Shown here: in pieces, positions 1 to 64,000 of the stretch | Position numbering within the stretch: the first letter of the stretch is position 1 | Layout of the letters: every line of letters begins with the position of its first letter | The notes under the pieces: model-generated | Told to the model about the DNA's origin: nothing | The model's database searches: none | Seen by the model: the letters and a program-made list of their open reading frames with translations, nothing else | Sequence record: LC739536.1 | Origin: Escherichia phage phiWec187 | Reading direction: 5' to 3' (one strand) | DNA: 64,000 bases | Position numbers and translations under genes: made by a program

Positions 1-1
1 G

Positions 2-1837
2 ATGATCAATGAAGAAATTCGTTGTGTTATTACGACTAATCAATCGAATACAACCCCGCTAACTTGGCCTGTTGTGAAGTCTAGAATGTTTGATCCTAAG
101 TTTTGGACAATAGATTCTCAAGCAACAGAAAGTTGTTCTATTATCTCTAATGGTGATTCTTTCACAGCAAGAATGGTTAATAGGACAGTGGCTGGTCTTG
201 CTGGGATTATTTGGTCAACTTACGATAAATATGATCACAAAGGATTAGGCTACCAAGAACATTCTGATTTAAGTAAAGAAAAACTTTGGTTTAAAATGGA
301 ACTTAGTCAAGGTGTTCCTGGATTAAAAGAAGAAAAATTAATGCCATCCTTAACAGTGACACTGAAGGATGAAACAGTTCATTATATATCTCTAAACTTT
401 TATGCAGAAGAAGTTTCAGAGGACGGTAAAACAGCAATAATCAAATTAGATTTCTCAAATTTAAAATCTGGGCCAGAAAATGATATTGTTGTTGACACTA
501 CACAGATAGATAACATGTTCTTCTCCTTGATTTCCGCAAGGTATCAAGAAATTGAAGATGTTATACCAGTAGACAATATAGATCTTTCCTTTAAGTTTAC
601 CATACTAGAGCCTGATACTGGTTACAGTATGATGAATATGGGTAATTTAAATGTTCCGGCGCACACCATAAGAATGTGTACATCTTATGATGATATGTAT
701 AACCTAACCCCAGAGCGAGTTATTTCTAACACCTATAGATTAGGTTATAGAGATATGATTAACCATTATAATGGTATGTCACACTATTATCAATTTAGTT
801 GGGATGCTGGATCTAATAAATGGGCTTTGAACAGAACAGAATATTTAAACCCAGCAACAGAGGCCTGGTTTGATAATTTCCACGCTAATGCAAAAGCTAT
901 GGGCTACACAGTAATGAACTCCTTAAGTTTTGAAATTATGAGTACAGTGTGTCCTGTAGAATGGGTACAACATACTTGGAATGATGATCTGGCTGCTACA
1001 GGTTATGAGCCACCAAGTTATGTTTTATCTCCTTCAATTGATGAAGGGATGAATTATTTACAAGGTGTAATAAATAAGATAGCTTCTATATCCGCTGCTA
1101 ATGATCTTCCGGTTATTATTCAGGTTGGTGAACCGTGGTGGTGGTATAACACAGCTACCAATCTCCCGTGTATTTATGATTATGCAACCAAAGTTGCATT
1201 TAATAATGAAACTGGATTATATGCACAAGATGTTGGTACAGTTAAGAATTATAAAACTGGTACACCATATGATGAATATTATGCATTCTTATCTAAAACA
1301 TTAGGACTGCGTGTTGCTAAATTTGCAACAGATACTAGATTAGCATATCCTGGAGCAAAAGTTACATTGTTACCATTTGTACCATCCATCTTAGGTAACG
1401 GTATGATGGAATTTGTTAACTTCCCTAAAGATTATTATATCCCAGAAAACTTTGACTTTTATTGTTCAGAATGTTATGACTGGTTGTTGGAAGGTCAGAT
1501 GGAAAGATCTTTCGATGCTATCACAATACCTAATGAACAATTAGGTTTTAGTTATGATAAGATACATTATCTTGCAGGGTTTGTTCCAGATGCAACTCTA
1601 GCACCATTATATGGCTTTGATCCTGAATCAGACTACAGAACATATTTGTGGAAAATGATTATAGGTAATATTGTATTGAATGACCAGAGGTTTGTTGGTT
1701 TGTATCAATACATATGGGCTTATCCACAAATTATGGCAGATTCATTAACTGTTCTTAATTCAAAATCCCAAGTTTTTTATATGGGTAACGTACCTCTGAA
1801 TGTCTTTTTACAAGATACAGTATATGTTTCTTCTTAA
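2..1837 (+). CDS. virion structural protein, putative tail/baseplate component; may be 5'-truncated by the window edge
   Basis: 611-aa ORF heading a co-oriented block of tail-fibre and baseplate-like genes; no recognisable catalytic motif; ATG at 2 may be internal. Confidence 0.45.
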   Translation: MINEEIRCVITTNQSNTTPLTWPVVKSRMFDPKFWTIDSQATESCSIISNGDSFTARMVNRTVAGLAGIIWSTYDKYDHKGLGYQEHSDLSKEKLWFKMELSQGVPGLKEEKLMPSLTVTLKDETVHYISLNFYAEEVSEDGKTAIIKLDFSNLKSGPENDIVVDTTQIDNMFFSLISARYQEIEDVIPVDNIDLSFKFTILEPDTGYSMMNMGNLNVPAHTIRMCTSYDDMYNLTPERVISNTYRLGYRDMINHYNGMSHYYQFSWDAGSNKWALNRTEYLNPATEAWFDNFHANAKAMGYTVMNSLSFEIMSTVCPVEWVQHTWNDDLAATGYEPPSYVLSPSIDEGMNYLQGVINKIASISAANDLPVIIQVGEPWWWYNTATNLPCIYDYATKVAFNNETGLYAQDVGTVKNYKTGTPYDEYYAFLSKTLGLRVAKFATDTRLAYPGAKVTLLPFVPSILGNGMMEFVNFPKDYYIPENFDFYCSECYDWLLEGQMERSFDAITIPNEQLGFSYDKIHYLAGFVPDATLAPLYGFDPESDYRTYLWKMIIGNIVLNDQRFVGLYQYIWAYPQIMADSLTVLNSKSQVFYMGNVPLNVFLQDTVYVSS

Positions 1838-1848
1838 GGATCTCTAGT

Positions 1849-2094
1849 ATGAGAAAATTTTTAATAGGTATGTTTTGTACATATCCTGATAATAAAGTCA
1901 GTTCTACTAAAGTTTGGAATGCTATTGGTATGATTGTTATGTCCAGTATGTTTATTTATTTGGGAATTGATAAAGAAATTCCTGAATGGATGGGCTGGGC
2001 TTTTGTTTTTATGATCACACCATCCAGACTGATGAAGAATTTAATAGATTTACGTTGGGGCAGATCACCTGCCCCTGATAAGGAGGATAACTAA
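1849..2094 (+). CDS. small hydrophobic protein
   Basis: 81-aa ORF with a hydrophobic core (MIVMSSMFIYLGI, WMGWAFVFMI); stop overlaps the next start (TAATG). Confidence 0.35.
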   Translation: MRKFLIGMFCTYPDNKVSSTKVWNAIGMIVMSSMFIYLGIDKEIPEWMGWAFVFMITPSRLMKNLIDLRWGRSPAPDKEDN

Positions 2095-3581
2095 TGGCAG
2101 ATTATGGTTTAACAGATGCTGGTTTTGTCATTCCAACGTTTGATGATATTTTAAATAATTATATGACAGCATTGAAAAACACTTTCGGTGCAGATACAGC
2201 TACATCTGAAGATACTGTCTTTGGTCAACTGTTTCGTATTATTGCATATACAGATTACACCCTTTGGGAAGGTATGCAAGGTGTTTACAATACCCAAACC
2301 TTAGATGGTGCAGAAGGTATTTATCTTGATGAAATTTTCTCTAAAAGGGGTTTTTATCGTAAAGCTGCTTCTGCTGGTAGTGGTTATGCTTATGTTAAAT
2401 CTAACAATAAGGCAGCTTGGACTTATGAGCTAAGCACAGATGTTTATTTTAATGCCGATAACGATTTGACATATTATGTCAGTGCACCAACAATGTTGAA
2501 TGCTAAGATTGGAGCATATACCATTTCTAAAGCAAACGCAACAGCTTCTGGTGAAACTTCTATTACTTTCTACATTCAAAGTGCTATTGACGGTGGTCTT
2601 AACAGTAAAACACTAAGTCCTAGCAATACAAACTTTATTTTAGATCTCACGAATTTCATTAAAGCTAACGTATCAACAACAGATCGTGCTTTAGTATGGA
2701 ATGATGCTAGTAATGTTTACATGGGTTATAATCCAGAAGATAATGTTAACCCAATAGGTTTAGTAACACCAGTGAAATTTTACGCATCTATTGCAATAGG
2801 TACAAAATGGAGTGAAATTCCAGTTACGTGTTCAGACGTTGGTTATAATCCAGTAGGTACAGAAAGTATCACAGGTATTTCTTCAACGTTTACAGGCTTT
2901 TTAGATACAGGTAACTTCTATCCATTCTCTCCAGGTACAGATGTTGAAACAGATGCAGAATTCCGTTCTCGTTTCAATGATAATATGGATGAAGCTAATG
3001 CTGCTACTCGTGCTGCTATTGTTAAAGCTCTGCTACTGACAGATGGTGTGACAAAGGTTAAGATTTATGATAACCCTACATTACATGATCAGGAACATGC
3101 TCCAGCTATGACATTCCAGACTATTGTGTATGGTGGTACAGCAGAAGAAGTTGCACAGGTTATTTATAATACTAAACCTATTAACACCTTAACCTATGGT
3201 ACAACAGCAATTACTATCGTAACAGAAGATGGCGGTCAAGAAGTAATTCGTTTTTCTCCTGGTGACAATGCTGAATATTCACTTAAACTGATATATCAAA
3301 CTGGCAATGGTAGTGTGTTAAGTACAACAGAAAGAGAAAATATTGTTTCTGCTCTTTCAAACCTACAGGCTTATTTTGAGTTAGGGTCAACAGTAACTAA
3401 CGATCAGATAAAAGGTGTAATTTATTCTGCACTTGCGTTCGGACGCTTGACTTCTCTCCGTGTTTATGTTAAACTTAATACTGAGGATGACAGTAAATAT
3501 AATGAGGGAGATATCACTCCAGCGTACAATGTTGTACCATCCTTTGACCTTGATAATATTTCCTACGAGTACGGAGTCTAA
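2094..3581 (+). CDS. putative baseplate protein (gpJ/gp6-like position)
   Basis: 495-aa ORF directly upstream of the fibre genes, translationally coupled; assigned by position only. Confidence 0.4.
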   Translation: MADYGLTDAGFVIPTFDDILNNYMTALKNTFGADTATSEDTVFGQLFRIIAYTDYTLWEGMQGVYNTQTLDGAEGIYLDEIFSKRGFYRKAASAGSGYAYVKSNNKAAWTYELSTDVYFNADNDLTYYVSAPTMLNAKIGAYTISKANATASGETSITFYIQSAIDGGLNSKTLSPSNTNFILDLTNFIKANVSTTDRALVWNDASNVYMGYNPEDNVNPIGLVTPVKFYASIAIGTKWSEIPVTCSDVGYNPVGTESITGISSTFTGFLDTGNFYPFSPGTDVETDAEFRSRFNDNMDEANAATRAAIVKALLLTDGVTKVKIYDNPTLHDQEHAPAMTFQTIVYGGTAEEVAQVIYNTKPINTLTYGTTAITIVTEDGGQEVIRFSPGDNAEYSLKLIYQTGNGSVLSTTERENIVSALSNLQAYFELGSTVTNDQIKGVIYSALAFGRLTSLRVYVKLNTEDDSKYNEGDITPAYNVVPSFDLDNISYEYGV

Positions 3582-3583
3582 AA

Positions 3584-4213
3584 ATGGCAGTGAGTGTTGA
3601 CCATGTGACAACGTGGGATAGTATCAATGAAGATGTTAAAGACCTACTGATTGAAGATTTTAAATCTTCTCCGAACATTGTCAAACTACTCTATATCATT
3701 TCTAGCGAAAAACAAAAGATAGATCAGGCAATGATCTATCTTGCCAAACACCGCTTGATCTCTACTGCAACTGGTAAGTATTTAGATCTTATTGGTGAAG
3801 AGATGGGGATGGAAAGAAATGGTGCTACAGATGAAGAGTATCGTACAATATTAAAAATCAGGGCTTATCGTGTTGCGTCTTCTGGTACGCGAGATGATAT
3901 CATTGATATGTTCGCTCGTTTTACAGGAACAGAAAAAGAAACGATCAATACATACGTTGGATTAAATAAAACATTCGACGTATTCTTTTATAATTTGTGT
4001 CTACAATCCGATCAGGCAGTAGCACAGTTACTTAACGTTTTCCCGATCCTAAGTAGTTATCGCTTAGGTGCGAAAGCGGGTTCAGCCTTTGGTTTCACTT
4101 CCTATTATGCCACAACTCCACCTCATGGCATAGGTGGTTTAGGTTCTCTTTACACAGAGGCTGAAGGAGATGATACAGGGCGAATGACTATGCTGATAGC
4201 TCAAATAGAATAA
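3584..4213 (+). CDS. putative baseplate/tail protein
   Basis: 209-aa ORF 3 nt after the preceding stop; sits between baseplate-like and fibre genes. Confidence 0.4.
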   Translation: MAVSVDHVTTWDSINEDVKDLLIEDFKSSPNIVKLLYIISSEKQKIDQAMIYLAKHRLISTATGKYLDLIGEEMGMERNGATDEEYRTILKIRAYRVASSGTRDDIIDMFARFTGTEKETINTYVGLNKTFDVFFYNLCLQSDQAVAQLLNVFPILSSYRLGAKAGSAFGFTSYYATTPPHGIGGLGSLYTEAEGDDTGRMTMLIAQIE

Positions 4214-4226
4214 GGAGTTACCCTTA

Positions 4227-5207
4227 ATGGCAAAGCCACAATACTACCCTGACTGGGCGACACAAACAGTAACCCTCCCAGGAACGGGAAACACAAACAA
4301 GATTAGACCAAAAGAAACCATCCGTAATGTTGGTATGGACTTTGGTCAGATTATGACTTGTGAAGAAATGAACTGGATCTTAAACAATATTGGGTCTTGG
4401 ATTCGCTATATGCAAGATGAATTCTTCCCAACATTGCCTACTACATATCTTCCTATAGTCGGTACTAAAATTACAATGGCAGGTGATGCTACAGGTGAAG
4501 TTACATGGAATGGTAATGCTGCTGTAACATTATCTATTCAAGTAGTAGATAACAGTCATAATCACTTATCAGCTAACATTACAGACGCAACATCGAACCA
4601 AGTTGTAGGAAATGTCCTTGTTAAGCGTGATAATGGTGGTGCTATCTATGCAGGTGATATTTACACTTGTGGTACAGGTGCTACAGATCCTGCAACATTA
4701 TTTTTTAGAAACTATAATGGACAAACAGTAGGCAATATGTCTTCTGAACCAGGTGCAGGTGGTCAACTCTATATTTATAGAATAAATCCATCTACTGGAG
4801 GAACATCTTGTGGAGTCCGTTTGTATGATGCAGGTTATGTTTTAATAGACAATCCTCGTTCTAATTCTGGTCAAGATACTGGCAATGGTAATGCTCTTGT
4901 AAGATTAGATTATCTTAACTCAAGACTAAACTCATTGCAAAGTACACTGCAAAATAATATTAACAACGTTAATAGCAACTTGCAAGGCCAAATTAATAAC
5001 ATTAACAATAGAGTTTCTTCTGTTGTGTCTTCTATCCGTCTAGGTACACGTATTAAAGCTGGTGTATCTGAATCTCCTTTCTATGCTGGTCACGTGATCA
5101 CAGGTTGGGGTTTTGGTGATAAGAAAGAACTTCGTGGTGCTTGGTATTGGTCTGCTCCGCTACAATATTACATTAATGGTAGGTGGATAACAGTAACCAA
5201 CGTTTAG
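4227..5207 (+). CDS. tail fibre protein (short fibre)
   Basis: Gly/Thr/Asn-rich beta-type sequence with a C-terminal heptad-like segment (LNSRLNSLQSTLQNNINNVNSNLQGQINNINNRV); RBS AAGGAG upstream. Confidence 0.5.
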   Translation: MAKPQYYPDWATQTVTLPGTGNTNKIRPKETIRNVGMDFGQIMTCEEMNWILNNIGSWIRYMQDEFFPTLPTTYLPIVGTKITMAGDATGEVTWNGNAAVTLSIQVVDNSHNHLSANITDATSNQVVGNVLVKRDNGGAIYAGDIYTCGTGATDPATLFFRNYNGQTVGNMSSEPGAGGQLYIYRINPSTGGTSCGVRLYDAGYVLIDNPRSNSGQDTGNGNALVRLDYLNSRLNSLQSTLQNNINNVNSNLQGQINNINNRVSSVVSSIRLGTRIKAGVSESPFYAGHVITGWGFGDKKELRGAWYWSAPLQYYINGRWITVTNV

Positions 5208-5219
5208 TAAGGAGAACAC

Positions 5220-5771
5220 ATGAAAAAAGATGTTATTTACACTGGCTTTGAACTATATCAACCAGAATTGACAGAAGAAAATGTCATCTATCTTTCAATA
5301 GGTGCTGGTTTTCTTAAAGATAAAGATGGTAATGATTGGTACGAAATTCAGAAATATTTATCCAAAAATTACCCTGATGCCTATTTCTTAACTCTAGATC
5401 ACAACAATGTAGTTGTTGCAGCTACGAAAGATGTTTCTACATATTTTCCCGCTGGTCTTACTGTTCTTGTAACATACAATGTTCCAGATAAAATAGAAGA
5501 AGAAAGCAACCTAGGGTCGTGGAGATATGACAATGGTAAGTTTATTTCTCATAATGGGTTTGCAATAGAAGATGCCAACCTTAAAATGGAAAAAGAATTA
5601 ACTTGGGCCACAAATCAAATATCTGCAATTCAAGATTTAGAGGAATTACAAGGTTTATCTGAAGAACAAAAAGATTGGTTAGGAAAAGTTAAACTCTATC
5701 GTGCAACATTAATTCAAATTAACGTTGAAGATGCACCTAATATAACTTGGCCTACAAGACCTAAGAAATAG
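5220..5771 (+). CDS. tail fibre assembly chaperone (Tfa-like)
   Basis: C-terminal DWLGKVKLYRATLIQINVEDAPNITWPTRP matches the Tfa C-terminal signature (W..YR..L..V......WP..P); directly follows a fibre gene. Confidence 0.6.
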   Translation: MKKDVIYTGFELYQPELTEENVIYLSIGAGFLKDKDGNDWYEIQKYLSKNYPDAYFLTLDHNNVVVAATKDVSTYFPAGLTVLVTYNVPDKIEEESNLGSWRYDNGKFISHNGFAIEDANLKMEKELTWATNQISAIQDLEELQGLSEEQKDWLGKVKLYRATLIQINVEDAPNITWPTRPKK

Positions 5772-5780
5772 GGGCAATGT

Positions 5781-6122
5781 ATGGAGCTAACAGAAGTATG
5801 GGATATCGCTAAAGAGGCGATTATCCCTCTTATTGGCGTAATCTGGGTGGTCTTCAAACAGAAGATAGATGATATGGCAAGTGATTTGGATAAAATGGAA
5901 GACAAATACCGCGAACTAGAAAAGAAGTTGGTGTTTGTTGAATCCACTTATGCTACCAAAGCAGAACTTGCTCAAATGCTTAACCAGATCAACTCTACAT
6001 TAATGGCAAATAATACTGCCTTAGAACAGAAGATTGAAAAAATAATGGATTTAAAAAATGCTCCTGTTCAATTAATGCTAGAGGAGATTACAAAGCGCAC
6101 ACAAAGTAAGGACAAAAATTAA
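5781..6122 (+). CDS. hypothetical protein (N-terminal hydrophobic helix plus coiled coil)
   Basis: 113-aa ORF; IIPLIGVIWVVF hydrophobic stretch then charged helical region; stop overlaps next start. Confidence 0.4.
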   Translation: MELTEVWDIAKEAIIPLIGVIWVVFKQKIDDMASDLDKMEDKYRELEKKLVFVESTYATKAELAQMLNQINSTLMANNTALEQKIEKIMDLKNAPVQLMLEEITKRTQSKDKN

Positions 6123-8536
6123 TGGCGAATTTTCCAACATATCCTGCTACGACACTAGAACAAGGTGTTGATCTGGTTATATTCTCGTCTAACCAGATGC
6201 ATGATGTTATTAATGGGGATGCTACAGCAACTGTAGAAACCGAAACAGGTTTAATACCTACACTGCGTAAAGCACTTGTTGATAACTTCTTCTTTAAGAG
6301 TCCTGTTGCTTGGTCAGCAGGATCAACTGAAACTGTATTTAACCAGTTACGTTATTTTGAAAACGGTATCTTGAGTGGGTACTATTATGCCCCATCTGCC
6401 ACTACTGCGAACCCTGTACCTATGCAGGGCACACCTGTAGGGGACAGTAACTGGACTCTGTACGCTCTTAAAACTGAACAGTTAGCTTCAGATGTGTATC
6501 CTTGGTATTTTAAAGGTGCTACAGGATATGAAACAGAAATCAGTCCTCCTTATATCTTTGATAATGCTATTGTCACCATTAACGGTGTAATTCAGATTCA
6601 AGGTGAAGCATTTACTATCAAAGATAGTAAAATTATTCTGGCAGAACCATTAGGTTTAGATCCGTCTACTGGTCTACCTAACAAATTGTTTGCTTTTATT
6701 GGTAAAACAACAGCTTCTACTTCTTACGTAGAGAAAAACCTTTTGTCATCTACTACTGGTGCAGCAATGGTTGGTCTTCCATCTGGAGGCAACCTGTTAC
6801 AAGCTCAATACTTTGTAACGCCTGAGCAGTTTGGTGCAATTGGTGATGGAGTTACCGATGATACTCAAGCAATTTTAAAAACTATCACTTTCGCTAACAC
6901 GAATAACATTCAAGTACGTGCAGATAAGAATTATAGATTCACAAGCTCAATTGCTATGTCTGGTATTCGTTGGTATGGTGGTACATTCACTGGTAACGGT
7001 GGAACAATGATTTCTACTGTGTCCTGTTGGATGGAAAACGTTCGCTTTGAAAAATGTTATGTTAAGATGTTAGGTGGTGATTGCCGATTCTATCGTAATA
7101 TCTTCTCCAACGCAACATCTACAGCAGCATTCTTAATGCAAGCAATGACAAGTGAAGGTACGTTGGACTTCAGTTACAACGAAATGTATGGTTGTAAATA
7201 TGCGATCCTGCAACAAGGTACTGGAGAAGTAATGACCTACGGGCGTTACTCTAACAACTATATTCACGATATCAAAGGTGATGCTATTGAACTTAACGTA
7301 GTTCAAAAACACTACACTGAAGGTTTGATTATCGAGAATAACCACATTGCTAACGTAGATGCTTCTGGACAAGGTGCAAACTGGGGTATTGGTATTGGTG
7401 TAGCAGGTAGTGGCCCATATGGTGTTGATGTTCCTGATTCACAATATGTACGTAATTTCAGTATCGTTGGGAATAGGGTTTACAATTGCCGTCAATGTTT
7501 ACACGTTGAAATGGGTAAAAACTTCACAATACGTGATAATGAAGTTTATCCTAACACAGCAGTTTCAACAGGTACAGGTTTAACTACTTGTGGTGTTGCA
7601 TTATACGGATGCCAAGATTTTGAAGTTGATGGTTTAACTGGTTATCTGCTCAATGATCCGTCTGTTTCAACACGTATGGTCTTTATTGACTGGGGTGTTA
7701 ACAGTGGAAGATATGCGGGGCCACCAATTAACTTTACAATTAAGAATTTGGATATTCCAGAATCTTCAATTGAGATTGCAACATCTGGATCAGATGCCTG
7801 GGAAAACTCTACAATTGTTAGTAATATCAATTGTAATATTTTTAAATGGCGTGGGCTACCATCTAGCTCTACCTTTAATAATATTCGTTGCCGTAGTATT
7901 GACTTTATTGGTCAACACGGAAGCGGAGAAGGAAGTGGTGGCGGTTTCTATACTCGCAGCCAATTCACGTATATGAAGTGGGTAGGATGTACAGCACTTA
8001 GCGGAGATGAAACAACAGTTTCTTTTGCTAAAATCTACACTGATCGTTGCGATCAGGTTGGAAATAACTTTGGTGTTCCAACTGCTGTTGATGGTACAGG
8101 TCATCGTGGGCCAGTTTTAACTACTATTTCTGAACAATATTTTACAGCTTATGATGAATTCCCAGGTGGGCGTGAATTCCCTACTGGAACAGTTATTCAT
8201 TGTGCAAGCGGTAAAAAACATGTTGTTACAGTAGGTGGTGCTTTCTTTAGTGACAACGAGAAAATAAAAGCAACTGTTACAGGTCAAACCTATCTACAGT
8301 CTAATGCTTTAAACTGGGCTAGTAATGGCTACGCTAAAGCAGCAGGTACTAAGATTGTTATTCCAGGTGCAGGTGCAAATGGCGGCGATCTTGTGACAAC
8401 TATAGCACGTGCTACATATGTGACAAATAGTTTGTACACAATAGATATTGCAGATCCAATTGTAACACCTACAGCAGAGAATACACAAATTAAAGCTCTG
8501 AATCCTGTTACTTTTGTTACTGTCAATAATGCTTAA
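6122..8536 (+). CDS. tailspike with right-handed parallel beta-helix (putative polysaccharide depolymerase)
   Basis: 804 aa; repeated beta-helix-like turns (NNHIANVDASGQGANWGIGIGVAGSG, VGNRVYNCRQCLHVEMGKNFTIRDNEVY); terminator follows. Confidence 0.7.
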   Translation: MANFPTYPATTLEQGVDLVIFSSNQMHDVINGDATATVETETGLIPTLRKALVDNFFFKSPVAWSAGSTETVFNQLRYFENGILSGYYYAPSATTANPVPMQGTPVGDSNWTLYALKTEQLASDVYPWYFKGATGYETEISPPYIFDNAIVTINGVIQIQGEAFTIKDSKIILAEPLGLDPSTGLPNKLFAFIGKTTASTSYVEKNLLSSTTGAAMVGLPSGGNLLQAQYFVTPEQFGAIGDGVTDDTQAILKTITFANTNNIQVRADKNYRFTSSIAMSGIRWYGGTFTGNGGTMISTVSCWMENVRFEKCYVKMLGGDCRFYRNIFSNATSTAAFLMQAMTSEGTLDFSYNEMYGCKYAILQQGTGEVMTYGRYSNNYIHDIKGDAIELNVVQKHYTEGLIIENNHIANVDASGQGANWGIGIGVAGSGPYGVDVPDSQYVRNFSIVGNRVYNCRQCLHVEMGKNFTIRDNEVYPNTAVSTGTGLTTCGVALYGCQDFEVDGLTGYLLNDPSVSTRMVFIDWGVNSGRYAGPPINFTIKNLDIPESSIEIATSGSDAWENSTIVSNINCNIFKWRGLPSSSTFNNIRCRSIDFIGQHGSGEGSGGGFYTRSQFTYMKWVGCTALSGDETTVSFAKIYTDRCDQVGNNFGVPTAVDGTGHRGPVLTTISEQYFTAYDEFPGGREFPTGTVIHCASGKKHVVTVGGAFFSDNEKIKATVTGQTYLQSNALNWASNGYAKAAGTKIVIPGAGANGGDLVTTIARATYVTNSLYTIDIADPIVTPTAENTQIKALNPVTFVTVNNA

Positions 8537-8540
8537 TTAA

Positions 8541-8562
8541 AAAGGGGCGAAAGCCCCTTTAT
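8541..8562 (+). terminator. rho-independent terminator after the tailspike gene
   Basis: aggggc-gaaa-gcccct hairpin followed by TT/A-rich tract. Confidence 0.6.
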
Positions 8563-8577
8563 AAAAGGAGTAGTAAA

Positions 8578-10539
8578 GTGATTTTAACACGTCCAAATAG
8601 TGCCATTGCAGACATGGTAGAGTCTCGCTATAGAAAGCGTAGAAGTTTTGCAAGTGGTTTTACCTTAAGAGATGCTCGTGAAGCATTGCTCTTTGAAACT
8701 GACGGTAACTACTATCAGTGGAAAGGTTCTCTACCTAAAGTTGTACCTGCTAACTCTACTCCTACATCTACTGGAGGGATTTCAGATACAGCTTGGAAAA
8801 ATGTGGGTAATGCAGATGACATTGCTCAAATAGAATCAGAATTAGATGCTATTGAAGCTGAAATTGAAGATCTTAGAGAATCCATTCCAGAGGCTGGTAA
8901 ATCAGCTTACCAGATTGCCGTAGACAATGGTTTCCAAGGTACTGAGACAGAGTGGTTGGCTTCTTTAAAAGGTGATCCAGGTGCTCCATTAAAGCTACTA
9001 GGGACGCTATCTAATACCAACCAATTACCTACAACTGGAAACAATGCAGGGGATGCATGGATTGTAGGCGAGAATATGTATGCTTGGGATGGTACTGCTT
9101 GGAGAAAAGTAAACTCACAGGGGCCAGAAGGTAAATCTGCTTATGAAGTATGGCTTGCAGCAGGAAACGAAGGTACAGAACTAGATTATCTTGCCGCAAT
9201 TAAAGGTGATAAAGGGGAGCCTGGCCCAGAGGGGCCACAAGGTGTGCCAGGTAATAATGCTAATGGTTTTGATTACCAAGGCGCAGCTAATTCCGTTTCA
9301 GATCTTCCTTCTGCATCTCCTGGAAACACATCTCAAGCATGGAGTATTGGTACATATCTATACGTGTCAAACGGTGTAGAATGGATCAATATGGGCGCTA
9401 TAGTGGGGCCAAAAGGAGATAAAGGCGACAAAGGAGATAAGGGTAACACTGGTGATTCAGCTTATCAAGTCTGGTTAAATGCTGGTAACGTTGGTACTAT
9501 TGACGAATATATTGCCTCTCTGAAAGGAGAAAAAGGTGATAAGGGAGACAAGGGTGATCAAGGTGAACAGGGTATACAAGGCTTGACGGGGCCAACTGGT
9601 GCAGGGTTGACCATTATTGACATTCTGACTAGCACTTCTGAACTACCACAAACTGGAGAAGATGGCGATGGTTATCTGATCAATAATGAACTTTGGGTCT
9701 GGTTGCAAGGAGCCACAGAGTGGACAAATGTTGGTCGTTTAGCTGGTACTCCAATCACTGCAAAAGGACACGTTGCGTCTGCAAGTGCACTTCCTCCTAC
9801 AGCCAATTACGGTGATGCTTATCTGACGGAAGATACAGGTCATCTTTACATTTACACCTATGATGAACAAACTCAAACTGCTGAATATGTAGATATGGGT
9901 AGTTTGAAAGGTGATAAGGGTGAAAAAGGTGACGCTGGTACTAACGGTACAGACGGTGCAACTTGGATTGTTAAAACAACAGATCCAATCTCTAGTGATG
10001 GTAAACAAGGTGATTATGCCTTTAATATCTCCACTGGCGAGGTGTTCTTAAAAACATCTGCAACTATCTGGACTTCTCAAGGTACACTACCTAGTATCAC
10101 AGATGCACCTAGTGATGGTAAGACTTATGCTCGTAAAGATGGAGCATGGGAAGAACTCACTAATTCTGTAGATGGTCAAGATATAGTTCCAACAAAAGTA
10201 ACAACTAATTTTATAGAGGTTACAGCATATACTAACAATTCTGTTACAGGGGACTGGACACCTCCAGGAACACATAACATGAATGTGTTGAATCTTACTG
10301 GTAACTCTACTATAAAAGCATGGCCTGGTGTCGAAGATAGCACAAAACCTAAACCATTCTCTGCAATAGTTTATCTTATCCAAGATGCCACTGGAGGTCG
10401 TACTGTTACTTTAGATCCATCTTACAAAGTAATTGGTTCCAGTGATATTAATACAGATCCTAACGGAGTAACAATACTACAACTAACATATTGTGGTGTT
10501 GGCGATTACGTGGATGCTATTGTTGCTAAACGCACATAA
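8578..10539 (+). CDS. tail fibre with collagen-like G-X-Y repeats and phage fibre repeats
   Basis: GDKGEPGPEGPQGVPG, GPKGDKGDKGDKGNTGDS, GEKGDKGDKGDQGEQGIQGLTGPTG; three copies of the SAYQVWL..G..GT..EY.ASLKG unit; GTG start after AAAAGGAG. Confidence 0.75.
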   Translation: MILTRPNSAIADMVESRYRKRRSFASGFTLRDAREALLFETDGNYYQWKGSLPKVVPANSTPTSTGGISDTAWKNVGNADDIAQIESELDAIEAEIEDLRESIPEAGKSAYQIAVDNGFQGTETEWLASLKGDPGAPLKLLGTLSNTNQLPTTGNNAGDAWIVGENMYAWDGTAWRKVNSQGPEGKSAYEVWLAAGNEGTELDYLAAIKGDKGEPGPEGPQGVPGNNANGFDYQGAANSVSDLPSASPGNTSQAWSIGTYLYVSNGVEWINMGAIVGPKGDKGDKGDKGNTGDSAYQVWLNAGNVGTIDEYIASLKGEKGDKGDKGDQGEQGIQGLTGPTGAGLTIIDILTSTSELPQTGEDGDGYLINNELWVWLQGATEWTNVGRLAGTPITAKGHVASASALPPTANYGDAYLTEDTGHLYIYTYDEQTQTAEYVDMGSLKGDKGEKGDAGTNGTDGATWIVKTTDPISSDGKQGDYAFNISTGEVFLKTSATIWTSQGTLPSITDAPSDGKTYARKDGAWEELTNSVDGQDIVPTKVTTNFIEVTAYTNNSVTGDWTPPGTHNMNVLNLTGNSTIKAWPGVEDSTKPKPFSAIVYLIQDATGGRTVTLDPSYKVIGSSDINTDPNGVTILQLTYCGVGDYVDAIVAKRT

Positions 10540-10542
10540 TCA

Positions 10543-10567
10543 AAGCCCCTTCTGGGGCTTATTATTT
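10543..10567 (+). terminator. rho-independent terminator after the collagen-like fibre gene
   Basis: aagcccc-ttct-ggggctt followed by attattt. Confidence 0.6.
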
Positions 10568-10578
10568 AAGGAGATTAA

Positions 10579-13398
10579 ATGTATCCTATTCCTTTATTTA
10601 TGTCAACAACATCAGCTTCAGTAGTAACAGCTACATCTATAACTACTTCCTCTATTGGTATTGCAATAGTTGGTGGTAAAAAACAACTGACATACACAGT
10701 TACACCGGAAGATGGTGCATTATTTGATATAGCTTTTTCATCTTCAGATAATACCAAAATGGTTATAGATAATAGTGGTATGATGGAGTTTGTTGCCGAA
10801 GGTGGTTTTGATGCAATAATGACAGCTAAAAATAATTTAGGTGCTGTCTTAACTGATCAATCTGGTGGTTATGCTTCAGAATTAAGTGTGTACACTGAAA
10901 GTCTATCGGCTATGGATGTAGGCACTACTCAACAGTTGGTTGCTACAATCAGTCCAGAAGGTGCTAAAGACCTTCCAGATATGGTAATTACATACACCAC
11001 AACAGATCCAGAAGTAGCTACTGTAAGCCCTACAGGGTTAATAACTGCTCTTAAAGATGGCGGTTGCCGTATAGGTTGTACTGCAACGTATCAAGGAACA
11101 GTTGTGGCCTCTGATAGGTCTTATTTAGGTGTTAATGCTATTCCTGTTATTTCTAATGTAACAGCCGTGGCAAACAGTTATGGAGACGTTCGTGTTGCTT
11201 GGGATGTAACTGATCCGCTAGACGGTGATACTTATACTGTAGAAGTATTAGATTTAAGTAATAATAGTGTTCAGTGGACTACAACAACCACGAATACTTA
11301 CGCTTACTTTGATATCTCTGACTCTATTCCTCTTTATGGGTTTGCTCCAACATACCTTAAAATTAGCGTTAAGAGCACCAAAGCAGCAGCCGTTATCTTT
11401 AATAACTCAATAGCTACAGATGATTCGTTCATTAAAGAAGTTATTGTCTTTGCTGGACAAGATAACGTAAATGCACACTTTACAGAACTATCTGGTGCAA
11501 ATAAAGCAGCAATGAGTAGCACAACAGCCCGTAATGCATATGCCACGCAACGTGGTTTAGCAAATGCTGAAGTTCTTCCGTTAAATACAGCTTCTGGATC
11601 ATCAGCAGCAGATAAATATGCAGATGATAAAGCCGGAACAGGAACACCAGACAACTACTGGTATGATCTGGATAACACAGCAGATGGGCCATGCTTAACT
11701 AACTTTATCACTAAAGTCACACCTTATGCAAGTAAGGTTAAAGCCATTATTTGGGGACAAGGTGAAAATGATGCTGTATCAGCATCTTCGACTGTTGCAG
11801 GTAGGTACAGTAACACTACACGTTACCATGATGCTACGATAGCCATCTTTGATAAGATGCGTACAATAGTTCCTGCTTCTCAAGCAAAAATTGTTTGGCA
11901 GATCCTAGGACGTTCTTATTTATATGGTGTAGAAGTTAATGGTGTGGATTGGCAGAAGTACAGAAATGTACAAAGAACCATCTCTACAGCACGTGATGAT
12001 GTTATCATTGGTTCTTGGGTAGATGGTGCTGAACGTTACAGTGGTTATGTTTATGAAGAAGGTATTGATGGTCGTATCCATTATATTTCTTCTGTATACC
12101 AAACAGCAGCTACAAAACTTGCTAAATCAGCAGCAGACGGTACAGACTTAACATCAACGTCACCTGTTTGGGTTGATATGGCTGTTCCAACTGGAGCAAC
12201 AGCTACTTCCCAATCTAATCAAGATACAATTTTAGCATGGGATGCTCAAGGCTATAGTAAACACTACTTCCGTAATATTAACGTCTTAACCGCATCTGTA
12301 TTAACTGAACAAACGCTTAATACGAACAGTTATACGTTTACCTATGCAGATCAAGTAGCACAATATGGCTTTGCAGCAGGAACTACTATATTTGATGTTG
12401 CATATTATGACGAAGCAAATGATGTGTTATCTCCTTTAGTACGTTTTAATGTTAACGTTACAGCAGGAACCGTAGAAGATAAACCTGTAGTGATGGATTA
12501 TGATTTAACACAAGAAACTCTTCCATCAGATGTTAAGGTTAATGGTGGGAACTCTTTTGCTCGTACTTCTGGAGATACACTTGTAGCCACTAACACCTTG
12601 GTTGCTCCGTTGGAGTATATTGGTACTACCCCTGTAGGTAGACGTGTAACAGCTAACACAGCTACACAAATTTTTGTCAACAACGCCTTAACAAGTGCAA
12701 GCCCGTGGGTAAAGACCAACTTAACTGTTGCAGCTTCATCTGATAACTCTCCGGTTGGAACTACTGCTAATGTATTCAAATTAACTCCGACTACAACCTC
12801 TGGTAGTCATATCTTAACTGCAACATATACTAACGCGTACAACATATCTGCCGGACGTAACTGGTCTGCCTCTGTTTTCTTGAAAGCGAACGGGATTACT
12901 AAGGCCAAACTAAGATTAAAAGCAGGAACTGAAGTTAATGAGGGTACTTTTGATTTAGCAGCAGGTACATTCACAGGAAGTGAAGCTAATATTATATCTA
13001 TGGGCAACGGTTGGTATCGTGCTATTCTGCATAAAACAGGGATAGCCAAACAGTCCTCCATAAGTTTTGAAATAATTGCCTTGGATGCAACTGGTGCGGA
13101 GATTTTCGCTGGAGATGGTACTAGTAACCTTGCAGTTTGGTTGCCACAGCTTGAAGGTGCTTCTACAGGAGAAACATCAAAAGCTGGATCGCCTTATGTC
13201 TGCACATATCCTGGAAATTTAGGAGGAGTATCCTTCACTATACCAAGGAACGGACATACTGGTGTGGATGTTTACTATTCCAACGGAGACGTTGTTCGTG
13301 ACGTATTCTCTGGTACGGCATCTACTTGGACAATAAACTACTCCAGCTTGTACGATTGGGGATCAGTCTTTATTACAGGTTTGAAATATTACGACTAA
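10579..13398 (+). CDS. large tail fibre/receptor-binding protein with Ig-like (Big_2-type) domain and putative esterase-like domain
   Basis: 939 aa; Big_2-like segment (TQQLVATISPEGAKDLPDMVITYTTTDPEVATVSPTGLITALKDGGCRIGCTATY); IIWGQGENDA resembles SGNH/sialate-O-acetylesterase-type motifs (weak); terminator follows. Confidence 0.55.
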   Translation: MYPIPLFMSTTSASVVTATSITTSSIGIAIVGGKKQLTYTVTPEDGALFDIAFSSSDNTKMVIDNSGMMEFVAEGGFDAIMTAKNNLGAVLTDQSGGYASELSVYTESLSAMDVGTTQQLVATISPEGAKDLPDMVITYTTTDPEVATVSPTGLITALKDGGCRIGCTATYQGTVVASDRSYLGVNAIPVISNVTAVANSYGDVRVAWDVTDPLDGDTYTVEVLDLSNNSVQWTTTTTNTYAYFDISDSIPLYGFAPTYLKISVKSTKAAAVIFNNSIATDDSFIKEVIVFAGQDNVNAHFTELSGANKAAMSSTTARNAYATQRGLANAEVLPLNTASGSSAADKYADDKAGTGTPDNYWYDLDNTADGPCLTNFITKVTPYASKVKAIIWGQGENDAVSASSTVAGRYSNTTRYHDATIAIFDKMRTIVPASQAKIVWQILGRSYLYGVEVNGVDWQKYRNVQRTISTARDDVIIGSWVDGAERYSGYVYEEGIDGRIHYISSVYQTAATKLAKSAADGTDLTSTSPVWVDMAVPTGATATSQSNQDTILAWDAQGYSKHYFRNINVLTASVLTEQTLNTNSYTFTYADQVAQYGFAAGTTIFDVAYYDEANDVLSPLVRFNVNVTAGTVEDKPVVMDYDLTQETLPSDVKVNGGNSFARTSGDTLVATNTLVAPLEYIGTTPVGRRVTANTATQIFVNNALTSASPWVKTNLTVAASSDNSPVGTTANVFKLTPTTTSGSHILTATYTNAYNISAGRNWSASVFLKANGITKAKLRLKAGTEVNEGTFDLAAGTFTGSEANIISMGNGWYRAILHKTGIAKQSSISFEIIALDATGAEIFAGDGTSNLAVWLPQLEGASTGETSKAGSPYVCTYPGNLGGVSFTIPRNGHTGVDVYYSNGDVVRDVFSGTASTWTINYSSLYDWGSVFITGLKYYD

Positions 13399-13403
13399 TA
13401 AAA

Positions 13404-13430
13404 AAGGAGCCATTAGGCTCCTTTTCTTTT
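13404..13430. terminator. bidirectional terminator between convergent genes
   Basis: aaggagcc-atta-ggctcctt followed by ttctttt; lies between a plus-strand gene end (13398) and a minus-strand gene end (13434). Confidence 0.6.
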
Positions 13431-13433
13431 ATC

Positions 13434-13865
13434 TTAATCAGTGAAAATTACGCTCACATCTTCTTTAGAGAAGAGTTTATGATCTTCACCTTTTGTCTCA
13501 AGAGTTTCATACAGGTTAAGAAGTTCTGAAACATCTTTCTCTACCAGTTTCTTCAATGTTGCAATTTTCTGTTTGCGATTCTTAATACGTTCAGCTACAA
13601 CCTTACGTTGGTATCCGGCAGTACGATAACCTGAGAAAGTTACACCAGTAAGACTTGCAGTTACAGGATCGTAGTGACGTTCAATCTGAAATTTATTAAA
13701 AGGTACAGCGTCATCACGAATAATCTTACCGCCATTACTTACTTGACGAAGACCAGTAACTTGCTCAAGTCGTGCCATAGAAATCTTTGGAGACAGACCA
13801 GAATCCAGGTTCATACCGTTGTTAATCAGTGCTTTCAGGGTGATTTTGCTGTTCAGTGTACTCAT
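13434..13865 (-). CDS. hypothetical protein
   Basis: 143-aa ORF co-oriented with and just downstream of the methyltransferase; listed start overlaps the MTase 3' end, true start may be the internal Met at 13814. Confidence 0.4.
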   Translation of the reverse strand: MSTLNSKITLKALINNGMNLDSGLSPKISMARLEQVTGLRQVSNGGKIIRDDAVPFNKFQIERHYDPVTASLTGVTFSGYRTAGYQRKVVAERIKNRKQKIATLKKLVEKDVSELLNLYETLETKGEDHKLFSKEDVSVIFTD

Positions 13866-14553
13866 TTAGTCGTTCCTCCGCTTGCTTAAAAATATTTACA
13901 TCGGCTTCACAGCCTAAGTATTCTCTACCTGTTAAAAGTGCCGCAACTTGTGTTGTTGCACTTCCAGAGAAGAAGTCTAAGACTACATCTCCTTCGTTGG
14001 TGTGTATATTAATAAGGTCACAAAACAAAGTCAAGTGTTTTTGTGTTGGATGAAAACGATCTGCTCCTTGATAGATAGGATACTCGAACACACCCTTATG
14101 GTAGGAAGCATTGAAGGTTGGCTTCGAACCTTTAACACAAACAATAGCCATCTCTTTAGCGTTACTAAGGTAGTTAACACCACTGTTGATGGGTACAGGG
14201 TTTGTTTTAATCCATTCAATAGTACGGAACATACGAAAACCAAGCGGTTCAAGGATTTCACGTAGCTCCTGGATCTTCCAGATATCATACCAAACTATAC
14301 AAGTACCACCTTTTCTAAGCACCCTGTAGGCTTCTTTGAATACTTCTTTAAAGTAAGGAATATCTACAACATCCCAATCACCAAAGTTGTAAGATACACG
14401 GAATCTATCCGTATCTTTTCCAGTCGGCTCTCCAGATTGAAAATTTGTGTCACGAGAAATAGCATATGGTGGGTCAGTAAGAATCAAATCTACACTATTG
14501 CTTTCGAGGGTTTGCAGGTAGTTTAACGCGGTGTTGTTTACAAATTCGCTCAT
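13822..14553 (-). CDS. DNA methyltransferase (N6-adenine or N4-cytosine, beta class)
   Basis: DPPY motif (LILTDPPYAI) preceding an AdoMet-binding-like FFSGSATT segment, the order typical of beta-class amino-MTases. Confidence 0.8.
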   Translation of the reverse strand: MSEFVNNTALNYLQTLESNSVDLILTDPPYAISRDTNFQSGEPTGKDTDRFRVSYNFGDWDVVDIPYFKEVFKEAYRVLRKGGTCIVWYDIWKIQELREILEPLGFRMFRTIEWIKTNPVPINSGVNYLSNAKEMAIVCVKGSKPTFNASYHKGVFEYPIYQGADRFHPTQKHLTLFCDLINIHTNEGDVVLDFFSGSATTQVAALLTGREYLGCEADVNIFKQAEERLNEYTEQQNHPESTD

Positions 14554-14571
14554 TATATCTCCTTCAAAGAA

Positions 14572-14591
14572 AAGGAGCCGTTAGGCTCCTT
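14572..14591 (-). terminator. hairpin/terminator upstream of the MTase gene, near-identical to the one at 13404
   Basis: aaggagcc-gtta-ggctcctt; same stem as 13404-13423. Confidence 0.5.
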
Positions 14592-14613
14592 ATATTTACA
14601 CAATATTTAACTA

Positions 14614-15561
14614 TTAGAAACAGTGCAGGAAGTTTCGACCATACTGCAAACCAATAGGAGCAAATGGGATATCATCATCGAAATCTTGAACAACAGGTTC
14701 TGGCTCTTTCGGTGCTGGCTCTTTCTTCTCTACTTTTTTAGTTTCTTTCTTAACTTCTTGTACCGGGGTAGACATTCCACGGATAGCAGCAGCTACTTTA
14801 TCAGACAAAGCAAGAACTTCACGAGCAGCTTCAATAATCTCTTCTGCCGTTACAGTCTTACCTGTATGATCACGACAAGCGTTAAGAATTGCGTGTCCAA
14901 CTGAAGCACCAAGATCATAGTCAGTCACATCAACGCCACGATCTTTAGCAATTTCTGCTTTCAGAGTAACAGTTGCAGATTGTACCACACCAGCCAAGTC
15001 GAAAGCATCACCTTTCACACCAGCACGTAGAAGCTCCAGAGCGCCGTTCACAGCGTGTCCTGTTTCAATCCCCACGGTATCACGTTTTTTGTAGTTAGGC
15101 TTGTTACCGTCATTATTAGATGGCTTATTTCCACCTTTTGAAGAGGATTGCGCTTGCTGAACACCTTCTGTTGAAAGAATAGTGATTTTACCTTTAGAGG
15201 AATTGTAGTATGTTTTGCCATTCCATTCAGAAGGTTTAACATCCATAGTTAGTTCTACACCTTTTTCGATAGTAACCCACTTGTCACCATCTTTAACTTG
15301 CAGGTTTTCATGTTCTGGATGCAGTTTAACTTCACCTAGGCTAACCCAAACACCTTTATCATCAGCACTAGCACCTTTCTCTTTAATAAGCAGAGATGCT
15401 TTGTGAGTTGATTCAATTTTCTTATCTGGCTGACCTGCAACCTTAATATAAGAGACTTTCATTTCATCAAACTTATCCAGTTTGACATATTCAACGATAC
15501 CTTCAGCCCAGAATGCTTCTTTTTTAGTACGACGGTCGATTTCAGAATTAATTACTGGCAT
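14614..15561 (-). CDS. SSB-like protein carrying an E. coli SSB-type acidic tip motif
   Basis: 315 aa; DFDDDIPF (identical to the bacterial SSB C-terminal tip) lies 15 residues before the stop; Gly/Asn/Lys-rich linker upstream; OB-fold not verifiable by eye. Confidence 0.45.
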   Translation of the reverse strand: MPVINSEIDRRTKKEAFWAEGIVEYVKLDKFDEMKVSYIKVAGQPDKKIESTHKASLLIKEKGASADDKGVWVSLGEVKLHPEHENLQVKDGDKWVTIEKGVELTMDVKPSEWNGKTYYNSSKGKITILSTEGVQQAQSSSKGGNKPSNNDGNKPNYKKRDTVGIETGHAVNGALELLRAGVKGDAFDLAGVVQSATVTLKAEIAKDRGVDVTDYDLGASVGHAILNACRDHTGKTVTAEEIIEAAREVLALSDKVAAAIRGMSTPVQEVKKETKKVEKKEPAPKEPEPVVQDFDDDIPFAPIGLQYGRNFLHCF

Positions 15562-15577
15562 AAATTCTCCTCTATAA

Positions 15578-15976
15578 TTACATTACTTTAACACAAAACT
15601 CTCGTAAAAGAGTAGCGTCAGTTTCTTCCAACAGGTATTTACCAAGACCAATACCAAATCCTATTTCACCACTTTCGAAATGGAGGATTTGTATCTTTTC
15701 TCCACCAAGGTTAATTACTTTTGCTTTTCCAGGATTATCCAAAACATCTCGTATTGTATCCTGTAGTAGCATTAGTTCACGTTTTGTGATAGTGGTTTCA
15801 GATATCTCTTTGTTTTCTACTCTCACTGTTAAACGGTTGTATCCACCAAAGAGACATAGTATTTGAATAAAAAAGGTATTATCTTGAGGTTCAACATCTT
15901 TTTTAGTTAACTCAAGACGATTAGTTTCTCTACTATAGAACGTCTCGACTAAGATTTTAGAACGATTATCTGTCAT
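15578..15976 (-). CDS. hypothetical protein
   Basis: 132-aa ORF in the replication block. Confidence 0.4.
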   Translation of the reverse strand: MTDNRSKILVETFYSRETNRLELTKKDVEPQDNTFFIQILCLFGGYNRLTVRVENKEISETTITKRELMLLQDTIRDVLDNPGKAKVINLGGEKIQILHFESGEIGFGIGLGKYLLEETDATLLREFCVKVM

Positions 15977-16019
15977 TCAAGTCCTCATAATAACACATAA
16001 TTATAATGTTTGTCAACAC

Positions 16020-16613
16020 TTAAATTTTAAATTCTTCACTGTTAAATGAATCCAGTGTACGTACTTCTGGTTCTTTGGGAATGAAAACGTCTTTTACAAA
16101 GCGGAACATAGGGAAACGTTCTGCCATTTTACGGACGTGTGCTTCTTTACCTGTGTATCGGTGATTAATAGTACAAATATTAGTTTTCAGTGCAAATTCA
16201 AAATCTGGATGATATACATAATTTTGACCATCCCAGTAACACAAGCAAATAGCTACATCAAAGTTCCATACGATTTCACTGCGTACACCTTCTTCCATAA
16301 TCATAAAGTTAAACTTAAGATCTTTATAGTATGCTTCAAATACCCATTTCAAATGCGGTAGTTCGGCATAAGTGTGTTCTGTTTGCTTAGTAAGTTGTTT
16401 AACATTACGTGCACCAACACCCAACATCAAAAATTTCTCTACTAATACGATTGTATTGTGGTTAGGCATACGCAAGTAAATATCAATATCTTGCGCAGGT
16501 TTCTCTAATCGCCAATCACGTACAGCGCCGCCAGCTACAATTGCAAACGGATCTACCAGTTGGCACATACGTAATACTTCTAAAGCTCGTACTTTTTGAT
16601 CTTCAATATTCAT
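16020..16613 (-). CDS. minimal nucleotidyltransferase (CCA-adding/poly(A) polymerase head-domain-like)
   Basis: AGGAVRDWRL followed by DIDIY, matching the GGxVRD...DxD signature of the Pol-beta-type tRNA nucleotidyltransferase head domain; only 197 aa. Confidence 0.5.
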   Translation of the reverse strand: MNIEDQKVRALEVLRMCQLVDPFAIVAGGAVRDWRLEKPAQDIDIYLRMPNHNTIVLVEKFLMLGVGARNVKQLTKQTEHTYAELPHLKWVFEAYYKDLKFNFMIMEEGVRSEIVWNFDVAICLCYWDGQNYVYHPDFEFALKTNICTINHRYTGKEAHVRKMAERFPMFRFVKDVFIPKEPEVRTLDSFNSEEFKI

Positions 16614-16750
16614 ATTTTCTCCTATCTCTTATGGTCTTTGCGTTATTCTAGATGTTCAAACATCTAATTATGAAATGGTTTAAAAGTGCGGAACAACCTT
16701 GGCAATTACAGATTGTTCCACATAAAAACTCCTTTAAAATCAAAGATTTG

Positions 16751-19700
16751 TCAATGACAACTAGCCCATGAGTTACCAACATCGTAACCAGCAGTGAGAG
16801 GTACATTAAGATTGTAATACTCACCAGCTTTATTAACAGCGATAGATGCTAATTCTCCAGCACGACTGTAGGCTGTAAACCAACCACCTTTCGGAGATTC
16901 ATGTACGTTAGCCCAAATCTTGCCAGTACGTTTCTCTTCCTCTTCTTTCCAGGTATTAACTTTATCCAAACATTCTTTATCAATTTTCTTTTGTTCTTCT
17001 GGATCATCAACTTGAGTCCAACCTAAAGATTCTTTAGAGAACCATTTAAAATGCACCAGATCACGAGTTACTTCAAGCTGTGCTTCATCGTGATATGCAA
17101 TCATTTGTTGAACGAATGACTTATTTTTCCAGTCATCAACAAAAAAGTCAACAGCTAATCCTTCTTCTTCGATAAGATCGTCGTAGATAACCATTGCTCT
17201 TTTTGCACAAATAACACCACCACTCTGGAACAGAGAGTTAAGTATTGCGTGTGCAGATCGTGTAGGTACTTTTCTACCATCAATACCGAGAATGTATTTC
17301 TTACCTGTTTTAACCCAAAAATCATGCAGACGTTCTTTAAGAAGCGCAAGAGGTTTTGCAGCTTCCCAGAAAGCATCGTATACAAGCTGTCCTGTATACA
17401 TATCACTACCTATAGTTTTTGCTACTTTTGCAGCTTGAGCGCCGTACGTGCAGTTACCTGTCAACGTGATAAAACCATTCTGACGCATAACAAAAGATTC
17501 ATTCTTGGTTGAGATACAGAATACATCTGTTACTCGTGAAAAAGCTCTTGTCAACCTCTGTCCTGAAATAGTTTGTCCGTTATTGATTGCCAACGTTAAC
17601 ATGCCATCTTTTTGAACAGAACCATACGCAATATTACCTGTCATATTGATAGCCAAAGAAACAGCGTCGCTAATCTTACCTTTCTTTTGACGGATAACAA
17701 GACTGCCGTTTGGACGCTTATGACCATCTGCCATCCAGAATGCCTCTAAGAATGCTTCCAACACAGCTTGACCTTGATTAGCAATTAATGTAGACCAGTC
17801 CACTTCGTGCTTATTTTGACCCACTTCAACGCCACATTTAGTCAAAAATTCCCTAAACTGACTCTTATTAGGACGTAATGAATGCATCGTTCCAGATACA
17901 TACTCGTCAAATGTGAAGATATCTCCCACAGCCTCACGTGCTTCTTCTAAGAATTTTTTCTCATCTTGATCTACCGTGACTGTAATACCCATTACTTTAT
18001 TTCTGGCTTTGCCAGACCACTTATAGTAGCCATCCGAAAGAAGCCAGCCTAAGAAACGACCTTCTTCCACTGTTAGAGTAGACACCACACCAGATCGCCC
18101 TGCTGCAATTATGTTTGACTCCGAGTTTAAATCCTCTGTAGATCTACGCTCCACTTGCATATACTTAACATTGTTACCATCTGATCGCATAGTTTTTCTC
18201 TGTGCGTTAATCCACATATGATCGTTAGTAACTTCTACTTTGAACCACTTGTTACCGAGAGAGACAACTTCTGCATCGTTATAGTCCCACAGCTTAAGAA
18301 TAGGGGTATATTCGTAAAGAGCGGTGTGAGTATTATAAGATAAAACTTCATCCCCTACAAAAAGATCTTTACGTTTCTTCCAACCCGTTCTTGTTAACAC
18401 TTCCGTATTATCTACAGGTACACAACCGTATTTAACGCTCTTAGCAGGACCACGTTCAAACTTACGTCCAATAATATCAGTAATATGTTTTGCCATCATA
18501 GTATGCACATCGTTTGGTTTTTCTAACAGAAGTGCATTACAGTAAGCATGATCAGGATTATCATATCTCCACGTATAATGCGACTCAATCTTCGCCTCTA
18601 ATGAATCAAAGTCATAACCAATCTGGAAGTATTTAGGAACCTCTACACCAAATAAGTTACGCATTTCATATCCGTACAGAGATGTTACACGTGGGATATT
18701 TGCTACTAACCTATGTTTCATACGAGATGTAGCTGCATCACACGTTGCAGCAGGAGTTGGTATACGACCATCAGCCCTTACTGCTGCCAGATAACCTTTA
18801 TCGTAATCCTCTTCTTCTTCCCAATCAGCACCACCCCCTAGAATAGAGTTCCTACGGTGTTTATACGTAAGATACTGCACAACCTGCGTAGCATAAGGAA
18901 ACTTTTCACCTAGTGCTTCCAAGTTAGGACAAATATCTTTCTCTTGCCCTTTTGTAAAGGAAGGGTTAGTAAGCACTTTAACACCACGACCTTTAGCTTT
19001 AGCAATACGATCTCTTAGTTTCCATTCCAAAGTTTCTGGTGTGCACTCCAGATGATCACATCTGTCCTGGCAGAAATTAGATGCTAATGTTTGATCAACA
19101 TAGTCACGAATGGCTTTCTCCATTTGTGCTTCATCTTTCTTAATCTTAGTGCCAGATTTAAGAGTGATATCTTTATCTTTATATTCAGATGGACTCCAAC
19201 CTAAACCAACTAACCAATTTTTAATATGTGTTGTGTCGTCTAAAGTAGCAGGTACTGTAGGATCACAAATAGGTTCTTCTGCTGGAATAGGTAGTTTAAA
19301 CTCTTTACCTAATGCAAATAACCACCAACCATCTTCTTTTTGTACAAGTTCACCAGAATGTTTCTCTGCAAACTTTATCATGTTACTTGAAGGTTCACCA
19401 TTCTTTTTAAACTGTAGTTTAGGTGGAATGAATGATTTCAAATAACCTTTAGTAGCAGGTTTAGGAGGTAGCACAGGTTCTGCCTCTAAACGACATGCTT
19501 CCATTCGAGCATCCAGATCACGAATATTATCTTCTGCTTGTTTCATGTTGAAAGCAAAGCCACGGTGCTCTTGACGTGTAATAATATCAGCTACACGTTG
19601 TTCTAAGTTAAATGGTTCAGACCACTTATTATAATCACCCCACTCTTCCATCAAATAACGGAACACTGCGGTGTTAGCTTTGTTATCGTAAATACAGTAA

Positions 19701-20299
19701 TACAGCATATCTGCTGCAAATGTTCTAAATCTTTCAGTTTCAGGGATGTTTTTTCTGAAATCAATTTTAACATCCCCTCCAGCTTTCTTAGATAACTCTG
19801 CCAGACTATGACCACCGAAGCGATCAGGGTTTAGTGTCTTACTTAAGATCATAGTATCACAAATTTCAATGTTACTATTACCCCAAGTATTGTACTTAAT
19901 ACTGTAGTTGAGTTTAAAAAATAATTTAATTGCCAGTAAGTCGAAGTTAATGATGTTGTGTCCAACTACTTTGGTAATTTTATAGTTTGAATTACCTTTA
20001 AATTTACCTGTTCCGTTTACAAAATCAGGAAAATCTTTAAGAGGGAAATGGGTATATTCTAAATGCTCATATTCCTCCAGTCGGTATTCATACTTTCCGT
20101 CAGTCTCAACATACGGACGACCATCGAAAAGATATTTATCACCATCATGGAAAGCAATAATCTCTCCAGTATCATGACTTTCGCACACAATACAGTGCAT
20201 TGCAAAACTATCTTTTAAACGATATGGACTTGCCAAGTAATCTACACTTTCGTCATTAAGCAAGTTGTTACTTTCAATGTCGAAAGTAAAAGCTCCCAT
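16751..20299 (-). CDS. family A DNA polymerase with N-terminal 3'-5' exonuclease, interrupted by an intein
   Basis: Motif B region RGPAKSVKYG...CTYGAQAAK split by a 324-aa insert; motif C AYHDEAQLE; N-terminal exonuclease-like FDIESN. Confidence 0.85.
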   Translation of the reverse strand: MGAFTFDIESNNLLNDESVDYLASPYRLKDSFAMHCIVCESHDTGEIIAFHDGDKYLFDGRPYVETDGKYEYRLEEYEHLEYTHFPLKDFPDFVNGTGKFKGNSNYKITKVVGHNIINFDLLAIKLFFKLNYSIKYNTWGNSNIEICDTMILSKTLNPDRFGGHSLAELSKKAGGDVKIDFRKNIPETERFRTFAADMLYYCIYDNKANTAVFRYLMEEWGDYNKWSEPFNLEQRVADIITRQEHRGFAFNMKQAEDNIRDLDARMEACRLEAEPVLPPKPATKGYLKSFIPPKLQFKKNGEPSSNMIKFAEKHSGELVQKEDGWWLFALGKEFKLPIPAEEPICDPTVPATLDDTTHIKNWLVGLGWSPSEYKDKDITLKSGTKIKKDEAQMEKAIRDYVDQTLASNFCQDRCDHLECTPETLEWKLRDRIAKAKGRGVKVLTNPSFTKGQEKDICPNLEALGEKFPYATQVVQYLTYKHRRNSILGGGADWEEEEDYDKGYLAAVRADGRIPTPAATCDAATSRMKHRLVANIPRVTSLYGYEMRNLFGVEVPKYFQIGYDFDSLEAKIESHYTWRYDNPDHAYCNALLLEKPNDVHTMMAKHITDIIGRKFERGPAKSVKYGCVPVDNTEVLTRTGWKKRKDLFVGDEVLSYNTHTALYEYTPILKLWDYNDAEVVSLGNKWFKVEVTNDHMWINAQRKTMRSDGNNVKYMQVERRSTEDLNSESNIIAAGRSGVVSTLTVEEGRFLGWLLSDGYYKWSGKARNKVMGITVTVDQDEKKFLEEAREAVGDIFTFDEYVSGTMHSLRPNKSQFREFLTKCGVEVGQNKHEVDWSTLIANQGQAVLEAFLEAFWMADGHKRPNGSLVIRQKKGKISDAVSLAINMTGNIAYGSVQKDGMLTLAINNGQTISGQRLTRAFSRVTDVFCISTKNESFVMRQNGFITLTGNCTYGAQAAKVAKTIGSDMYTGQLVYDAFWEAAKPLALLKERLHDFWVKTGKKYILGIDGRKVPTRSAHAILNSLFQSGGVICAKRAMVIYDDLIEEEGLAVDFFVDDWKNKSFVQQMIAYHDEAQLEVTRDLVHFKWFSKESLGWTQVDDPEEQKKIDKECLDKVNTWKEEEEKRTGKIWANVHESPKGGWFTAYSRAGELASIAVNKAGEYYNLNVPLTAGYDVGNSWASCH
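17453..18424 (-). mobile_element. intein with LAGLIDADG-type homing endonuclease inside DNA polymerase motif B
   Basis: Begins CVPVDNTEVL (intein block A), ends ...LTGN with +1 Cys; internal GWLLSDGYY and LEAFWMADGH resemble the two LAGLIDADG helices; removal restores K-x3-YG-x2-YG. Confidence 0.75.
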
Positions 20300-20392
20300 T
20301 CTCCCTCCTTAAAATATTTCTAAAGTCTTAATTTGTTAATACTGTACCATAAATTAATTGTTTTGTAAAGGGGCTTTCGCCCCTTCTTGTTA

Positions 20393-20785
20393 TTAATTGT
20401 CAGCACTTAGTTGTACTTTAATAAGGCAATTAGGGACACCATTGGTATTTCTCAAGCCTACACGGTCAATTTTAACTGTCCCTGTTAAGCCACTAAAAGT
20501 GGAAACAATGTTATTAATGTTTTCATCCTTACTAGCGATATCAAGAACAACTTTATCACTAACATTTTTCAGCATACGATCTACAAGCTCTCCCACAAAA
20601 CCACCGGTAGTTTGAATGAGAAGGTATAGGCAACCATCCTCAAACCACAAATGTTCACCATAAGCATAACCGTATGGTTCTAACTCCGATCCATCTTGAA
20701 ATTTAAACTTAGCAACAGTTTTCGTATAATCATACCCTAACGCAGAAGGGGATACCCCATAGAGGATATTTTCGTTGTCTTTCAT
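20393..20785 (-). CDS. hypothetical protein
   Basis: Start set at the internal ATG (20785) preceded by AAGGAGA; the longer listed ORF would overlap the primase gene. Confidence 0.5.
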   Translation of the reverse strand: MKDNENILYGVSPSALGYDYTKTVAKFKFQDGSELEPYGYAYGEHLWFEDGCLYLLIQTTGGFVGELVDRMLKNVSDKVVLDIASKDENINNIVSTFSGLTGTVKIDRVGLRNTNGVPNCLIKVQLSADN

Positions 20786-20795
20786 ATTTCTCTCC

Positions 20796-22568
20796 TTAAT
20801 AAAAACCATCAGGAATATTCTCTGGGTTACTTGTGTATTGATCGTAATCGTGAAGTGTAGCTGTTTTAATCTCATAGAAGAAACTACCTGCTGCACCAGT
20901 CTCTGAGAACTCACGGTTCTTTAGAATGTAGCAATATGTGCGGTTACGTTCCATAGGATCTTCAGCTTGTTTATCACGCTCCAGCGCAATTGTGATACCA
21001 GCACCTTTAGCAAGGAAGCTACTACCCATTGCATCATCTTCTACAATATGTTCATTACTATTGTTAGAAGACTTTTTAACGTGTGAAATTACAACAATGG
21101 TAATTGCGTACTCTTTCATAATGCGTTTGAGCCACGTCGCAAGTTCCTCTTGTTGTGACACGTCCATACCAGAAAGCAAGTCAGAATAAGGGTCGATAAC
21201 AAGAATGGTTACTCCGAAATAAATAATCATTTCCAGAACCTTCTCTTTAATCACATCTACGTTAGCCCCACGATCATCACAAACATAGAAACGTGGTGTT
21301 CCATCTTCTCGTTCGTAAAAATCACGAATCTTTTCTTCATTATCTTTTAAAATCTTTTCCTTCTCTTCTTTTGTTTTACGGTGAAGAGGGATGTGCAAGA
21401 ATGAAGACAGTAAGTTACGAGAATACTTCTTATACGTTGCCTCCAAAGATAAAATACCAAGAGTATGTTCTGGGTGTGCAAGAATAATGTGCTTCGTAAT
21501 CTCGTTAACCAACAGTGTTTTACCGATACTTGTTTTTGCAAGTATAACAGTAATTTCTTCTTCTACCAAGCCTCCACCTAACATATTAGAAGCAACACGC
21601 ATGAATGGAGGAAGGGTGATCATTTTAGCTTCCAGGCATTCCAAGGCTGCTTCATACAGTACGTTAGAAGCATAAACACCAGCAGGTGTGTACAGTTTAG
21701 CTTTGAAAAAGCGATCAAGAAAGTGATCAATTTTTCCTTCTACTAGTGCCTGGTTAGGATCTTTAACATCCGTTAGTTCCATCACGTAAACTTTATTACG
21801 TGGTAAGATTTTAACACATTTCTCAACTGCTGCACGTCCAGCTTCATCATTATCCATACACAGAACAATCTTTTTAAATTGATCTAAGAATTTATAACGA
21901 TGTTGAAGCTGCTTATGCAGAGATGTTTCGCCACAAGTGCCAGATACTACAGCAGGAACAGGATATTTACCGCCCTTGTTATAATCTTTTAGCATCTGTG
22001 TTGCAGCCAGCATATCGTGTTCACCACCAACGATTAGAATAGTACCGCTGTGGTTACGATATTTAAACTCACCAAAAAGATCACAATCCTTTCCTGTTTC
22101 ACCGATAGGATGCGAAAAATCTTTTGGATCAATACGTTGTTTATACCCAGCAATATTGTAATCTTTAGTTGTAGGGTATAGTGTTGAAATTACTTCGCCA
22201 GTAGCTTCATCGTACATATAGCGTACACCGAAAGGTTTAGAGATATCTTCACGAATACCGCGATAACCTTTTGGATTAGTTCCAGTGCTGGCTTTTAGTT
22301 TATCATGTACTTCTGGATTAAACTCACTACCCAAGATATCCTCCTCTTCAATTTCTTCGCCGTGTGCATTTAACCATTTTTGATCAGGGATAGTAAAGCC
22401 ACAAGAAAAACAATGTGCTCCTCGATGGTCTTCATCGGCATCTAAGCCATATACCATCAAATTGTTTTGTGATCGATCACGCCCTCCTTTCATACAACGA
22501 GGACACCCAGTATGTCCTTCTTGACTTAAATCAATGTTATACCCATATTTATTTACAACATAAGACAC
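20796..22568 (-). CDS. bifunctional DNA primase-helicase (T7 gp4-like)
   Basis: N-terminal Cys4 zinc ribbon (CPRCMKGG...HCFSCGF), central TOPRIM-like region, C-terminal Walker A (AKTSIGKT) helicase domain. Confidence 0.8.
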   Translation of the reverse strand: MSYVVNKYGYNIDLSQEGHTGCPRCMKGGRDRSQNNLMVYGLDADEDHRGAHCFSCGFTIPDQKWLNAHGEEIEEEDILGSEFNPEVHDKLKASTGTNPKGYRGIREDISKPFGVRYMYDEATGEVISTLYPTTKDYNIAGYKQRIDPKDFSHPIGETGKDCDLFGEFKYRNHSGTILIVGGEHDMLAATQMLKDYNKGGKYPVPAVVSGTCGETSLHKQLQHRYKFLDQFKKIVLCMDNDEAGRAAVEKCVKILPRNKVYVMELTDVKDPNQALVEGKIDHFLDRFFKAKLYTPAGVYASNVLYEAALECLEAKMITLPPFMRVASNMLGGGLVEEEITVILAKTSIGKTLLVNEITKHIILAHPEHTLGILSLEATYKKYSRNLLSSFLHIPLHRKTKEEKEKILKDNEEKIRDFYEREDGTPRFYVCDDRGANVDVIKEKVLEMIIYFGVTILVIDPYSDLLSGMDVSQQEELATWLKRIMKEYAITIVVISHVKKSSNNSNEHIVEDDAMGSSFLAKGAGITIALERDKQAEDPMERNRTYCYILKNREFSETGAAGSFFYEIKTATLHDYDQYTSNPENIPDGFY

Positions 22569-22580
22569 ATGATTCTCCTA

Positions 22581-22850
22581 CTAAAATGATTCGTTTGTCT
22601 CCATAATATATTGCATTTCCAAATCTTCCATATGTTTCTTAAATTGGTAAACAATTTCCGATGGGGAAATATCTATATCAAAAAGTTCTTTTGTACCAGA
22701 ATAAAACCTAATACCGTCAACAATAAGGCCACCATAATAATCCCAATCACTTTCTCGTGAGAAAGGATTAGGTTCTTCATAATAGTAATCTACTTCAACA
22801 ATAATAGGTTCTTTATTATCTTGTTTATACTCAAAATCAAAAGTGTTCAT
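22581..22850 (-). CDS. hypothetical protein
   Basis: 89-aa acidic ORF. Confidence 0.35.
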   Translation of the reverse strand: MNTFDFEYKQDNKEPIIVEVDYYYEEPNPFSRESDWDYYGGLIVDGIRFYSGTKELFDIDISPSEIVYQFKKHMEDLEMQYIMETNESF

Positions 22851-23794
22851 TATAAATCCTCGATAAGCAGTCTGCGGGTTTCATTTAAATCATCAATATT
22901 GTAGTTATCTCTTACATACTTAGCAAGAGCCAATCCTTTCTCAATACAAACATCAGGAGATTCGATTAAGTATTCTACAATATCTTTCCACTCTTTAACT
23001 GAATCAGCAAAGAAGATTAGATCTTTAAATTCTTCAGTATAATAGTTCTCTCGTGGTGAACAAACGAGTGGCAAACCTTTAGCACCAGCTTCAAGAATTT
23101 TTAAATTACTTTTGGCATTATTAAAATGATTATTTACTAACGGAGCTATGGAGATTTGATGACCATCGTATGCTTCCATATAACACTCATAAGGACGAAT
23201 ACCTTCATAAACACAATCTGGTTGAATATCTTCTTTAATTTGCAACCATTGAGCACTACTTAACTCTTCGTGATCTCTACGAAATCCACATAAAGTTAAA
23301 TCTTTACCAAAAGCAGGAAGAATTGCTAAATCATGTTTATGGGTTTCACTTCCCGCCCAAACCAGTGGGCTTTTAGAATAACGATCTTTAGTAAGAACAA
23401 ACTGCCCTTCATCAAAAGGTAGTCCGTTAGGCACAATATGTACATTATCATTGTATTGGCTTAATTCGACCTTTAATGCTGGAGTTGTTGTAGTTACAAG
23501 ATCGCTTCTTTCAAGGAACCATTTTAGGTCATCTCGGATTTGATTTTCAAATAATCCTTCCAGCATATGCCCTTCAGGAATAATTAAAGAATCATCCAGA
23601 TCCATTACCAATTTAAACCCAAGTTGTTTAAGAGCCAGGAAACCTGGCTTTCCACGTGTTGGTACTCCATTGAACACAAAAATATTATGCTTAGGATTAA
23701 TGGTCAGTTTGCGTTTATATGGCAAAATGATTCTATGAAAATCACATACACTATACTTTTCATTTCCGCGTGTGTCAAGAATAATATTAGGCAT
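22850..23794 (-). CDS. glycosyltransferase (GT-B/GT1-like), paralog A
   Basis: C-terminal KSNLKILEAGAKGLPLVCSP resembles the GT1/GT4 sugar-donor binding region; paralogous to the adjacent gene. Confidence 0.5.
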   Translation of the reverse strand: MPNIILDTRGNEKYSVCDFHRIILPYKRKLTINPKHNIFVFNGVPTRGKPGFLALKQLGFKLVMDLDDSLIIPEGHMLEGLFENQIRDDLKWFLERSDLVTTTTPALKVELSQYNDNVHIVPNGLPFDEGQFVLTKDRYSKSPLVWAGSETHKHDLAILPAFGKDLTLCGFRRDHEELSSAQWLQIKEDIQPDCVYEGIRPYECYMEAYDGHQISIAPLVNNHFNNAKSNLKILEAGAKGLPLVCSPRENYYTEEFKDLIFFADSVKEWKDIVEYLIESPDVCIEKGLALAKYVRDNYNIDDLNETRRLLIEDL

Positions 23795-23805
23795 ATAACT
23801 CCTTG

Positions 23806-24780
23806 TTAAAGACTTTCAATAACTTGACGACGCAGTTCATTGGCATCTGCAAGATTATAATTAAGACGAACGTGTTCTGCAAGCATCATACCACGATCTT
23901 CTGTGTATCTAGGGTTCCTCATTAGCTTGACAACTTCATAATGCCAAGATGCTTTAGAGTCTGCATAGATAACAGCCTTTGCATCTACCGGATTGAAGTA
24001 CGGCAGCACAGGAGAACAGATAATAGGAAGACCCTTTGCACCTGCTTCCAAAATCTTCAAATTGCTTTTACAGTTGTTGAAGTCATTATCTACCAGAGGA
24101 GCAATTGCAATACTGTGACCGTCATACACAGACATATACTCACCTAAATTTTTAATAGCTGGTTTATACTGTGCATTTGGAATTTTACGTTTTACTTTAA
24201 CCCACTCCGCAGTAGTTAGATACTGACTATTATTTCCAACAGGTGCAGAAGGATACACTTCATACCCTGCAATTGTCAATAGCGTATCATCAAATGTATT
24301 AGCTACAAGAGATAAATCAGGTTCATGGCTTGCTCCTCCCGCCCAAATAATAGGCGTGTCAGAATAACGGTCTTTTGTCAAAGTAAATTGACCTTCGTCG
24401 TAAGGTAGTGCGTTTCTAATAACGACAACATTACGATTTAAATGACGAATTTTGTAAGCTAGGTATTCTGTTGTTACAGTAACCACATCTGCTAACTTAA
24501 TCATCTCTACAATAGTCTTTGAGTGATTAGTAAATACGCCAGCCATATAATGTTCAGGATTAAGCGAATAAAAATCATCTAAATCAACAATAATCTTAAC
24601 ACCTTGTGCCTTCAGGCGTTTAACCTCGTCTGATCCACGAGAATACACTCTATTAAAAACTAAAACGTCTTTCTTAGGTTTAAACGTATTTCCAGCAAAT
24701 GGCATTACAATACGATGGTAATCACAACCACTGCCTAACTTATTATCACACTTAAGTACAGGAGTATTAGGATTTACCAT
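23806..24780 (-). CDS. glycosyltransferase (GT-B/GT1-like), paralog B
   Basis: KSNLKILEAGAKGLPIICSP and shared DLDD/IAPLV blocks with paralog A; start set at ATG 24780 after AGGAGG. Confidence 0.5.
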   Translation of the reverse strand: MVNPNTPVLKCDNKLGSGCDYHRIVMPFAGNTFKPKKDVLVFNRVYSRGSDEVKRLKAQGVKIIVDLDDFYSLNPEHYMAGVFTNHSKTIVEMIKLADVVTVTTEYLAYKIRHLNRNVVVIRNALPYDEGQFTLTKDRYSDTPIIWAGGASHEPDLSLVANTFDDTLLTIAGYEVYPSAPVGNNSQYLTTAEWVKVKRKIPNAQYKPAIKNLGEYMSVYDGHSIAIAPLVDNDFNNCKSNLKILEAGAKGLPIICSPVLPYFNPVDAKAVIYADSKASWHYEVVKLMRNPRYTEDRGMMLAEHVRLNYNLADANELRRQVIESL

Positions 24781-25453
24781 ATTTTTGAGCCTCCTCATAA
24801 GAGATAAAAGTTTTACCATTGCGAAGATCCTCCAGTGATTGTTTATATTGTTCCCAGTTTACACCAATCCCCTGTTCTTTCTCTTCTTTTGACAGATTTG
24901 CAAAAGGTAAAGGATTGTCTCCAAACACATCGTCAGGATGGATAAACGCCATAATTCGAATAGGACATGGTACGCCGTGAATACCTCGGTTCAAACCTGC
25001 AAGTGGAACGCGCTGAATCCACTCTGCATCTTCATATCCATAACCGTGGGTGTATGAGCGGAAATAGCCAGCTTTCTCAATAACTGCACGGGAATACATA
25101 CCAAACTGGCACATGCCTAGCTCCCAAATAACTACTTCTCCTTCAATACCTTTTACTTTATCTTTAAAGTATTCAGGCATACCAAAGAAATCCCAACCAT
25201 TTTCCTTCGCCTGTTTTACAAAATATGTTTCCCAACCTGGAACAACAGGATAACAATCATCATCAAAAATAAACCAGTAGTCATACCCTTCATCATAAAA
25301 CTTTTTCATCAGTTCATTACGGGCATATGCAACACCTTTTCGTTCACGATCATACTGTACAACAAAAGTAGCATTAGGATCAGTTACAAGATAATCTTTA
25401 AGAGGACGCTTACCTACAGTAATAACACCAACACCAATTTTTGTATTTTCCAA
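24767..25453 (-). CDS. glycosyltransferase (GT-A/GT2-like)
   Basis: WFIFDDD (DxD-type) and GYGYEDAEW motifs typical of GT-A fold transferases. Confidence 0.55.
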   Translation of the reverse strand: MENTKIGVGVITVGKRPLKDYLVTDPNATFVVQYDRERKGVAYARNELMKKFYDEGYDYWFIFDDDCYPVVPGWETYFVKQAKENGWDFFGMPEYFKDKVKGIEGEVVIWELGMCQFGMYSRAVIEKAGYFRSYTHGYGYEDAEWIQRVPLAGLNRGIHGVPCPIRIMAFIHPDDVFGDNPLPFANLSKEEKEQGIGVNWEQYKQSLEDLRNGKTFISYEEAQKYGKS

Positions 25454-25462
25454 AATAACTCC

Positions 25463-26026
25463 TTAAATAATTTTATTCATGTCTTGACAATGTAAAAGGT
25501 GTGAAACAGCTTTTCTAGGATCATCATTACCTAAACGGTATGTGTGAAATAAATATAACCCACGTAGTAAACCTAGCCTTTTATTGTTAGCGTGCAATGC
25601 TTTAGAGAAAATTATATCAAACTGTATTGATCTTTCCTCAAAAGGAATTTCATTCCACAGACTCTTACGAAAGAGAAGAAAGAATCCTGCTAAGATAGCA
25701 TCTGTAGGTACTTCCTCTATTGAGTTTCCCCATTCTAGATGTGCTCTTTTTGCAATCTCAATGTGGTGTAATATATTCGGATCTTCACTTCTTTCATTAT
25801 TAAATAATTGATATGTTGATCCCAATCTGTTACAAGATGCACCAAGAACATCAAAATCAGGATTTGAACGGACAATTGATTCCAGCCAAGCAGGTTGTTC
25901 TGGAAGAAGAAACATTGTATCAATGTCTCTTAGGCAAATCCAACTATCTTCTGGTAAGACACTTATTGTGTCATTGATACCTTTTCCAATATCTCCAGAA
26001 AGATAGGGAGTTATGTGAAATATCAT
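25463..26026 (-). CDS. hypothetical protein, possible GT-A-like transferase
   Basis: 187 aa; CLRDIDTMFL could be a DxD-type motif; weak. Confidence 0.3.
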   Translation of the reverse strand: MIFHITPYLSGDIGKGINDTISVLPEDSWICLRDIDTMFLLPEQPAWLESIVRSNPDFDVLGASCNRLGSTYQLFNNERSEDPNILHHIEIAKRAHLEWGNSIEEVPTDAILAGFFLLFRKSLWNEIPFEERSIQFDIIFSKALHANNKRLGLLRGLYLFHTYRLGNDDPRKAVSHLLHCQDMNKII

Positions 26027-26083
26027 ACTCCCTCCGTATTATTACTTTAGCATTTTTAGACTAAAAAGTCCAAATGGTTTTAC

Positions 26084-26278
26084 CTATTGATTACGTTTTG
26101 CGAGTTCCATTTGGATAGCTAAACTGTGATCTCGTGCTTCCATATACTCTTTATATGTTTCATTAAGATGATCACGACAAACATCACGCAGTTTAATCAG
26201 TTTATCTGTAGGGATACCACTAAGATCATCCCAAGATTTTACAACTTCACCAGTATCATTGATCCCAATGGTTTTCAT
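26084..26278 (-). CDS. hypothetical small protein
   Basis: 64-aa ORF. Confidence 0.3.
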   Translation of the reverse strand: MKTIGINDTGEVVKSWDDLSGIPTDKLIKLRDVCRDHLNETYKEYMEARDHSLAIQMELAKRNQ

Positions 26279-26486
26279 CTACAACCTCCTTAATTGCTAC
26301 AGCACAGTTTTTGCAGATACACTGCCCTTTACCTTTAGAAATCTGGATGTAAGGTTCATTTTCATTTTCGCCCTTACGTGAGTCATATATTACAGAATTG
26401 AAGCACACAACGCAAATATTTTTTAAGATTGTATACTTATCAACTTTCTTTTTTGTTTTAAAGTTAACTTCAATAACATCAGCCAT
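26256..26486 (-). CDS. hypothetical small Cys-containing protein
   Basis: CVVCFN...CICKNC pattern; start moved to the internal Met to avoid overlap. Confidence 0.3.
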   Translation of the reverse strand: MADVIEVNFKTKKKVDKYTILKNICVVCFNSVIYDSRKGENENEPYIQISKGKGQCICKNCAVAIKEVVDENHWDQ

Positions 26487-26764
26487 CAGTGTAACACTCC
26501 CAGTATGTTGCTTTGTGACATAACCATAGAACATTCAACATTATCGTGACTACGTGAAAAACGTTCCCAAACATCTTCATCGACTCGTAAAGCTATACAA
26601 GGATAGACGTTATCATTGATCATTTCAATTGAATAAACATCCACATTGTCTTCGTCTTCGATGAACATCATTGCAAACTGTTCTAAATGTTTCCTAATGT
26701 AATGTACATCCTCTTCTGTAAGACCAATAACAAGATAACTTGCAACGATAACGCCATCTTTCAT
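26486..26764 (-). CDS. hypothetical protein
   Basis: 92-aa ORF. Confidence 0.35.
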   Translation of the reverse strand: MKDGVIVASYLVIGLTEEDVHYIRKHLEQFAMMFIEDEDNVDVYSIEMINDNVYPCIALRVDEDVWERFSRSHDNVECSMVMSQSNILGVLH

Positions 26765-26774
26765 CTATATCTCC

Positions 26775-27284
26775 TTAGCGATAGAATTGATGTTCTTTGT
26801 AGCGGTACACTAGAACCATATCTTTTTCCCAGTGTGCTCTTATTGTAGATTTTTTAAAGTATAATGCTCCTTTTGTAATATCTAATGCAATTCGTAATTC
26901 TGGAAAATGCGTATCGAGATAAAGTAGACGTTCTGCTATAGCCTTAGCTTCCTTCCACTTATCACGTTCCATAACGTTGAATGTCTTTGTGTAAGAGAAT
27001 TGTCCTTTTTGAAACAAAACTTCTTTTATAGTATCAGGGAAATATGAATCTCTAGCCCTATTCAATACTACATTACCAACAGCAGACATACCGCGCTTTC
27101 CTTGATTACGACTTTCTGCATAGATTGCACAAGCTAATAGATTTTCTTTACTATCACGCTTTGTACACTTGTGAACTACTTTAGCAGTTTTTACGTTTGC
27201 AGCTTCGGCTTGCGCCACAACAGGTGTAAATGTAAAAGCAGTTAAGGATAGTAACGCAATTGCGACAAAGGTTTTTATTGACAA
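26775..27284 (-). CDS. secreted cell-wall hydrolase (SleB/CwlJ-like)
   Basis: N-terminal signal peptide (MSIKTFVAIALLSLTAFTFTPVVAQA); AIYAESRNQGKRGMSAVGNVVLNRARDSYFPDTIKEVLFQKGQFS matches the SleB-type hydrolase core. Confidence 0.55.
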   Translation of the reverse strand: MSIKTFVAIALLSLTAFTFTPVVAQAEAANVKTAKVVHKCTKRDSKENLLACAIYAESRNQGKRGMSAVGNVVLNRARDSYFPDTIKEVLFQKGQFSYTKTFNVMERDKWKEAKAIAERLLYLDTHFPELRIALDITKGALYFKKSTIRAHWEKDMVLVYRYKEHQFYR

Positions 27285-27377
27285 ACTTGCCTCCTATTTT
27301 GTTAAACGAACTTTTATTGTAACACAGAAGAGGCTGTTTTGCAAGTGGAGGGGGGATTATCCCCCTCTTACACTCTG

Positions 27378-27980
27378 TTAGATATTGTAAACCTTCGTAT
27401 GAGTTACTACACCATCTTCTACAAAATCAATACGTTCTTGATCCGTAACTAGTGCAGACAACACTTTAAATTTAATTTTTACACGTTCAAAAGCTGGTTG
27501 ACCATCTTTAAGATAATTATGTTCGGTTGTCACTGTCTTGTTTACAAAATCAACTTTCGCTTTACCGTTTTCGCGTAGGTGGAATGTTTTTCCTGCTTTG
27601 TACACAATTTCAACATTACCTTCGAGAATAATTCCTTCAAAAAGTTCACCCTCTTCTTCATTTTCTTCACTTTTGAACAGACGACGAAACTCTTCCATAT
27701 CAAGATAAACAACATCTTCAGAATAACTATCAGTAAGGTATGTCTTACCATCCATTAACCCGAAATATTGCCAGATCGCAGAATAAACATCACTAGTTGA
27801 TCCAAGGGTTTCTCTGAGTTTAGTTCCACGGATTACTTCATAAACTTCAAAATTGAAACCAGACTGCAAAGCATCAAACAGTACATCACTAACTTCTACA
27901 GCATAATCTTGATTGTTGTCAACATCCACAAGAAAATTGCCGCTACGAATAAGTTTTTGACCTTCTAAAGTAATACCCAT
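27378..27980 (-). CDS. hypothetical protein
   Basis: 200-aa ORF adjacent to TerD. Confidence 0.4.
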   Translation of the reverse strand: MGITLEGQKLIRSGNFLVDVDNNQDYAVEVSDVLFDALQSGFNFEVYEVIRGTKLRETLGSTSDVYSAIWQYFGLMDGKTYLTDSYSEDVVYLDMEEFRRLFKSEENEEEGELFEGIILEGNVEIVYKAGKTFHLRENGKAKVDFVNKTVTTEHNYLKDGQPAFERVKIKFKVLSALVTDQERIDFVEDGVVTHTKVYNI

Positions 27981-27999
27981 TGTTTTCTCCTCTTTTATT

Positions 28000-28024
28000 T
28001 AAAATATGCGCCCCGAAGGGCGCT
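28000..28024 (-). terminator. rho-independent terminator after the TerD gene
   Basis: gcgccc-cgaa-gggcgc hairpin followed by a U-run on the minus strand. Confidence 0.55.
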
Positions 28025-28032
28025 ATGATTTA

Positions 28033-28629
28033 TTACTCGAACCAATCGTCGCCAGCGCCAAACGCTTTAACTACATCGTAAATGTCAAGCCCAGCTTTAC
28101 CCACACCATACGCTTTCAGTTTCCATTCGCTATCTTCTCGCACCAGGGAGGCAACGTGGCAAATGGTGTTACCTGCAAGTTCTGGAGCCAAGAAGTCAAA
28201 GTCCAGCAGTTCAACATTACGTTCATCATCGAAGATTTTAAGGAAACCTTCGGTAGCGTGACCAAGGCGTTTCTTACCCGTTTCGTCATCAATAGTAATT
28301 ACGAATGCAATTTCCTGTGCTTCAGCAGAGATATTATCCAGTGTAACATCAATCTGCTCCATCTGTCCTACACCATCACGAACATCTTCACCTGCAAAAG
28401 TAGAACGTTCAGGATCAAATTTCTGCGCGTAGCACACCAGGTGACGAGGAGACAACAGTTCCGGCAGACCAGATGCATTGTGTCGGCAAATCAGAGCACT
28501 AACATCCAGATCCAGTTTTTCGTTAGATTTCCAAGAGAATTCCAGACGAATGCGTTTCAGTGCTGGTGCAATCTTTTTCAGAGAAACTTTTTCGCTAGAA
28601 CCTTTTTTCAGGGAAATTTTCTGAGTCAT
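28033..28629 (-). CDS. terD: TerD-family protein
   Basis: Aligns by eye along its length to TerD: SLKKGSSEKVSLKK, LDLDVSALIC, IAFVITIDD, SEWKLKAYGVGKAG against SLSKGGNVSLSK, FDLDASAFLL, IIFVVTIHD, GEWKFRAVGQGYAG. Confidence 0.8.
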   Translation of the reverse strand: MTQKISLKKGSSEKVSLKKIAPALKRIRLEFSWKSNEKLDLDVSALICRHNASGLPELLSPRHLVCYAQKFDPERSTFAGEDVRDGVGQMEQIDVTLDNISAEAQEIAFVITIDDETGKKRLGHATEGFLKIFDDERNVELLDFDFLAPELAGNTICHVASLVREDSEWKLKAYGVGKAGLDIYDVVKAFGAGDDWFE

Positions 28630-28701
28630 AATTTATTATCTCCTTTGTTGTTAATTTACGTTGTCTATTTTACTAATCTTTTCTACAAAGTCAAGCGTTT
28701 T

Positions 28702-29496
28702 TTACGCTTTTGCTCCAAATTTTTTAACCCACTCACCAAACTCTTCGGATAGCAGTTTATCGTAAAGTTCTTCGTCAGACAAGGACAAATCTGCAATACC
28801 GATAAAATCAACATTATCGTATTCTTTTGCCAAGTCTTTCAGGAATTTAAAGTTTGCATTACCTACACCAACCATAAACCAGTAAACAGGCGTATTGCGG
28901 TGTTTGTTCAGTAAGCTACGTACTGCTGAAGTATCCATGTTCTCCCCGTCAGTTTGGAAGAAAATCATTGCAGGAGTACGATCAACTTGTGCATCAGTAT
29001 CTACAACCTGTTCTACAACAGTACGTGTTACTTCTACAAGTTCTTTTTTACCAGTTAGTTTAGCAAGGAAACCTTTAGCCGGAACTTCTTCATACTCAAC
29101 GACTTCGCGTGTAATATTTTTCATAGGTACACTACCGAAGTATGTATCATAGATCTCTTGCATTACTGGAGCATAAGCAGTACCACCGTTGATGCAAACA
29201 TTAGACATGCAAGAGCCGACATAATCATCATACACATCAGCCGTTGCAGGAGGCAGTTCAAAAGAAGAACTATTGAAAGCCCACATGTCAATCTGTGCAT
29301 TATCATCAAACTTCATACCAAACGGCAGTAGCTTACCTACAAAATCACTGACAGTGCCATCACGATATAGCTCACACATACTACCCGAAATATCTAAGGC
29401 GCTACCGACACGAAGAACAACATCGTTAATCTTTTTCTTACGCAGAGATACAGTAAGAGTCTCTTGACGTTTTTTAAGACTGATTTTATTGGACAT
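28702..29496 (-). CDS. vWA-domain protein (TerY-like)
   Basis: MIDAS motif DISGSM plus downstream FFQTDGENMD (TDG motif); N-terminal ISLKK..LTVSLRKK resembles the TerD N-terminus. Confidence 0.6.
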   Translation of the reverse strand: MSNKISLKKRQETLTVSLRKKKINDVVLRVGSALDISGSMCELYRDGTVSDFVGKLLPFGMKFDDNAQIDMWAFNSSSFELPPATADVYDDYVGSCMSNVCINGGTAYAPVMQEIYDTYFGSVPMKNITREVVEYEEVPAKGFLAKLTGKKELVEVTRTVVEQVVDTDAQVDRTPAMIFFQTDGENMDTSAVRSLLNKHRNTPVYWFMVGVGNANFKFLKDLAKEYDNVDFIGIADLSLSDEELYDKLLSEEFGEWVKKFGAKA

Positions 29497-29497
29497 A

Positions 29498-29767
29498 TTA
29501 TTTCTCCTTTTTGACTGTAATGTTAGTAACTTCTAAATCCACTTCTACCACTTCTATATCATATAAAATACAGTTAAGTTGACCTCTTTGTGAACCGTTC
29601 AGACACATTGCTTGGTTTGTATTAACCTTAATAAACACTAAGTTTCTGAACGTATCTAAACCAGCATCTTGATAGGCAAAATAATATACAAATGTATCAC
29701 CTGCGTCAAGTTCTCCAAAACATTTAGGTTCATATGATTCGTCGTCTTTGATATTAAATTTAAGCAC
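29498..29767 (-). CDS. hypothetical protein
   Basis: 89-aa ORF. Confidence 0.35.
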   Translation of the reverse strand: MLKFNIKDDESYEPKCFGELDAGDTFVYYFAYQDAGLDTFRNLVFIKVNTNQAMCLNGSQRGQLNCILYDIEVVEVDLEVTNITVKKEK

Positions 29768-30323
29768 TATCTTCTCCTTTACCTACTTTCAAGCCTAAAT
29801 AGAAAGCCTCTCTAGTGATTTTTTGCAACTCGTTTAAAGAGATAGTTACAACTAAATCATCTTCAATTTCTAGCTTTGAGTCTTCTTCTGTCTCAATGCA
29901 AGTATTATGCACTTTGTGGTAAGGATTGTCAACACGTTTAAATTTATTATTTTCAGTGCTGAAGAAGCAATCTGGATCTTCTTCCACATCACCCCAACCC
30001 TGGTTAGGATCTTCTTCAGATCTTTCTGTTGGGATCTCACCTGTAAAGTGCTCTTCTAATACCAGAGCAATCCCATCTCCAGGATCGGAAGAGAACATCA
30101 AATTACAAACTTCTTCCCAAGGCATAGACCACTTAAATCTTTTACGATTGCCATGTTTATCTTCTTCGTTAGAGAAAACACTACCATAGCTATCATAATT
30201 CCCATACATCTCTTCGACAACCTTACCACCTTTCAAAAGAAATAGGTAGCAAGGAGAGCCATCGAAAGAGGTAGAAAGAGCAGCATTACCAGACTCTTTG
30301 CACAAGAAACTAAAACACCCCAT
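29760..30323 (-). CDS. hypothetical acidic protein
   Basis: 187-aa ORF. Confidence 0.35.
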   Translation of the reverse strand: MGCFSFLCKESGNAALSTSFDGSPCYLFLLKGGKVVEEMYGNYDSYGSVFSNEEDKHGNRKRFKWSMPWEEVCNLMFSSDPGDGIALVLEEHFTGEIPTERSEEDPNQGWGDVEEDPDCFFSTENNKFKRVDNPYHKVHNTCIETEEDSKLEIEDDLVVTISLNELQKITREAFYLGLKVGKGEDSA

Positions 30324-30523
30324 TATACACCAGCCTTAAGATCAATTAAAGCCAAAGTTGTTTCAGAGTGTGTTTGCTCGTCTACAGGTGCAGTCATATG
30401 ATAATACAAAAAATCTTCGGCATCATACCAATCTGATTCTTGACCTTGTTTCCAACCATCAATGAAAGCATCTTCCATAATGGTTTGCAATTCTTCACGA
30501 GTTAAGTGAATATCTTTACTCAT
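30323..30523 (-). CDS. hypothetical small protein
   Basis: 66-aa ORF, translationally coupled. Confidence 0.3.
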   Translation of the reverse strand: MSKDIHLTREELQTIMEDAFIDGWKQGQESDWYDAEDFLYYHMTAPVDEQTHSETTLALIDLKAGV

Positions 30524-30756
30524 TACACATTCTCCTCTTTTACCAAGTCCATCGTTGAACTATCAAAACCATCTTTAGAAGAATAGGTATAGACAGAACG
30601 TAGTTCTCGCAGGACAGTGAATACATTAGGATCATCTAACCAAGCATCCTGGAGGAGAACATAACGATCTTCATTGTCATACTGAACAGCAATCATAGAA
30701 CCAGACAGTTTGTAAATTTTAATATTCATAATATATTTCTCCTTAAAGTAGACCAC
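30523..30756 (-). CDS. hypothetical small protein
   Basis: 77-aa ORF. Confidence 0.3.
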   Translation of the reverse strand: MVYFKEKYIMNIKIYKLSGSMIAVQYDNEDRYVLLQDAWLDDPNVFTVLRELRSVYTYSSKDGFDSSTMDLVKEENV

Positions 30757-31846
30757 GTTTAACAGTTTGAATCATACCATCTTCAAGAGATTGCACTTCT
30801 TGAATGTAATCAATACGCGCAGCACGGGCTTCAGTGTTGATTCGGTTAGTTTCTTCCAACATTTTAACTAAGTTTTCTTGATCGCGACGTAATGTTTCAA
30901 TATCCAATACTTGACGATTAGCAAGTTGTGTAGCTTCAATTTGGTTTTGTGCAGCCAGATCACTACCCATTGCAATAGCAGCATTAAATTCATTCAGCAC
31001 ATTGTTCTGTGTATCGGCTGCTTTCTTCTGGCGTAGACTTTCAATATACATAGAAAAGTTTGCAGAGTAAGCAGGGATAACATTATTCACAATATTACGG
31101 GCTGATCGCATCAAACTTGCAGATACTTTCTGCATACTTTGTACACGTGGCCCCATCTGAACACACAGTAAACGCAAGGCTTTCAGGTCTGCAATACGAA
31201 TTTCAAGCAGATCCATAGTATCACGAGTACGTTGACGCTCTTCTACTTCATTTTCAGGTAGTGTATTAAGGCGAACTTCTTCTTTTTCATAAGTAGCTGT
31301 TAGAAGCTCTATATCCCTGTTTAAGCTAAGAGCATATTTTGCAATAGCCTCTTCTAAACGTTGCAGATATCGTAAAGAATCTTCTTCTTTTTTCAAGTCT
31401 GTTTGTAGTGTCTTTACCAAACCTTCAATACGATTATTGATGGTGTCAAATTCACCAAACAAATCTTCTTTCATACCTAATACTTTCTTAACCAGTTTAC
31501 CTAAGCCTTTAGATTGTTTAATAGAGTTAGGATCAAGTTGCTTTGCTTGCTTAATAAGTGCAGTTAAACGTTCACTCATTTCATCCCCCTGAGATGAACG
31601 CTGGTGTTTAAGCACTTCAGCATTAAGGTTACGAAGAGTAAGTCCTGCATCAGCACCAACTTGTTCAATCTCTTCACGAGACATTGGAGGCAGCATTTGT
31701 ACAGGTCGTGCAACAGCAGGGGCATATACAGGGCTTGCATCCATAGCACTTGGAGCAAACAAAGACTTACTTTTTTCTGTTGTTGCCGTGAATACACTCA
31801 TTTCAGACGGTTTGCTTTTTACGGCACTGATAAAAGGACTGGACAT
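30743..31846 (-). CDS. coiled-coil protein, possibly TelA-like
   Basis: 367 aa, mostly helical/coiled-coil; size and neighbourhood (TerD, vWA, TerC) fit TelA but no motif was verified. Confidence 0.3.
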   Translation of the reverse strand: MSSPFISAVKSKPSEMSVFTATTEKSKSLFAPSAMDASPVYAPAVARPVQMLPPMSREEIEQVGADAGLTLRNLNAEVLKHQRSSQGDEMSERLTALIKQAKQLDPNSIKQSKGLGKLVKKVLGMKEDLFGEFDTINNRIEGLVKTLQTDLKKEEDSLRYLQRLEEAIAKYALSLNRDIELLTATYEKEEVRLNTLPENEVEERQRTRDTMDLLEIRIADLKALRLLCVQMGPRVQSMQKVSASLMRSARNIVNNVIPAYSANFSMYIESLRQKKAADTQNNVLNEFNAAIAMGSDLAAQNQIEATQLANRQVLDIETLRRDQENLVKMLEETNRINTEARAARIDYIQEVQSLEDGMIQTVKRGLL

Positions 31847-31914
31847 TCAATTTCCTCCGTATTCTTTAGTAGATGGTGATACCTCTGTACCACCATCATA
31901 ACACAAATTAAGTA

Positions 31915-32766
31915 TTAAACAAACATATCTAAATAATTTGTAGTAATAAATGCTCCATCTGCTTCCAGATTAACATAACCAGTAGCATTAGTGGTTAAGA
32001 AATCCAGATCGAAGGACTCTTTAACACCCCGTACCTCAACACGAGAGATATCGAATACAGGTAGTGTAACAGCCTCTTCGTGCAATACCGTACCTTTGTA
32101 GGTTGCCTTAATGATAAACTTGATATTACCCGTTCCAGCATCATACAAAACACTTTCAAACCCTTTGAGAGTATACTTATCACCAGAAGTGAAGTGCAAA
32201 GTTGCTTTGTTTACAGTACGTTTTTTACGAGGAGTTCCTTTCACACGTTTATGATCACTACGTTTTTTGTATTTAGGAATGAATACAAACGATACATTGT
32301 GAAGAAAGGTATCAACATCAAGGATTTTAATATCCTCTGTTGCAGCAAATTTTGAAGTTGTTGCATCAAAATGCTTTTCCCGGCGATCATACATAAAGAT
32401 ATCAAACCGATCTTCTAAATCAAACAAATTATGTATTTTAATTTCAGAATGCTTGCGCATTGCAGCAACCTTGAACTCTTCAAAACGTGGGTGTTCTACA
32501 AGTTCTTCAAGTTTTACACCAAAGACAGTATATTGCTTCGGAGTTTTTTCTGGTGTTGGCATTACAGAAGCATAATCACCGATTGCGCTCTTAAAGCAAA
32601 ATTGTTCTTGACCTGTATTTTTACCAACGAATTTACAGTATTCGTCATCGTGCATACTTTCCTGGGTAGTACCAACAAACTCAAAACCATCTTTATTCTT
32701 CTCAAGAATTTCTTGATTAAAGATCCAACCTTCCAGGCGATATACTTTACCAACTTCTAGTTTCAT
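31915..32766 (-). CDS. hypothetical protein
   Basis: 283-aa ORF. Confidence 0.4.
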   Translation of the reverse strand: MKLEVGKVYRLEGWIFNQEILEKNKDGFEFVGTTQESMHDDEYCKFVGKNTGQEQFCFKSAIGDYASVMPTPEKTPKQYTVFGVKLEELVEHPRFEEFKVAAMRKHSEIKIHNLFDLEDRFDIFMYDRREKHFDATTSKFAATEDIKILDVDTFLHNVSFVFIPKYKKRSDHKRVKGTPRKKRTVNKATLHFTSGDKYTLKGFESVLYDAGTGNIKFIIKATYKGTVLHEEAVTLPVFDISRVEVRGVKESFDLDFLTTNATGYVNLEADGAFITTNYLDMFV

Positions 32767-32801
32767 CTGTTTCTCCTTCTTATTTAATCTGTATTAAATT
32801 A

Positions 32802-33392
32802 TTAACGACGACGTGAGCTACTAAAACTACGTTTCGACGAAGAATAACTTTTCGAAGACTTACTATAAGAGCTAACAGGACTTGAGTAAGACTTACCAGC
32901 AGAGTAATCACTATTCACTTTTGTTGTTGATGGGCGTGAATACGTTTGTACACTTTGCTGCTTAATTGTGTTTTGTTTAGTGGTTGTATATGTATTTCCT
33001 TGTTTATCATAAAAACTATGCTTTTGTGTTGTATATGCTTTACTATTAGTTGTAGGAGCAGCGTTGTTATTGATAATTGTTGTATTGCTACCGCCATCTC
33101 TATAACCACCACCGCCACTATTACCACTCAACATATGACCAAGAAGCATACCTGTAGCGAACTCACCTACGCCAGAAGAACCACTGCCGCCTCCTTGAAC
33201 AACAACTGTTGAAGGTTGTGCAGGTGCTGCTTGAACAACTTGAGGTGCAGGCTGATTTACATATTGTTCATCTACCATCTGATTTGGTGTTTGTTGGTAA
33301 CGTTGGTTTTGTACATTTTCAGAATCATCACAACCTACCAGCAATGCACTACCTAATACAACTGCAACAATAAAAGATTTAATGTTTTTCAT
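32802..33392 (-). CDS. lipoprotein, low-complexity Ser/Gly/Thr-rich
   Basis: Start at MKNIKSF after GAGAGGG; signal peptide with lipobox LVGC; C-terminal Ser/Tyr/Lys-rich tail. Confidence 0.5.
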   Translation of the reverse strand: MKNIKSFIVAVVLGSALLVGCDDSENVQNQRYQQTPNQMVDEQYVNQPAPQVVQAAPAQPSTVVVQGGGSGSSGVGEFATGMLLGHMLSGNSGGGGYRDGGSNTTIINNNAAPTTNSKAYTTQKHSFYDKQGNTYTTTKQNTIKQQSVQTYSRPSTTKVNSDYSAGKSYSSPVSSYSKSSKSYSSSKRSFSSSRRR

Positions 33393-33585
33393 TTGTAACC
33401 CTCTCATTTAAAGTCTCAACACAATTTTTAAAATCTCTAGAGAAACAATACATCTGTTCTCCGTTCCTGTTGATAGTAATTGTATGGTTATCAATATATG
33501 TTGTCAAGATAAAAATCAAACAAAACAACCCTAGAGCAAAACAAATATTTTCAAACAGAATCCAAAGAACACGTAAAACCACCAT
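33379..33585 (-). CDS. small membrane protein
   Basis: 68 aa with hydrophobic stretch FALGLFCLIFILTTYI. Confidence 0.3.
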   Translation of the reverse strand: MVVLRVLWILFENICFALGLFCLIFILTTYIDNHTITINRNGEQMYCFSRDFKNCVETLNERVTNEKH

Positions 33586-33624
33586 CAGATCACCTCAATA
33601 AAGCCCCCGAAGGGGCTTAATGAA

Positions 33625-34602
33625 TTAAGCAACAGCCTGGTCTTCTTTTTCAGGGAAGATTAAACTTGCAATAACACCCAGCCCAAGAGTACCTAACACA
33701 ATATACATACTGATCGTCGGATCAATGTGTGCTGGTAGGAAACTCACTTTTGCGTGCAGAGTTTCTGCAAACGGATGATACATCAGTTTTACACCCACAA
33801 ATACCAGGACTACGATAACTGCTTTCTCCAGATGAACCAAATACTTCAGTGCAACACTAAGAACAAAGAACAGAGCACGTAAACCTAAGATAGCACAGAG
33901 CATCGAAGAGAACACCAGCAGAGGTTCTTGTGTCACTGCAATCACTGCTGGAACAGAGTCTACTGCAAAGATTACGTCAACCATTTCCATTACAAACACA
34001 CAAACCAGAGCCGGAGTTGCTACACGAACACCATTTTTGATTGTGAAGAACTTCTCACCATCCATCTGATCAGATACAGGGAACAGCTTACGAACAATGC
34101 GAGTAGCCCAGTGTTTAGAGTAATCAACTTCTGCATCATTATCTCCAGCGAATACCATTTTAGCCGCACAGAAAAGGATGACCGCACCGAAGAAGATATT
34201 AACATACCAGCCCAAACTCAACAAGTAAGTGCCTACTGCTACAAACACACCTCGGAAGACAATCGCACCTGCAATACCCCAAAGTAGAATCTTGTGCTGC
34301 AAGTGTGTGCTTTTAATACCAAAACTTGCGAATACTGCCACAAATACTACTAAGTTATCTACAGAAAGAGATTTCTCCAACACATACCCACTTAAGAACA
34401 AGCTCGCAAAATCAGCACCGTGTTGGAAGTATACAAAACCATAGTAGGCTAATGATACCCCAATCCAGAAAATTGACCAGCCAATTGCAGATTTAAATGA
34501 AATTTCTTTGTTTTCTCTGTGTCCAAAGAAATCAATACAAATCGACAAGACTAAAATACCCACTAAAACAACCACATCAATAATTGGGAAACCCAGTTGC
34601 AT
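33625..34602 (-). CDS. terC: TerC-family integral membrane protein
   Basis: Multiple TM helices plus the two TerC signature blocks LEKSLSVDNLVVFVAVF and VIFAVDSVPAVIAVTQEPLLVFSSMLCAILGLRAL. Confidence 0.8.
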   Translation of the reverse strand: MQLGFPIIDVVVLVGILVLSICIDFFGHRENKEISFKSAIGWSIFWIGVSLAYYGFVYFQHGADFASLFLSGYVLEKSLSVDNLVVFVAVFASFGIKSTHLQHKILLWGIAGAIVFRGVFVAVGTYLLSLGWYVNIFFGAVILFCAAKMVFAGDNDAEVDYSKHWATRIVRKLFPVSDQMDGEKFFTIKNGVRVATPALVCVFVMEMVDVIFAVDSVPAVIAVTQEPLLVFSSMLCAILGLRALFFVLSVALKYLVHLEKAVIVVLVFVGVKLMYHPFAETLHAKVSFLPAHIDPTISMYIVLGTLGLGVIASLIFPEKEDQAVA

Positions 34603-34679
34603 TCTTTTCTCCTCTTTAATGCGGAGGACAATCCTCCGCTCTATGTCTTATACTATAAACTGTTTTTAAAGAAAGTCAA

Positions 34680-34928
34680 CTAGTTCAGTTCTGTAATTTT
34701 AAGTTTATCTTCTTTGTTAATGATAGGGAAAGCTACAGCATCACCTACATCATCAATAAAGCAAATAGCAAGACCACCTTCCACTTTGCTAACCTGACCA
34801 TTAAAGGCATGATACGGGGCAGGAACTTCATCTCCATCTTCAATGAGAATAGCCTCGTAAACCTTGCCGATAGTACAATCACGGGTGTTTATAAATTTTT
34901 CAAGCACTTCAACATTTACTTTACGCAT
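34680..34928 (-). CDS. hypothetical protein
   Basis: 82-aa ORF. Confidence 0.35.
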   Translation of the reverse strand: MRKVNVEVLEKFINTRDCTIGKVYEAILIEDGDEVPAPYHAFNGQVSKVEGGLAICFIDDVGDAVAFPIINKEDKLKITELN

Positions 34929-34942
34929 ATAAAGATCCTCTC

Positions 34943-35149
34943 TTATTTGTTAGATTGAAAGATACCACGGAGTACCGCAAGAATGAACGTCACACAGACT
35001 ACACTCCAAAACGTTACAGGAACATGATGCCAGTCTAAGCCGATAATGTCAATCATATAATTGTATGCTAAAAGCAGTAGCCAACTAGGGATTAACACAA
35101 TCAAGAACACAACAATAAAACAACCTAATACTGCTAAAACACCTGCCAT
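34943..35149 (-). CDS. small membrane protein
   Basis: 68 aa, two predicted TM helices. Confidence 0.35.
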   Translation of the reverse strand: MAGVLAVLGCFIVVFLIVLIPSWLLLLAYNYMIDIIGLDWHHVPVTFWSVVCVTFILAVLRGIFQSNK

Positions 35150-35158
35150 ACTTTCTCC

Positions 35159-35875
35159 TTATTTCAGTTTGTAAACAATTACATTTAAACCTTTGTTTAC
35201 TAGAGTTTCTTCGATCATAAGTTTTACAATATTCCAAGAACCTCCAGCCAAACCACAACCAAGCATTGGTAAACCTACAATTTTACCGCCTGAAGATACA
35301 ACATCGTCTCCCATACTATCTAGCGCATTGTAGATAGCTTCATAATTCAGGTCACGCTTACCTTCCTCACGACGACTATAACCATATTGTCCATATAAAT
35401 TATAAATTGTCAAATTGTTTTCTGTATATTTGGTAAACGTACCTAATTTTTTATAATCACCACGTTTAGTGGCACAATCTGCTTTAAACGCACCAGGCCA
35501 CTTGCTTTTAATTTTTGGTGCAATACCACTACCCATAGTGCAAAAACAGTTACAGCAGTGTGCTATAGCGTCTATATCGCCTCTCTCGGCTGCTGCTAAA
35601 AGATCACCGTATACCTCAATGATACCTGCTGGATAACTTGTTACAATTTCATCTTCCCAGTACATTTTCTCTACACCACCGATCAGTGCAAAGTTTTGTG
35701 TAATGCGATCATCAATATAGTTAAGCCCTGAAACATACACAGCGTATTCATCCTGTGCTGTAATACCTTGCACACGAATTCTTAAGACACCATCTTTATC
35801 TGTTGCTACACGCCCAAAATCTTTTTCTGTAATATTGGTGATAGGATCTCCGAAAGTCATTACTTTATTAGACAT
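35159..35875 (-). CDS. macro-domain protein (ADP-ribose binding/processing)
   Basis: AIAHCCNCFCTMGSGIA and GLPMLGCGLAGG resemble the paired Gly-rich loops of macro domains; start at ATG 35875 after AAAGGGGA. Confidence 0.55.
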   Translation of the reverse strand: MSNKVMTFGDPITNITEKDFGRVATDKDGVLRIRVQGITAQDEYAVYVSGLNYIDDRITQNFALIGGVEKMYWEDEIVTSYPAGIIEVYGDLLAAAERGDIDAIAHCCNCFCTMGSGIAPKIKSKWPGAFKADCATKRGDYKKLGTFTKYTENNLTIYNLYGQYGYSRREEGKRDLNYEAIYNALDSMGDDVVSSGGKIVGLPMLGCGLAGGSWNIVKLMIEETLVNKGLNVIVYKLK

Positions 35876-36725
35876 AATAATCCCCTTTAACATTAGATTT
35901 GTTGATAATGTTGCTTTCAAAAAATTGACGTAGGAAATCAAAGTTCTCTTTGTATTTTTCAATGTTATTGTAACCTTCTGCAAGGCAACCAAAGAACAGT
36001 TGTTCTACATAATACAAAGGAAGTTGTGAAAGTGCAATTTTAAAATCAACTTCGCTTTGACTCATTAGATACTTAATAGGACGAACCAAACATTTAGCAT
36101 CAGTTTCTTGCTTAATCATTTTAATAAAAGCTGCCAGATTATTGATATAGTTGAAGTTAAGTGCAGCTTCGGTATTGGCTTCTGTACCTTCATACTTTGC
36201 AAAGTACAGGAAAAACGTATCGTTTTCAACACCTTCTTTGTCTAAAATTTCAATAAGTTTTTCTTCGTGTGTTCCTGTAATATTAACATCATCAATGAAA
36301 ATCAGAGTTTTATTACCCCAGAAATCACGATTGATAGAGAAAGTGTCACCATCGATCAAAGCCTTACGATCTTCTTTGCTAAGAAATCCATAATCATTGA
36401 TATAACTCACTTTACGATGAACGATATCCCACTCCACTGCTTTACCTCCTTTGATAGAGATTAGGTAGTTGAGGTGATCTACAAAATGCTCAGATAACAC
36501 TGTAGCTGCATTTTTCACATAATTATATGGAGATGGAATAACAACAAAACTTTCATTTACTAGTCGTTCTTCATATTTAGAAAAGAAACTTTCAGCTAGA
36601 ATGCGTCCCATTCTTTTTGCTGCCTGGTTACTGCCAAACTTTAGTTTGGAATAATCTGCAATGTTAAATTTTGCTTCCTTCAGGTTAGTAAAAGTATTAG
36701 CAAAATGTTGAATTTGATTACGCAT
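35868..36725 (-). CDS. phosphoribosyltransferase-like protein (type I PRTase fold)
   Basis: TLIFIDDVNITGTHEE matches the PRPP-binding motif (hydrophobic run, DD, xxTGxT). Confidence 0.5.
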   Translation of the reverse strand: MRNQIQHFANTFTNLKEAKFNIADYSKLKFGSNQAAKRMGRILAESFFSKYEERLVNESFVVIPSPYNYVKNAATVLSEHFVDHLNYLISIKGGKAVEWDIVHRKVSYINDYGFLSKEDRKALIDGDTFSINRDFWGNKTLIFIDDVNITGTHEEKLIEILDKEGVENDTFFLYFAKYEGTEANTEAALNFNYINNLAAFIKMIKQETDAKCLVRPIKYLMSQSEVDFKIALSQLPLYYVEQLFFGCLAEGYNNIEKYKENFDFLRQFFESNIINKSNVKGDYYV

Positions 36726-37392
36726 TAATAAGTTCCTCTTTTTTAAGTTTAGCCAACAAGTCTTCTGGATTAATAATATGACAGAACTTCATCCCTATGT
36801 CAACAGCTTTTCCATCATAAATCAAACTATCTCCAACGTGTAAAATCTCCTCTGGTGCGAGATCAAACGTTACCATTTCATCAAAAGAGAGTTTAAAAAA
36901 CCTAGGATCTGGTTTACACAAGCAAAACTCATCAGAAAAATGCATAAAGTCAAATGGTAATTTTGTTAAGCCAGAATATACAGCTAAGAAACTACCTGGT
37001 ACAAAATTAGTATTGCTCTTAATACTCAAAGAATAGGTTGAACTTAGCTCTTCCAACTTCTTGCAAAGTTCAGGGTTCAATATTGGAGGATGTTTTATAA
37101 ACATTGCTAAACAGTCTCTTTTTAACCCATCCACTTTATCAAGATCAATGTTCAAACGAGTAGAAAGTGTTTCCCAAGCATTCCTAGACGTTCCACAAAT
37201 GCCTTTTTCTGCTTTTAAATCCAGGAGAGTTTTTACCTCTTTATATACGGTAGCTGCTTCTGCCTCAGAACAAGAGGCATACTCGGCAATAACCTTGTTG
37301 CGTTCTTCTGCATACAAAGGATTAGCAGTAATAAGAGTATTCCATACATCAAAAGAAATATGCTTAACAGTCATTTTTAATCCTCCGTCCAA
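36718..37392 (-). CDS. HAD-like hydrolase
   Basis: N-terminal ISFDVWNTL (variant HAD motif I) and C-terminal ILHVGDSLIYDGKAV (GDxxxD motif). Confidence 0.4.
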   Translation of the reverse strand: MDGGLKMTVKHISFDVWNTLITANPLYAEERNKVIAEYASCSEAEAATVYKEVKTLLDLKAEKGICGTSRNAWETLSTRLNIDLDKVDGLKRDCLAMFIKHPPILNPELCKKLEELSSTYSLSIKSNTNFVPGSFLAVYSGLTKLPFDFMHFSDEFCLCKPDPRFFKLSFDEMVTFDLAPEEILHVGDSLIYDGKAVDIGMKFCHIINPEDLLAKLKKEELINA

Positions 37393-37543
37393 AAGAATAT
37401 CATCTGCTTAATTTTATTGATCTCTTGATGTAGTAACTTTCCAGCATGTGATTGATCTTTAATATTGACAGCAAGAATTTCAAGCTCCGTTAGTTTTTCC
37501 TGTATAGCTTTATATTCATCATCTGTAAGCATTTTCTTCCCCT

Positions 37544-37747
37544 TTAGAATGGTAATCTTTGTATGTCACTTATCCCCACACCAAGAAGTCTAGCAATATC
37601 CTTATCTAAAAGCAACTCTTTTTGTTCTAAAATGTTAATCAGATCCCCTAATACTTCTTTAATGTCACGATCATTTTTAACAACGTGACCACCTGCTGTA
37701 TCAACTTTATCTTTAAAAACAAAGTAATGATCCATAATACCCTCCAT
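37544..37747 (-). CDS. hypothetical small protein
   Basis: 67-aa ORF. Confidence 0.3.
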   Translation of the reverse strand: MEGIMDHYFVFKDKVDTAGGHVVKNDRDIKEVLGDLINILEQKELLLDKDIARLLGVGISDIQRLPF

Positions 37748-37777
37748 ATAAATAAAGGAGGCTTTCGCCTCCTTTTA
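37746..37777 (-). terminator. rho-independent terminator after the ATPase gene
   Basis: aaaggaggc-tttc-gcctccttt hairpin with U-run on the minus strand. Confidence 0.55.
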
Positions 37778-37781
37778 TCAC

Positions 37782-38942
37782 TTAGTAAGAACGACCACCA
37801 AACACATACTCTGTGTAGTTTTTACGTTCTTTGTTTTTAATAACAACTTCAATGTTGTTGCCTTTATCATCGGTGAACACAAAGTGATAACCGTCACCAC
37901 CCATTGTACGGATGTGTTTTTCATCATACGTCAGCAAGATACGGTCTACACCCCAGTAGTAGTCACCTTCTTCGTCTTTATCTTCTACGGTAACGACTCC
38001 TTCCATTTCAGGAAGATGCTCTTCTCCTGACTTATGATCTACAGCTACAACATAACGATTACCGCTAAACAAACCTTGTGCTGTCATACCGTCAATATCT
38101 GTATCTGACGAAACATCTCCTGTACGATCTACACCGTTAACTTTCAGAAGTTTAACTTCTTTTGCAGCATAGCGGTGTTCAGTAATACTGATACCCATTA
38201 ATGCAAGTGCATCAGAGAATTTGTCATTAGGGTAACGGTTAAGTTCTTCTACTAATGACTGAACAATATCAAAGTTCAAGTCCACGGAAAGATTATAAAG
38301 CGTTTCAAAATCTGGTAAAAAGGCTTTGTTCTCCAGATTTTTAGCCAGATAGTCATCCATAGTAGCTTTAGGTAGTTTCTTATAGCTAAAGCTGTAGAAA
38401 ATACGGCTAGGACGATTACGCAAAAATTCTGATACATAACCATCGTTTTTAGTCAATACAAACAGCTTGTCGTAGCCACCTACACCATCCAGCAGGGTAA
38501 GCAAGCCATCCTGTGCATCTTTTTCAGCATACAGTTTATCAAATTCATCGATCATAATCATCACAGGTTGTGTGATTTTAGACATAAAATTGATAAAGCC
38601 TTCGCCATTAAAAGCACTACCGATAGAAATAGTAGGAATACCCATTTCACGAAGAGCAGAAGACAGCATTTTAGCTTGCAAAGTTTTACCGCTACCCTTC
38701 GTACCCTCAAGGAGAACACCTGTGTTTTTACCTTTGCGGCTAAGGAACGTCTTGATAATACGTTCTGATTTATCATCAGTATCACCGTATGTTACTGAAG
38801 GGACTTCCATATCGTTTTTAGGATACAGGAAGAACTCACCACTTTGAGTAACACCTACACCAAAAGTTCCTGCTGGAATTTCTTCAATATCTGTACCAGA
38901 CTTCTGACGCAGGAAGATTTGATTGCCGAATACTGTAAACAT
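37782..38942 (-). CDS. P-loop ATPase, paralog 1
   Basis: Walker A GTKGSGKT, Walker B IMIDEFDK; clearly homologous along its length to the 54446-55573 ORF. Confidence 0.6.
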   Translation of the reverse strand: MFTVFGNQIFLRQKSGTDIEEIPAGTFGVGVTQSGEFFLYPKNDMEVPSVTYGDTDDKSERIIKTFLSRKGKNTGVLLEGTKGSGKTLQAKMLSSALREMGIPTISIGSAFNGEGFINFMSKITQPVMIMIDEFDKLYAEKDAQDGLLTLLDGVGGYDKLFVLTKNDGYVSEFLRNRPSRIFYSFSYKKLPKATMDDYLAKNLENKAFLPDFETLYNLSVDLNFDIVQSLVEELNRYPNDKFSDALALMGISITEHRYAAKEVKLLKVNGVDRTGDVSSDTDIDGMTAQGLFSGNRYVVAVDHKSGEEHLPEMEGVVTVEDKDEEGDYYWGVDRILLTYDEKHIRTMGGDGYHFVFTDDKGNNIEVVIKNKERKNYTEYVFGGRSY

Positions 38943-38962
38943 AGTTTTCTCCTCTATTTAAT

Positions 38963-39433
38963 TTAGTCAGATTCCCAAATGTTGTCTTTCTTAATCCACA
39001 TTCGTTGATTATCTGAACCTCTATAACGTTTCGTTGTTGGTTGATTCATATCATACTTACCATCTATCACTATGTCAACCAGTTTTTTAATTTTTTCTGG
39101 AATTTCCTCAAAAAGATATCCTGTATATAAGACAATATCTTTTTTGTTTCCAAAACAATCTCTTACCTTCTCAAGAACATACTCTACAGTGTCAATGTTC
39201 TCTTTGTCAAGAGGTTCACCACCTAAAACTGTTAATCCTTTAATGAAAGGTCGAGATAAATCTTTCAAGATAAGATCTAATGTTTCAGTAGTGAACTCTT
39301 GTCCGTGGTTATACGACCAGGCTTTCTGGTTAAAGCAGCCACGGCAACCGTGGCTACAACCGCTCACCCACAAAGAGCATCTTACACCGTCACCGTTGAG
39401 CATGTCAACAGGTTCATATCCGGCGTAATTCAA
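38963..39433 (-). CDS. nrdG: anaerobic ribonucleotide reductase activating protein (radical SAM)
   Basis: CSLWVSGCSHGCRGC Cys cluster near the N-terminus; 156 aa; immediately downstream of nrdD. Confidence 0.8.
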   Translation of the reverse strand: MNYAGYEPVDMLNGDGVRCSLWVSGCSHGCRGCFNQKAWSYNHGQEFTTETLDLILKDLSRPFIKGLTVLGGEPLDKENIDTVEYVLEKVRDCFGNKKDIVLYTGYLFEEIPEKIKKLVDIVIDGKYDMNQPTTKRYRGSDNQRMWIKKDNIWESD

Positions 39434-40371
39434 AAATGTTTCTCCCTTTCTAGTACCTCTTGCATTTTACCTTTATTATAGGGGCGAGAGTTAGGGGCAG
39501 AAAGGTATCCTGACACTCTTCTGATCACAGATATGGATTCTTCTTCATGATTGCCACAACTTGGACACTCGAAGCCTTTAGCCGTTGCTTTAAATTCACC
39601 ATGAAAACCACATTTGAAACACTGATCTACAGGTTGGTTCACACCAAAATAAGGAATTTTGTTGTAGGCATAATCTACAAGAGTTTCCAGTGCTTGCAAG
39701 TTATTTTTAAGGTTTGGTGTTTCTACATAACCTATGTTCCCACCATTACTGATTTGTGCAAAACCTTCCTCATAATCCCACTTTTGGAACGGGGTAGTGT
39801 GCATCCATACAGGTTGATGGAAAGAGTTTGTCAAGTAGTCACGATCAATAGAACCAGGATAGCGATCATTTAATGCTTTGGCAAATTTATAGCACAAGGA
39901 TTCTGCTGGTGTTCCATACAAACTAAAAGCTAAACCAGAACGTTCTTTAAATGTGCCACAGATATCCTTCATATATTGAAGGATGTTTTTACCCATTGCT
40001 TTTGTATTGGTGTTACCTGGGTATAAAATCTCCATAGCTTCTGCTAAACCTACATAACCGATACTAATAGAGGCATAACCACCTTCGAATAGTTTACCAA
40101 TCTCTTCATTAGCTTCTAGTCGAGCTAAAGCCCCTTCCATAAACAATGTAGGGTTTTGAGATGCTTTGGTATGTCTAATACGGTTAACACGTAGCATATG
40201 TGCCTTATACGCCATCTCCATATGTTGTTCCAACAGTTCAGTAAATAAGATGCCCTTTTCACGGGACTCTGCTGCAATGATAGGTAAGTTTAAAGAAACC
40301 ACGCCTAAGTTGAAACGACCATCATATTTTTCACCTTGCTCTGTTGCGTAGTATGACAAGAAACTTCTACA
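39430..40371 (-). CDS. nrdD: anaerobic ribonucleoside-triphosphate reductase, exon 2
   Basis: Begins CRSFL; contains C-terminal zinc ribbon (CFKCGFHGEF...CPSCGN) and glycyl-radical motif RRVSGYL. Confidence 0.8.
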   Translation of the reverse strand, partial: CRSFLSYYATEQGEKYDGRFNLGVVSLNLPIIAAESREKGILFTELLEQHMEMAYKAHMLRVNRIRHTKASQNPTLFMEGALARLEANEEIGKLFEGGYASISIGYVGLAEAMEILYPGNTNTKAMGKNILQYMKDICGTFKERSGLAFSLYGTPAESLCYKFAKALNDRYPGSIDRDYLTNSFHQPVWMHTTPFQKWDYEEGFAQISNGGNIGYVETPNLKNNLQALETLVDYAYNKIPYFGVNQPVDQCFKCGFHGEFKATAKGFECPSCGNHEEESISVIRRVSGYLSAPNSRPYNKGKMQEVLEREKHF

Positions 40372-41140
40372 CATTATGTTCAAAGTGGCTCGCAAGGCCA
40401 CTCCCGCACCATTACGTGCTGCTGCATGTCACCATGCAGATCAGACTATATCTTCATGCTTAAAGCATGTCTACCATTTGGGGTGTCATAGGCTTACACC
40501 CTACGCTGCTACATTCATCACAGCTAGTCGTTAGGCATTTCGTAACAGAACTCATAATCATAATTATTTGGTGCTCCTCGCTTTAAGATTGCAGATATTC
40601 TTTTTCTGTCCAACCCTAAAGCGTCAGCACAACATCTCAGACTTTTAAAGTAAAAAACTTCACCGGTAGCCTTATGAGTAGCTTTTACACTGTGACACCT
40701 TGTGTAGAAAGCATAACAGTTATTATCGTAACCCTCTTGCGTGTTGTCTGGACAAGATCCCCACTCAAGATTGTATACACTATTGTCTTTCCTATTGTCA
40801 CCTTTATGCTTCACATAAGGTAAATTGTCTGGATTGGGTAAAAACGCTTCAGCTACAAGTCTGTGCACCCGAAAGCAAACAGTTTTCTTGTTTTTACGTA
40901 TTCTGACAAGTTGGTATCCTGTGTTTATTTCTTCCCACGAGCGAAGGATTCTTTCATCCTTATACCTGGTACAATAAACATTTCCAAGCTCGTCAATTTC
41001 ATACCCTTCAAAATCACGAATTTGTTTTCTCATATCAGTACCCCCTTCTTCTGTGTTGGGAGTTCTGTTACGTTTAGCACGGGATTGTCTCGTTGAGAGT
41101 TCCCCCGTTTAGGCAGATTTTACATGAGCAGTTATAGTTT
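40372..41140 (-). mobile_element. group I intron (IA2-like) interrupting nrdD
   Basis: 769 nt; 5' exon ends CAUGGGU, which can pair with intron GCUCAUG (P1, U.G at the splice site); intron core AAACGGGGGAACUCUCAACGAGACAAUCCCGUGCUAAA closely resembles the T4 td intron core; intron ends in G; splicing rejoins ...TSMG|CRSFL... Confidence 0.8.
40524..41033 (-). CDS. intron-encoded HNH homing endonuclease
   Basis: 169-aa ORF inside the intron; VHRLVAEAF...HKGDNRKDNSVYNLEW is an HNH signature. Confidence 0.75.
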   Translation of the reverse strand: MRKQIRDFEGYEIDELGNVYCTRYKDERILRSWEEINTGYQLVRIRKNKKTVCFRVHRLVAEAFLPNPDNLPYVKHKGDNRKDNSVYNLEWGSCPDNTQEGYDNNCYAFYTRCHSVKATHKATGEVFYFKSLRCCADALGLDRKRISAILKRGAPNNYDYEFCYEMPND

Positions 41141-41998
41141 ACCCATGCTTGTGACGCGACCATCTGAAGATCCTGTAACTTCTTTGTTTAAAGGTACAGA
41201 GATAAAATCAGGATAAATGCGTTCAGCACAACACTCCATTGCCAGTTGCTTCAAATCATAGTTTGGATCGCCAGCTTTCATGTTAACACCATCTTCCAAG
41301 AAGAAGATAACTTTAGGAAACACAGGAGTTACCCTATCTTTTCCTAATCCTTGTTTGTGCACCATTAGGTAGTTTTTAGTGATCATTCTACCAAAAGCAG
41401 AGGTATCCAAGCCTAAACTAATTGTTATAAAAGGTGACTGACCATTTACACTCATTAGGGTGTTCACCTGGTAGATTAAAGTTTGCATTGCATCATAAAC
41501 CTGTTTATCTACCATACGCATAGCAATATCATAATCGCCAACATCGGCGTATATTTTATTAAAACTTGCTTTAACGTATTGACTAAGCCCAGTATCAATA
41601 TGTGCACAAGTTTGTCCACCATATTGGCTAGAAGCTACTGCTTGAATAATTTGAGTTAGGACAGTAGTTGCTACACCGATAGATTTTGGTTTTTCAATAT
41701 GTGCATTACCAATACGGAAACCGTTCTCAAGCATATCTTGGTAATTTACCAGGCAACAATTAGTTAGAGGTGAGAGTAAATAATCTAAATCGTGAATGTG
41801 ACCATACCCACTTTTATGCCATTCTGCCAGATCTTCCGGTAAAATATGGGTCATTGCCATGTGCTTGCTTAGGATACCTGCTAGTAAGTCTCGGTGAGTA
41901 TTAACAATCATTGCAGGTTTGTTTGCATTTTCACGAGTAAATTCTTCGGATGTTTGTTCGAGGAATCCGATTACATCCTCATATAGTTTTTGGGTCAT
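41141..41998 (-). CDS. nrdD: anaerobic ribonucleoside-triphosphate reductase, exon 1
   Basis: 286 codons ending ...GRVTSMG at the 5' splice site; the listed ORF reads 2 codons into the intron before a stop. Confidence 0.8.
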
Positions 41999-42009
41999 TA
42001 ATCCTCCGT

Positions 42010-42040
42010 GGAAAATAAAAGCCAGCTTAATGCTGGCTTT
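42010..42040 (-). terminator. rho-independent terminator
   Basis: aaagccagc-ttaa-tgctggcttt hairpin followed by U-run on the minus strand. Confidence 0.55.
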
Positions 42041-42087
42041 AGGGTGGATCTTTATTTTAAATCTTTTTCGTAAGATTGTCCTTGATC

Positions 42088-43038
42088 TTAGTCAAGGTTT
42101 TTGGTAATACGTGTACAACCGTCAGAAGTCAAACCGTCAACTTGAGTTTCCCAAGTACCATGAATATTTCGGAACAATGTTGTTACACCTTTTGGTTCAT
42201 TAATAATGATTGCCATAACAAGTTTAGGATCGATAACAGACATAATCTTTTCCTCAATACCCTCTGTAATAACATTATTGCGCACAATATTAATTGCATC
42301 TTCTTGTACAGTAAGAACACTTACGTTCTTAAGAGTATATACCTGCTGTGTAGTGTAAATAATACGAACATAACTTACAGAACGAGTAGGCACAGGTTTA
42401 CGCGGTCGGCGAAAACGTGGTTTTGGTGAAGATTCAGTCTTACTTTCATTTTTTGAATAATACTCCTCAAACAGTTTAGTAAATGTTTTTACATCAACTA
42501 CAAACCGATCTTTCCTATATGGAGAATTCTTATGTGCACCATTAATACCACTGTTTTCATCGAAGAAAGTAATGTTTTCTTCAGTTGAATACATTAGATA
42601 ATGCTCTGCATTTTTCCAATGTGGTTGTGGACAACGAGGATTACAAACGGAAAGCAAATAATTAATATTTTCTTCCGTGGCCTCAGTATCCAGGAAACAC
42701 GTATTATGCACAGTCAGTTGTACTTTTTCAGCCATATCCTTTTCTTTATCCTCATTGGTAAGATATTCAATACGAAGAATTTCCAGAAAATTTTCAGGTG
42801 TTACTTCCATAAATGTATATTCAGGATGAAGTTCCATATATTCAAATCCACAACCATCTAATTGCTGTAGAAAGTTAGGGTAGAAGAACAAATCATTAAC
42901 ACTGTGAATCAGATCATTGATTTCTGCTTCAGTTGTGTAACCAAAACTTTTGTGAATTGCCTCGTTAAGAATATGCAGGATACCCATCTCTTCTGCTGCT
43001 TTTTTAACTTCCAGTTTATTAGCGTAAAATGCAATCAT
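42088..43038 (-). CDS. hypothetical protein
   Basis: 316-aa ORF. Confidence 0.4.
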   Translation of the reverse strand: MIAFYANKLEVKKAAEEMGILHILNEAIHKSFGYTTEAEINDLIHSVNDLFFYPNFLQQLDGCGFEYMELHPEYTFMEVTPENFLEILRIEYLTNEDKEKDMAEKVQLTVHNTCFLDTEATEENINYLLSVCNPRCPQPHWKNAEHYLMYSTEENITFFDENSGINGAHKNSPYRKDRFVVDVKTFTKLFEEYYSKNESKTESSPKPRFRRPRKPVPTRSVSYVRIIYTTQQVYTLKNVSVLTVQEDAINIVRNNVITEGIEEKIMSVIDPKLVMAIIINEPKGVTTLFRNIHGTWETQVDGLTSDGCTRITKNLD

Positions 43039-43055
43039 TATGTTCTCCTTCTAAA

Positions 43056-43490
43056 TTAGTTTAAAATTTCTTTTGCAATGGTAGAAGCAAGTTTTCCATC
43101 ATATTGATTCGGATACTCTGCTTTAAGGTGTTTCATCATATCTGGCATTTTCTTGCCTGTCAAGGCAAATTCTTCGGCAATAGCTCGAAGATCATCTTCA
43201 GATAGCATTTCTGGTAAATATTTCTCCAGAGTGGTGATATCACGCATAGCTCTCTCACATTTGCTAAGGGAAGCATTAACTTTCTTAAGCGAGTCTAGTT
43301 CCTCTTTAGCGTGTGCAATACCAATCTTAACAATGTTAATCATAATATCGTCTTCTGATTTGTTTAGATTTGCCTTTTGAGTACGAGCAAGGTCAAACTC
43401 ACCAATAATATTAGTTAACAAAGCAAAAGCACCCTTATCGGTTGTACGTGCTAAGATACGATCTGCTTTCATTTGTGTCACAATAGACAT
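43056..43490 (-). CDS. GatB/YqeY-domain protein
   Basis: 144 aa; C-terminal LRAIAEEFALTGKKMPDMMKHLKAEYPNQYDGKLASTIAKEIL resembles the YqeY C-terminal domain. Confidence 0.45.
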   Translation of the reverse strand: MSIVTQMKADRILARTTDKGAFALLTNIIGEFDLARTQKANLNKSEDDIMINIVKIGIAHAKEELDSLKKVNASLSKCERAMRDITTLEKYLPEMLSEDDLRAIAEEFALTGKKMPDMMKHLKAEYPNQYDGKLASTIAKEILN

Positions 43491-43502
43491 TCTATTCTCC
43501 TC

Positions 43503-44075
43503 TTATTTGCTAATGCTTTGAGTCTTGTTTATAACACGGTTTATTGCCAGTGAAGCCCTAGGCTCCGCAATACCTGTTGCATAGATATAAGGATGACCTC
43601 TTGGAGACTCCCTCATACCGAATGAACCTAATTCTAAACCATATTCATCCTCTACGTCAACCCCAATATTAGTGGGTACTAAATATGTTTTAACTCCATA
43701 ATAAGTAGAGAAGAAACAGCGCATAGCGTTAGCATACTCTTCAATTGTAGCATCAGGGTAGAACTCAATCAACTCCAATTTCAAGAAAATATTAAAATGG
43801 GTATCATCTAAATTTTCTTCTGTACGGTAACATGGCGTTAGTGCCATATACGGATTACCTGCTGCAAATTCAAAACCATCCTTCTCCATTTGCAGGAAAG
43901 ATTGTTCTGCACTAGCTACATAGTATTTACCGTTAGGATGCCCTAATGGGCGATCCTCTTTATTTTCTGGTAGTGTGTACGCTAGTATATCAGCATCCAC
44001 GAGATATGGAACTTCTAACATTTGTGCAAATCGACCATAGTAATCAATAGCTTGAGCTATTACTGCAACATTCAT
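43503..44075 (-). CDS. class II aminoacyl-tRNA-synthetase-like catalytic core fragment
   Basis: ALTPCYRTEE...HFNIFLKLELIEFY resembles class II motif 2 (fRxE...EF..lE); only 190 aa. Confidence 0.35.
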   Translation of the reverse strand: MNVAVIAQAIDYYGRFAQMLEVPYLVDADILAYTLPENKEDRPLGHPNGKYYVASAEQSFLQMEKDGFEFAAGNPYMALTPCYRTEENLDDTHFNIFLKLELIEFYPDATIEEYANAMRCFFSTYYGVKTYLVPTNIGVDVEDEYGLELGSFGMRESPRGHPYIYATGIAEPRASLAINRVINKTQSISK

Positions 44076-44323
44076 GATCGACCTCCATTGCGGAATGCAC
44101 GTTTAGTAATGTTTGACATAGTGATCAAATCTTGAAGCGTCATATCAGGAAAATGCTGTTCAAGAACACCTTCAACAGCGCCTACAATATCTGATAACTC
44201 AATAAGTTGCATCAGCTTGCAGTCTTGATCAATAGCATCTTGAAGTTCATAAAGCTCTTCTTGAATCTTAGCAACAGAACCATATTCCTCTTTGCTAATC
44301 TCCTTCAAATGATACCCTGCCAC
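44072..44323 (-). CDS. MazG-like nucleotide pyrophosphohydrolase (small)
   Basis: IQEELYELQDAI...LIELSDIVGA fits the MazG EExxEL...ELxD pattern. Confidence 0.45.
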   Translation of the reverse strand: MAGYHLKEISKEEYGSVAKIQEELYELQDAIDQDCKLMQLIELSDIVGAVEGVLEQHFPDMTLQDLITMSNITKRAFRNGGRS

Positions 44324-44333
44324 TTTAACCCCC

Positions 44334-47108
44334 TTAGTTTACCAGTTTATTTATGTCTGGTAAAAGATTTATTTCACCTAAGAAATCACCTTCACCTTCC
44401 TCTAGCCAACTCTCATATGCTTGTGCATGATTATAGTTACCATCAAAAGAATCTGCAACAAATTTTTCTACAGTTTTTCGAGATGTGTCAGCGCCAAATA
44501 CACCAAGTTTAATACCATTGATAGGTAAAGTGGTGCTTGTGGGTACTTTCTCTGTTGCAACACGGTTGATATCTATAATCTCCTGTACGGTTGTGTTCCA
44601 TTGTAAGCATTTAACACAACGGGTGTGCGCTACATACAGTAGGTTTCGCTCTGCCTCTTCTAGTCCTACCCATTCACCAGTCTTTTTATCATAATTGGAA
44701 GGAAAATCATTAGCAACAATAACCTGATCCCACTCCAAACCTTTAGATTTGTGTGCTGTAGTCAATGTGACTTTTGCTGTAGGAGAATTTCTATGCGTTC
44801 TAAGTGTATGTGCTATAGTGTTTGCCTTACCAGAAACTACAATGTTTAACAAACGTTTAGCATCTGGATCAGCCTCTGCACACTCAACAAATTCATCCCA
44901 GTCTGCATAAGGTAATACAGTTTCATGTTTTACTTTCTCAATATCTCCTCTCCGAAGAGCATTAACACTATCTACCATAGAGATAAAATCCCTGGTATCT
45001 ACGTTAATAATAATTTCTTCCCCGTCTGCAATACGATCCATTGCCTCCATAAGCAAGGTTAAATTCTTGCGAAAGATGATAGTGTAAGGTTTTGTATAGT
45101 CTACAACATCTGATTTGTAGCTACCTACTACAGTATCAAAGCCTTTACCAACCAAAGGATGACGCAAAGGTTCTTTATCGCTTAAAATCATATTGGCAAT
45201 GTTTGCCACTTTGGGGCCAAAACGGAAGCAAGCAGTTAATGGAAGTTCTGCCCCATACTTAGCTGTTTCAATCATCATATTAGAGCTACCTCTAAATTGA
45301 TAAATGCAGTTGTGGCTAAGAATTTCATTGCCAAAGAAGTTAGCAGTATCCTCTACTTCAATATCATAATAGATACCCTCACTATCTACAATGTCCACAA
45401 TCTCTTCTGCCGTTACAGTATCACCATCTTTTACCAACACAGACATGCCTTTAAACAAACCCGCTGCCGGAATTAAGTTATATTTGGCACTGTTCACAGA
45501 GGACATGCATTCTTTTAAAGATGCAAACGGAACTATTTCAAGGATCTTTTGTGCAAAACTCAATGCTTCACGATAAGAATTGAAATATTTACGTACACGG
45601 TAACGACCTTCCAATTTAGCAGCACTTACGCTTACACCTGCTTTAATCAGTGAAGAATAGATCGGCATTTCACTTTCTGTCCACTCAAAACTAACTTGTG
45701 TTCCTTTACAACCTTGTGCTCGCAAAGTCACTGTTAGCATTTTTCTTTCATCTACTGCACAATTGATGCTGTGCCAGTGTGGATAAGCAAAATGATAATC
45801 TTTATCCTCTAAAAGTTTAAAACCATTTTGTCCGAATTGTTCAAAGATGTTATTGATCTTTTCTTGATTAATGCCGCGTGAACTTGCTTCAAATACACAA
45901 GTAGGCATGCCATATTGTAAACTGTAAGCCATTTCTTTTTCCATAGCAGCTTCACGGTTTTCAACAATATCCAACACCCATAATTTCTGTGCTTTTTCAG
46001 AACGTGTACGTTGCCCCAGTTTAGAAAAACCTTCTTTATCATCGAATTTGTTAGTGATCCCTACTCGGAAACCTAAATCTTTCCTCCACATTAGGTATAC
46101 CACCATCTGATCATCTTTCAGAACATAGGATGAAGCCCAAATACGATGGTTATGTGTCATATCTAAAGTTTTACCTGTGGCAGTAATAATATTCCTACCT
46201 TTTGTACGTGTAGATAAAGTCTTATTTGTTACTTTTCTAAATGTAATTTTACCATTAGAATAAGACTCTACCTTATCACCGATTTGTAGGTCTTTCATTG
46301 TAACCTGACCATTCTCGGTATTAAGTACCGTGTTTTCCGACACACATTGGAATTCATCGCCCACTACCACAATTTGTTTTGCAGATTTAGCATTTCGCAG
46401 AATAGACAAGAATGCAGGGTTAACATCCTGGAATTCATCACCAAAAATAATGTCATAACCAAGATCAGCACCTGATAATTCAAACAATTTTACATAGGTG
46501 TCATGCGTCATCAAAGTATCTGTGTTAGGATCGATGCGCTCTCGCCACAATTGTTTTGCATACTTAACCACTTCTGTAATTAGTTTATGTTCGTTAATAC
46601 CTTTTCTTTTAATATCTGCAAGATGTACACCAGGAAAATGTTTACGGCTGATAAAAGGATCATCCGAAAATTCAAACTTACCTACGGTTTGTTTGATCAT
46701 TAAACCAATCATAGCACGAGTTAACAGTGTTTTCCCTCGTTTATCAATAAGATTATTAATCTTAAATTTCTTTGCTATCTCGCTACCTGTACCTGCAACG
46801 TTAACATACTGTCCTTCTGGTCGTGACAGTTTTGCACGTAAACGATGATCCAGGAATTGATAGCAAATAGAATGCAATGTACGGCATTCTACATTTAGTG
46901 GCATCTTACGTCGTGCTTCTTCTGCCATGCTTTTATTGAAAGCTAAGTAAAGAATGCGATCTTCTGTACTGTTAGCCAGCAAATAAAGTGTTGACGTTTT
47001 GCCTGATCCAGATTTAGCTTGGATAGTTAAAAAGCGATGGTCTGGAAAAGCCTCCTTAATAGCTGTTTGCTCTTCTGTTGGAGTGAAGCTCAACTCTTTC
47101 TTAGCCAT
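44334..47108 (-). CDS. SF1 (UvrD/Dda-like) DNA helicase interrupted by an intein
   Basis: Walker A AKSGSGKT; motif II IIFGDEFQD; motif III VVVGDEFQ|CIYQFRGSS split by a 346-aa insert; start set at ATG 47108 (MAKKEL). Confidence 0.75.
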   Translation of the reverse strand: MAKKELSFTPTEEQTAIKEAFPDHRFLTIQAKSGSGKTSTLYLLANSTEDRILYLAFNKSMAEEARRKMPLNVECRTLHSICYQFLDHRLRAKLSRPEGQYVNVAGTGSEIAKKFKINNLIDKRGKTLLTRAMIGLMIKQTVGKFEFSDDPFISRKHFPGVHLADIKRKGINEHKLITEVVKYAKQLWRERIDPNTDTLMTHDTYVKLFELSGADLGYDIIFGDEFQDVNPAFLSILRNAKSAKQIVVVGDEFQCVSENTVLNTENGQVTMKDLQIGDKVESYSNGKITFRKVTNKTLSTRTKGRNIITATGKTLDMTHNHRIWASSYVLKDDQMVVYLMWRKDLGFRVGITNKFDDKEGFSKLGQRTRSEKAQKLWVLDIVENREAAMEKEMAYSLQYGMPTCVFEASSRGINQEKINNIFEQFGQNGFKLLEDKDYHFAYPHWHSINCAVDERKMLTVTLRAQGCKGTQVSFEWTESEMPIYSSLIKAGVSVSAAKLEGRYRVRKYFNSYREALSFAQKILEIVPFASLKECMSSVNSAKYNLIPAAGLFKGMSVLVKDGDTVTAEEIVDIVDSEGIYYDIEVEDTANFFGNEILSHNCIYQFRGSSNMMIETAKYGAELPLTACFRFGPKVANIANMILSDKEPLRHPLVGKGFDTVVGSYKSDVVDYTKPYTIIFRKNLTLLMEAMDRIADGEEIIINVDTRDFISMVDSVNALRRGDIEKVKHETVLPYADWDEFVECAEADPDAKRLLNIVVSGKANTIAHTLRTHRNSPTAKVTLTTAHKSKGLEWDQVIVANDFPSNYDKKTGEWVGLEEAERNLLYVAHTRCVKCLQWNTTVQEIIDINRVATEKVPTSTTLPINGIKLGVFGADTSRKTVEKFVADSFDGNYNHAQAYESWLEEGEGDFLGEINLLPDINKLVN
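45309..46346 (-). mobile_element. intein in helicase motif III
   Basis: Starts CVSENTVL (block A), ends ...EILSHN followed by Cys; 346 aa implies an embedded endonuclease of unclear type. Confidence 0.7.
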
Positions 47109-47109
47109 T

Positions 47110-47586
47110 TCAACCTCTCTTAATTTGTTTAACAAGCATAGGAACAAAATCTCGTTTTAAAATTTGTTCAATAATATGATCAGGTAGCTGTTGGAAATTA
47201 TAATTAAAAGCTACTGTCTCACCTTTAGGTGTTTCTACCCGCACATATAACATGTTACGAAGTTTATCCACTTGTGCTGTGTATTCTAAACCATGTAATT
47301 GATGTAATGCAAACATCAAATCATCAGTTTCAGTTTGGAATCTATCCCTTCCCTGCATCAAGGACAAGGAAAAAGGTAGATTTTCCCTAAGAGCCACCTT
47401 CTTAGGCACTAGTGAAGGGAAATACTCCCCAATAACTTCCTGTGTAAGCTGAATACACTCTTTTTCAAGCTGGTTTTGTTCCTTGAGTTCACAAACACTC
47501 TTTTGTAAAGTGTTAACCTCTTTTTGCAAAGCTGCTAGTTGAGCACTTAACTTTCTTTTTTGATTACGACCAAAACGTTTAGACAT
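47110..47586 (-). CDS. hypothetical protein
   Basis: 158-aa ORF; stop 1 nt before the helicase start. Confidence 0.4.
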   Translation of the reverse strand: MSKRFGRNQKRKLSAQLAALQKEVNTLQKSVCELKEQNQLEKECIQLTQEVIGEYFPSLVPKKVALRENLPFSLSLMQGRDRFQTETDDLMFALHQLHGLEYTAQVDKLRNMLYVRVETPKGETVAFNYNFQQLPDHIIEQILKRDFVPMLVKQIKRG

Positions 47587-47594
47587 ATTTCCCC

Positions 47595-48110
47595 CTAGTA
47601 AAACCCTTTAACAATCTGTATTAACTCGGCACAACGGTTGACCAACTTTTCCTCATACAATACACGTTGTGGCATATGTTGTATAATATACTCCATTTGC
47701 TCATGCCATGTCCACTTTTCTTTTTTGTCTGGGATAACATCACTAGCACGAGAATTATCTTTTAATGTTTGTATAATCCAATTGCTTGGAAAGTGCTCTC
47801 CACCTTTCTTAAATGGTTTATAGTGGCCTAGAGTGAATTGAGAATCCCCTGTTAGAGCACCCAATTTATTTAGATGGATAATCAAACTACGAAACACATA
47901 GTATTCATAGATGTTATCCACCGTATAGCAAGCATAATATTTCAAGATGCCCTTATCTCGCGGATACTTACCAACATCCAGATTGCACCAGTTGACATTT
48001 TCTGGATCATAGTGGTGTTCCTTAAGCCATATTTCTCTTTCATCAAAGTCTGGATATATTACCGCTCTGCTTACAGAGTCAACAAGTGGAGATTGAGCAT
48101 CAAAAAACAT
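47595..48110 (-). CDS. hypothetical protein
   Basis: 171-aa ORF. Confidence 0.4.
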   Translation of the reverse strand: MFFDAQSPLVDSVSRAVIYPDFDEREIWLKEHHYDPENVNWCNLDVGKYPRDKGILKYYACYTVDNIYEYYVFRSLIIHLNKLGALTGDSQFTLGHYKPFKKGGEHFPSNWIIQTLKDNSRASDVIPDKKEKWTWHEQMEYIIQHMPQRVLYEEKLVNRCAELIQIVKGFY

Positions 48111-48131
48111 TATATTTTCCTTATTGGTTTG

Positions 48132-48572
48132 TTAAACGTTTTCTAAATCTTTTAAGGCATTACCCAACGTTAGAACAATAACATCGTTTGCTGCCTCTTC
48201 CCCATTGATATTGGTGAAATTTGGTGTGACAAAAGTAACCATATAAAACTCGTCCACCTGGAAGATAGCAATAACACCATCCATCTTAACATCTTGACGA
48301 AAGGAAAAACCAATCATCTTCTCTTGCAAAGGCATATCCCCTTCCTTCATTACCGCTAGGGAGTTTTCAGGAATGTTATATTTATCTGCTCCGATGTAGA
48401 TGTACGTAATGTTATCTTTATCGTGATGATACAGGGTTGCTTTTTCCATATCTAAACCTGACAGATCAAATACGTTAATTTCTTGTGTAGTCTTCATAAA
48501 TATCCTCCCAAATCCAATAATCATCTGTGTAAGTAGGATGCCTTTTATCCCACTCTGTTCTAGCCCAAGCAA
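48132..48572 (-). CDS. hypothetical protein
   Basis: 146-aa ORF; 5' end overlaps the upstream gene so the true start is probably internal. Confidence 0.35.
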   Translation of the reverse strand: MLGLEQSGIKGILLTQMIIGFGRIFMKTTQEINVFDLSGLDMEKATLYHHDKDNITYIYIGADKYNIPENSLAVMKEGDMPLQEKMIGFSFRQDVKMDGVIAIFQVDEFYMVTFVTPNFTNINGEEAANDVIVLTLGNALKDLENV

Positions 48573-48810
48573 CCGCTGCTACCAACACATCACCATGACA
48601 AGGTTGAGGTGAGCAGAAGCAAACTAAGTCTTTCCCTTCTAATTCTAACAAATCCTCAAGAGTGATTTTACCACAATGAATTTGTTCCCACAACCACTCT
48701 TTATATCTTTGTATAGTTGATCCTCGTGGTTCATCATCCTTTAACTTAAAAGGATTTGCAAACTTTGAGGCTTTTAACCCCATATGAGGCATAGCTCTGC
48801 CAATGTACAC
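48475..48810 (-). CDS. hypothetical protein with conserved-looking Cys/His motif
   Basis: 111 aa; KDLVCFCSPQPCHGDVL. Confidence 0.4.
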   Translation of the reverse strand: MYIGRAMPHMGLKASKFANPFKLKDDEPRGSTIQRYKEWLWEQIHCGKITLEDLLELEGKDLVCFCSPQPCHGDVLVAAVAWARTEWDKRHPTYTDDYWIWEDIYEDYTRN

Positions 48811-48863
48811 TGCACCTTCAGGTATTACTTTACCTAAGTGGTAAAAAATTTAATACTTTCATA

Positions 48864-49214
48864 TTAACCCAAACACATTTGTGCAATCAAGCCCTGTATA
48901 AATTTATTAGCTTCTTTACTGTCGTAGTCAGTCTCTTCTGGATATCCATCTTCATCGTACACAACTGTACCTTCAATATACCCTGCCTCAATTAAGGCGC
49001 GGATCATATCAAATTGCCAGCATGAGTTACCAAATGGACGTTTACCATTAAAACACTCTTCTTCTCTCCATAACGTAGAGAGTAGTTGTCGGAAATATTC
49101 CCGTACAGTGACAGTACCAAGATCTGAATCCTCAAACATAACATCCAGGGCATCAGGATTGCTTTTCTCTACATAAGGGATATATTTAACACCATTAATA
49201 GTTACATCAAGCAT
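48864..49214 (-). CDS. hypothetical protein
   Basis: 116-aa ORF. Confidence 0.4.
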   Translation of the reverse strand: MLDVTINGVKYIPYVEKSNPDALDVMFEDSDLGTVTVREYFRQLLSTLWREEECFNGKRPFGNSCWQFDMIRALIEAGYIEGTVVYDEDGYPEETDYDSKEANKFIQGLIAQMCLG

Positions 49215-49577
49215 TTATTTCTCCTTATCATCATATTCTAAGAACATATCTGCACGATATGCTTTACGCTCTTCAAACTTAGCAGGATCTACAACAATAA
49301 GCAATACAAGGTTAACATCTAAATACTTCTTAACAAATAGAAATAAATCTTTTCCACAGTTAAAACCTACACCAGTATAGGCATCCCCATATTGATCTAC
49401 TGATTTAATCTTCTTACTAACCGTACACTCTATGCTATTCTTTTCTTCTTGGTATAAGGCTTTCCCACCCCAATATGTAAAGAATTTAGTACCGTCAGCA
49501 CCAAGTTTAAAACCTTCTGTTGCATGTCCCGCAAATGAAAGTAAACATAACCAAGTGATCATCAGGTACTTTAGCAT
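49215..49577 (-). CDS. secreted hypothetical protein
   Basis: Start at internal Met; signal-peptide-like MLKYLMITWLCLLSFAGHA. Confidence 0.4.
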   Translation of the reverse strand: MLKYLMITWLCLLSFAGHATEGFKLGADGTKFFTYWGGKALYQEEKNSIECTVSKKIKSVDQYGDAYTGVGFNCGKDLFLFVKKYLDVNLVLLIVVDPAKFEERKAYRADMFLEYDDKEK

Positions 49578-49578
49578 T

Positions 49579-50061
49579 TTAACCACCCAATTGCAAATGT
49601 TTAGAAAGAACAATATCCCACTGATCACCACAACCGTTATCTATGCGGAACATAATGTACGTATCATCTTCTTCTACGACATATAATACCTCATAGGAAT
49701 TACAACAGCCTTCCCAATTTTTAACAGCCTCTGGTGTATCATGTGTAAAAATTTCATTACCATCATATAACCAAAACAAAGGGGTAAGGTTTTCGAAGGT
49801 CAGTGAAGTAGGGTTTACTTCATCTTTAACTGCTTCCTCATATTCTTTATGCGTTTGTACTGCTTTAGTTAGTGTACTCATGTCTATCTCCTTTTCTCCT
49901 TCTTGACTATGGAGGATAGCAAACTCTCTAAACTCCACTTCACGCCATGTTTTCAGGTAGTGCTTTATAATTTTATCAACATCTGCCTGTTCAACATTAC
50001 TTTTCAAGCAATAGTAATCATGGTCTTCGCCCATTCTACCCCATATGCTATACATTGTCAT
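49579..50061 (-). CDS. hypothetical protein
   Basis: 160-aa ORF. Confidence 0.4.
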   Translation of the reverse strand: MTMYSIWGRMGEDHDYYCLKSNVEQADVDKIIKHYLKTWREVEFREFAILHSQEGEKEIDMSTLTKAVQTHKEYEEAVKDEVNPTSLTFENLTPLFWLYDGNEIFTHDTPEAVKNWEGCCNSYEVLYVVEEDDTYIMFRIDNGCGDQWDIVLSKHLQLGG

Positions 50062-50329
50062 CTGATTGATCCTTTACATTGTTCGTGGTATACACAGGAA
50101 TAACATCATTGTGATCTTTATTACTTTCATCTGTTAAAGCCCAAAACAACTTACCTGCTGGATGTTTAAAGATGTAAGCAATAGGTTCCTCTTCCTGGGC
50201 TTCTTTGCTACGGATACCATCCCGCCAGGCAAGCCAAGTGTAGATCATCACTTCTTGACGTTCTTCTTCGTTAGGCCACATATGTGGTGGAAAGTTTTTA
50301 TCAAACCATTGCTTAAATTCTTCAGTCAT
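50048..50329 (-). CDS. hypothetical protein
   Basis: 93-aa ORF. Confidence 0.35.
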   Translation of the reverse strand: MTEEFKQWFDKNFPPHMWPNEEERQEVMIYTWLAWRDGIRSKEAQEEEPIAYIFKHPAGKLFWALTDESNKDHNDVIPVYTTNNVKDQSDDNV

Positions 50330-50564
50330 AGTCTACTCCTTAGCGTACAAAGTTAACTTCTGCTTCTTTCAGCTTTGACACTTCTACATAACCACCATGA
50401 TCATCTTTAATCCATTCTTTTCCTTTACGGATGATAACAGGATATGTAGAGTGAGTAAGTTTAGGTACAGATCTTTTTGTTTTAGTGATAGAAATGTTTT
50501 GCATAGTAGTCTCCTTAGTAAATTTTACATAGAGTCTAGATTATTTAGTAGATAGAGTCAATAA

Positions 50565-50831
50565 CTAATTACTGTTAGATCTGTATTCTGTCTTCCATTC
50601 ACAATGGTAAACTTCAACAGGTTCTAACTTCCAATGTTCAGGAACTAATTCAGGGCAATATCTACAAAAGAGAAATAGATAGATAACTAAGACAGGTATT
50701 AAATAGTAAAATGGTATACGATCATAACCATACTTACGAGATAACATGTAGACATATAGATAGGGTATAACAATTAATCCTATAACTATAAGTAAGAAGA
50801 GAAGTATAAACCTTAGTGTAGTAACATCCAT
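50565..50831 (-). CDS. small membrane protein
   Basis: 88 aa; two hydrophobic helices. Confidence 0.35.
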   Translation of the reverse strand: MDVTTLRFILLFLLIVIGLIVIPYLYVYMLSRKYGYDRIPFYYLIPVLVIYLFLFCRYCPELVPEHWKLEPVEVYHCEWKTEYRSNSN

Positions 50832-50995
50832 AGTATTCTCCTATACAGTAATATACTCTGTTCCTGCCCCTCCATGAGTGACAGGAACAATATCTATAGA
50901 GAATACTAACTCGCTTCGCTCGTCACCTTTCAGGTTTAGGGTAGCATGTTTTTCTGAAAAAGTCAATACTCTCCACAAAACTTTACAAAATACTT

Positions 50996-51268
50996 TTACA
51001 TAGGTACAACAGAGTCTGTTTTGAAGTCGTACATATGATTTACACCTGTGATTTTTGACATAGAGATCGCACGTTTAGCACCTGCAATTACCTGGTCTGT
51101 CTTCTTAATCTCTTCACGGAACTTACGTACAGTTAAAGAGAAGAAACGATGATCCATCCATTGACGATTCACACGATCACGCTTGAAGTGACGGAAATCT
51201 TCAATCTGTTTATTACGCAATCGGCGCAGTACATGTAATAGTTTATAGTAAGGGTGTTTATTTTTCAT
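50996..51268 (-). CDS. hypothetical basic protein
   Basis: 90-aa ORF. Confidence 0.35.
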   Translation of the reverse strand: MKNKHPYYKLLHVLRRLRNKQIEDFRHFKRDRVNRQWMDHRFFSLTVRKFREEIKKTDQVIAGAKRAISMSKITGVNHMYDFKTDSVVPM

Positions 51269-51271
51269 AAT

Positions 51272-51700
51272 TTATTCTCCAAATCGAAAATCGTCAATAT
51301 CATCAAACCATACACAATGGCGAGTCCTTTCTTTTTCTGTTGCAGACATTGTTTCAACAGCTTTAGGACTAAGCACAACAGGAATGTAACGAACAGGTCG
51401 TTCATAATAGTAGCCATACTTTTCTGTATTAGCTGCCTCAAAGACTTTACGGCGTTCTTCAAGATCTTCTATGGTGAATCCTACCATATAACCATCATGT
51501 TTGCTACCCCATCCTTCCTCACTTTCAACAATTGGGATATAAAAGCCGTTACGCGTCCCTGACGCTGGTTCTTCTTGAGCCTGAAGGCAAGCCTCCCATC
51601 CTGCTTTAAAGACGTTATAGAGCGATTTACGCACGTTATGAGTGCCGCTTTCGCTTGCTGGATAGAGTTCATTAAATTTATCTTGGATTTGTTGTGTCAT
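51272..51700 (-). CDS. hypothetical protein
   Basis: 142-aa ORF. Confidence 0.4.
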   Translation of the reverse strand: MTQQIQDKFNELYPASESGTHNVRKSLYNVFKAGWEACLQAQEEPASGTRNGFYIPIVESEEGWGSKHDGYMVGFTIEDLEERRKVFEAANTEKYGYYYERPVRYIPVVLSPKAVETMSATEKERTRHCVWFDDIDDFRFGE

Positions 51701-51843
51701 ACTCGCCCCTTAGTGATTATTTGACCAGCTAAACAAATAGCTTGTAGTACAATAAAGAAGTAGCCTAATTTTACACTACCCAATACCCAGAATGCAATGT
51801 TTGCAAACAAACAAAAAGCAATATTAAGTCTAAAGAATAACAT

Positions 51844-52110
51844 TTAATCCCCTTCATATTTAGGTAAAGGCATATATGCCACAATAGGAGGGTAATCAAA
51901 GTGAAAATGATGGTTCACCACAATAATCTTACCAGACATACTTTTATGCACTTCACAATACCCTTTTTCACCATCTTCCATTACCACCACATACTCACCT
52001 AGTGGAATATCATATGGATCTTCTACTTTTACCCATTCTGTCATTTTGTAAACTCCTCGTAGTAAGGTAAAGCCTTGATCAGTTGTTCTGAAGTGCCATT
52101 TTGCACCCAC
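51844..52110 (-). CDS. hypothetical protein
   Basis: 88-aa ORF. Confidence 0.35.
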   Translation of the reverse strand: MGAKWHFRTTDQGFTLLRGVYKMTEWVKVEDPYDIPLGEYVVVMEDGEKGYCEVHKSMSGKIIVVNHHFHFDYPPIVAYMPLPKYEGD

Positions 52111-52208
52111 GTAACACCATTGTCAACAGAAACATACCCTTTTTTGTCAATAAATTTACGCAGACAACCAGTGAACTTATTTTTGTAGATAACCATCCTT
52201 ACTCCTTG

Positions 52209-52562
52209 TTACATCCACAGGTTATGAAAATACTTAGCAAACAAAATGCGACCTTCTAAACGATCTTGCCGCTGTTTTTCATTAACTTCTTCTGGTGGAG
52301 TTGAGTCCTTAAAAGAAGACTCCATTTTTTCAAGAATTTCTAACCAGTGTTCTGCTGCTCGTTCTTCCATATAAGGTAGATAGTCACCTTTAGCGTGTGG
52401 GTACATCCGACGAAGTAACCCACTAGGAATTTTAACATTGTTTGTGGCTATCACTTTTGCACGATACGCAGAAAGTGCATTGTAGATCAGTTTACTTAGT
52501 GTCACATCTAGATCAAGAAGATCACTCTCTTCAAATTGAATTTCATCGTGTACAATTTTCAT
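52209..52562 (-). CDS. hypothetical protein
   Basis: 117-aa ORF. Confidence 0.4.
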   Translation of the reverse strand: MKIVHDEIQFEESDLLDLDVTLSKLIYNALSAYRAKVIATNNVKIPSGLLRRMYPHAKGDYLPYMEERAAEHWLEILEKMESSFKDSTPPEEVNEKQRQDRLEGRILFAKYFHNLWM

Positions 52563-52573
52563 ATCACTCTCCT

Positions 52574-52864
52574 TTATAGTAAAACACGTTTTGCACTGCT
52601 TGGTGCATTGTCGAACATGTCTATCACTTTGTCAAGTTTGTGTATTAACTCGTTCGTAATGTTCCACTCTTTGTATGATCTCCATTGTTTCTTATTCTCA
52701 CCTACCTGGTGTAAAACTTTGATTGGTGCATTCAAACGTACATTGCGTTCTTTGTCCTCTTCAAAAGAGGCTAACCATTTTTCGTTATGCCCATGAACAG
52801 CAATAATAATGCCAAAACCATCAAAAGTTTCTGTAATATTCTTAGTTGCTAGTGTGATGTTCAT
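52574..52864 (-). CDS. hypothetical protein
   Basis: 96-aa ORF; first gene of the minus-strand block. Confidence 0.4.
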   Translation of the reverse strand: MNITLATKNITETFDGFGIIIAVHGHNEKWLASFEEDKERNVRLNAPIKVLHQVGENKKQWRSYKEWNITNELIHKLDKVIDMFDNAPSSAKRVLL

Positions 52865-52923
52865 ATCTAACCTCTTTTGTTACGATACACACAGAGTACC
52901 AGAAACTAATTTCAGATCAAGTA

Positions 52924-52951
52924 TTGACATACTGTTTTATTGTGCTAATCT
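52924..52951 (+). promoter_or_regulatory. sigma70-like promoter in the divergent region
   Basis: TTGACA at 52924, 16-nt spacer, TAATCT at 52946. Confidence 0.45.
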
Positions 52952-52983
52952 TAATGCATACACAAATGAGAGGAGATAAACGA

Positions 52984-53535
52984 ATGCAAAACACCGATCT
53001 GACTTGGGTAGAAGCCAAAGAAGCAATGTTAAAAGGTAAACGTGTTAAACATAAATACTTTTGCGAAGGGGAATGGTTTGAAATGCGTAACCGATCCATT
53101 GTAGATGAAAAAGGGAATGACATGCAACAATGGTTCAAAAATGAAATTTGGCAGGGAACAGGTTGGTCTGTAGTTGAAGAGCAGCCTAGCTCAAGCGCAC
53201 TGTTTAGCCCTATTATGTATCGCGTTATCGGTGCTTTAGTTGTTGATCACGGGATTGCAGTGGAAAAAGAATGCTGGGAAGAGGTATCTTTTTTCAACCT
53301 GGCTTCTTATGCAAAAAGCCATATGCACTTGTTTGAAGAAGGGGATGAATTTGTTCTTCGTATGCGATATGGCAAAGAATTCAGATTACCACTTGATAAT
53401 GATGTAGACACTGTTGTAAAATGGTTAGCAGAGCATTACGCTTACGATGCAATTTGTGGTCGCAGCTTCGGCAACGAACGCTGGGACATGATTTGTGAAA
53501 AATATGATTTTGAGCCGGAGTACGGAGTTTTATAA
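52984..53535 (+). CDS. hypothetical protein
   Basis: Start at ATG 52984 after GAGGAG. Confidence 0.4.
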   Translation: MQNTDLTWVEAKEAMLKGKRVKHKYFCEGEWFEMRNRSIVDEKGNDMQQWFKNEIWQGTGWSVVEEQPSSSALFSPIMYRVIGALVVDHGIAVEKECWEEVSFFNLASYAKSHMHLFEEGDEFVLRMRYGKEFRLPLDNDVDTVVKWLAEHYAYDAICGRSFGNERWDMICEKYDFEPEYGVL

Positions 53536-53786
53536 TGTTAAGTATCAAACCTAAAATGATAACAGCAGATGAAGCAGACTTTATTTTCAAATGTGGACGT
53601 GTATGGAGAGAATTCACAAAAGGGAATGAAGTGGTTGTTGTTGTCGAACACAAGATATCTATCCAGGATCTGTTTGGACAATATGTTGATGTTATTAAAT
53701 TAGGTATTGACAAGGGTTTAGTTGAGGTGTTAACATTAGATCAAGTTGAAGCAGAGCACCTCGATAAAGTGGTGGTTGAATTTTAA
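53535..53786 (+). CDS. hypothetical protein
   Basis: 83-aa ORF, start overlaps the previous stop. Confidence 0.35.
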   Translation: MLSIKPKMITADEADFIFKCGRVWREFTKGNEVVVVVEHKISIQDLFGQYVDVIKLGIDKGLVEVLTLDQVEAEHLDKVVVEF

Positions 53787-53994
53787 AATACAGACGGGAG
53801 AAAGGTATGAGTTTCTTTGTTACAGTATTTATGGCTATCTGGATTGTAGTCTCACTCGTTCTTTTCCTGGTGGGTTGTCTGGAAGAGATTAAGAAAGCGG
53901 TTATTTGCGGTTTCTTTGGCTTTATTATCTCTCCTGCCTGGATGTGGTTCTTCATTATGATTGGTTTCCTTAAAAGGTAAGTGAGGAATAAAGA

Positions 53995-54432
53995 ATGAGT
54001 AAAACAAACGCAATCGCAGATAAAGCAACGGATGTACTTCTGAACATGGTTAACGTCACTATTCAAACAATGAGTGATGTTGTGGAGTTTGGAAAACAAC
54101 AAATTCCAGAAGTAATCCATCAATTATTAGTGTGGAAAGCAGTATCCGCAGGTTTATGGCAACTTTTTAGTATTTGCTTTATGTTTATTACTTTTATTGC
54201 TGTGCGGAACCTCATAAAAGCAATTAAAGATAAAGAATGTCTGTGGTCACGAGATCGCTATGGTGAGGTATCTGCTTTGCCTATTGTTGGTCTTGTTGTC
54301 TGTGCTTTCTTTTTCTTTTTAGGATTTGTTATTTTCTTTTCGAATTTCGATTGGCTAAAAATTATTATTGCACCAAAAGTGTATCTGATTGAATTTGCTG
54401 CTGATTTAATTCGTTCATCTCAACAAAGATAA
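53995..54432 (+). CDS. membrane protein
   Basis: 145 aa with several hydrophobic helices. Confidence 0.4.
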   Translation: MSKTNAIADKATDVLLNMVNVTIQTMSDVVEFGKQQIPEVIHQLLVWKAVSAGLWQLFSICFMFITFIAVRNLIKAIKDKECLWSRDRYGEVSALPIVGLVVCAFFFFLGFVIFFSNFDWLKIIIAPKVYLIEFAADLIRSSQQR

Positions 54433-54445
54433 AAGGGGGTTTAAA

Positions 54446-55573
54446 ATGAAATACACGATTTATGGTGATATTGTAAGTGTAAATAAAGATATGGGCGTGG
54501 AATCTAACTATCTTCCACCTGGATTCTATACTGTTAGTCGTGATCCCCTTGGCAATTATTTTTTAAGCCGTGGTAATCTGACAGGTGTACCGGATGTTCT
54601 GTATGGTGAAACAGAAAAACGAGCAAATCACGTTATCCGTACATTCCATCGCCGGAGTGCACAAGGTAAAAACACAGGCTTGCTTCTGACAGGAACTAAG
54701 GGCAGTGGTAAAACTATGTTAGCCAAACTCATTAGTCGTGACCTTGTAGAAGAAGGTATTCCAACTATTATGGTTACTCAAGCCTACAGTGATGCTAATT
54801 TCATTGAACTTATTAGCAAGATCACCGACAAAGCAGTGATTATTTTTGACGAGTTTGATAAAGTGTATGAGAAGAAACAAGATCAAGAAGCACTTCTCAC
54901 TTTGTTAGATGGTACTGGCAGTGGTAATAAACTGTTTATTCTGACTAAAAACAGTGGTTTTATTTCTGAATTCTTTTTAAATCGTCCTAGTCGTGTGTTT
55001 TATAATTTTAATTATGATAAAATCTCACTAGAAACTATGATTGACTATTTAGATAAAAACCTAGATAACAAAGCACACTTTGATAATTTCCAAAGACTTT
55101 GGGATGTAAGTTTAGAGTTGTCCTTTGATGTGATCCAAGGTATAGTAGAAGAACTTAATTTCTACCCTGATTTATCCTTTAAAGAATGCATCTCTATGAT
55201 GGGCGTTTCTTTGGGTGGTGGTAATAAGTGGGATATCAGCAGCGTTGTTATTAATGGGAAACTTCAGAAAGTTAGCTGGGTATCTAGTTGGCATAACTTC
55301 ACACCTGCAATCTTTTTAGGTGGTTCGTGCACACTGGACGTGTACTTGTCATCTCCAAGTGATGCAGATTCTAAAGAAGCCCTTGCTAATAGCTCTTACG
55401 TGGTTTTTGATGATGAAGGCGATGCTCGAATTCCATTGAATGCGACAAAAATGAAAGCAGATCTTATTACAGGCGGTAAAATCGTTGTGTTTAGTGATGA
55501 TCCAGAAGATTCTTTCCGTATTGTTCTGGAACCAACTATCACCAATGGTGCAACTTTGGCAAGTGTGTTTTAA
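54446..55573 (+). CDS. P-loop ATPase, paralog 2
   Basis: Walker A GTKGSGKT, Walker B IIFDEFDK; homologous throughout to 37782-38942; terminator follows. Confidence 0.6.
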   Translation: MKYTIYGDIVSVNKDMGVESNYLPPGFYTVSRDPLGNYFLSRGNLTGVPDVLYGETEKRANHVIRTFHRRSAQGKNTGLLLTGTKGSGKTMLAKLISRDLVEEGIPTIMVTQAYSDANFIELISKITDKAVIIFDEFDKVYEKKQDQEALLTLLDGTGSGNKLFILTKNSGFISEFFLNRPSRVFYNFNYDKISLETMIDYLDKNLDNKAHFDNFQRLWDVSLELSFDVIQGIVEELNFYPDLSFKECISMMGVSLGGGNKWDISSVVINGKLQKVSWVSSWHNFTPAIFLGGSCTLDVYLSSPSDADSKEALANSSYVVFDDEGDARIPLNATKMKADLITGGKIVVFSDDPEDSFRIVLEPTITNGATLASVF

Positions 55574-55587
55574 GTAAGCCAGCAAAT

Positions 55588-55612
55588 AAAAACCCGCTCC
55601 GGCGGGTTTTCT
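55588..55612 (+). terminator. rho-independent terminator
   Basis: aacccgc-tccg-gcgggtt followed by tttc. Confidence 0.6.
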
Positions 55613-55647
55613 TGTATTGATGCCAGATTTAATAAAAGGAGTAGTAG

Positions 55648-56637
55648 ATGGCAGCACCAAAATCATGGGAACAATATAAAGAAGAGTGTATACCAATAGC
55701 AGAGAGTAAGCAAATCCAAATCTTAGGATGGACGGGACAATGGAAAGGGGTCCACACAAAACTTGATTTGTTGTGCCATTGTGGTTATAAATGGGATACT
55801 ACAAGTATTAACAGTTTTAAATGTGGTAGCGGTTGTCCACAATGTAGGAGGAAGAATATAAGGAAGTCACAAACAATGTCCGACGATCAACATATTGCAG
55901 ATTTCTTTTCTACAGGGAAATTTAAGGAAGGCACTATCTTCACTAACACAGGAACACGGGGTAAAGGATGTAGGAATATTATCTGGATGGTTGAATGTCC
56001 TGTTTGCTCTCATGATGAATATGTTCAAGCAGGTGTTTGTGATGGTAAATTTTACTCTGAAGGAGATAACCTTAAACGAGGGTATATTCCGTGTCGTTGT
56101 GGGAACTATCGGTATACAGAAGACCAGATCACCTATAGGGTAAAAAAGGAAGTAGAAGGGAAAGGGTATGTCTGGGTAGATTGGATTACCAAACCCTCTT
56201 CTATAGGTAAGTTTAAATATCTTTGTCTTGTGCATGGGGAGCAGATAGGGAGTGCTCATAATTTATTAAGCCTCGGTCGAGGTTGTCCTATGTGTGCTGG
56301 TCATAGTCAGCAGCAGTTATATATTAATATTGTTAAGGATGATAATATTATAGTTGCTCTTAAGTTTGGTATAGCTAAAGATAGTGATAGACGATTAAAA
56401 ATTCAAAATAGCCGTAATATGTTTCCTATGGAGCGTATTTGTTTATATGATTTTAGCACAGTAAAACAATGTAAGGCTGCTGAAAGAGCTATAAAGAAAA
56501 AATTAAAAACTGGTATTTTAACGGAAAGAGAGTTGAAAGACGGTTATACAGAAACAGTAAGTGTTTCTGATTTGGAAAATCTTCAAAAAATTATTACACA
56601 ATATGGTGGCAAATTAGTATACAGTAAGGAGATGTAA
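55648..56637 (+). CDS. zinc-ribbon-rich protein, possible nuclease
   Basis: Repeated CxxC pairs (CGSGCPQC, CPVCSH, CRCGNY, GRGCPMC); C-terminal YINIV...KFGIAKD is weakly GIY-YIG-like. Confidence 0.35.
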   Translation: MAAPKSWEQYKEECIPIAESKQIQILGWTGQWKGVHTKLDLLCHCGYKWDTTSINSFKCGSGCPQCRRKNIRKSQTMSDDQHIADFFSTGKFKEGTIFTNTGTRGKGCRNIIWMVECPVCSHDEYVQAGVCDGKFYSEGDNLKRGYIPCRCGNYRYTEDQITYRVKKEVEGKGYVWVDWITKPSSIGKFKYLCLVHGEQIGSAHNLLSLGRGCPMCAGHSQQQLYINIVKDDNIIVALKFGIAKDSDRRLKIQNSRNMFPMERICLYDFSTVKQCKAAERAIKKKLKTGILTERELKDGYTETVSVSDLENLQKIITQYGGKLVYSKEM

Positions 56638-57189
56638 ATGCGGATTACTGATAAGTATGTGTTCTTCTTTTCAGCAAAAGATGAATTTAGCAACTGGTAT
56701 CTATCATCTTTTATTGAACCTTTAGCACCCAAGTATAATAATTCTATTACAAGTTCTGTTGAATTTACTTGTGTGGAACAATATATGATGTGGAGAAAAG
56801 CATGTTTGTTTTATGATTACAGTATTGCATCTTCTATTTTAACCGGAGATCTAAGATATACAGGAGAAAAAGAACAAGCATATTATAAGCGACTAGGCAG
56901 ATTAGTTAAAGATTATGATGAAGATACCTGGACTTCTTTACGGGAGAAGATTGTCAAACGTGGTTTGTATCTTAAATACACACAAAATGAAGATCTCAAA
57001 AATAAACTTATAGCTTACGCAGATAAGGAGTTTGTAGAGGCAAGTCCTTATGATTCTATTTATGGTATCAAAATGGGGATGTGGGATCGGGACGTGGAAA
57101 ATAAGGATTGTTGGAAAGGACAAAATCTTTTAGGAAAATGGCATACAGACCTTGCTGTTTATCTAAAAGCCCACTCTGATATTTCCTGA
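56638..57189 (+). CDS. NADAR-domain protein (YbiA-like)
   Basis: FFFS...FSNW, EQYMMWRKA, EASPYDSIYGIKMG and GQNLLGK blocks match the NADAR/YbiA pattern. Confidence 0.6.
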   Translation: MRITDKYVFFFSAKDEFSNWYLSSFIEPLAPKYNNSITSSVEFTCVEQYMMWRKACLFYDYSIASSILTGDLRYTGEKEQAYYKRLGRLVKDYDEDTWTSLREKIVKRGLYLKYTQNEDLKNKLIAYADKEFVEASPYDSIYGIKMGMWDRDVENKDCWKGQNLLGKWHTDLAVYLKAHSDIS

Positions 57190-57405
57190 TATTTTGAAAA
57201 TTTTTATTTTTATAAAAAGGGGTGTGGGTTTCATGTACGGAAATTCACCCTCTGAATAATATATTCAGAGTAAATATTATTTTGTACTCTGTTAATAAAC
57301 TATTTAATTTGTTTGTTGGATTATGATATCTGGTTTTTAAAAGGCATACTATCTCTTAACTACTATTTATAACAGAACAGTAAAATCATTTTTATAAAAA
57401 GGACA

Positions 57406-57610
57406 AAATTATTTAAAGTTTTTACAGATTTTTGGATACAAATTTTGAAAATGAAAAGTTCAAGTTTGGTCAAAATTATTTAAAGTTTTTGTATGTATTT
57501 CTATCCAGATTTTGAAAATGAAAACTTCAATTTTTTAAAAATTCCCCAGTTTATTTAAAGTTTTTTTGCCTTTTTCCGTAGAAAAATCAAAAATGAAAAG
57601 TTCAATTTCG
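57406..57610. repeat. three tandem ~65-75-bp direct repeats
   Basis: Each unit carries tatttaaagttttt then, about 20 nt later, tttgaaaatgaaaagttcaa. Confidence 0.7.
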
Positions 57611-57629
57611 TGTTTTTATAGGTGTGCGT

Positions 57630-57745
57630 ATGATAATCATTCTCATTTGTAAATGAGAATGATTATCATTTAATTATGTAAGTGATAATCATTCTCACTA
57701 AGAGAATGAGAATCATTAGCAAATGAGAATTTTTCTCATTTATAG
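57630..57745. promoter_or_regulatory. cluster of Fur-box-like palindromes
   Basis: Perfect 19-bp inverted repeat atgataatcattctcattt / aaatgagaatgattatcat (57630-57669) containing AATGATAATCATT, an exact 13-nt match to the core of the E. coli Fur box GATAATGATAATCATTATC; two more partial copies to 57745. Confidence 0.5.
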
Positions 57746-58001
57746 AATAACGCGCAGGGGTGGTGTTTGTCTCGCGCTCCCGTGTCCCCTCGCCATACAA
57801 TAAGAATAGCATAACTAACAACAAAAGCAAGCAATTATTTTTATCTTTACATTTCTTTACAAATTTATTTTAGACGAGCTACCGGCGATCAACCTTCCAA
57901 CCAGTGCCCCCTGGTATGTTAGCCCCGCCTTTACGCCGTGGGGTGGCGTTTCCTCTTCTGTATGTAAAACAGTATAAGCCCGATCCCTGGGCTTGTCAAG
58001 A

Positions 58002-58268
58002 TTATTTTTTGTTTTCTTGCCAGGATAGGACACCTAACCAAAAATACATGTCGCCCCGCGCCCCTGGCGGGATCTTGCTTTCCCCGCCGCCACTGCAAGC
58101 CCATAGATAACCATTAGCGAACGGATCAAAGTGATCTATTTCTTCCACCTTATGATCGCCCAGGTTGAGAACGGTTTCAACCTTTAAGCCCGTTGCGCTT
58201 GCTACCTGGTGCGCCGTGCCGCCTTGCCAGCCTAATGAGTGCATGAGGTGTAGAGTAGTATTTGTCAT
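58002..58268 (-). CDS. hypothetical small protein encoded in a GC-rich island
   Basis: 88-aa ORF with its own promoter and 5' hairpin-RBS architecture (gcgcc-ctggtt-ggcgc, then caaagaaaggg...ATG); GC content far above the flanks. Confidence 0.45.
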   Translation of the reverse strand: MTNTTLHLMHSLGWQGGTAHQVASATGLKVETVLNLGDHKVEEIDHFDPFANGYLWACSGGGESKIPPGARGDMYFWLGVLSWQENKK

Positions 58269-58315
58269 GGTATCGCCCTTTCTTTGATGTGCGCCCTGGT
58301 TGGCGCGGTAGAAAG

Positions 58316-58344
58316 ATAATAGCCCTTTCCTTTATAGATAGCAA
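58316..58344 (-). promoter_or_regulatory. sigma70-like promoter for the 58268 gene
   Basis: Minus-strand TTGCTA, 17-nt spacer, TATTAT. Confidence 0.45.
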
Positions 58345-58380
58345 GCAAAAAAAAGAAATGAAAAAAGATTAAAAAAGGGG

Positions 58381-58409
58381 TTGACGTTCCTCACCTGGTA
58401 GCGTATTAT
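58381..58409 (+). promoter_or_regulatory. sigma70-like promoter (divergent partner)
   Basis: TTGACG, 17-nt spacer, TATTAT. Confidence 0.5.
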
Positions 58410-58536
58410 TCATCTTGTCGAGGGGGGCGAGGCACAACGACAATAAACAAAAGGAGGGCGCAATGTAGGACGGGCAAAGGTGAGGATCTCCATAATCCAC
58501 CGTCACAATAACATTACTTATAAAAGGTTGATAACG

Positions 58537-58632
58537 ATGATCAAGAAAGAAAACAGCTTGACGGTTGGAACGATTAACGCTATCATTCTTGCCGTTCCAT
58601 TTTGGATTGTAGTTGCGGTTATTATTTTTTAA
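58537..58632 (+). CDS. small hydrophobic peptide (31 aa)
   Basis: MIKKENSLTVGTINAIILAVPFWIVVAVIIF; below the ORF-track length cutoff; weak RBS. Confidence 0.3.
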   Translation: MIKKENSLTVGTINAIILAVPFWIVVAVIIF

Positions 58633-58640
58633 AAATATTC

Positions 58641-58668
58641 TTGACAACGTTTTTTAATCTGATAAGAT
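58641..58668 (+). promoter_or_regulatory. early promoter
   Basis: TTGACA, 16-nt spacer, TAAGAT; followed by the 58681-58696 hairpin. Confidence 0.6.
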
Positions 58669-58720
58669 GTATCACATAGGGCGGCAATAGTGCCGCTCAT
58701 AACAGAAGAGAGAAATAATC

Positions 58721-58993
58721 ATGGCATCATATAGCGCATCAATGATCGTAATGGGCATCACTGGTAAACCTATGCGCGGTGGCGGATCTTTCGCTAACAT
58801 CAATATTGATGGGCGTTTATCCCTGGATGCAGCGATCACCGTGGCACGGGAAACATTTAAAAAAGAATGCAATTTCAATAAACAAGATTATCTCGGTTTC
58901 GCTATTGAAAAAACCGCGCGCTTTGTGGATTATAAAAGCCCGAAAATGATCGACACTACACTAAAAGCGCAAGATGTAGCGTTTTTGCTTTAA
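58721..58993 (+). CDS. early protein, hypothetical
   Basis: 90-aa ORF with promoter, 5' stem-loop and RBS. Confidence 0.5.
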   Translation: MASYSASMIVMGITGKPMRGGGSFANINIDGRLSLDAAITVARETFKKECNFNKQDYLGFAIEKTARFVDYKSPKMIDTTLKAQDVAFLL

Positions 58994-58996
58994 GGC

Positions 58997-59024
58997 TTGA
59001 CACTGAAAAATAATTTAGTAATAT
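58997..59024 (+). promoter_or_regulatory. early promoter
   Basis: TTGACA, 16-nt spacer, TAATAT; hairpin ggcgggg...cccgcc at 59036-59057. Confidence 0.6.
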
Positions 59025-59079
59025 ATACCACGTAAGGCGGGGAAATGATTTCCCGCCAAATCAAAGAAAGGGTAATGCA

Positions 59080-59442
59080 ATGAGCAAGCAAATCAATACT
59101 ATCATGTTTAATCTGGTATCTTTCCGCGATGACGTGAAAAACCTTTCGCGTGATGCAGTGGATGCACGGATCGAAAGCTATCGCACACAGATCGCAACGT
59201 TACCGCTGAAACGTGATCAACATGCCGCTAATATGATGCTTGATGCTATGATTAAAAAGATGATTCAATGTGATCTTACCCTGGCTTATGAATATGCTGG
59301 CGATCTTTTTGTAACGTATAATAAGCCCGTTCCAGGTATGAGCACCACGGAAGAATTGCATGCCTTAAATCTGCGACAAGATGCATGGGATAACATGCGC
59401 CGTGTTATGGTATGGGTAGAAAGCGGTAAAATTTACGAATAA
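59080..59442 (+). CDS. early protein, hypothetical
   Basis: 120-aa ORF with promoter/hairpin/RBS. Confidence 0.5.
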   Translation: MSKQINTIMFNLVSFRDDVKNLSRDAVDARIESYRTQIATLPLKRDQHAANMMLDAMIKKMIQCDLTLAYEYAGDLFVTYNKPVPGMSTTEELHALNLRQDAWDNMRRVMVWVESGKIYE

Positions 59443-59448
59443 AAACGG

Positions 59449-59476
59449 TTGACATTGCACTAAAACCTGATAAGCT
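59449..59476 (+). promoter_or_regulatory. early promoter
   Basis: TTGACA, 16-nt spacer, TAAGCT; hairpin gcgggaa-ttg-ttcccgc at 59485-59501. Confidence 0.55.
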
Positions 59477-59520
59477 ATCTTAAAGCGGGAATTGTTCCCG
59501 CTTACATAGGATAAAACTTT

Positions 59521-59667
59521 ATGAAACAATATGTAATGAGTATTCACACCAAAAACGGCGCTACTGTTACGACTCCGGCACGGTTTGCACTTGTAAACCG
59601 CTGCAAGAGACTAAAACGAGAGCTAAAAAACAACCGTGCAACGGGCTTTAAACGCTGGGGAGGATAA
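59521..59667 (+). CDS. early small basic protein (48 aa)
   Basis: MKQYVMSIHTKNGATVTTPARFALVNRCKRLKRELKNNRATGFKRWGG; below the ORF-track cutoff. Confidence 0.4.
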   Translation: MKQYVMSIHTKNGATVTTPARFALVNRCKRLKRELKNNRATGFKRWGG

Positions 59668-59669
59668 TC

Positions 59670-59930
59670 TTGTTTTTTCTAAAAGTTTTTGATAATGTGA
59701 TCGCTTTTGAACATGCTACAACGTTCGACCTGGCGAGATACGCTATCAGGTTTAAAGATAATGTTTATCCCCGTGCTGGCGGCGGTTACACTATTTTTAA
59801 TCATCGTAACGCTCAATTAACGGATATAACTAATCCAGGCCCTGGAGTGTATCGCATAGGCTGGCTACCGTCAAAAGACGCGGCAAGCATGTTTAAGGTA
59901 TGTAAACTACTAACAGAAGAGGCGAACTAA
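59670..59930 (+). CDS. early protein, hypothetical (TTG start)
   Basis: 86-aa ORF starting at TTG 8 nt after GGGGAGG, translationally coupled to the preceding small ORF. Confidence 0.4.
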   Translation: MFFLKVFDNVIAFEHATTFDLARYAIRFKDNVYPRAGGGYTIFNHRNAQLTDITNPGPGVYRIGWLPSKDAASMFKVCKLLTEEAN

Positions 59931-59931
59931 C

Positions 59932-60486
59932 ATGGGGCGTGAATATGTGATCCAGTCCTGGGTAAAGCATGATGCTAATGATCCGCGCATAATACCAGAT
60001 GACATGATCGATCACATGGTAGGGTATAGCGGGGAGCAGATAGGAAATCGAGCGGCAAAGAGCAACGGCAACACAAAGGCGCGATCCGTTCGCCCTGGTT
60101 GGCTGGCAAATGGTAACGCTGACATTGCAAGCGCCGCAGATCCAAGCGATGACGCTAAAAATAATCCCTTATACAGCATTGATCCGGCTTTTAAGGTGTT
60201 AGAAGAATATCCCGCTAAATTAGCCGCACTAGATAAGGCATACGAAGAAAAGCGCATGGCATGGACTGTATACAACACCGCTAAAATGGTGCTAGATGCA
60301 AAATTGATTAAAGCCCAGGAGAAGATCAATAAACTTGTTGCAGTAGCGCAAGAGGAAGACCAGGACGACCAGGAGGAAGAGGAAGAAATCATGCCTACCC
60401 TGGAAGAGGAAGAGATCCAGCCATACACGCCGACAGAAGAGGAAAAAATACAAGCCTTAAAAAATTATAAAAATTGTATTGTGTAA
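59932..60486 (+). CDS. early protein with highly acidic C-terminus
   Basis: 184 aa; EEDQDDQEEEEEIMPTLEEEEIQ tail. Confidence 0.45.
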   Translation: MGREYVIQSWVKHDANDPRIIPDDMIDHMVGYSGEQIGNRAAKSNGNTKARSVRPGWLANGNADIASAADPSDDAKNNPLYSIDPAFKVLEEYPAKLAALDKAYEEKRMAWTVYNTAKMVLDAKLIKAQEKINKLVAVAQEEDQDDQEEEEEIMPTLEEEEIQPYTPTEEEKIQALKNYKNCIV

Positions 60487-60489
60487 GGC

Positions 60490-60518
60490 TTGACATATGC
60501 AAACAAGCCCCGTAATAT
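60490..60518 (+). promoter_or_regulatory. early promoter
   Basis: TTGACA, 17-nt spacer, TAATAT. Confidence 0.55.
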
Positions 60519-60567
60519 GTACCACATAGAGCGGGGCAACCCCCTCAAAGGTGAAATAAAAAATCAC

Positions 60568-60595
60568 TTGACAACTGAAATCAGTAAGCTATAAT
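60568..60595 (+). promoter_or_regulatory. early promoter with consensus elements
   Basis: TTGACA, 16-nt spacer, TATAAT (both hexamers perfect). Confidence 0.65.
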
Positions 60596-60632
60596 GCTTA
60601 TATAAATTAAAGCGTTACTAAGGAATAAAATC

Positions 60633-60998
60633 ATGGCTAAAAATATCAATGTTTCTGCTTATGCTACCCTGGCTAACACTGCTAAAATTGAACTATCCAG
60701 CATTGAAGCGGTACATATTAGCGCCCGTCGCTGGTTTCAAAAGTCTTATGGTAATACTTATTTCTCTTTGATGGTTGACGTTGAGATCGGCGGTAAACTG
60801 ATTGAAGTCGTTAACGTTCCGTTTCAATATGGTTATGGTGATCATTTTGATACCGTCGCCCTGGAAGAGTTTAGCAAGGTTATCAACCTGGAAGGTAAAG
60901 ACTTTTCAAATTATGCTTACCTTTCCCGTTTTTGCCGTGATAATGGGATCGCTGTATACAGTCATGCAAGCGATGTTAAACGTAAAAAAGATTTATAA
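60633..60998 (+). CDS. early protein, hypothetical
   Basis: 121-aa ORF downstream of tandem promoters. Confidence 0.5.
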   Translation: MAKNINVSAYATLANTAKIELSSIEAVHISARRWFQKSYGNTYFSLMVDVEIGGKLIEVVNVPFQYGYGDHFDTVALEEFSKVINLEGKDFSNYAYLSRFCRDNGIAVYSHASDVKRKKDL

Positions 60999-61004
60999 AA
61001 AGCA

Positions 61005-61032
61005 TTGACAGCACGAATAAAAAGCATATAAT
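61005..61032 (+). promoter_or_regulatory. early promoter
   Basis: TTGACA, 16-nt spacer, TATAAT; hairpin gcgggaa-tag-ttcccgc at 61046-61061. Confidence 0.65.
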
Positions 61033-61086
61033 ACTTATATCGAGAGCGGGAATAGTTCCCGCCTCACTGAAAAAGAGATTAACATC

Positions 61087-61326
61087 ATGGCTAAATCTAA
61101 AATGTTCTTAGGTCACAAAAACAAAACTCATTGGAATGTAAGCCTTTGGATCAACAACGATGAAGGTTTTTATAATCTTGCGCGTGAATTTATCGCAGCT
61201 AACACCAATAAGAATGACGCAGCGCGTGATATGATGTTATTTCTTGAAAGTATGGATCAAGATAAAACGCCAGACGGTTACAAGTTCAGTAAAACTGCAA
61301 TCCGTGCCGCTATGGTAGGAATGTAA
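61087..61326 (+). CDS. early protein, hypothetical
   Basis: 79-aa ORF with promoter/hairpin/RBS. Confidence 0.5.
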   Translation: MAKSKMFLGHKNKTHWNVSLWINNDEGFYNLAREFIAANTNKNDAARDMMLFLESMDQDKTPDGYKFSKTAIRAAMVGM

Positions 61327-61335
61327 TAAAAGCAG

Positions 61336-61363
61336 TTGACAACGTTTTTTAATCTGGTATAGT
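61336..61363 (+). promoter_or_regulatory. early promoter, near-duplicate of the one at 58641
   Basis: TTGACA, 16-nt spacer, TATAGT; first ~24 bp (ttgacaacgttttttaatctg) identical to 58641-58661; hairpin ggcgggaaa-tgg-tttcccgcc at 61375-61395. Confidence 0.6.
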
Positions 61364-61417
61364 TTATCACATAGGGCGGGAAATGGTTTCCCGCCAAATC
61401 AAAGAAAGGTTATCATT

Positions 61418-61645
61418 ATGGCTATCGTTATTGTTCGCGTATCCGGTACGGTTGGAAGCTCCCAGGTAGTAGCAGTTATCACCGAGAAGAAAGGGGATGA
61501 TCTTCACTCTTCCTTGAATAGCTGGGCGGTCGCTAACTTCGGGCAATGGTCGAGCGTTGAGTACATCGAATCCTACCAGGTGCCAACGATTAGCCTAACC
61601 GATCTGAATGTTGATCGCTTGTTGTGCCTGGATGGATTAAACTAA
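61418..61645 (+). CDS. early protein, hypothetical
   Basis: 75-aa ORF. Confidence 0.5.
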   Translation: MAIVIVRVSGTVGSSQVVAVITEKKGDDLHSSLNSWAVANFGQWSSVEYIESYQVPTISLTDLNVDRLLCLDGLN

Positions 61646-61653
61646 AAATAATA

Positions 61654-61681
61654 TTGACAAGATAACTAAAATCAGTAAAAT
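61654..61681 (+). promoter_or_regulatory. early promoter
   Basis: TTGACA, 16-nt spacer, TAAAAT; hairpin gggcggca-atag-tgccgccc at 61692-61712. Confidence 0.6.
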
Positions 61682-61732
61682 GTAATGCATAGGGCGGCAA
61701 TAGTGCCGCCCCTAGTGAGAGAGATTATCAAC

Positions 61733-61948
61733 ATGGCTAATATCCGCACCTTGTTAAAAAATGCAAAGCAAGTTTTATTTTCAGATGACGAATATTTTAA
61801 TAAAGATATTACAGGCGTGAAAAATTTAAAAGACGTGAAGGATGTTATCGGTATCCGTGGATCTTTACGTAAAGGTGACATATACGGTAACAAGGTGCAG
61901 TATAAACTGTCAAAAGATTATGATTTTACTTTGACAATTATTTCATAA
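61733..61948 (+). CDS. early protein, hypothetical
   Basis: Start at the internal ATG after the 5' hairpin; the listed longer ORF would begin inside the promoter/hairpin. Confidence 0.5.
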   Translation: MANIRTLLKNAKQVLFSDDEYFNKDITGVKNLKDVKDVIGIRGSLRKGDIYGNKVQYKLSKDYDFTLTIIS

Positions 61949-62038
61949 AACTACTTGCAAACCTGGTAAAATAAAGTAAACTATATTCATTAAGGCGGTG
62001 GAATAGCCCACCGCCTAACAAAGAGAAGAGGAAACATC

Positions 62039-62209
62039 ATGATCACTTTCGCTACCCGTGAAGCCGCTCGCAACGTTGCACGTAAAGTTAATGCCGCCAA
62101 CCTGGGCGCTACGCTTAAAGCCCCGGTAAAAGATGAATCAGGAAAATGGATCTTCCCTGGTCTGCGTCACGCTGATAAGCTGGGAACATTAACGTTAAAA
62201 AATAAATAA
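62039..62209 (+). CDS. early small protein (56 aa)
   Basis: MITFATREAARNVARKVNAANLGATLKAPVKDESGKWIFPGLRHADKLGTLTLKNK; preceded by hairpin ggcggtgg-aatagc-ccaccgcc (61994-62015) and RBS. Confidence 0.45.
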   Translation: MITFATREAARNVARKVNAANLGATLKAPVKDESGKWIFPGLRHADKLGTLTLKNK

Positions 62210-62216
62210 TATCCGC

Positions 62217-62245
62217 TTGACAGTAGCATGATTTATAAGTAAAGT
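62217..62245 (+). promoter_or_regulatory. early promoter
   Basis: TTGACA, 17-nt spacer, TAAAGT; hairpin ggcgggaaa-tgg-tttcccgcc at 62255-62275. Confidence 0.55.
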
Positions 62246-62295
62246 AACAACAACGGCGGGAAATGGTTTCCCGCCATCAATAAAGAGATAAGATT

Positions 62296-62655
62296 ATGAA
62301 ATCAGTAAAAGCAATTAAAACTTACATTGTGTCGGCTATTTCTTTTGAAGGTACTACAACAGAAAAAGAAAAGATCACCGAACTGATGCGCCGTTTTAAG
62401 TCTGAATACTGGTATACCGATAATCAAAAACGTTACAATCATAACATGACCAAGGCGATAGCCTCATGGTTACAAGGTTTACCGTCAGAAATCAATATTG
62501 CTTTTGATTATAACGAGATCGATCACTTGTTAATCGAATGGAAGTATATAAAAGAAACAAGCAAAGAAACAACCGTTACCCGTGAGCGGGAAAATTATTG
62601 GTTATATATTGCAAGCATGATCGTAACTTTGGCAAAATATCATAAAGTAGCGTAA
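62296..62655 (+). CDS. early protein, hypothetical
   Basis: 119-aa ORF. Confidence 0.5.
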   Translation: MKSVKAIKTYIVSAISFEGTTTEKEKITELMRRFKSEYWYTDNQKRYNHNMTKAIASWLQGLPSEINIAFDYNEIDHLLIEWKYIKETSKETTVTRERENYWLYIASMIVTLAKYHKVA

Positions 62656-62669
62656 TTAAGAGGAAAAAC

Positions 62670-62807
62670 ATGAACGCATCACAGCAGATCGAAAAATTCA
62701 ACCGCAACAAAGCGCGTAAAGATTGGAACGAAGAGATCACCAAGAAAGGCGACAAGCGGAACAAAACAAAGAGAGATCGCAGCACAAAAAGATACTGGAA
62801 CGAATAA
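62670..62807 (+). CDS. early small basic protein (45 aa)
   Basis: MNASQQIEKFNRNKARKDWNEEITKKGDKRNKTKRDRSTKRYWNE; RBS AAGAGGAAAAAC; terminator follows. Confidence 0.4.
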   Translation: MNASQQIEKFNRNKARKDWNEEITKKGDKRNKTKRDRSTKRYWNE

Positions 62808-62812
62808 CAAGA

Positions 62813-62840
62813 AAGGGCGCAATAAGCGCCCTTTTAGCTT
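62813..62840 (+). terminator. rho-independent terminator
   Basis: aagggcgc-aata-agcgccctt followed by ttagctt. Confidence 0.6.
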
Positions 62841-62925
62841 ATATAGAGGCTTGTTACCCATAGGCAATGGTAACGCCAGGATAAGCCTATAAACCACGTT
62901 AGACAGCTTTACAGGAGCTTTAAAA

Positions 62926-63108
62926 ATGAAATTAGACGAAATAAGCAAGGCACTAGCCCAGGGGCAAAGGTTATGCGCCCGATATCGTGATCAATATGGC
63001 TTCATAACTAGCGGCGTGATCCTGGGGATTGAAGGCAATAAGATTTTTATTGACACGTTGAAAAACGTTGTATATAGTGACAATATAATCTCAATAAAAC
63101 ATATATGA
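62926..63108 (+). CDS. hypothetical small protein
   Basis: 60-aa ORF; its 3' end contains a promoter-like TTGACA-N17-TATAGT. Confidence 0.3.
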   Translation: MKLDEISKALAQGQRLCARYRDQYGFITSGVILGIEGNKIFIDTLKNVVYSDNIISIKHI

Positions 63109-63116
63109 GGCAAGAA

Positions 63117-63518
63117 ATGAAAAAATTATTGATCGCTGGTTTACTCTCTTTTGGCATGGTTGGAACATCTAGCGCGGCGATATCCTCCACAGTAGCAGAA
63201 TTAAGCGCCGTTGATGCAATGGAAAACGTCATGCTTATTAATAATGCGATCCCCGATGAAATCATGGAGGATTTACACATGATCGCTTATGGTGCTGTTA
63301 CACAACTAACGGCAAAAATAGATAAATCTATTGTTAATGGCTTAAATGAAGATGTACCATGTGAAATTATTACCAGTGTGCTGACTACTCAAAATTTTAC
63401 GCCGTGGCTAAAAAGTATTCAAAAGGTGCATAGTGCAGCCGCAGATCGTAGCAATGAAAAACTAGTGTCAGCACTTGCAACGTATACCCTAGCAAAATGC
63501 ACCGAGATAAAAGATTGA
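63117..63518 (+). CDS. secreted/periplasmic hypothetical protein
   Basis: Start at MKKLLIAGLLSFGMVGTSSA (signal peptide). Confidence 0.45.
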   Translation: MKKLLIAGLLSFGMVGTSSAAISSTVAELSAVDAMENVMLINNAIPDEIMEDLHMIAYGAVTQLTAKIDKSIVNGLNEDVPCEIITSVLTTQNFTPWLKSIQKVHSAAADRSNEKLVSALATYTLAKCTEIKD

Positions 63519-63565
63519 CAACATAGAAAGCACGTTATAAGATACACACAACAAAGGAGAACTAC

Positions 63566-63868
63566 ATGAACGGCATAGCTAAAACGTTTTTTCTTTTTTC
63601 TGGTGTAAATGATCCATCAATAAAAGTCGATAGTGTAAAAGAAAACAATACTATCACCGCTAAATTGTTTCAAGATGAAACAAATAACGTGCTAATCATT
63701 AATCTTAAAGAAATAACGAAAGGTTATTATACTATTGCTTACCATGCAATTTATCATGCTGGTACTAGTGAGGAAGTGCAAACAAGCAACAACGAAAGCG
63801 CGGCGCTACCTGGTGATCTGGTGCTGGGCGTTATCAGTTTAATTGTCAATGATTTTTTTAAGGAGTAA
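63566..63868 (+). CDS. early protein, hypothetical
   Basis: 100-aa ORF after TTGACA-N15-TATAAG and RBS AAAGGAGA. Confidence 0.45.
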   Translation: MNGIAKTFFLFSGVNDPSIKVDSVKENNTITAKLFQDETNNVLIINLKEITKGYYTIAYHAIYHAGTSEEVQTSNNESAALPGDLVLGVISLIVNDFFKE

Positions 63869-64000
63869 AACCATGCCCTATTTACATTTATTTTTCGGTA
63901 TCTTATTGACAGGATCTTTTTTCTTCTGTATGCTTGTTTCTATTGTAAACCACGTTTTAAGACATTAAGGAAACAGCATGAAAATTATTCCCGTACAATA

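Follow-up and report, generated by a model that had tools for sequence, protein, structure and literature searches.

The origins of phage lambda, of pSC101-type plasmids and of T7 and T4, together with the injection stop region of T5, are the described systems closest to the locus analyzed here. At the lambda origin, four iterons for the O protein are followed by an AT-rich stretch. The iterons are ~19 bp long and are repeated at ~20-bp intervals inside the initiator gene, and a strong promoter transcribes toward them. In the plasmid origins of the pSC101 type, three iterons precede inverted repeats to which the same Rep protein binds, and this layout is kept as the sequence drifts between relatives. 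The T7 primary origin and T4 oriF/oriG need no iterons; in these origins, a promoter points into directly adjacent, easily melted AT-rich DNA. In T5, the injection stop signal occupies 1.2 kb of untranslated DNA located at 7.9% of the genome and is rich in direct repeats and palindromes. Its elements keep their order among relatives, and it has repeats in common with another untranslated region (10.1101/866236). In related settings, large non-coding regions contain repeats that serve as origins (PMC7145576). For the rV5-type phages, a T7-like replisome with DNA polymerase A and a primase-helicase has been described. The rV5 authors stated that the GC skew merely follows transcription and located no origin, and their map shows a 'non-coding' box (PMC3606486).

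We analyzed a stretch of 64,000 nucleotides from Escherichia phage phiWec187 (LC739536.1), hereafter called the window, in which an array of direct repeats lies between a block of plus-strand genes and the early genes. The window belongs to a phi92-like myovirus (Justusliebigvirus, Stephanstirmvirinae), and more than 50 phi92-like myoviruses of E. coli match the 2.1 kb around the array with 96-99% identity. The array carries no annotation in the phi92 reference and is given merely as 'repeat_region' in a few records. Our literature search found no paper describing the array region. The array is part of a non-coding module of ~0.8 kb, in which GATATTT repeats, the array, Fur-box-like palindromes, a GC-rich block, a CTTTACA pair, a candidate small RNA and a leftward sigma-70 promoter follow one another (Table 1). 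The same order of elements was found in both subfamilies, Stephanstirmvirinae and Vequintavirinae, and in a more distant metagenomic relative. The array and its surrounding module are the most conspicuous conserved cis-acting DNA of these phage genomes.

Table 1. Features of the array region, in coordinates of the window
Feature	Position	Strand	Remarks
Two GATATTT direct repeats	57178..57194	+	overlap the stop codon of the NADAR gene
Hairpin CTCTGAATA/TATTCAGAG with T-rich tail	57250..57282	+	-11.2 kcal/mol, z = -2.9
Repeat unit 1	57404..57470	+	67 bp
Repeat unit 2	57471..57545	+	75 bp
Repeat unit 3	57546..57612	+	first palindrome 18 bp beyond the unit end
Box 1, TTATTTAAAGTTTTT	57409..57423, 57476-57490, 57551-57565	+	exact in 3/3 units; core ATTTAAAGTTT
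Box 2 of unit 1, TTTTGAAAATGAAAAGTTCAA	57444..57463; copies 57511-57530, 57586-57605	+	
Five 15-bp palindromes TGAkAATnATTmTCA	57631..57738		at 57631, 57654, 57683, 57707 and 57724
GC-rich block AGAATnACGCGCAGG..GGTGTTTGTCTCGCG..CGCCAT	57744..57796		conserved as nucleotides; reading frame not kept among relatives
CTTTACA-N3-CTTTACA pair	57845..57861		nearly invariant in both subfamilies; flanked by the GC-rich block and the RNA core
Candidate small RNA, structured core	57876..57964	-	transcribed leftwards, toward the array
Sigma-70 promoter TTGACA-17-TATACT	57971..57999	-	11/12 consensus matches; leftward
88-aa ORF, phrog_19316	58002..58268	-	directly upstream of the leftward promoter; 14 homologues
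First three rightward early-type sigma-70 promoters	58381..58668	+	at 58381, 58558 and 58641; divergent from the leftward promoter

Like the lambda origin, the array possesses several direct copies of a nearly palindromic site with easily melted DNA alongside, and a strong promoter transcribes toward the sites. The dimensions are different from those of lambda: six cores of 11-14 bp are paired at 46 bp in units of 67-76 bp, and these lie in non-coding DNA without a known initiator gene. The three direct units followed by palindromes, in a layout that persists despite sequence drift among relatives, resemble the pSC101-type origins. However, the array has no DnaA or IHF sites and no nearby Rep gene, its unit is three times longer, and the palindromes beside it are unlike the repeat cores. 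The array shares with the T7 and T4 origins a promoter that points toward easily melted, AT-rich DNA, and phages of this group have a T7-type replisome (PMC3606486). In contrast to those origins, the promoter is separated from the array by 350-550 bp, with the candidate small-RNA gene and the putative operators between them, and repeated sites are present. The likeness to the T5 injection stop region consists in an untranslated region of ~1 kb which lies ~8% from a genome end and borders the early genes (10.1101/866236), in direct repeats and palindromes that form a mosaic with an order more strictly conserved than the neighboring ORFs, and in motifs shared with a second untranslated region. 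This likeness is positional and architectural only. T5 belongs to an unrelated phage family, paired DnaA boxes are absent here, and the terminal repeat is 343 bp instead of 10 kb.

The three tandem direct repeats of ~70 bp on which the original prediction was based were recovered by two methods. A repeat search resolved positions 57404-57612 into three tandem units with start-to-start distances of 67 and 75 bp, and Tandem Repeats Finder, run on the window, reported 57404-57534 with a period of 67, 82% matches and a score of 185. The repetition is far beyond chance. Two boxes had been assigned to each unit. Box 1 is indeed identical in all three, whereas the 20-mer of box 2 is common to units 1 and 2 only. 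In unit 3, box 2 is atcaaaaatgaaaagttcaa, and its first five bases differ from those of the other two units. The core of box 2, AAATGAAAAGTTCAA, is found at 57449, 57516 and 57591 with 0, 1 and 0 mismatches, respectively, and starts 40 bp after the start of box 1 in every unit. No other match to box 1 or box 2 with two or fewer mismatches was detected in the 64-kb window. In the close relative AV123, with a genome of 146.8 kb, box 2 has no further match at the same threshold, and box 1 has no other exact copy and three scattered matches with two mismatches. A dispersed promoter class was rejected because the boxes are confined to a single locus of the 146.8-kb genome. A host origin of the sequence was likewise rejected, as no match to it turned up in 5,426 E. 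coli genomes.

The array was also described as AT-rich, and its A+T content is 78%, compared with 62% in the window. The nearest-neighbor stability is lowest in the window, for a length of 300 bp, at 57256-57556, and the equivalent segment of AV123 is the second least stable in that genome. With windows of 200-300 bp, the duplex stability of the array and its left flank is the lowest in the window and the second to third lowest in the genome. Single-strand folding of the array is not in excess (z = +0.37 and +0.55 on the two strands). Thus, the array is predicted to act as duplex DNA. Between 57150 and 58500, no IHF consensus was detected, and the search for DnaA boxes gave only scattered one-mismatch matches, with no consensus box in the array. 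GATC (Dam) sites are absent from the array. The A-tract phasing and intrinsic curvature are ordinary, as 13% of windows score above the array.

The 246 bp of the array are present with at least 97% identity in 55 records and with ~70% identity in Citrobacter phage Tr1 and several Klebsiella phages. Among six Justusliebigvirus genomes, variable positions were counted in the array (5 of 211), in the boxes (0 of 105), in the left non-coding flank (22 of 212) and in the palindrome cluster (15 of 133). The array is therefore about four times less variable than its flanks within the genus. By Fisher test, the difference from the left flank (p = 0.0006), that from the palindromes (p = 0.0008) and that between box and non-box positions (p = 0.03) were calculated. 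Over the array, four records labelled 'Campylobacter phage' (MG065639, MG065645, MG065656 and MG065689) share 99% identity with these E. coli phages, which looks like database mislabelling or contamination.

The 22 units of eight Stephanstirmvirinae genomes were aligned with box 1 as the anchor. The alignment has 74 gap-free columns despite differing spacers, of which ~16 central positions are unconserved, and its consensus is CCnAAATTATTTAAAgTTTTT-(variable, T-rich then A-rich)-gAAAAnCAAAATTTAAAnTTT. Each unit contains two nearly palindromic cores of ~11 bp (ATTTAAAGTTT / AAAnTTTAAAnTTT), which are centered on TTTAAA and are 46 bp apart. Box 2 occupies the register of GAAAAnCAAAATTTAAAnTTT in the relatives, the second, nearly palindromic copy of the core. 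The periods are 66-67 and then 75-76 bp in the six Stephanstirmvirinae genomes in which all three units are clear.

In the Vequintavirinae (Seunavirus, Certrevirus, Henunavirus and Mydovirus), three units with another sequence were found at the same place, with two units in one phage. Their pattern is CTCGATCG ... CGTATT ... AAAAAATTTTT, the sub-sites are always at +26 and +45/46, and the periods are 74-78 and then 63-67 bp. The geometry is retained while the sequence is replaced. This is expected for sites that are read by a co-evolving protein and is unexpected for a neutral repeat or a site of a host factor. As judged from these sequence comparisons, selection acts on the array, which is an ancient cis-element built of an unusual bipartite unit. 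The three units are probably binding sites for a sequence-specific DNA-binding protein, and the protein that reads the array is most probably encoded by the phage.

The presence of Fur-like palindromes beside the array, which was also part of the original prediction, agrees with our search: 10 matches were found in the window, against 2.4 expected. Each of the five palindromes next to the array has one or no mismatch to TGAkAATnATTmTCA (k = G/T, m = A/C), which relaxes the 7-1-7 core TGATAATnATTATCA, and they match the Fur-box consensus GATAATGATAATCATTATC at 13-16 of 19 positions. In this consensus match they resemble the Fur boxes of Enterobacteria, but, unlike these, they overlap no promoter. 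The palindromes fold strongly (z = -7.6 and -10). All enterobacterial relatives possess one to five copies at the same place. Palindromes of this type occur at only two loci of the genome, namely beside the array and in the non-coding gap with the terminal repeat (AV123 89324, 89382, 90244 and 90439). In a distant relative (L026, 8230-8340), unrelated palindromes, GTGATAGTTTC / GAAACTATTA, are found in the same place. Thus, judging from this replacement, the binder of the palindromes may be a phage protein rather than Fur.

On the side of the leftward promoter, the core of ~90 nt shows 84-86% nucleotide identity between Stephanstirmvirinae and Vequintavirinae. In its minus-strand fold, 93.7% of cells are paired, and one helix has compensatory changes in four of five pairs. 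The G-U pairs fit the minus strand only and become mismatches on the opposite strand. From this pattern, the conserved ~90 nt, which lie directly behind the leftward promoter, are read as a putative gene for a small RNA of ~90 nt or more. No Rfam family, tRNA or tmRNA matched the small-RNA region or the array. In Aeromonas phage 4L372D (Plateaulakevirus), the RNA module and its own promoter are present without array or palindromes, which suggests that the module is autonomous. The candidate is duplicated in Pectobacterium phage P7_Pc. Both hexamers of the leftward promoter are retained in the relatives compared, and the spacer is variable. No canonical minus-strand terminator was found between this promoter and the array. 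A leftward terminator at 57215-57250 was considered and rejected, as it is weak (-8.2 kcal/mol, z = -0.8). The product of the 88-aa ORF was modeled by AlphaFold2 with a pLDDT of 94, and no fold match was obtained for the model.

The array had been placed in an ORF-free region of 1.2 kb. The gap between plus-strand genes is actually ~1.5 kb (57190-58720) and contains the conserved 88-aa ORF on the minus strand, so that the truly ORF-free stretch is ~0.8 kb. On the left, the last plus-strand gene encodes a NADAR protein, and the hairpin beyond it is likely the terminator of the upstream plus-strand operon. In all relatives examined (including L017 780-870 and L016 830-870), two to four copies of GATATTT lie at the stop codon that ends the last plus-strand gene, or just past it; in the Vequintavirinae, these are followed by GAAATGGTTTTC repeats. 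In addition, TTATCTCAAA / TATCTAAC boxes are present in two to four copies upstream of the arrays of relatives (L010 2140-2180, L016 960-1080 and L018 975-1100) and about eight times in the terminal non-coding gap (AV123 89430-89690). The window has a single degenerate copy of the TTATCTCAAA type, at 57347-57358.

To the right of the module, 13 plus-strand sigma-70 promoters with at least 10/12 consensus matches, two of them with 12/12, lie between 58381 and 63934, within 5.6 kb of small ORFs. This promoter-dense stretch is a classic early, host-takeover region. Pfam gave no informative domain for 13 proteins of the early region, one of which matches DUF7249. Likewise, no DNA-binding or replication domain was detected by Pfam and NCBIfam in 18 flanking proteins. 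The AAA+ ATPase (54446-55573, L029) was examined as an initiator and rejected: its AlphaFold2 model (pLDDT 85.5) was placed by Foldseek in the Bcs1/proteasomal ATPase/NSF clade and not with DnaA, Orc or DnaC. Its N-terminal domain is a beta domain and its C-terminal domain is beta-rich, and a paralogue with 47% identity is encoded elsewhere in the same genome. Some records call this ATPase 'replicative helicase' or 'DnaC', and these labels have no support from the fold. The ORF at 55648-56637 possesses CapR and T5orf172 domains (endonuclease type). Its length is 990 bp in the window, 1173 bp in inny and 1398 bp in alia, and it is probably a mobile homing-endonuclease gene.

The original prediction named the array as a replication origin or a multi-site regulator target. 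The selection, the uniqueness of the boxes, the invariant register, the melting, the palindromes and the promoter agree with this pair of readings and do not decide between its two members. We tentatively prefer the reading that the array is an iteron-like part of a transcription-activated primary replication origin, and our confidence in it is limited. For this reading, six cores lie within ~200 bp of easily melted DNA, and an AT-rich unwinding element is adjacent to them, as at iteron origins. The term iteron-like does not extend to the classical dimensions, which are repeats of ~17-22 bp at a spacing of about two helical turns: the spacings of the 11-14 bp cores are 46, 20-29, 46, 29 and 46 bp, and the cores are not in helical phase. 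No initiator gene was recognized near the array among the AAA+ ATPase, the 88-aa ORF and the 18 flanking proteins; a novel initiator may be encoded there. The array is situated 5 kb inside the plus-strand block and not at a divergent junction. The distance of 350-550 bp to the leftward promoter also speaks against an origin, as does the RNA gene of this promoter, which stands alone in an Aeromonas phage lacking the array.

The cumulative GC skew, which the original prediction proposed as a check, did not point to the array. In AV123, the skew turns at 36.3, 72.9, 102.5 and 138.4 kb, where the direction of transcription switches. The array, at 78.2 kb, shows no inflection, and the global minimum is ~60 kb from it. 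The skew of the window has no inflection at the array either. Since the skew follows transcription, it is uninformative on the origin.

If the array is part of an origin, we infer protein binding, read-through transcription and origin function at this site, in the following manner. On infection, the conserved leftward early promoter at 57999 would be fired by the host RNA polymerase. Transcription would pass through the small-RNA region and the palindromes and on into the array; that it crosses the array is supposed because no canonical minus-strand terminator lies in between. The protein on the six sites and the transcription would together open the AT-rich DNA, and the phage replisome would then be loaded. 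The neighboring palindromes could be operators that gate the opening of the array.

A role as the multi-site target of a transcription regulator or an architectural protein, with replication not involved, explains the observations nearly as well as the origin, and we regard it as possible but doubtful. The six sites and the palindromes would be coated by a protein, either an early or middle product of the phage or a nucleoid protein of the host. The coat would act as an insulator between the early region and the plus-strand operon upstream of it, and could also silence the divergent early promoters, or redirect them, when early expression gives way to middle expression. The evidence from selection and geometry is equally applicable to such a target, the operator-like palindromes adjoin the array and also mark the only other large non-coding gap, and the array stands at the border of a terminated operon and the cluster of 13 plus-strand promoters. 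Moreover, the features specific to an origin (skew, initiator fold, and DnaA or IHF sites) were not found. However, no promoter overlaps the units, the nearest strong ones being 360-800 bp away, no regulator gene was identified among the flanking proteins, and a simple operator does not need three long bipartite units in a fixed register. It is unlikely, by comparison, that the module is a T5-type injection-stop boundary which halts entry after a terminal early-gene segment of ~12 kb. The position agrees with such a boundary: in phi92, the array is at 136,741 of 148,612, which is 11.9 kb (8.0%) from the right end, and an untranslated, repeat-rich region thus lies at the inner edge of a terminal early-gene segment of ~8%. 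The segment from the array to the end is dense in sigma-70 promoters and small ORFs, two large non-coding gaps bracket this early cluster of ~11 kb, and the palindromes and TATCTnA boxes are common to the array region and the terminal gap. Direct terminal repeats of 343 bp are annotated in phi92, and one of 342 bp was found independently in BME3 with PhageTerm (PMC12210895). In T5, by contrast, the terminal repeat is ~10 kb and the DnaA boxes are paired, neither of which is seen here; furthermore, two-step entry has never been reported for phi92-/rV5-like phages, and the figure of 8% is perhaps a coincidence.

The remaining explanations appear still less probable. The conserved early promoter aimed at the array, with no canonical terminator in its path, would also be compatible with units that act at the RNA level, as a module repeated three times in a long early transcript that runs leftward, where they might, for example, titrate an AU-binding protein of the host. 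We consider this improbable: neither strand folds in excess (z = +0.4 and +0.6), the cores that are conserved are DNA-type palindromic sites, the putative leftward terminator is weak, and the RNA module is autonomous in another phage. It is very unlikely that the units are three tandem promoters, as in T7 A1-A3, or promoters recognized by an alternative sigma factor or by a polymerase that the phage has modified. Box 1 does contain an exact TAAAGTTT, the -35 element of sigma-28 promoters, and the units are upstream of the early region. Nevertheless, a GCCGATAA-like -10 element 11 bp downstream is missing in all units and all relatives, and the units of the Vequintavirinae lack TAAAGTTT. A conserved pair of sigma-70 hexamers is also absent, apart from one 9/12 match at chance level in unit 2, and the motif is confined to one locus of the genome. 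Least credible of all are a tandem duplication that arose neutrally, a packaging (pac) site and a genome end. Slippage readily occurs in AT-rich intergenic DNA and some database records begin nearby, but the array is old and under purifying selection, the real termini, as given by the terminal repeats of phi92 and BME3, are 11.9 kb away, and the 'attL/attR' of PQ002170 is an 80-bp overlap between the two ends of the record.

Phages of the phi92, phAPEC8, rV5 and PVP-SE1 types are isolated widely, and therapy cocktails as well as model collections make use of them. For these phages, the array is a precise target of ~200 bp, also for engineering, such as origin-dependent plasmids and safe-harbour sites. 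If the T5-type boundary were true, improbable as it is, phi92-/rV5-like myoviruses would deliver the terminal 8% of their DNA, with the sigma-70-driven early genes, first, and a mode of entry so far thought peculiar to T5-like siphoviruses would extend to these myoviruses. Since the long bipartite units in an invariant register are unlike the usual iterons, the protein that reads the array may be of a new kind.

Follow-up and report, generated by a model that had tools for sequence, protein, structure and literature searches.

Why should a virulent phage carry, in a stretch without coding sequence, a cluster of palindromes resembling the operators of Fur, the master iron sensor of enterobacteria? 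The question is raised by phiWec187, a Justusliebigvirus genome (97 to 99% identity to vB_Eco_PATM, phi92, and alia), of which we analyzed a stretch of 64 kb (here called the window). The palindromes sit in a non-coding gap of approximately 1.5 kb (57190 to 58720), where the AT content around them is very high and a stretch of 22% GC adjoins them. The gene neighbors of the gap encode an AAA ATPase, a homing-endonuclease-like protein, a NADAR protein, and proteins without an assigned function; neither an iron-related gene nor an initiator-like gene was found among them by Pfam and PHROG annotation. Past the array, no gene runs leftward. On its other side, three rightward sigma70-type promoters (58381 to 58409, 58558 to 58586, and 58641 to 58668; plus strand) precede a run of small genes and form a divergent promoter region together with two leftward promoters (PL1 and PL2, described below). 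Since sigma70-type promoters stand before small genes, we take this divergent region to be the early control region of the phage.

Five Fur-box units in a non-coding gap

The array comprises five 21-bp dyads (57628 to 57741) of the form AAATGA(G/T)AATnATT(C/A)TCATTT. The first two (U1, GTATGATAATCATTCTCATTT, 57628 to 57648; U2, AAATGAGAATGATTATCATTT, 57651 to 57671) are the left and right arms of the perfect 19-bp inverted repeat that had drawn attention to the locus, and the arms (57630 to 57648 and 57651 to 57669) are indeed 100% complementary across a 2-nt gap. The initial annotation had also pointed to an exact 13-nt match to the center of the Fur consensus; this 13-mer (AATGATAATCATT) occurs a single time in the window (57658 to 57670, minus strand, within U2), against 0.01 occurrences expected from shuffles. 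More copies do follow, as had been noticed, but they number three (U3 to U5) rather than two: U3 (AAGTGATAATCATTCTCACTA, 57680 to 57700), U4 (GAATGAGAATCATTAGCAAAT, 57704 to 57724), and U5 (AAATGAGAATTTTTCTCATTT, 57721 to 57741), the last of which we call the proximal box and which keeps its position in every related lineage. When up to two mismatches to the 7-1-7 core TGATAATnATTATCA were allowed, the 64 kb contained seven matches (0.89 expected), four of which cluster inside 91 bp at the array; U1, U2, and U3 have one mismatch each, and U4 has two. A 19-mer overlapping U4 (GAGAATGAGAATCATTAGC, 57702 to 57720) agrees with the classical 19-bp consensus GATAATGATAATCATTATC at 16 of 19 positions, and the window holds two matches to this consensus with three mismatches or fewer (0.02 expected), one of them being U4.

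We compared these units with host Fur operators by position-weight matrices in both directions. A host-only matrix was obtained by unsupervised motif discovery on eight E. coli Fur promoter gaps (motif AATGATAATCATTATCATT). The scan with this matrix, a check that had been proposed at the outset, placed the five units at ranks 1, 2, 3, 4, and 6 for the whole 64 kb, with U2 as the top match (24.0 bits), followed by scores of 22.0 bits for U1, 16.8 bits for U4, and 15.4 bits for U3. The phage units thus span 15.4 to 24.0 bits, while the host operators themselves score 7 to 20.8 bits (leave-one-out) and mononucleotide shuffles reach a mean best score of 14.4 bits. Conversely, a matrix built from the phage copies only (U1, 28.7 bits; U2, 34.7 bits; U3, 23.8 bits; U4, 20.8 bits; U5, 28.5 bits) was run over 200 kb of E. 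coli K-12 MG1655, and 10 of the 12 top matches were known Fur promoters (those of fecI, ryhB, fhuA, fecA, entC, fes, entS, fepB, and feoA are among the top matches). By position-weight matrix, the phage sites are inseparable from known host operators in either direction. This two-way agreement, the deeply conserved position, and the presence of the motif in unrelated enterobacterial phages (see below) uphold the original identification of the units as Fur boxes. From the sequence, Fur very probably binds the U1 to U5 sites, and the array is likely to be under selection for such binding.

The units share the 19-bp consensus, the 7-1-7 core, and the hexamer array with the E. coli Fur operators (e.g., fecI, ryhB, fhuA, fepA-fes, and fepB-entC), and several sites stand side by side as in strongly regulated host promoters such as the extended multi-site iucA/aerobactin operator. 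Unlike host operators, however, the array is carried by a virulent phage with no iron-related gene nearby, lies off any -35/-10 pair at +55 to +225 past promoters of non-coding transcripts, and belongs to a set of phage arrays in which the near-consensus sites can number five to seven in a regular 29-bp phase.

Conservation and recurrence of the motif

The Fur-box arrangement was kept in all of the rV5-like phages sampled (Stephanstirmvirinae and Vequintavirinae). Each lineage examined has one to five boxes, usually spaced by 29 bp, and SSE121 and Av-05 retain a single box at an unchanged position. The distance from the proximal box to the conserved core described below is 186 to 199 nt in 25 of 27 loci, the PL1 start sites are 209 to 226 nt and the PL2 start sites 53 to 56 nt from this box, and, counted downstream from these two promoters, the boxes occupy about +55 to +225. 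The proximal box has a column identity of 0.92 over nine lineages (flanks, 0.64 to 0.74), equal to that of the best conserved non-coding element nearby.

The same 21-bp motif (18 to 35 bits) forms an array in phage T5 (9551 to 9710), within the annotated injection-stop signal and adjoining DnaA boxes and a consensus LexA box. The palindromes and DRC repeats of this signal go back to Heusterspreute 1987, as cited in bioRxiv 10.1101/866236; in that preprint, the palindromes are described as unexplained, with Fur unmentioned, and the puzzle is approximately 50 years old (Davison, bioRxiv 10.1101/866236). The window and T5 have in common the motif and a long, untranslated, repeat-rich region that is kept among relatives. 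In contrast to the window, the T5 array lies in the terminal repeat, has DnaA boxes and a LexA box beside it, and is linked to the transfer of DNA in two steps; the gap of the window shares the motif but contains neither DnaA nor LexA boxes, and thus does not have the make-up of a T5-type injection-stop signal. No nearby promoter aimed at the T5 array was found. One mechanism may not cover all of the phages. RaK2, a jumbo phage, has two independent modules consisting of a promoter, a 50- to 60-nt leader, and a Fur box. Three unrelated IMG/VR contigs (L153, L174, and L210) also carry arrays of the motif; the gaps that host the IMG/VR arrays are long (median, 962 bp versus 123 bp for all gaps), and the arrays often stand beside other repeat families. 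The phage groups that share the motif show no other similarity in these regions. When 50,697 phage records were searched by tblastn with the E. coli Fur protein as the query, no phage-encoded Fur emerged in the rV5-like, T5-like, or RaK2-like groups, and targeted literature searches retrieved no paper linking Fur boxes to virulent coliphages. A separate IMG/VR scan with the degenerate pattern TTTAC...TCTTTACRAA returned mostly chance AT-rich matches, and several copies were present in RaK2.

Fur boxes are familiar from temperate phages. Shiga-toxin prophages have one at stx1. Temperate lambdoid coliphages carry one upstream of sitABCD (PMC6969025). Here, as there, a phage-borne site ties phage sequence to the host Fur regulon. 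However, the temperate-phage boxes are single classical operators before iron-related cargo genes expressed from the prophage, while the present virulent phages have a conserved array in their lytic control region and no cargo gene with it.

We tentatively propose that arrays of consensus Fur boxes may constitute a widespread, unrecognized host-factor module of virulent phages (i.e., the rV5-like phages, the T5 injection-stop signal, RaK2-like jumbo phages, and several uncultivated lineages), serving to sense host iron or to co-opt Fur structurally. If so, the T5 injection-stop palindromes would be Fur sites, which would offer a concrete candidate for their role, and phages would develop differently at iron-limited sites of infection than in iron-replete laboratory media. 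The gut and host tissues are iron limited, and laboratory media are not. Lytic phages may read or exploit the iron status of their hosts. The rV5-like, phi92-like, and T5-like phages are often proposed for phage therapy, and if the element is Fur responsive, phage expression, timing, or yield would hinge on iron, which standard assays ignore. Given the DnaA and LexA boxes at the T5 locus, the question also arises whether virulent phages routinely carry sites for global regulators of the host.

Promoters and conserved elements beside the array

PL1 (57971 to 57999, minus strand) is a strong sigma70-type promoter (TTGACA-17-TATACT; 11/12) with a hairpin in its spacer (57976 to 57994); both hexamers are conserved in all lineages, and the spacer varies. 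A small ORF upstream of it on the same strand (58002 to 58268) is a homolog of phi92 gp224 (88 aa; phrog_19316, E = 1.7e-58) and has no Pfam family. The second sigma70-type promoter, PL2 (57803 to 57830, minus strand), likewise has conserved hexamers and a variable spacer. It is weak in the window (TTGCTT-16-TATTCT; 7/12), where its coordinates were read off the sequence, and TTGTAA-17-AATAAT (57862 to 57834) is an alternative to it; a programmatic scan of 20 distinct loci gave TTGCAA or TTGATC, a spacer of 16 to 17 nt, and TATATT or TATTAT (9/12) in Vequintavirinae and KP13-16. The -35 hexamer of PL2 is immediately preceded by a duplicated TCTTTACA motif (TCTTTACAnnTCTTTACAAA; 57844 to 57863; column identity, 0.93), which is also found upstream of RaK2 early promoters.

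Two GC-rich elements are conserved on the minus strand. Element 1 (57745 to 57796) begins at an invariant GAAT (57745 to 57748), and the PL2 transcript could have a 5'-terminal stem closed by ATGGCG...CGTTAT of the minus strand. In the alignment, 94.4% of the cells pair (90.4 ± 1.8 in shuffles, of which 13/500 reach the observed value), compared with 31 to 53% when the partners are slid, and both sides change in two pairs; we regard this support for the stem as suggestive only. The ultra-conserved core (approximately 95 nt; 57875 to 57968), just downstream of PL1, shows 83 to 88% identity across the subfamilies and a column identity of 0.91. A stable RNA fold of this core was not supported (minimum free energy z-scores of 0.23 and -0.40), and RNAalifold yielded one clean compensatory pair on either strand. 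A hidden coding gene was rejected, given that most lineages lack the ATG and that the lengths of lineage-specific indels are not divisible by three. A host origin of the conserved element was rejected as well, no match being found among 5,426 E. coli genomes. ARAGORN predicted no tRNA or tmRNA, and an Rfam scan of 55000 to 60000 at E ≤ 1 gave two sub-threshold chance matches alone. Nor does the locus have the layout of a Fur-regulated sRNA of the RyhB type, the boxes not lying over the PL1 or PL2 promoter, or that of a classical operator, as no good -35/-10 pair overlaps the boxes in the window.

Beyond the array are three AT-rich, iteron-like direct repeats (57388 to 57608, plus strand; 22% GC; spacing, 67 and 75 bp), each carrying ATTTAAAGTTTTT ... 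TTTTGAAAATGAAAAGTTCAA. They have no further copies elsewhere in the window, coincide with a repeat_region annotated in phage alia, and are poorly kept beyond Stephanstirmvirinae.

Possible roles of the array

What would Fur do at such an array? In the initial annotation, a link between expression and host iron or a titration of host Fur had been suggested. We give roughly even odds (a probability of about 0.5) to the reading that the units are high-affinity sites for host Fur-Fe2+ and that the bound protein, acting as a roadblock, controls early non-coding transcription. Under this proposal, PL1 and PL2 would fire non-coding transcripts directly into the array. In an iron-replete cell, Fur bound to the array (approximately +55 to +225) would serve as a roadblock or insulator made of protein and halt these transcripts before they reach the AT-rich repeats and enter the upstream operon in antisense; in an iron-starved cell, Fur would leave the DNA and let the transcripts read through, which would make the control region iron responsive. 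Fur occupancy, the roadblock mechanism, and the effect of read-through are inferred. Repressors are known to act as roadblocks to elongating RNA polymerase (e.g., PurR at purB, LacI, CodY, and CcpA), and the predicted situation is similar, with a tight dimeric repressor tens to hundreds of base pairs past a start site, although we know of no established case of Fur acting in this way in E. coli. The weakness of PL2 in the window and the lack of a classical overlap between the boxes and a good promoter count against a roadblock. In addition, a plain terminator would insulate equally well, so that the choice of Fur lacks an evident reason, and because no leftward gene is present past the array, the gain from gated read-through is unclear. 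Iron-replete laboratory media support good growth of these phages, so that whatever Fur blocks would be dispensable there. That control of the roadblock type is the main role of the array is accordingly possible but somewhat doubtful.

Two other roles for bound Fur were considered. The array might act as a sponge that titrates host Fur as the phage genomes multiply, derepressing the iron-uptake and iron-sparing regulon (siderophores, RyhB, and NrdEF) and aiding iron-demanding steps such as nucleotide reduction. The FURTA assay, said to have been described by Stojiljkovic et al. in 1994, places many strong Fur boxes in one cell in the same manner, and multicopy boxes reportedly titrate Fur in vivo, the effect on which the assay relies; that titration is a laboratory artifact of plasmid copy number. 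In matrix score, the phage boxes match or exceed the best host operators, their number varies from one to seven through tandem duplication, as dosage tuning would give, and the long gaps that hold the arrays might permit stable occupancy if they are transcriptionally quiet. In this window, however, PL1 and PL2 point into the array, and the constant position of the box in the single-box lineages (SSE121 and Av-05) fits pure titration poorly. A cell contains roughly 5,000 to 10,000 Fur monomers, and five sites per genome could count late in infection only. According to the annotation and to published abstracts, T5 destroys host DNA early, leaving little to gain from host derepression. We consider titration unlikely. 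It is more unlikely still that Fur serves as a structural protein (cf. IHF, DnaA, and Fis) for genome entry or pausing or for the initiation of replication, even though the T5 array is inside an injection-stop signal with DnaA boxes and a consensus LexA box, the IMG/VR arrays occupy long gaps often near other repeats, and the window array has beside it features that a replication origin might show (three iteron-like direct repeats and a stretch of 22% GC, with PL1 and PL2 aimed at them). An adjacent initiator-like gene is absent, and the gap lacks DnaA, LexA, and CRP sites, its sole match to the IHF pattern (58521) being away from the array; FNR, TyrR, and Zur-like sites were also absent from the gap. 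We know of no two-step injection in rV5-like phages. The local minimum of the cumulative GC skew is at 52,963, at the switch in gene orientation that it tracks and 5 kb from the array, and an origin located by GC skew was rejected. In T5 itself, the replication origins were placed near the genome center (Davison, bioRxiv 10.1101/866236), which also argues against a structural role at the array.

The remaining alternatives dispense with Fur. The initial annotation had allowed that the palindromes are operators for a phage regulator, i.e., a phage-encoded DNA-binding protein with Fur-like specificity. Phage operators typically are repeated, dyad-symmetric sites of an early control region, and several small early proteins without an assigned function are encoded nearby, but the motif is common to phage groups that are otherwise dissimilar in these regions, it equals a consensus derived independently from the host, and no record of these groups contains a Fur-family homolog; this alternative is disfavored and improbable. 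The palindromes could instead work at the RNA level, as terminators or RNA processing sites with an incidental likeness to Fur boxes. A terminator-like stem of 18 pairs was flagged at U1 and U2, with TTAATTATGT behind it, at a point where transcription units converge. However, the perfect long hairpin is limited to Justusliebigvirus, the boxes elsewhere being separate and 29 bp apart, and the AT-rich stems lack a proper U tract. Complementarity between positions 7 and 15 is seen in 84 of 171 distinct boxes, with no compensatory change, and G and T halves combine as often as independent choice would predict, which points to a protein site rather than a hairpin. The two-way match to host Fur promoters would also be left unexplained, and we regard RNA hairpins as very improbable. 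Chance AT-rich repeats with no selected function would be conceivable in that the surrounding DNA and Fur boxes are both AT-rich. The matches are far more frequent than in shuffles, however, the phage matrix finds just one other match of at least 20 bits in the rest of the 64-kb window, and the identity of the proximal box holds across two subfamilies; this conservation makes chance repeats very unlikely.

Two further candidates were examined at the locus. A genome terminus was rejected, as the handful of GenBank records with an end inside 2 kb of this region is about what chance would give (estimated from hit tables). A rightward, Fur-repressed promoter that covers the proximal box (TTGAAT-18-nAGAAT, preceded by an A/T tract) was rejected for the window, in which the -35 hexamer is absent. 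In Vequintavirinae, the second position of the candidate -10 hexamer is G or T in three of nine lineages, and in Av-05 and SSE121 such a promoter is plausible as a minor possibility.

Fur-box-like dyads and their resemblance to host operators

Five 21-bp units of the dyad form AAATGA(G/T)AATnATT(C/A)TCATTT are present in the window at 57628-57648 (U1), 57651-57671 (U2), 57680-57700 (U3), 57704-57724 (U4), and 57721-57741 (U5). The perfect 19-bp inverted repeat described in the initial annotation was confirmed (arms at 57630-57648 and 57651-57669), as was its exact 13-nt match to the Fur consensus (AATGATAATCATT), which has a single copy in the window (minus strand, 57658-57670) versus 0.01 expected. 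The annotation was also right that further copies follow, but two was too low a number. All five units match the "7-1-7" Fur core (15 bp; TGATAATnATTATCA) with one to three mismatches. At two or fewer mismatches, the core has seven matches in 64 kb versus 0.89 expected, and four of the seven fall in a 91-bp span of the array. The Fur consensus sequences used (19-mer, 7-1-7 core, and hexamer model) reportedly stem from de Lorenzo in 1987, Escolar in 1999, and Baichoo and Helmann in 2002.

Two matrix tests were performed independently of any prior Fur consensus. A symmetrised 21-bp matrix, built from 22 motif copies in phage DNA only (the window, anhysbys, KP13-16, RaK2, and a T5-like phage), was run on four 50-kb pieces (200 kb) of E. 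coli MG1655. Ten of the 12 top matches were promoter gaps of known Fur-regulated genes, i.e., fecI (23.8 bits), ryhB (23.0 bits; second site, 10.6 bits), fhuA (18.7 bits), fecA (18.4 bits), entC (15.5 bits), fepA/fes (14.0 bits), fepD/entS (12.3 bits), fepB (10.8 bits), and feoA (10.5 bits). The other two, in the map-rpsB gap (189580; 19.9 bits, or 15.8 bits with the host-only matrix) and the yadN-folK gap (157123; 12.3 bits), score on par with accepted Fur operators; neither site is known to be at a classical Fur-regulated promoter.

The host-only matrix was obtained by an unsupervised palindrome-constrained site sampler from eight host promoter gaps with zero phage input, and the sampler returned AATGATAATCATTATCATT. 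Nine of its 10 matches of ≥14 bits in the 200 kb of E. coli were at Fur promoters. The proposed Fur resemblance held in this position-weight-matrix scan: the five units took ranks 1, 2, 3, 4, and 6 in the window (24.0, 22.0, 16.9, 16.8, and 15.4 bits; mean best score of shuffles, 14.4 bits). Since host Fur sites scored 7 to 20.8 bits when left out one at a time, the phage sites are equal or superior in quality to the best host operators. Judged by sequence, they are indistinguishable from strong host Fur operators. A lone Fur-box-like site (AAATGATAATCTTTATCCTCT; 45790-45810; 21.5 bits) within a 940-aa minus-strand ORF (44337-47156) is probably incidental.

When 50,697 phage records were searched by tblastn for homologues of E. 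coli Fur, none was found in rV5-like, T5-like, or RaK2-like phages (31 matches elsewhere); therefore, any Fur-family protein binding the boxes would be that of the host. We also considered a conserved RNA stem, which the variation among boxes disfavours. Only 84 of 171 distinct boxes have complementary bases at the variable position (G or T at 7, C or A at 15), mixed G/T boxes (n = 78) are near the count expected for independently varying halves, and the long perfect U1-U2 hairpin is restricted to Justusliebigvirus. The pattern fits a degenerate position for protein recognition and not a conserved stem.

Conservation and recurrence of the array

The source phage is a phi92-like E. coli myovirus (Justusliebigvirus, Stephanstirmvirinae), and the region is 97 to 99% identical to those of vB_Eco_PATM, phi92, and alia. 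The array is present in phi92 (five boxes), alia (four), the Phapecoctavirus anhysbys (four), Klebsiella phage KP13-16 (three), and several IMG/VR relatives. Within the Vequintavirinae, it occurs in Mydovirus BIS47 (two), Certrevirus CR3 and phiTE (four each), Seunavirus 4MG (two) and SSE121 (one), and Avunavirus Av-05 (one). These lineages infect E. coli, Klebsiella, Cronobacter, Pectobacterium, and Salmonella. The starts of neighbouring boxes are typically 29 bp apart. Among the lineages compared, the box closest to the conserved core (U5 in the window) is never lost, and in 25 of 27 loci its distance from the core motif is 186 to 199 nt. Across nine lineages, column identity is 0.92 for this box and 0.91 for the 95-nt core versus 0.64 to 0.74 for the intervening sequence. 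The alignments indicate that the boxes are under purifying selection. In Mydovirus genomes, other non-coding gaps, 7.5 to 10 kb to the right of the main array, have extra Fur boxes (at 10119 and 10846 in the BIS47 locus; at 9986 and 12202 in locus L025); no strong equivalent was found in the window from 58 to 64 kb.

The motif recurs in phages otherwise dissimilar to the window region, and its distribution indicates acquisition by unrelated phages. Klebsiella jumbo phage RaK2 has one five-box cluster and three single boxes. T5 (NC_005859) has five to six boxes at 9551-9710, within the annotated injection-stop signal. Next to them, within one shared 350-bp stretch (9400-9750), are a consensus LexA box (tactgtataaatatacagta; ~9408-9427) and the known DnaA boxes (9440-9520). 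The signal resembles a landing site for three host DNA-binding proteins. The shear point calculated for first-step transfer (9618, in the coordinates of another T5 record, AY587007) is approximately at the Fur boxes. A comparative study lists the T5 sites as palindromes and DRC repeats of unassigned role and does not mention Fur (Davison, bioRxiv 10.1101/866236). An exact-pattern scan of IMG/VR gave at least 118 loci; among the 118 matches listed, 51 have at least two boxes and 16 have at least three within 250 bp. Two of these contigs (L153 and L174) match no isolated phage, and the similarity of a third (L210) to others is confined to the array itself. Among the matches listed, crude ORF calling gives a median length of 962 bp for gaps that carry an array (versus 123 bp for the gaps of these loci overall), and the former are more commonly divergent (9/29 versus 10%).

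Leftward promoters and possible roles of the array

To the right of the array lie an invariant GAAT (57745-57748), GC-rich element 1 (up to 57796), the weak minus-strand promoter-like site PL2, a duplicated TCTTTACA motif (57844-57863), the ultra-conserved core (57875-57968), and PL1, a strong sigma70-type promoter (minus strand, 57999-57971; TTGACA-17-TATACT, 11/12). A programmatic scan of 20 distinct loci found two tandem leftward promoter-like sites in essentially all lineages, with conserved hexamers and variable spacers. The proximal box is 209 to 226 nt from the predicted PL1 start site and, in Vequintavirinae and KP13-16, 53 to 56 nt from that of PL2, which is weaker or displaced in Justusliebigvirus. 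The boxes keep a fixed place downstream of two predicted leftward promoters. The same design, i.e., a sigma70 promoter, a G-rich leader of 50 to 60 nt, and a Fur box, occurs twice in RaK2, where a TTTACAAATCTTTACAAA motif immediately precedes the -35 hexamer. T5, unlike the window, has no nearby promoter aimed at the array, and a terminator follows the array.

In iron-replete cells, Fur-Fe2+ would occupy the boxes and would block or insulate leftward non-coding transcription, and iron starvation would lift the block. This reading has three weak points: no leftward gene is present as a target, the PL2 site of the window is weak, and the T5 arrangement does not fit. A serious alternative is that the array is a sponge for host Fur. 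We rank the transcriptional block over a pure sponge because some lineages hold a single, precisely positioned box and because the promoter-leader-box geometry is repeated in RaK2. An architectural role in DNA entry or replication is also a serious alternative; blocking, sponge, and architectural roles are compatible with one another.

The Fur box as a cis-element is already of a known kind, and stx1 has a phage-borne one on a temperate phage. Fur boxes upstream of iron-related cargo on temperate phages have been described (PMC6969025). In the literature searched, no paper connects virulent coliphages, or the injection-stop signal of T5, with Fur boxes. The apparently new aspect is that several phage lineages use such boxes as a conserved array in their lytic control regions.

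Genomic setting and neighbouring elements

The array lies in a stretch of ~1.5 kb (57190-58720) whose sole ORF is a small minus-strand one, gp224-like and right of PL1. To its left, rightward genes encode an AAA ATPase, a T5orf172/CapR endonuclease-like protein, and a NADAR protein; on the right, three rightward sigma70-type promoters precede a series of small rightward genes with no assigned function. Annotation of phi92 and alia at this region holds nothing functional, only two "repeat_region" features (alia) and gp224.

The core (~95 nt, GC-rich, non-coding), directly downstream of PL1 on the minus strand, is 83 to 88% identical across two phage subfamilies, exceeding the conservation of flanking DNA. 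A protein-coding role was ruled out by frame-breaking indels and a lost start codon, and a host origin by the lack of an E. coli match. The core matched no Rfam family and folded no better than shuffled sequence on either strand. Element 1 could form a short minus-strand stem in which two pairs show two-sided changes and several G-U pairs would become C-A on the opposite strand; 94.4% of cells pair, versus 90.4 ± 1.8 in shuffles and 31 to 53% with slid partners. This stem is suggestive, and nothing more, of a leftward PL2 transcript. The duplicated motif (TTTACAnnTCTTTACAAA; 57844-57863) is invariant in rV5-like phages, adjoins the PL2 -35 hexamer, and occurs again immediately ahead of several sigma70-type promoters in RaK2 (1745-1765, 2738-2757, and 2972-2990); it could serve as an upstream promoter element or as a host-factor site.

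Directly left of the array, three iteron-like AT-rich direct repeats (57388-57608; spacing, 67 and 75 bp) occur nowhere else in the window; anhysbys, KP13-16, and RaK2 also have the related motifs ATTTAAAGTTT and TTTTGAAAAT. Upstream of the NADAR gene, an ORF (55648-56637) with CapR and T5orf172 domains matches an endonuclease PHROG and differs in length from its counterparts (396 aa in phi92 and 465 aa in alia); it resembles a homing-endonuclease-type gene that is mobile or decaying. A 71-nt segment (58350-58420) containing the first rightward early promoter shares 95.8% identity with positions 943-1013 of the 39.7-kb Enterococcus phage heks (MT119359.1), annotated within a cytidine deaminase gene. 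This cross-phylum match is odd, and the record is possibly chimeric or contaminated. "Campylobacter phage A150" and "A110a" (MG065639.1 and MG065689.1) are 96.7% identical to the window region and have genome sizes as in Justusliebigvirus; their stated host, Campylobacter jejuni, looks doubtful.

Follow-up and report, generated by a model that had tools for sequence, protein, structure and literature searches.

Transcription-dependent origins of replication include the primary origin of phage T7, in which the promoters 1.1A and 1.1B are combined with an AT-rich region, and oriF and oriG of phage T4, in which a middle promoter is combined with an unwinding element, with RNA II of ColE1 being the plasmid counterpart. 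The aptamer of the preQ1-I riboswitch is a small RNA that folds into an H-type pseudoknot.

The rV5-like and phAPEC8-like myoviruses have been widely isolated and are present in phage-therapy collections, and both their replication origin and their regulatory RNAs are undefined. The genome paper of rV5 reported an unassigned “non-coding” box and did not locate the origin (PMC3606486). In Pectobacterium phage phiTE, the escape locus that carries pseudo-ToxI, a mimic of a type III antitoxin, covers positions 106,714-106,772 (PMC3475682).

Here, we analyzed a GC-rich island in a stretch of 64,000 nucleotides from Escherichia phage phiWec187, hereafter referred to as the window. Comparisons with related phages indicate that the island is an old, unannotated regulatory module of two subfamilies of large virulent enterobacterial phages. 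Neither Rfam nor the GenBank records examined nor the searchable literature contained a description of the element, and a text search with the exact sequence returned nothing.

Results

Location and composition of the island

The window represents a Justusliebigvirus-type E. coli myovirus. Over the 1.5 kb around the island, the identity is 99.1% with Escherichia phage vB_Eco_PATM and 96-98% with many phages of the genus Justusliebigvirus (Stephanstirmvirinae, about 147 kb). The island is located in a 1.5-kb gap (57190-58720) flanked by plus-strand genes, with an AAA ATPase, a CapR/T5orf172 protein and a NADAR (YbiA-like) protein to the left and a series of small genes, each with a strong sigma-70-like promoter ahead of it, to the right. 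In the GenBank relatives examined, the 88-aa ORF of the island is listed as a “hypothetical protein”, and the DNA to the left of this ORF is annotated only as “repeat_region”. The features identified in the island and its flank are summarized in Table 1.

Table 1. Features of the GC-rich island and its flank, with positions in the window.
Feature	Positions	Strand	Sequence or organization	Basis and remarks
Promoter of the 88-aa gene, sigma-70 type	58316-58344	-	TTGCTA-17-TATTAT	Promoter scan
Leader hairpin	58291-58306	-	GCGCC...GGCGC	Read from the sequence; follows the promoter and precedes the ribosome-binding site of the 88-aa gene
Gene for the 88-aa protein	58002-58268	-	Conserved N-terminus LGWQGGTxHQVAxxTGL	ORF; all-helical model
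Promoter P1	57971-57999	-	TTGACA-17-TATACT (11/12)	Promoter scan; A-rich stretch upstream
Terminator-like hairpin for the 88-aa gene	57976-57994	-	GC-rich hairpin, then T-rich run	Scan; identical to the P1 spacer
Structured core RNA-1 (93 nt)	57873-57965	- (favored)	Predicted start near 57963-57965	Covariance model, 109.5 bits
Candidate H-type pseudoknot	57923-57948	-	CGCC 57934-57937 with GGCG 57945-57948; CCCC 57923-57926 with GGGG 57940-57943	
Hairpin H1	57898-57918	-	CAACCAG...CTGGTATG, bulged A57916	Covariation
Near-invariant unpaired block	57873-57897	-	GACGAGCTACCGGCGATCAACCTTC (plus strand)	No or almost no variation among 33-56 distinct sequences
Two CTTTACA boxes	57845-57862	.	10 bp apart (one helical turn)	Kept in nearly all homologs
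Promoter P2	57803-57830	-	TTGCTT-16-TATTCT	Comparison of relatives; weak in the window (7/12)
Element A, GC-rich conserved block	57750-57797	-	GGCA, GGTGTTTGTCTC, CCGT, CGCCAT	Alignments; just downstream of P2

The first-pass annotation had singled out positions 57740-58345 as an island with a GC content far above that of the surrounding DNA, an observation that it would have given up if GC content and codon usage were like those of the rest of the genome. Both could be distinguished. The region has a GC content of 48.2%, as compared to a mean of 37.7% for the window (z = 3.6), a value reached by just 0.15% of the 606-bp windows, and the GC3 value of the ORF is 0.53, as compared to 0.29 +/- 0.07 for 45 long ORFs (z = 3.65). 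The 606-bp stretch with the highest GC content in the window is 57875-58480, while the 250 bp with the lowest, 57255-57504 (20% GC), adjoin the island. The minus strand is G-rich at the island, with a GC skew of -0.12 to -0.19. The atypical composition that characterizes genomic islands is thus present.

Conservation of the module in two phage subfamilies

A sensitive DNA search with the island as the query recovered 238 phage records from the Stephanstirmvirinae and the Vequintavirinae, in all of which it is found at the same position. The carriers in the Vequintavirinae are Klebsiella phages of the genus Mydovirus, Cronobacter and Pectobacterium phages of the genus Certrevirus (including phiTE), Salmonella and Cronobacter phages of the genus Seunavirus and Erwinia phages of the genus Henunavirus. 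In this subfamily, the match shrinks to positions 105-229 of the query, corresponding to 57844-57968 in the window (about 125 nt), with 80-88% identity and no annotation. When positions 55000-61000 of the window were compared to Vequintavirinae loci of 5-14 kb, only 57625-58009 could be aligned, and just one of the eight flanking proteins in the window has a homolog at these loci, with 29-31% identity. The architecture is shared: plus-strand genes are followed by repeats that are specific to each lineage, by Fur-box-like palindromes and a GC-rich block, and then by the core, a minus-strand ORF that may be absent, and early plus-strand promoters. Invariant blocks are interleaved with loops and promoter spacers that vary freely.

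The compositional break had also been taken to suggest that the island was recently acquired. This is contradicted by the synteny across two subfamilies and by the noncoding part being the best-conserved DNA nearby. The island was syntenic in every relative examined in the two subfamilies, with no patchy presence, and neither mobility genes nor an integrase, repeats or insertion scars were found at its borders. No homolog of the island was identified in 5,426 E. coli genomes. Matches to the pattern in bacterial genomes amounted to 10, of which nine fail the covariance model described below and the tenth comes from a contig of 4 kb that is of the same type as the phage sequences, and a host origin of the element was rejected on these grounds. 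Since the invariant blocks are placed among diverged loops and spacers, the pattern points to constraint, that is purifying selection, rather than to recent transfer.

The minus-strand gene and the leftward promoters

The 88-aa minus-strand gene predicted in the first reading encodes a real and conserved phage protein, which matches phrog_19316 over its full length (E 2e-58) and for which counterparts in the relatives were found by tblastn. In a large protein collection it has 14 homologs, none of which contains a Pfam domain. The 36 N-terminal residues are kept as far as phiTE_079 of Pectobacterium phage phiTE, and the Certrevirus counterpart is similar in the N-terminal part only, with an identity of only about 50%. 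We considered and rejected the idea that the product is a helix-turn-helix protein that binds to the palindromes, which had neither fold nor profile support. The gene was correctly thought to have its own promoter, which was recovered by the scan, and a hairpin-RBS leader, of which the hairpin is visible in the sequence. A promoter-like site was identified upstream of the 88-aa homologs in most, but not all, relatives, with TTGCTA, TTGACT, TTGACC or TTGACA as the -35 hexamer and with poor scores in a few cases.

Another minus-strand promoter, P1, is located directly past the stop codon of the 88-aa gene and was found in 57 of 58 distinct homologs. The hexamers and the spacing are conserved, with the -35 hexamer being TTGACA (24 of the 58 homologs), TTGCAA (14) or TTGACG (14), the -10 hexamer TATACT, TATATT or CATAAT, and the spacing 17-18 bp, while the sequence of the spacer is variable. 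The spacer is GC-rich in all homologs (65-88%) and nearly always forms a hairpin, with arms that change together (mean of 5.9 pairs in 37 distinct spacers). GNRA loops (GCAA, GAAA, GTAA) are present in this hairpin on the minus strand in 8 of the 37 distinct versions, as compared to only one on the plus strand. Of the 12 nucleotides that follow the hairpin, 6-8 are T in many lineages, while other lineages have only 3-4 T residues. The spacer hairpin has the GC-rich stem-loop and the T-rich run on the transcribed strand that define an intrinsic terminator, and a single hairpin seems both to terminate the upstream mRNA and to space promoter P1.

For the second noncoding promoter, P2, nearly all of 38 distinct sequences have a counterpart in the homologous place, and the relatives combine TTGCAA, TTGATC or TTGACC with TATATT, TATTAT or GATAAT. 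Both P1 and P2 resemble sigma-70 promoters in that the hexamers are kept at a distance of 16-18 bp while the spacer drifts. A search for a plus-strand promoter at the island that is consistent across lineages gave no candidate.

A conserved core with a covarying hairpin

In the flank of the gene, the first-pass annotation had noted several GC-rich hairpins and no ORF, and had proposed a structured RNA in 57740-58000. Our analysis agrees in that no conserved ORF was found in 57740-58001. The hairpins are present, but are not unusually stable, as they were no more stable than shuffled sequence on either strand (MFE z-scores of -0.2 to +1.5). With z-scores near zero on both strands, thermodynamic stability was set aside as evidence for structure, and we judge the hairpins to be real because of covariation rather than folding energy.

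The proposal of a structured RNA is supported by a core that we refer to as RNA-1. We aligned 33 distinct core sequences and built a covariance model, which gave 73 matches, 56 of which are distinct, in phage and metagenome contigs, including contigs of about 147 kb from soil and rhizosphere samples. From 5' to 3' on the minus strand, the core starts with a purine-rich leader and continues with two stems, CGCC/GGCG and CCCC/GGGG, the hairpin H1 and a near-invariant tail.

The pairing of H1 is well supported by the changes observed in the alignment. Among the 56 distinct sequences, A4 columns 29-51 contain A-T in 37 and G-C in 19 cases, with zero mismatches; columns 31-48 contain C-G in 49 and G-C in 7 cases, and columns 28-52 contain C-G in 51 and G-C in 4 cases. 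In total, both sides have changed in five of the seven pairs, and in some lineages the position of H1 is occupied by unrelated hairpins. The fraction of paired cells is 92.7%, as compared to 83.5% in shuffled data, and the covariation score is 0.221, as compared to 0.077 in shuffled data and to 0.03-0.10 when the partners were slid; neither value was reached in any of 500 shuffles, counts that are not probabilities because the core sequences share ancestry. The compensatory changes in H1 thus go beyond what column composition explains, as expected of a structured RNA, and the covariation would fit a hairpin in single-stranded DNA equally well.

The two short stems on the 5' side of H1 make a pseudoknot in the core plausible. 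The CGCC/GGCG stem is invariant across the core sequences and hence silent on covariation. The Erwinia-type and “type B” lineages have CCAA/TTGG or CCAG/TTGG in place of the CCCC/GGGG stem, and one pair of this stem is C-G in 40 and A-T in 14 sequences, with a single mismatch after a register shift of one column; the stem is broken in two sequences, L125 and L118. The rest of the core, about 40 nt including CTACCGGCGATYCACCTT, is nearly invariant and predicted to be unpaired. Alternative pairings may be drawn between invariant segments, CGGCG with CGCCG (57934-57938) and GGC with GCC, with no variation in either partner.

A covariance-model search, which had been suggested as a check, did not connect the core to a known structured RNA. 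No Rfam match was obtained in the core at E-values up to 1 (55000-61000), and a search at E-values up to 10 (57740-58010) gave three matches at chance level, with 14.7-16.5 bits as compared to thresholds of 40-50 bits. A tRNA or tRNA remnant was rejected, as ARAGORN was negative both in the window and in nine related loci and did not reproduce the tRNA features given at the homologous place in record OY978796. A small peptide encoded by the core was likewise rejected, as start codons and reading frames are not conserved. On the minus strand, no terminator was found after the core.

Boxes, palindromes and repeats to the left of the core

CTTTACA was dismissed as a general phage promoter, since the paired form occurs once in the window and single copies show no enrichment. 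The first 19 nt of element A resemble positions 57933-57951 (79%). A conserved fold for element A was rejected, because the possible pairings differ between lineages.

Fur-box-like palindromes are restricted to a cluster near the island, with seven matches as compared to 0.16 expected in 64 kb. In our own alignment, positions 57626-57644 agree with 15 of the 19 positions of the E. coli Fur consensus. The AT-rich region leftward of the island contains three direct repeats of about 70 bp, and phiTE carries its own, different set of repeats at the homologous place. A search for a tie between the AT-rich repeats and replication revealed no enrichment of DnaA boxes, and the GC skew merely follows gene orientation; both were discarded as uninformative markers of an origin.

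The transcribed strand

The evidence on the transcribed strand is divided, but favors the minus strand. Wobble pairs are more frequent on the plus strand (99 G-T pairs, as compared to 20). This excess mostly comes from two positions at helix ends that need not pair; on the minus strand, the helix would consist of four pairs in a shifted register. Transcription of the core from the minus strand is favored because P1 and P2 are conserved, because no consistent plus-strand promoter was found, and because of loop lengths and an insertion in one contig. On our own inspection, the loop lengths of a classical H-type pseudoknot fit the minus strand only.

The insertion was found in L019, a Klebsiella-phage-like contig, in which the invariant block is interrupted by a minus-strand gene for an HNH endonuclease (phrog_953, E 8e-79; no Pfam match) that directly follows the core. 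This gene has its own ribosome-binding site and no promoter of its own. A second P1 and a variant core come with the cassette, and the variant core restores a complete unit beside the boxes. Another contig, L028, retains a deleted remnant of the same arrangement. The variant core, the “type B” allele, either accompanies the HNH gene or stands alone, as in FKP3 and A5-4. The structured element had been placed downstream of the Fur-like sites in the first reading, and this is probably not the case, since P1 and P2 on the minus strand point toward those sites.

Discussion

The reading that we prefer, and to which we assign about even confidence, is that the island is an old and conserved module for leftward early transcription in the rV5-like and phAPEC8-like phages that includes a functional structured RNA. 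The three minus-strand promoters would be start sites for the host sigma-70 RNA polymerase. The first promoter would give an mRNA for the 88-aa protein that terminates at the GC hairpin in the P1 spacer, and P1 would give a noncoding transcript that starts near 57964 and opens with a purine tract. The first 95 nt or so of this transcript would contain a short pseudoknot-like 5' domain, the hairpin H1 and a near-invariant single-stranded tail, after which it would cross the two CTTTACA boxes and P2 and continue into the clustered Fur-box-like palindromes and the DNA that is richest in AT and contains the repeats. The combination of a covarying helix with many invariant unpaired nucleotides argues for an RNA that is read by a protein or another nucleic acid, rather than for a simple antisense seed or primer. 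We infer that the core RNA most likely serves the adjacent origin-like region, either because transcription would activate this region or because the RNA would be a primer or regulatory transcript. A far-reaching extension, which we consider a long shot, is that the core is a phage RNA of a new class, aptamer-like and with a pseudoknot, that would be made from a terminator-embedded early promoter and would gate the firing of a replication origin, with the Fur-like palindromes coupling it to the iron status of the host or to a phage repressor.

The preferred reading overlaps with one in which the leftward transcripts mainly fire a replication origin, with a purine- and G-rich RNA that enters an AT-rich unwinding region and provides a persistent hybrid or a primer; the difference is that the fold of the RNA would then matter for hybrid formation only. 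We regard this as possible, but less likely than the preferred reading. The conserved tandem promoters P1 and P2 point at the AT-richest 250 bp with its three direct repeats and at the palindrome cluster, the transcript would be G-rich and start with a purine tract, and the different repeats at the same place in phiTE are as expected of initiator-specific iterons. Moreover, the HNH cassette keeps the order of promoter, core, boxes and palindromes. Promoters directed into an AT-rich repeat region are a hallmark of transcription-primed origins, but the resemblance is anatomical only. No gene for a replication initiator was found alongside (AAA ATPase, CapR/T5orf172 and NADAR only), neither DnaA boxes nor skew gave a signal, and some 40 invariant nucleotides and a covarying hairpin would be superfluous for a mere primer. 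The origin could not be located in the rV5 paper (PMC3606486), and none has been mapped in these phages. A different explanation for the compositional break, that the island is recently acquired foreign DNA with the GC content of its donor, is hardly credible. It would account for the GC content of 48% as compared to 37.7%, for the GC3 value of the ORF and for the GC-richer sequence that surrounds the module in the Vequintavirinae that carry it, but not for the shared position in 238 records from two subfamilies, the borders free of integrase, repeats and scars, the divergence of loops and promoter spacers around invariant functional blocks, the low and partial identity of the protein to its Certrevirus counterpart or the absence from E. 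coli genomes.

Two further readings concern the nature of the element itself. A RyhB-like, iron-regulated small RNA might be transcribed from the plus strand. The Fur-like boxes would overlap its promoter, and the RNA would extend across element A and the core as far as the CGCC/GGCG hairpin with its pyrimidine tail. This would be in line with the wobble counts (at one pair, G-T 42, A-T 9 and G-C 1), the plus-strand terminator-like site given by the scan at 57933-57949, the TTGAAT-18-CAGAAT that brackets a palindrome in some Vequintavirinae and the similarity of 57626-57644 to the Fur consensus. We consider such an RNA unlikely. A plus-strand promoter in the Fur-like boxes, which would define a Fur-regulated small RNA, was rejected because the sites picked differ by lineage, with no -35 hexamer in the window. 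The terminator stem has only 4-5 pairs, and its tail is a mixture of C and T instead of a run of U. No fold of element A is shared between lineages, and no Rfam match was obtained. Furthermore, the plus-strand 5' part is missing from the L019 copy in which P1 is retained. Alternatively, the element may act as DNA, either as a single-stranded hairpin that is a priming or assembly signal, as a protein-binding site or as the target of a homing endonuclease that is kept by gene conversion. The covariation in H1 cannot tell RNA from single-stranded DNA, and the HNH gene is inserted exactly within the invariant block, with the “type B” allele occurring both with and without it. Nevertheless, we find an action as DNA very doubtful: promoters at a fixed upstream distance argue for a transcript, the minus-strand GNRA loops in the P1 spacer hairpin point to selection at the RNA level nearby, and a homing site would explain the targeting but not the conservation in the many phages that have no endonuclease.

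To return to the reading of the island as a leftward transcription module, no other noncoding DNA at the locus is as well conserved as this module, which occurs in enterobacterial isolates as well as in soil metagenome contigs. The GC-rich island in an AT-rich genome here marks constraint rather than foreign origin. Its core offers a precise target, about 95 nt in length, for studies of how these phages start replication or control early expression, and such studies can draw on the two promoters and on the covarying hairpin.

How does the module compare to the described systems? Like pseudo-ToxI, it would be a noncoding RNA element, and phiTE belongs to the phages that carry the module, but the homolog in phiTE is located at 39.6-39.85 kb and not at 106.7 kb, and the core does not contain tandem ToxI-like repeats of 36 nt. 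An identity with pseudo-ToxI was therefore rejected. As in the Fur-repressed small RNAs of the RyhB type, Fur-box-like palindromes adjoin a small structured noncoding element. Unlike in these, the promoters of the module are on the other strand and beyond the element, so that the boxes lie downstream of the starts, and the core has neither a terminator with a U run of the Hfq type nor sequence similarity. The candidate pseudoknot shares with preQ1-I two stems with 4-5 pairs each, a loop 1 that consists of a single nucleotide, a loop 3 that is A-rich and 6-7 nucleotides long, and a location at the 5' end of a transcript, which in the module is a predicted one. It differs in that the core has no Rfam match (E up to 10) and is followed by neither a downstream gene nor an expression platform, and in that the CGCC/GGCG stem never varies while the CCCC/GGGG stem has exceptions. 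As compared to the origins of T7, T4 (oriF and oriG) and ColE1, the module has promoters of the host sigma-70 type, no initiator has been identified and no origin mapped, and its RNA would contain a hairpin that covaries, along with extended single-stranded blocks without variation, neither of which is needed by the primers at those origins. What it has in common with them are one or two promoters that read into an AT-rich stretch, a G- or purine-rich RNA, and repeats and palindromes immediately adjacent.

Variant forms of the structured core

The conserved structured core, probably on the minus strand, differs among related loci by insertion and by replacement of its hairpin (see the table). 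In the Klebsiella-phage-like contig L019, the insertion point of an HNH endonuclease gene lies exactly inside the invariant block of the core, with CCRGCGAT repeats on the flanks, and the inserted cassette includes a second, predicted promoter together with a variant core. A deleted remnant of this arrangement was found in a second locus. In two phages, a stand-alone "type B" core was identified, which has ATAGCCG...CGGCTAT in place of the hairpin and lacks the CCACCTTCC segment but retains the tail and both short stems. This type may represent an allele that was co-converted or is immune to the endonuclease.

The start of element A, the conserved GC-rich block just downstream of the candidate leftward promoter P2, is 79% identical to the core stem region located 183 nt away (57750-57768, ACGCGCAGGGGTGGTGTTT, vs. 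57933-57951, ACGCCGTGGGGTGGCGTTT), which could reflect either an old partial duplication or chance. The record for phage vB_Kpn_K45PH128C2 annotates three tRNA features in this area, of which tRNA-Lys is placed near the palindromes and element A and the other two cover them. These features seem misplaced, since ARAGORN detected no tRNA in the whole L005 locus.

Features identified in the window and in related loci
Feature	Locus	Positions	Remarks
Direct repeats (three, ~70-79 nt each)	Window	57388-57608	71-73% identity
Palindrome cluster based on ATGATAATCATTCTCATT	Window	57625-57745	Pattern matches, <=3 mismatches
HNH endonuclease gene (197 aa, phrog_953)	L019	6296-7190	IMG/VR UViG_2974574029, Klebsiella-phage-like
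Deleted remnant of HNH arrangement	L028	2305-2587	
Type B core, stand-alone	L029	2620-2710	Klebsiella phage FKP3
Type B core, stand-alone	L024	2386-2476	Escherichia phage A5-4
Annotated tRNA-Met and tRNA-Ile over palindromes and element A	L005	2362-2515	OY978796, Klebsiella phage vB_Kpn_K45PH128C2
Hairpin-capable promoter spacers upstream of 88-aa gene homologs	L004	~3010-3050	Also L015, L122

Neighboring promoters and genes

Homologs of the 88-aa gene in Certrevirus-type phages are preceded by a candidate promoter (TTGACT-17-CATAAT) with GC-rich, hairpin-capable spacers, and the predicted hairpin-in-spacer design thus recurs at the locus. The window's rightward early promoters are without this design. 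The second gene to the left (55648-56637), whose length ranges from 978 to 1398 nt among close relatives, codes for a protein in which a CapR homology domain is accompanied by a weak T5orf172 domain.

Palindromes and direct repeats

Palindromes of the ATGATAATCATTCTCATT type were matched seven times in the window, as compared to 0.16 matches expected at the same threshold, and all are confined to the cluster. These Fur-like boxes are probably located downstream of the predicted P2 start, and not upstream of the structured core. The proximal box, a 9-1-9 palindrome of the form AATGA(G/T)AATCATTCTCATT, is almost invariant across the phages; other palindromes take the place of the boxes in three environmental contigs (L077, L086, L105). 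In our own alignment, 57626-57644 agrees at 15 of 19 positions with the E. coli Fur consensus.

The three direct repeats fall within the stretch of the window that is richest in AT (20% GC), and the equivalent place in phage phiTE is occupied by many copies of a different repeat (GGGTCTCGATC). The repeats look like lineage-specific iterons.

Follow-up and report, generated by a model that had tools for sequence, protein, structure and literature searches.

In Escherichia phage phiWec187, a very strong Shine-Dalgarno (SD) sequence in a predicted 5' leader is followed by an ATG that runs directly into a TAG stop codon. We read this ATG-TAG, with a probability of about 0.5, as a decoy or vestigial ribosome-binding site (RBS) in the position of the gene start within the first rightward early-promoter cassette. 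Because half of the relatives carry ATG-CAG instead and many lack the leader, the site would be an unselected decoy or a left-over gene start.

The DNA analysed here (the window) comprises 64,000 nucleotides of record LC739536.1, and all positions refer to it. With 57800-59100 as the query, megablast matched 156 phage records; the closest (98%) were the Escherichia phages inny and Paula (Justusliebigvirus, Stephanstirmvirinae, phi92 group). The source phage is a phi92-like coliphage of Justusliebigvirus, and the equivalent locus in phi92 lies between gp224 and gp226. Records labelled as Campylobacter, Pseudomonas, Acinetobacter, Serratia or Klebsiella phages have 90-98% identity to these coliphages over the locus, and the host labels of some of these records look doubtful. 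The features of the locus are the following.

58002..58268, minus strand: divergent 88-aa gene, homologue of Phi92_gp224 (phrog_19316).
58381..58409, plus strand: sigma-70-type promoter TTGACG-N17-TATTAT with 10/12 consensus matches.
58417..58536, plus strand: predicted 5' leader, with a transcription start at about 58416-58417 as judged from the position of the -10 box.
58451..58458, plus strand: SD sequence AAGGAGGG, forming a duplex with ACCUCCUUA (-12.1 kcal/mol).
58463..58468, plus strand: ATG-TAG start-stop, an allele of a six-codon open reading frame (ORF) that spans 58463-58483 in relatives.
58469..58505, plus strand: nearly invariant 37-nt stretch after the stop, GACGGGCAAAGGTGAGGATCTCCATAATCCACCGTCA, in which 2/37 columns vary.
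58537..58632, plus strand: 31-aa hydrophobic peptide ORF MIKKENSLTVGTINAIILAVPFWIVVAVIIF with a weak SD, AAAAGG (duplex -3.6 kcal/mol).
58641..58720, plus strand: next standard cassette, TTGACA-N16-TAAGAT with a GC hairpin (58679-58698) and an SD.

The promoter is the first rightward one within a divergent promoter region. Its -35 box TTGACG (58381-58386), 17-nt spacer and -10 box TATTAT (58404-58409) are present as the initial annotation had described them, and an A-rich tract lies upstream at 58345-58377. Both boxes and a TCATCT 3' of the -10 box are conserved in relatives from Justusliebigvirus, Phapecoctavirus and Vequintavirinae. The divergent 88-aa gene has a promoter-like site of its own on the minus strand (TTGCTA-N17-TATTAT, 58344..58316). 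Its product has no Pfam or NCBIfam match, and a single-sequence AlphaFold model was unusable (pLDDT 40). The PDB match is weak and driven by repeats. A role of this gene as a regulator was rejected on these grounds.

Several further observations concern the surroundings of the locus. On the minus strand, the segment 57999..57860 opens directly past the stop codon of the 88-aa gene with a near-consensus promoter (TTGACA-N17-TATACT, 11/12 matches). Some 110 nt of GC-rich sequence come after this promoter, in which no ORF is led by an SD and the fold z is -0.7. Annotators have called differing small ORFs in the equivalents of this segment in related phages, and a small RNA or a decayed gene may lie here. 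Further to the left, 57200-57860 is very AT-rich (GC 0.19-0.27) over about 650 nt and has no convincing ORF; it contains a near-perfect palindrome of about 100 nt (57624-57728), gives only spurious microRNA-precursor matches in Rfam and is annotated as repeat_region at the equivalent place in phage muut. This region could be a replication or packaging signal. Immediately left of it lies a 183-aa NADAR-domain protein (56638-57189; PF08719, E = 3.5e-36). A host origin of the GC-rich block 57860-58540 was rejected, as there was no match among 5,426 E. coli genomes; a single exact 23-mer match was found in a Planctomycete MAG, where the flanks are unrelated.

The other elements described in the initial annotation are likewise in place. 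The SD sequence pairs strongly with the 3' end of the 16S rRNA, a spacer of four nucleotides (CGCA) leads to the ATG (58463-58465) and the TAG (58466-58468), and the hydrophobic 31-aa ORF begins after another 68 nt. This ORF is the first real gene of the predicted transcript; its annotation is membrane protein or hypothetical protein in phages inny and PaulScherrer. A promoter-like sequence within it (TTGACG-N17-TATCAT, 58558-58586, 10/12 matches) is probably due to chance. Phages phi92, PD06 and those of the cardinal type have an extra 93-aa gene, gp225, directly after the small peptide ORF (phi92 piece 2230-2640 compared with 58537-58640 of the window), and the C-terminus of the peptide in these phages reads ...SIIL versus ...VIIF.

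The sequence part of the start-stop definition of Meydan et al. (2019) asks for an AUG followed by a stop and for an SD at working distance, and both are found at 58451-58468, where the GGAGG core is 5 nt from the ATG. The duplex energy of this SD (-12.1 kcal/mol) compares with -3.6 kcal/mol for the 31-aa ORF and -4.5 to -5.0 kcal/mol for the next two genes. The leader has a minimum free energy of -17.4 kcal/mol versus -21.1 kcal/mol for shuffled sequences (z = +1.2). With a very strong SD, a 5-nt spacing, an AUG and a leader that folds no better than shuffles, ribosome capture at ATG 58463 is therefore plausible on sequence grounds. Binding of 30S subunits is to be expected where an SD of this strength is followed by an AUG in an open context, as in SD-led initiation generally. 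The literature that we searched contains no transcript, ribosome-profiling or half-life data for these phages.

The site stands at the head of a series of similar units. Between 58641 and about 62300 there are eight cassettes, each consisting of TTGACA-N16/17-TAnnnT, a GC hairpin and an SD, followed by a small gene with an ATG start; the one at 58641..58720 leads to a 90-aa gene (ATG at 58721) and has a hairpin of -14.4 kcal/mol (z = -4.7). Hairpin energies across the eight are -12.5 to -17.7 kcal/mol, compared with -7.4 kcal/mol for the first 50 nt past the -10 box of the start-stop leader, and the start-stop cassette has neither a stable hairpin nor a gene behind its start codon. In seven hairpin cassettes for which the distance between the -10 box and the ATG was measured, it is 52, 55, 44, 54, 54, 51 and 50 nt. 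ATG 58463 sits 53 nt past its -10 box, that is, within this range of 44-55 nt, and thus occupies the gene-start slot.

A direct descent of the SD and ATG-TAG from the standard box of these cassettes was rejected. An nhmmer profile built from ten cassette boxes matched all eight cassettes of the window and did not match the start-stop leader; alignments to the standard box (CACATAGGGCGG...hairpin) gave P = 0.07-0.8, and the local alignment of the best case for a degenerate copy (TAGGACGGGCAAAGGT versus TAGGGCGGGAAATGGT) was not significant. The genes behind the eight cassettes are small and of unknown function, and their gain, loss and replacement among relatives occur at cassette boundaries. 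A second apparently gene-less cassette lies at 60490-60567 (TTGACA-N17-TAATAT, a hairpin and CAAAGGTGAAATAA), with the next promoter beginning immediately at 60568; it has the 9-mer CAAAGGTGA in common with 58475-58483 of the leader.

This arrangement resembles the PeSL cassettes of T4-type phages (PMC2839356, PMC4122927), which also have an AT-rich tract and a sigma-70 promoter and, at the 3' end, an SD and a start codon, lie in clusters ahead of small ORFans and coincide with the boundaries of indels and replacements. The start-stop cassette has the sigma-70-like promoter with its AT-rich tract, the 3' SD and start codon, and a position at such boundaries: a deletion in PHB05, a replacement in ASO2A, the loss of three genes in muut and the extra gp225 in phi92. 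It differs in that it has no stable stem-loop (-7.4 kcal/mol, no profile match) and no gene, and in that the phage belongs to the Stephanstirmvirinae. The PeSL-like architecture of 58641-62300 is an occurrence outside T4-type phages, the original setting of PeSLs.

A distant relative has a gene in the corresponding slot. The Vequintavirinae phage UPEC06 has a divergent promoter region that can be recognised as the same one (80% identity), and a 61-aa gene, conserved in six phages, has its ATG 54 nt past the -10 box. The leaders of UPEC06 and of the source phage are collinear, and past TCATCT..TCGA their alignment beats 99% of shuffles (P = 0.009). By BLAST alone, homology to UPEC06 stops about 10 nt past the transcription start, and we thus regard this evidence as supportive, not strong. 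Since no relative of the same subfamily was found to have a longer ORF behind ATG 58463, we infer a lost gene from the position and this one distant relative only. The SD and ATG would then be a remnant of a real gene start, or homologous to one.

Next to the stop codon, the relatives fall into two groups. A 39-nt probe that spans the start-stop found 57 phage records, with TAG exactly in 28, CAG exactly in 16 and other CAG/CAA variants in 13, for which example sequences were read per class. These variants include AAGGCGGGTGCAATGCAG (PaulScherrer and Antha), TAGGCGGGTGCAATGCAA (PD06 and ALITA), GCGATGCAG (EF1-1) and a 1-nt insertion in the spacer (ETEC-TG). When 58466 is a C, the site reads ATG CAG/CAA GAC GGG CAA AGG TGA and encodes MQDGQR, and its TGA overlaps a GTG at 58480. 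The SD is weakened in some relatives, to -6.8 kcal/mol in the PD06 type (AGGCGGG) and to -8.2 kcal/mol in the PaulScherrer type. Retention of the juxtaposition among relatives, which we would add to the original definition as a mark of a selected element, is not seen for ATG-TAG, with TAG in 28/57 and CAG or CAA in 29/57.

TAG and CAG are each present in Justusliebigvirus as well as in Phapecoctavirus. When placed on a neighbour-joining tree calculated from the flanks, the two alleles require at least three state changes, and this number is three for either root, so that the tree favours neither TAG nor CAG as the ancestral state. Furthermore, all four haplotypes of 58466 with the T/C site 58493 exist, the fourth in a metagenome contig. 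This homoplasy implies that recurrent mutation or short-patch recombination was involved.

Other relatives lack the leader. In PHB05-type phages it is deleted and GTCGAGGGGG is joined straight to the hairpin of the next cassette, in ASO2A-type phages a standard hairpin cassette replaces it behind the same -35 box, and in muut it is absent with a jump to a gene three genes further on. Among the 60 matches listed, about 23 have the leader, and in about 27 the locus is there but the leader is not; scans of IMG/VR and metagenomes added only five further loci. Judged from these genomes, many relatives can do without the entire leader.

We compared rates of change across eleven sequences, none of which had been picked by an exact match to the leader. 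The variable columns were distributed as follows.

88-aa gene, third codon positions: 24/88.
88-aa gene, codon positions 1+2: 16/176.
Intergenic spacer: 25/112.
5' leader: 4/34.
SD/start/stop stretch 58451-58468: 6/18.
58469-58505: 2/37.

The difference between third positions and positions 1+2 (P = 0.0002) indicates that the 88-aa gene is a real coding gene and thus a usable yardstick for the neutral rate. The SD/start/stop stretch cannot be told apart from the neutral proxies (6/18 versus 49/200, P = 0.40) and more variable than the remaining leader (6/71, P = 0.013). Its variable sites are 58451 (all four bases), 58455 (A/C, weakening the SD), 58459, 58462, 58466 (T/C) and 58468 (G/A). The ATG is invariant in all leaders read; at such variability, three invariant columns are expected by chance in about 30% of cases. 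There is no detectable selection on the second codon, TAG versus CAG.

In the same comparison, the 37 nt after the stop vary less than the neutral proxies (2/37 versus 49/200, P = 0.008), which a pure relic model does not account for. The functional part of the leader might therefore be this stretch, possibly together with the 5' part, as a site for a host or phage protein or as a small RNA element, and SD-ATG-stop might be an incidental, drifting spacer. We consider this rather unlikely. The excess of variation in the SD/start/stop stretch over the remaining leader points in this direction, and so does the sharp boundary: 58469-58505 is common to two genera, and genus-specific sequence begins at the junction 58505/58506. 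There is also a weak predicted hairpin, GACGG...CCGUC, within the stretch (-9.6 kcal/mol), in which the U/C variation at 58493 turns a G-U pair into a G-C pair, and the leader has three GGA motifs within 35 nt, which may be CsrA-like. Against this reading, the hairpin is not significant (z = -0.9), and a structured leader was rejected because the whole (z = +1.2), the 3' part (z = -0.9) and the 5' part (z = -1.8) all lack a significant fold. Rfam, searched with gathering scores over the whole window and with E <= 10 over 57600-58800, has no family over the leader, and no attenuator with a leader peptide, riboswitch or member of a curated RNA family was recognised. The stretch has no second copy in the window and no coding signature, variation is too scant for covariation, and a recent module spread by recombination could also give low diversity.

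Other candidate functions of the leader were rejected. The plus strand has no terminator-like site between 58417 and 58640. The ORF from GTG 58480 shares the frame of the 31-aa ORF in Justusliebigvirus alone, the two frames being different in Phapecoctavirus, and an ORF on the minus strand has no coding signature, since codon positions 3, 2 and 1 hold 5, 5 and 1 of its 11 variable sites. An operator-like 9-nt inverted repeat (TCCTCACCT/AGGTGAGGA) is not kept in PsgM04F, PaulScherrer and EF1-1, and we thus take it to be a chance occurrence.

The initial annotation had proposed that a start-stop such as this can hold ribosomes and modulate downstream translation or mRNA stability. As a reading of the sequence this stands; as a dedicated regulator the site is called into question, with TAG in only 28/57 records, a neutral-like rate of change and an SD that is weakened in one lineage. 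A selected start-stop or mini upstream ORF (uORF), in which ribosomes held at AUG-UAG tune the translation or stability of the small-gene mRNA, seems improbable to us. TAG and CAG would then be two settings, no elongation versus six codons that end in a UGA overlapping GUG 58480. The very strong SD in an unstructured context, the ATG retained in all leaders read and the presence of the module across two genera would suit such a device, and each variable site in 58451-58468 alters SD strength, spacer or ORF length and could be tuning. In E. coli, start-stops found by retapamulin ribosome profiling (yecJ, hslR) bind ribosomes, with a shift in host-gene expression of about 16% (10.1101/520783), and upstream RBSs can repress downstream genes (PMC13285730). 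However, only half of the carriers have the juxtaposition, a whole lineage has a weakened SD and variability is indistinguishable from that of neutral sites. Beyond the junction 58505/58506, the same leader precedes the 31-aa ORF in Justusliebigvirus versus a 65-aa gene with its own GGAG SD in ZCKP1-type Phapecoctavirus, which likewise speaks against such a device. The leader is moreover missing from whole groups of relatives.

Distance also argues against this regulatory role. The upstream RBSs of Sinorhizobium meliloti (PMC13285730) are similar in that a leader carries an SD and a start codon, and they are occupied by ribosomes with no detectable product. There, occlusion involves starts that are 3-25 nt apart and coupling involves overlapping stops and starts, whereas the two starts of the phage leader are 74 nt apart and the stop lies 68 nt (TAG) or 53 nt (TGA) before the next start. 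With a stop that far upstream, direct occlusion of the RBS of the 31-aa ORF or classic coupling is unlikely. Since a downstream start is reached independently in bacteria, a start-stop at this distance need not have any obligatory effect. Start-stops in the 5' UTRs of eukaryotes and viruses (AUGUAA of Arabidopsis NIP5;1, PMC11915504; human, PMC13338717, 10.1101/2021.07.26.453809) likewise lie upstream of a main ORF and allow no elongation, but they act on scanning 40S subunits, unlike the phage case.

It is equally improbable that the motif arose by chance, as a purine run, an ATG and a TAG that are adjacent by accident, and that it neither binds ribosomes nor has a function. In first-order Markov resamples of the window, 0.51 sites of the pattern GGAGG-N3-10-ATG-stop are expected and one is found (P(>=1) = 0.36), for the AGGAGG version the expectation is 0.13 (P = 0.10), and the window holds 113 ATG-stop hexamers on both strands; neutral-like variation also agrees with this explanation. 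Thus, the bare motif is at about chance level, and its setting is not random. The window has 17 GGAGG+ATG sites; an ORF with a minimum of 63 codons follows 14 of them, and the start-stop is the sole one in an intergenic leader that opens a tiny ORF. An accident would leave unexplained the canonical gene-start distance of the ATG from a conserved promoter and the alignment with a real gene start in UPEC06, and the SD and AUG in their open context would be expected to bind 30S subunits. Less probable still is a mobile 5'-UTR module that consists of the promoter, the strong SD, the one- or six-codon ORF and the 37 nt, stands before different small early genes in phages of two genera and has a recurrent TAG/CAG toggle and SD changes as adaptive settings of ribosome parking for early-mRNA stability or translation.

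We thus return to a decoy or vestigial RBS. The region is a string of cassettes with promoter, 5' hairpin, SD and ATG, one small gene each, which are shuffled, deleted and replaced between related phages. In the start-stop cassette, the ORF behind the SD and ATG amounts to one codon, or to six (MQDGQR) in about half of the relatives, and the transcript would continue into the gene of the 31-aa membrane peptide. Host ribosomes would bind at this very strong site, which is unstructured and lies some 47 nt from the 5' end, and RF1 would end translation as soon as fMet has formed. The effect would likely be passive: a bound ribosome would occupy the region near the 5' end, and part of the ribosomes would be drawn away. 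Two points do not sit easily with a mere decoy or relic: the ATG is present in all leaders read, and the weakened SDs are still stronger than those of neighbouring genes. Both fit some retained function of the mini-ORF.

The preferred reading agrees with a suggestion made for the E. coli sites, namely that an inadvertent start may just be neutralised by the stop directly behind it (10.1101/520783). The phage site is like those of Meydan et al. in its AUG followed by a stop, in the SD-like sequence upstream and in the E. coli ribosomes that would read it; it differs in that those sites are out of frame inside genes and bound by ribosomes, whereas the phage site is in a leader, is polymorphic with a six-codon ORF and is known from sequence. 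By analogy with strong-SD stabilisers (PMC5737220), a bound ribosome may also protect the mRNA and so take over, in part, from the 5' hairpin found in the sister cassettes. These stabilisers (STAB-SD of Bacillus cryIIIA; B. subtilis hbs) share with the phage leader a strong SD near the 5' end, from which a bound ribosome can protect the mRNA. As expected for a STAB-SD-type stabiliser, the strong SD in the 5' UTR of the phage serves no protein-coding ORF (one or six codons), and it stands where sister cassettes carry a 5' hairpin. The known stabilisers, however, were described in Gram-positive bacteria, where they act against the 5' exonuclease RNase J1, an enzyme absent from E. coli.

The ATG-TAG is best filed as a further example of a leader start-stop or mini-uORF that was made and kept by cassette shuffling, and not as a conserved device. 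If any part of the leader hides something new, it would be the near-constant 37 nt that follow the stop. A start-stop that looks like a textbook case can be an unselected by-product of cassette shuffling, which calls for caution in motif-based scans. If the site binds ribosomes, its TAG/CAG and strong/weak-SD variants would constitute a natural allelic series among near-identical coliphages, with which a start-stop could be compared to a very short uORF in a bacterial 5' UTR.
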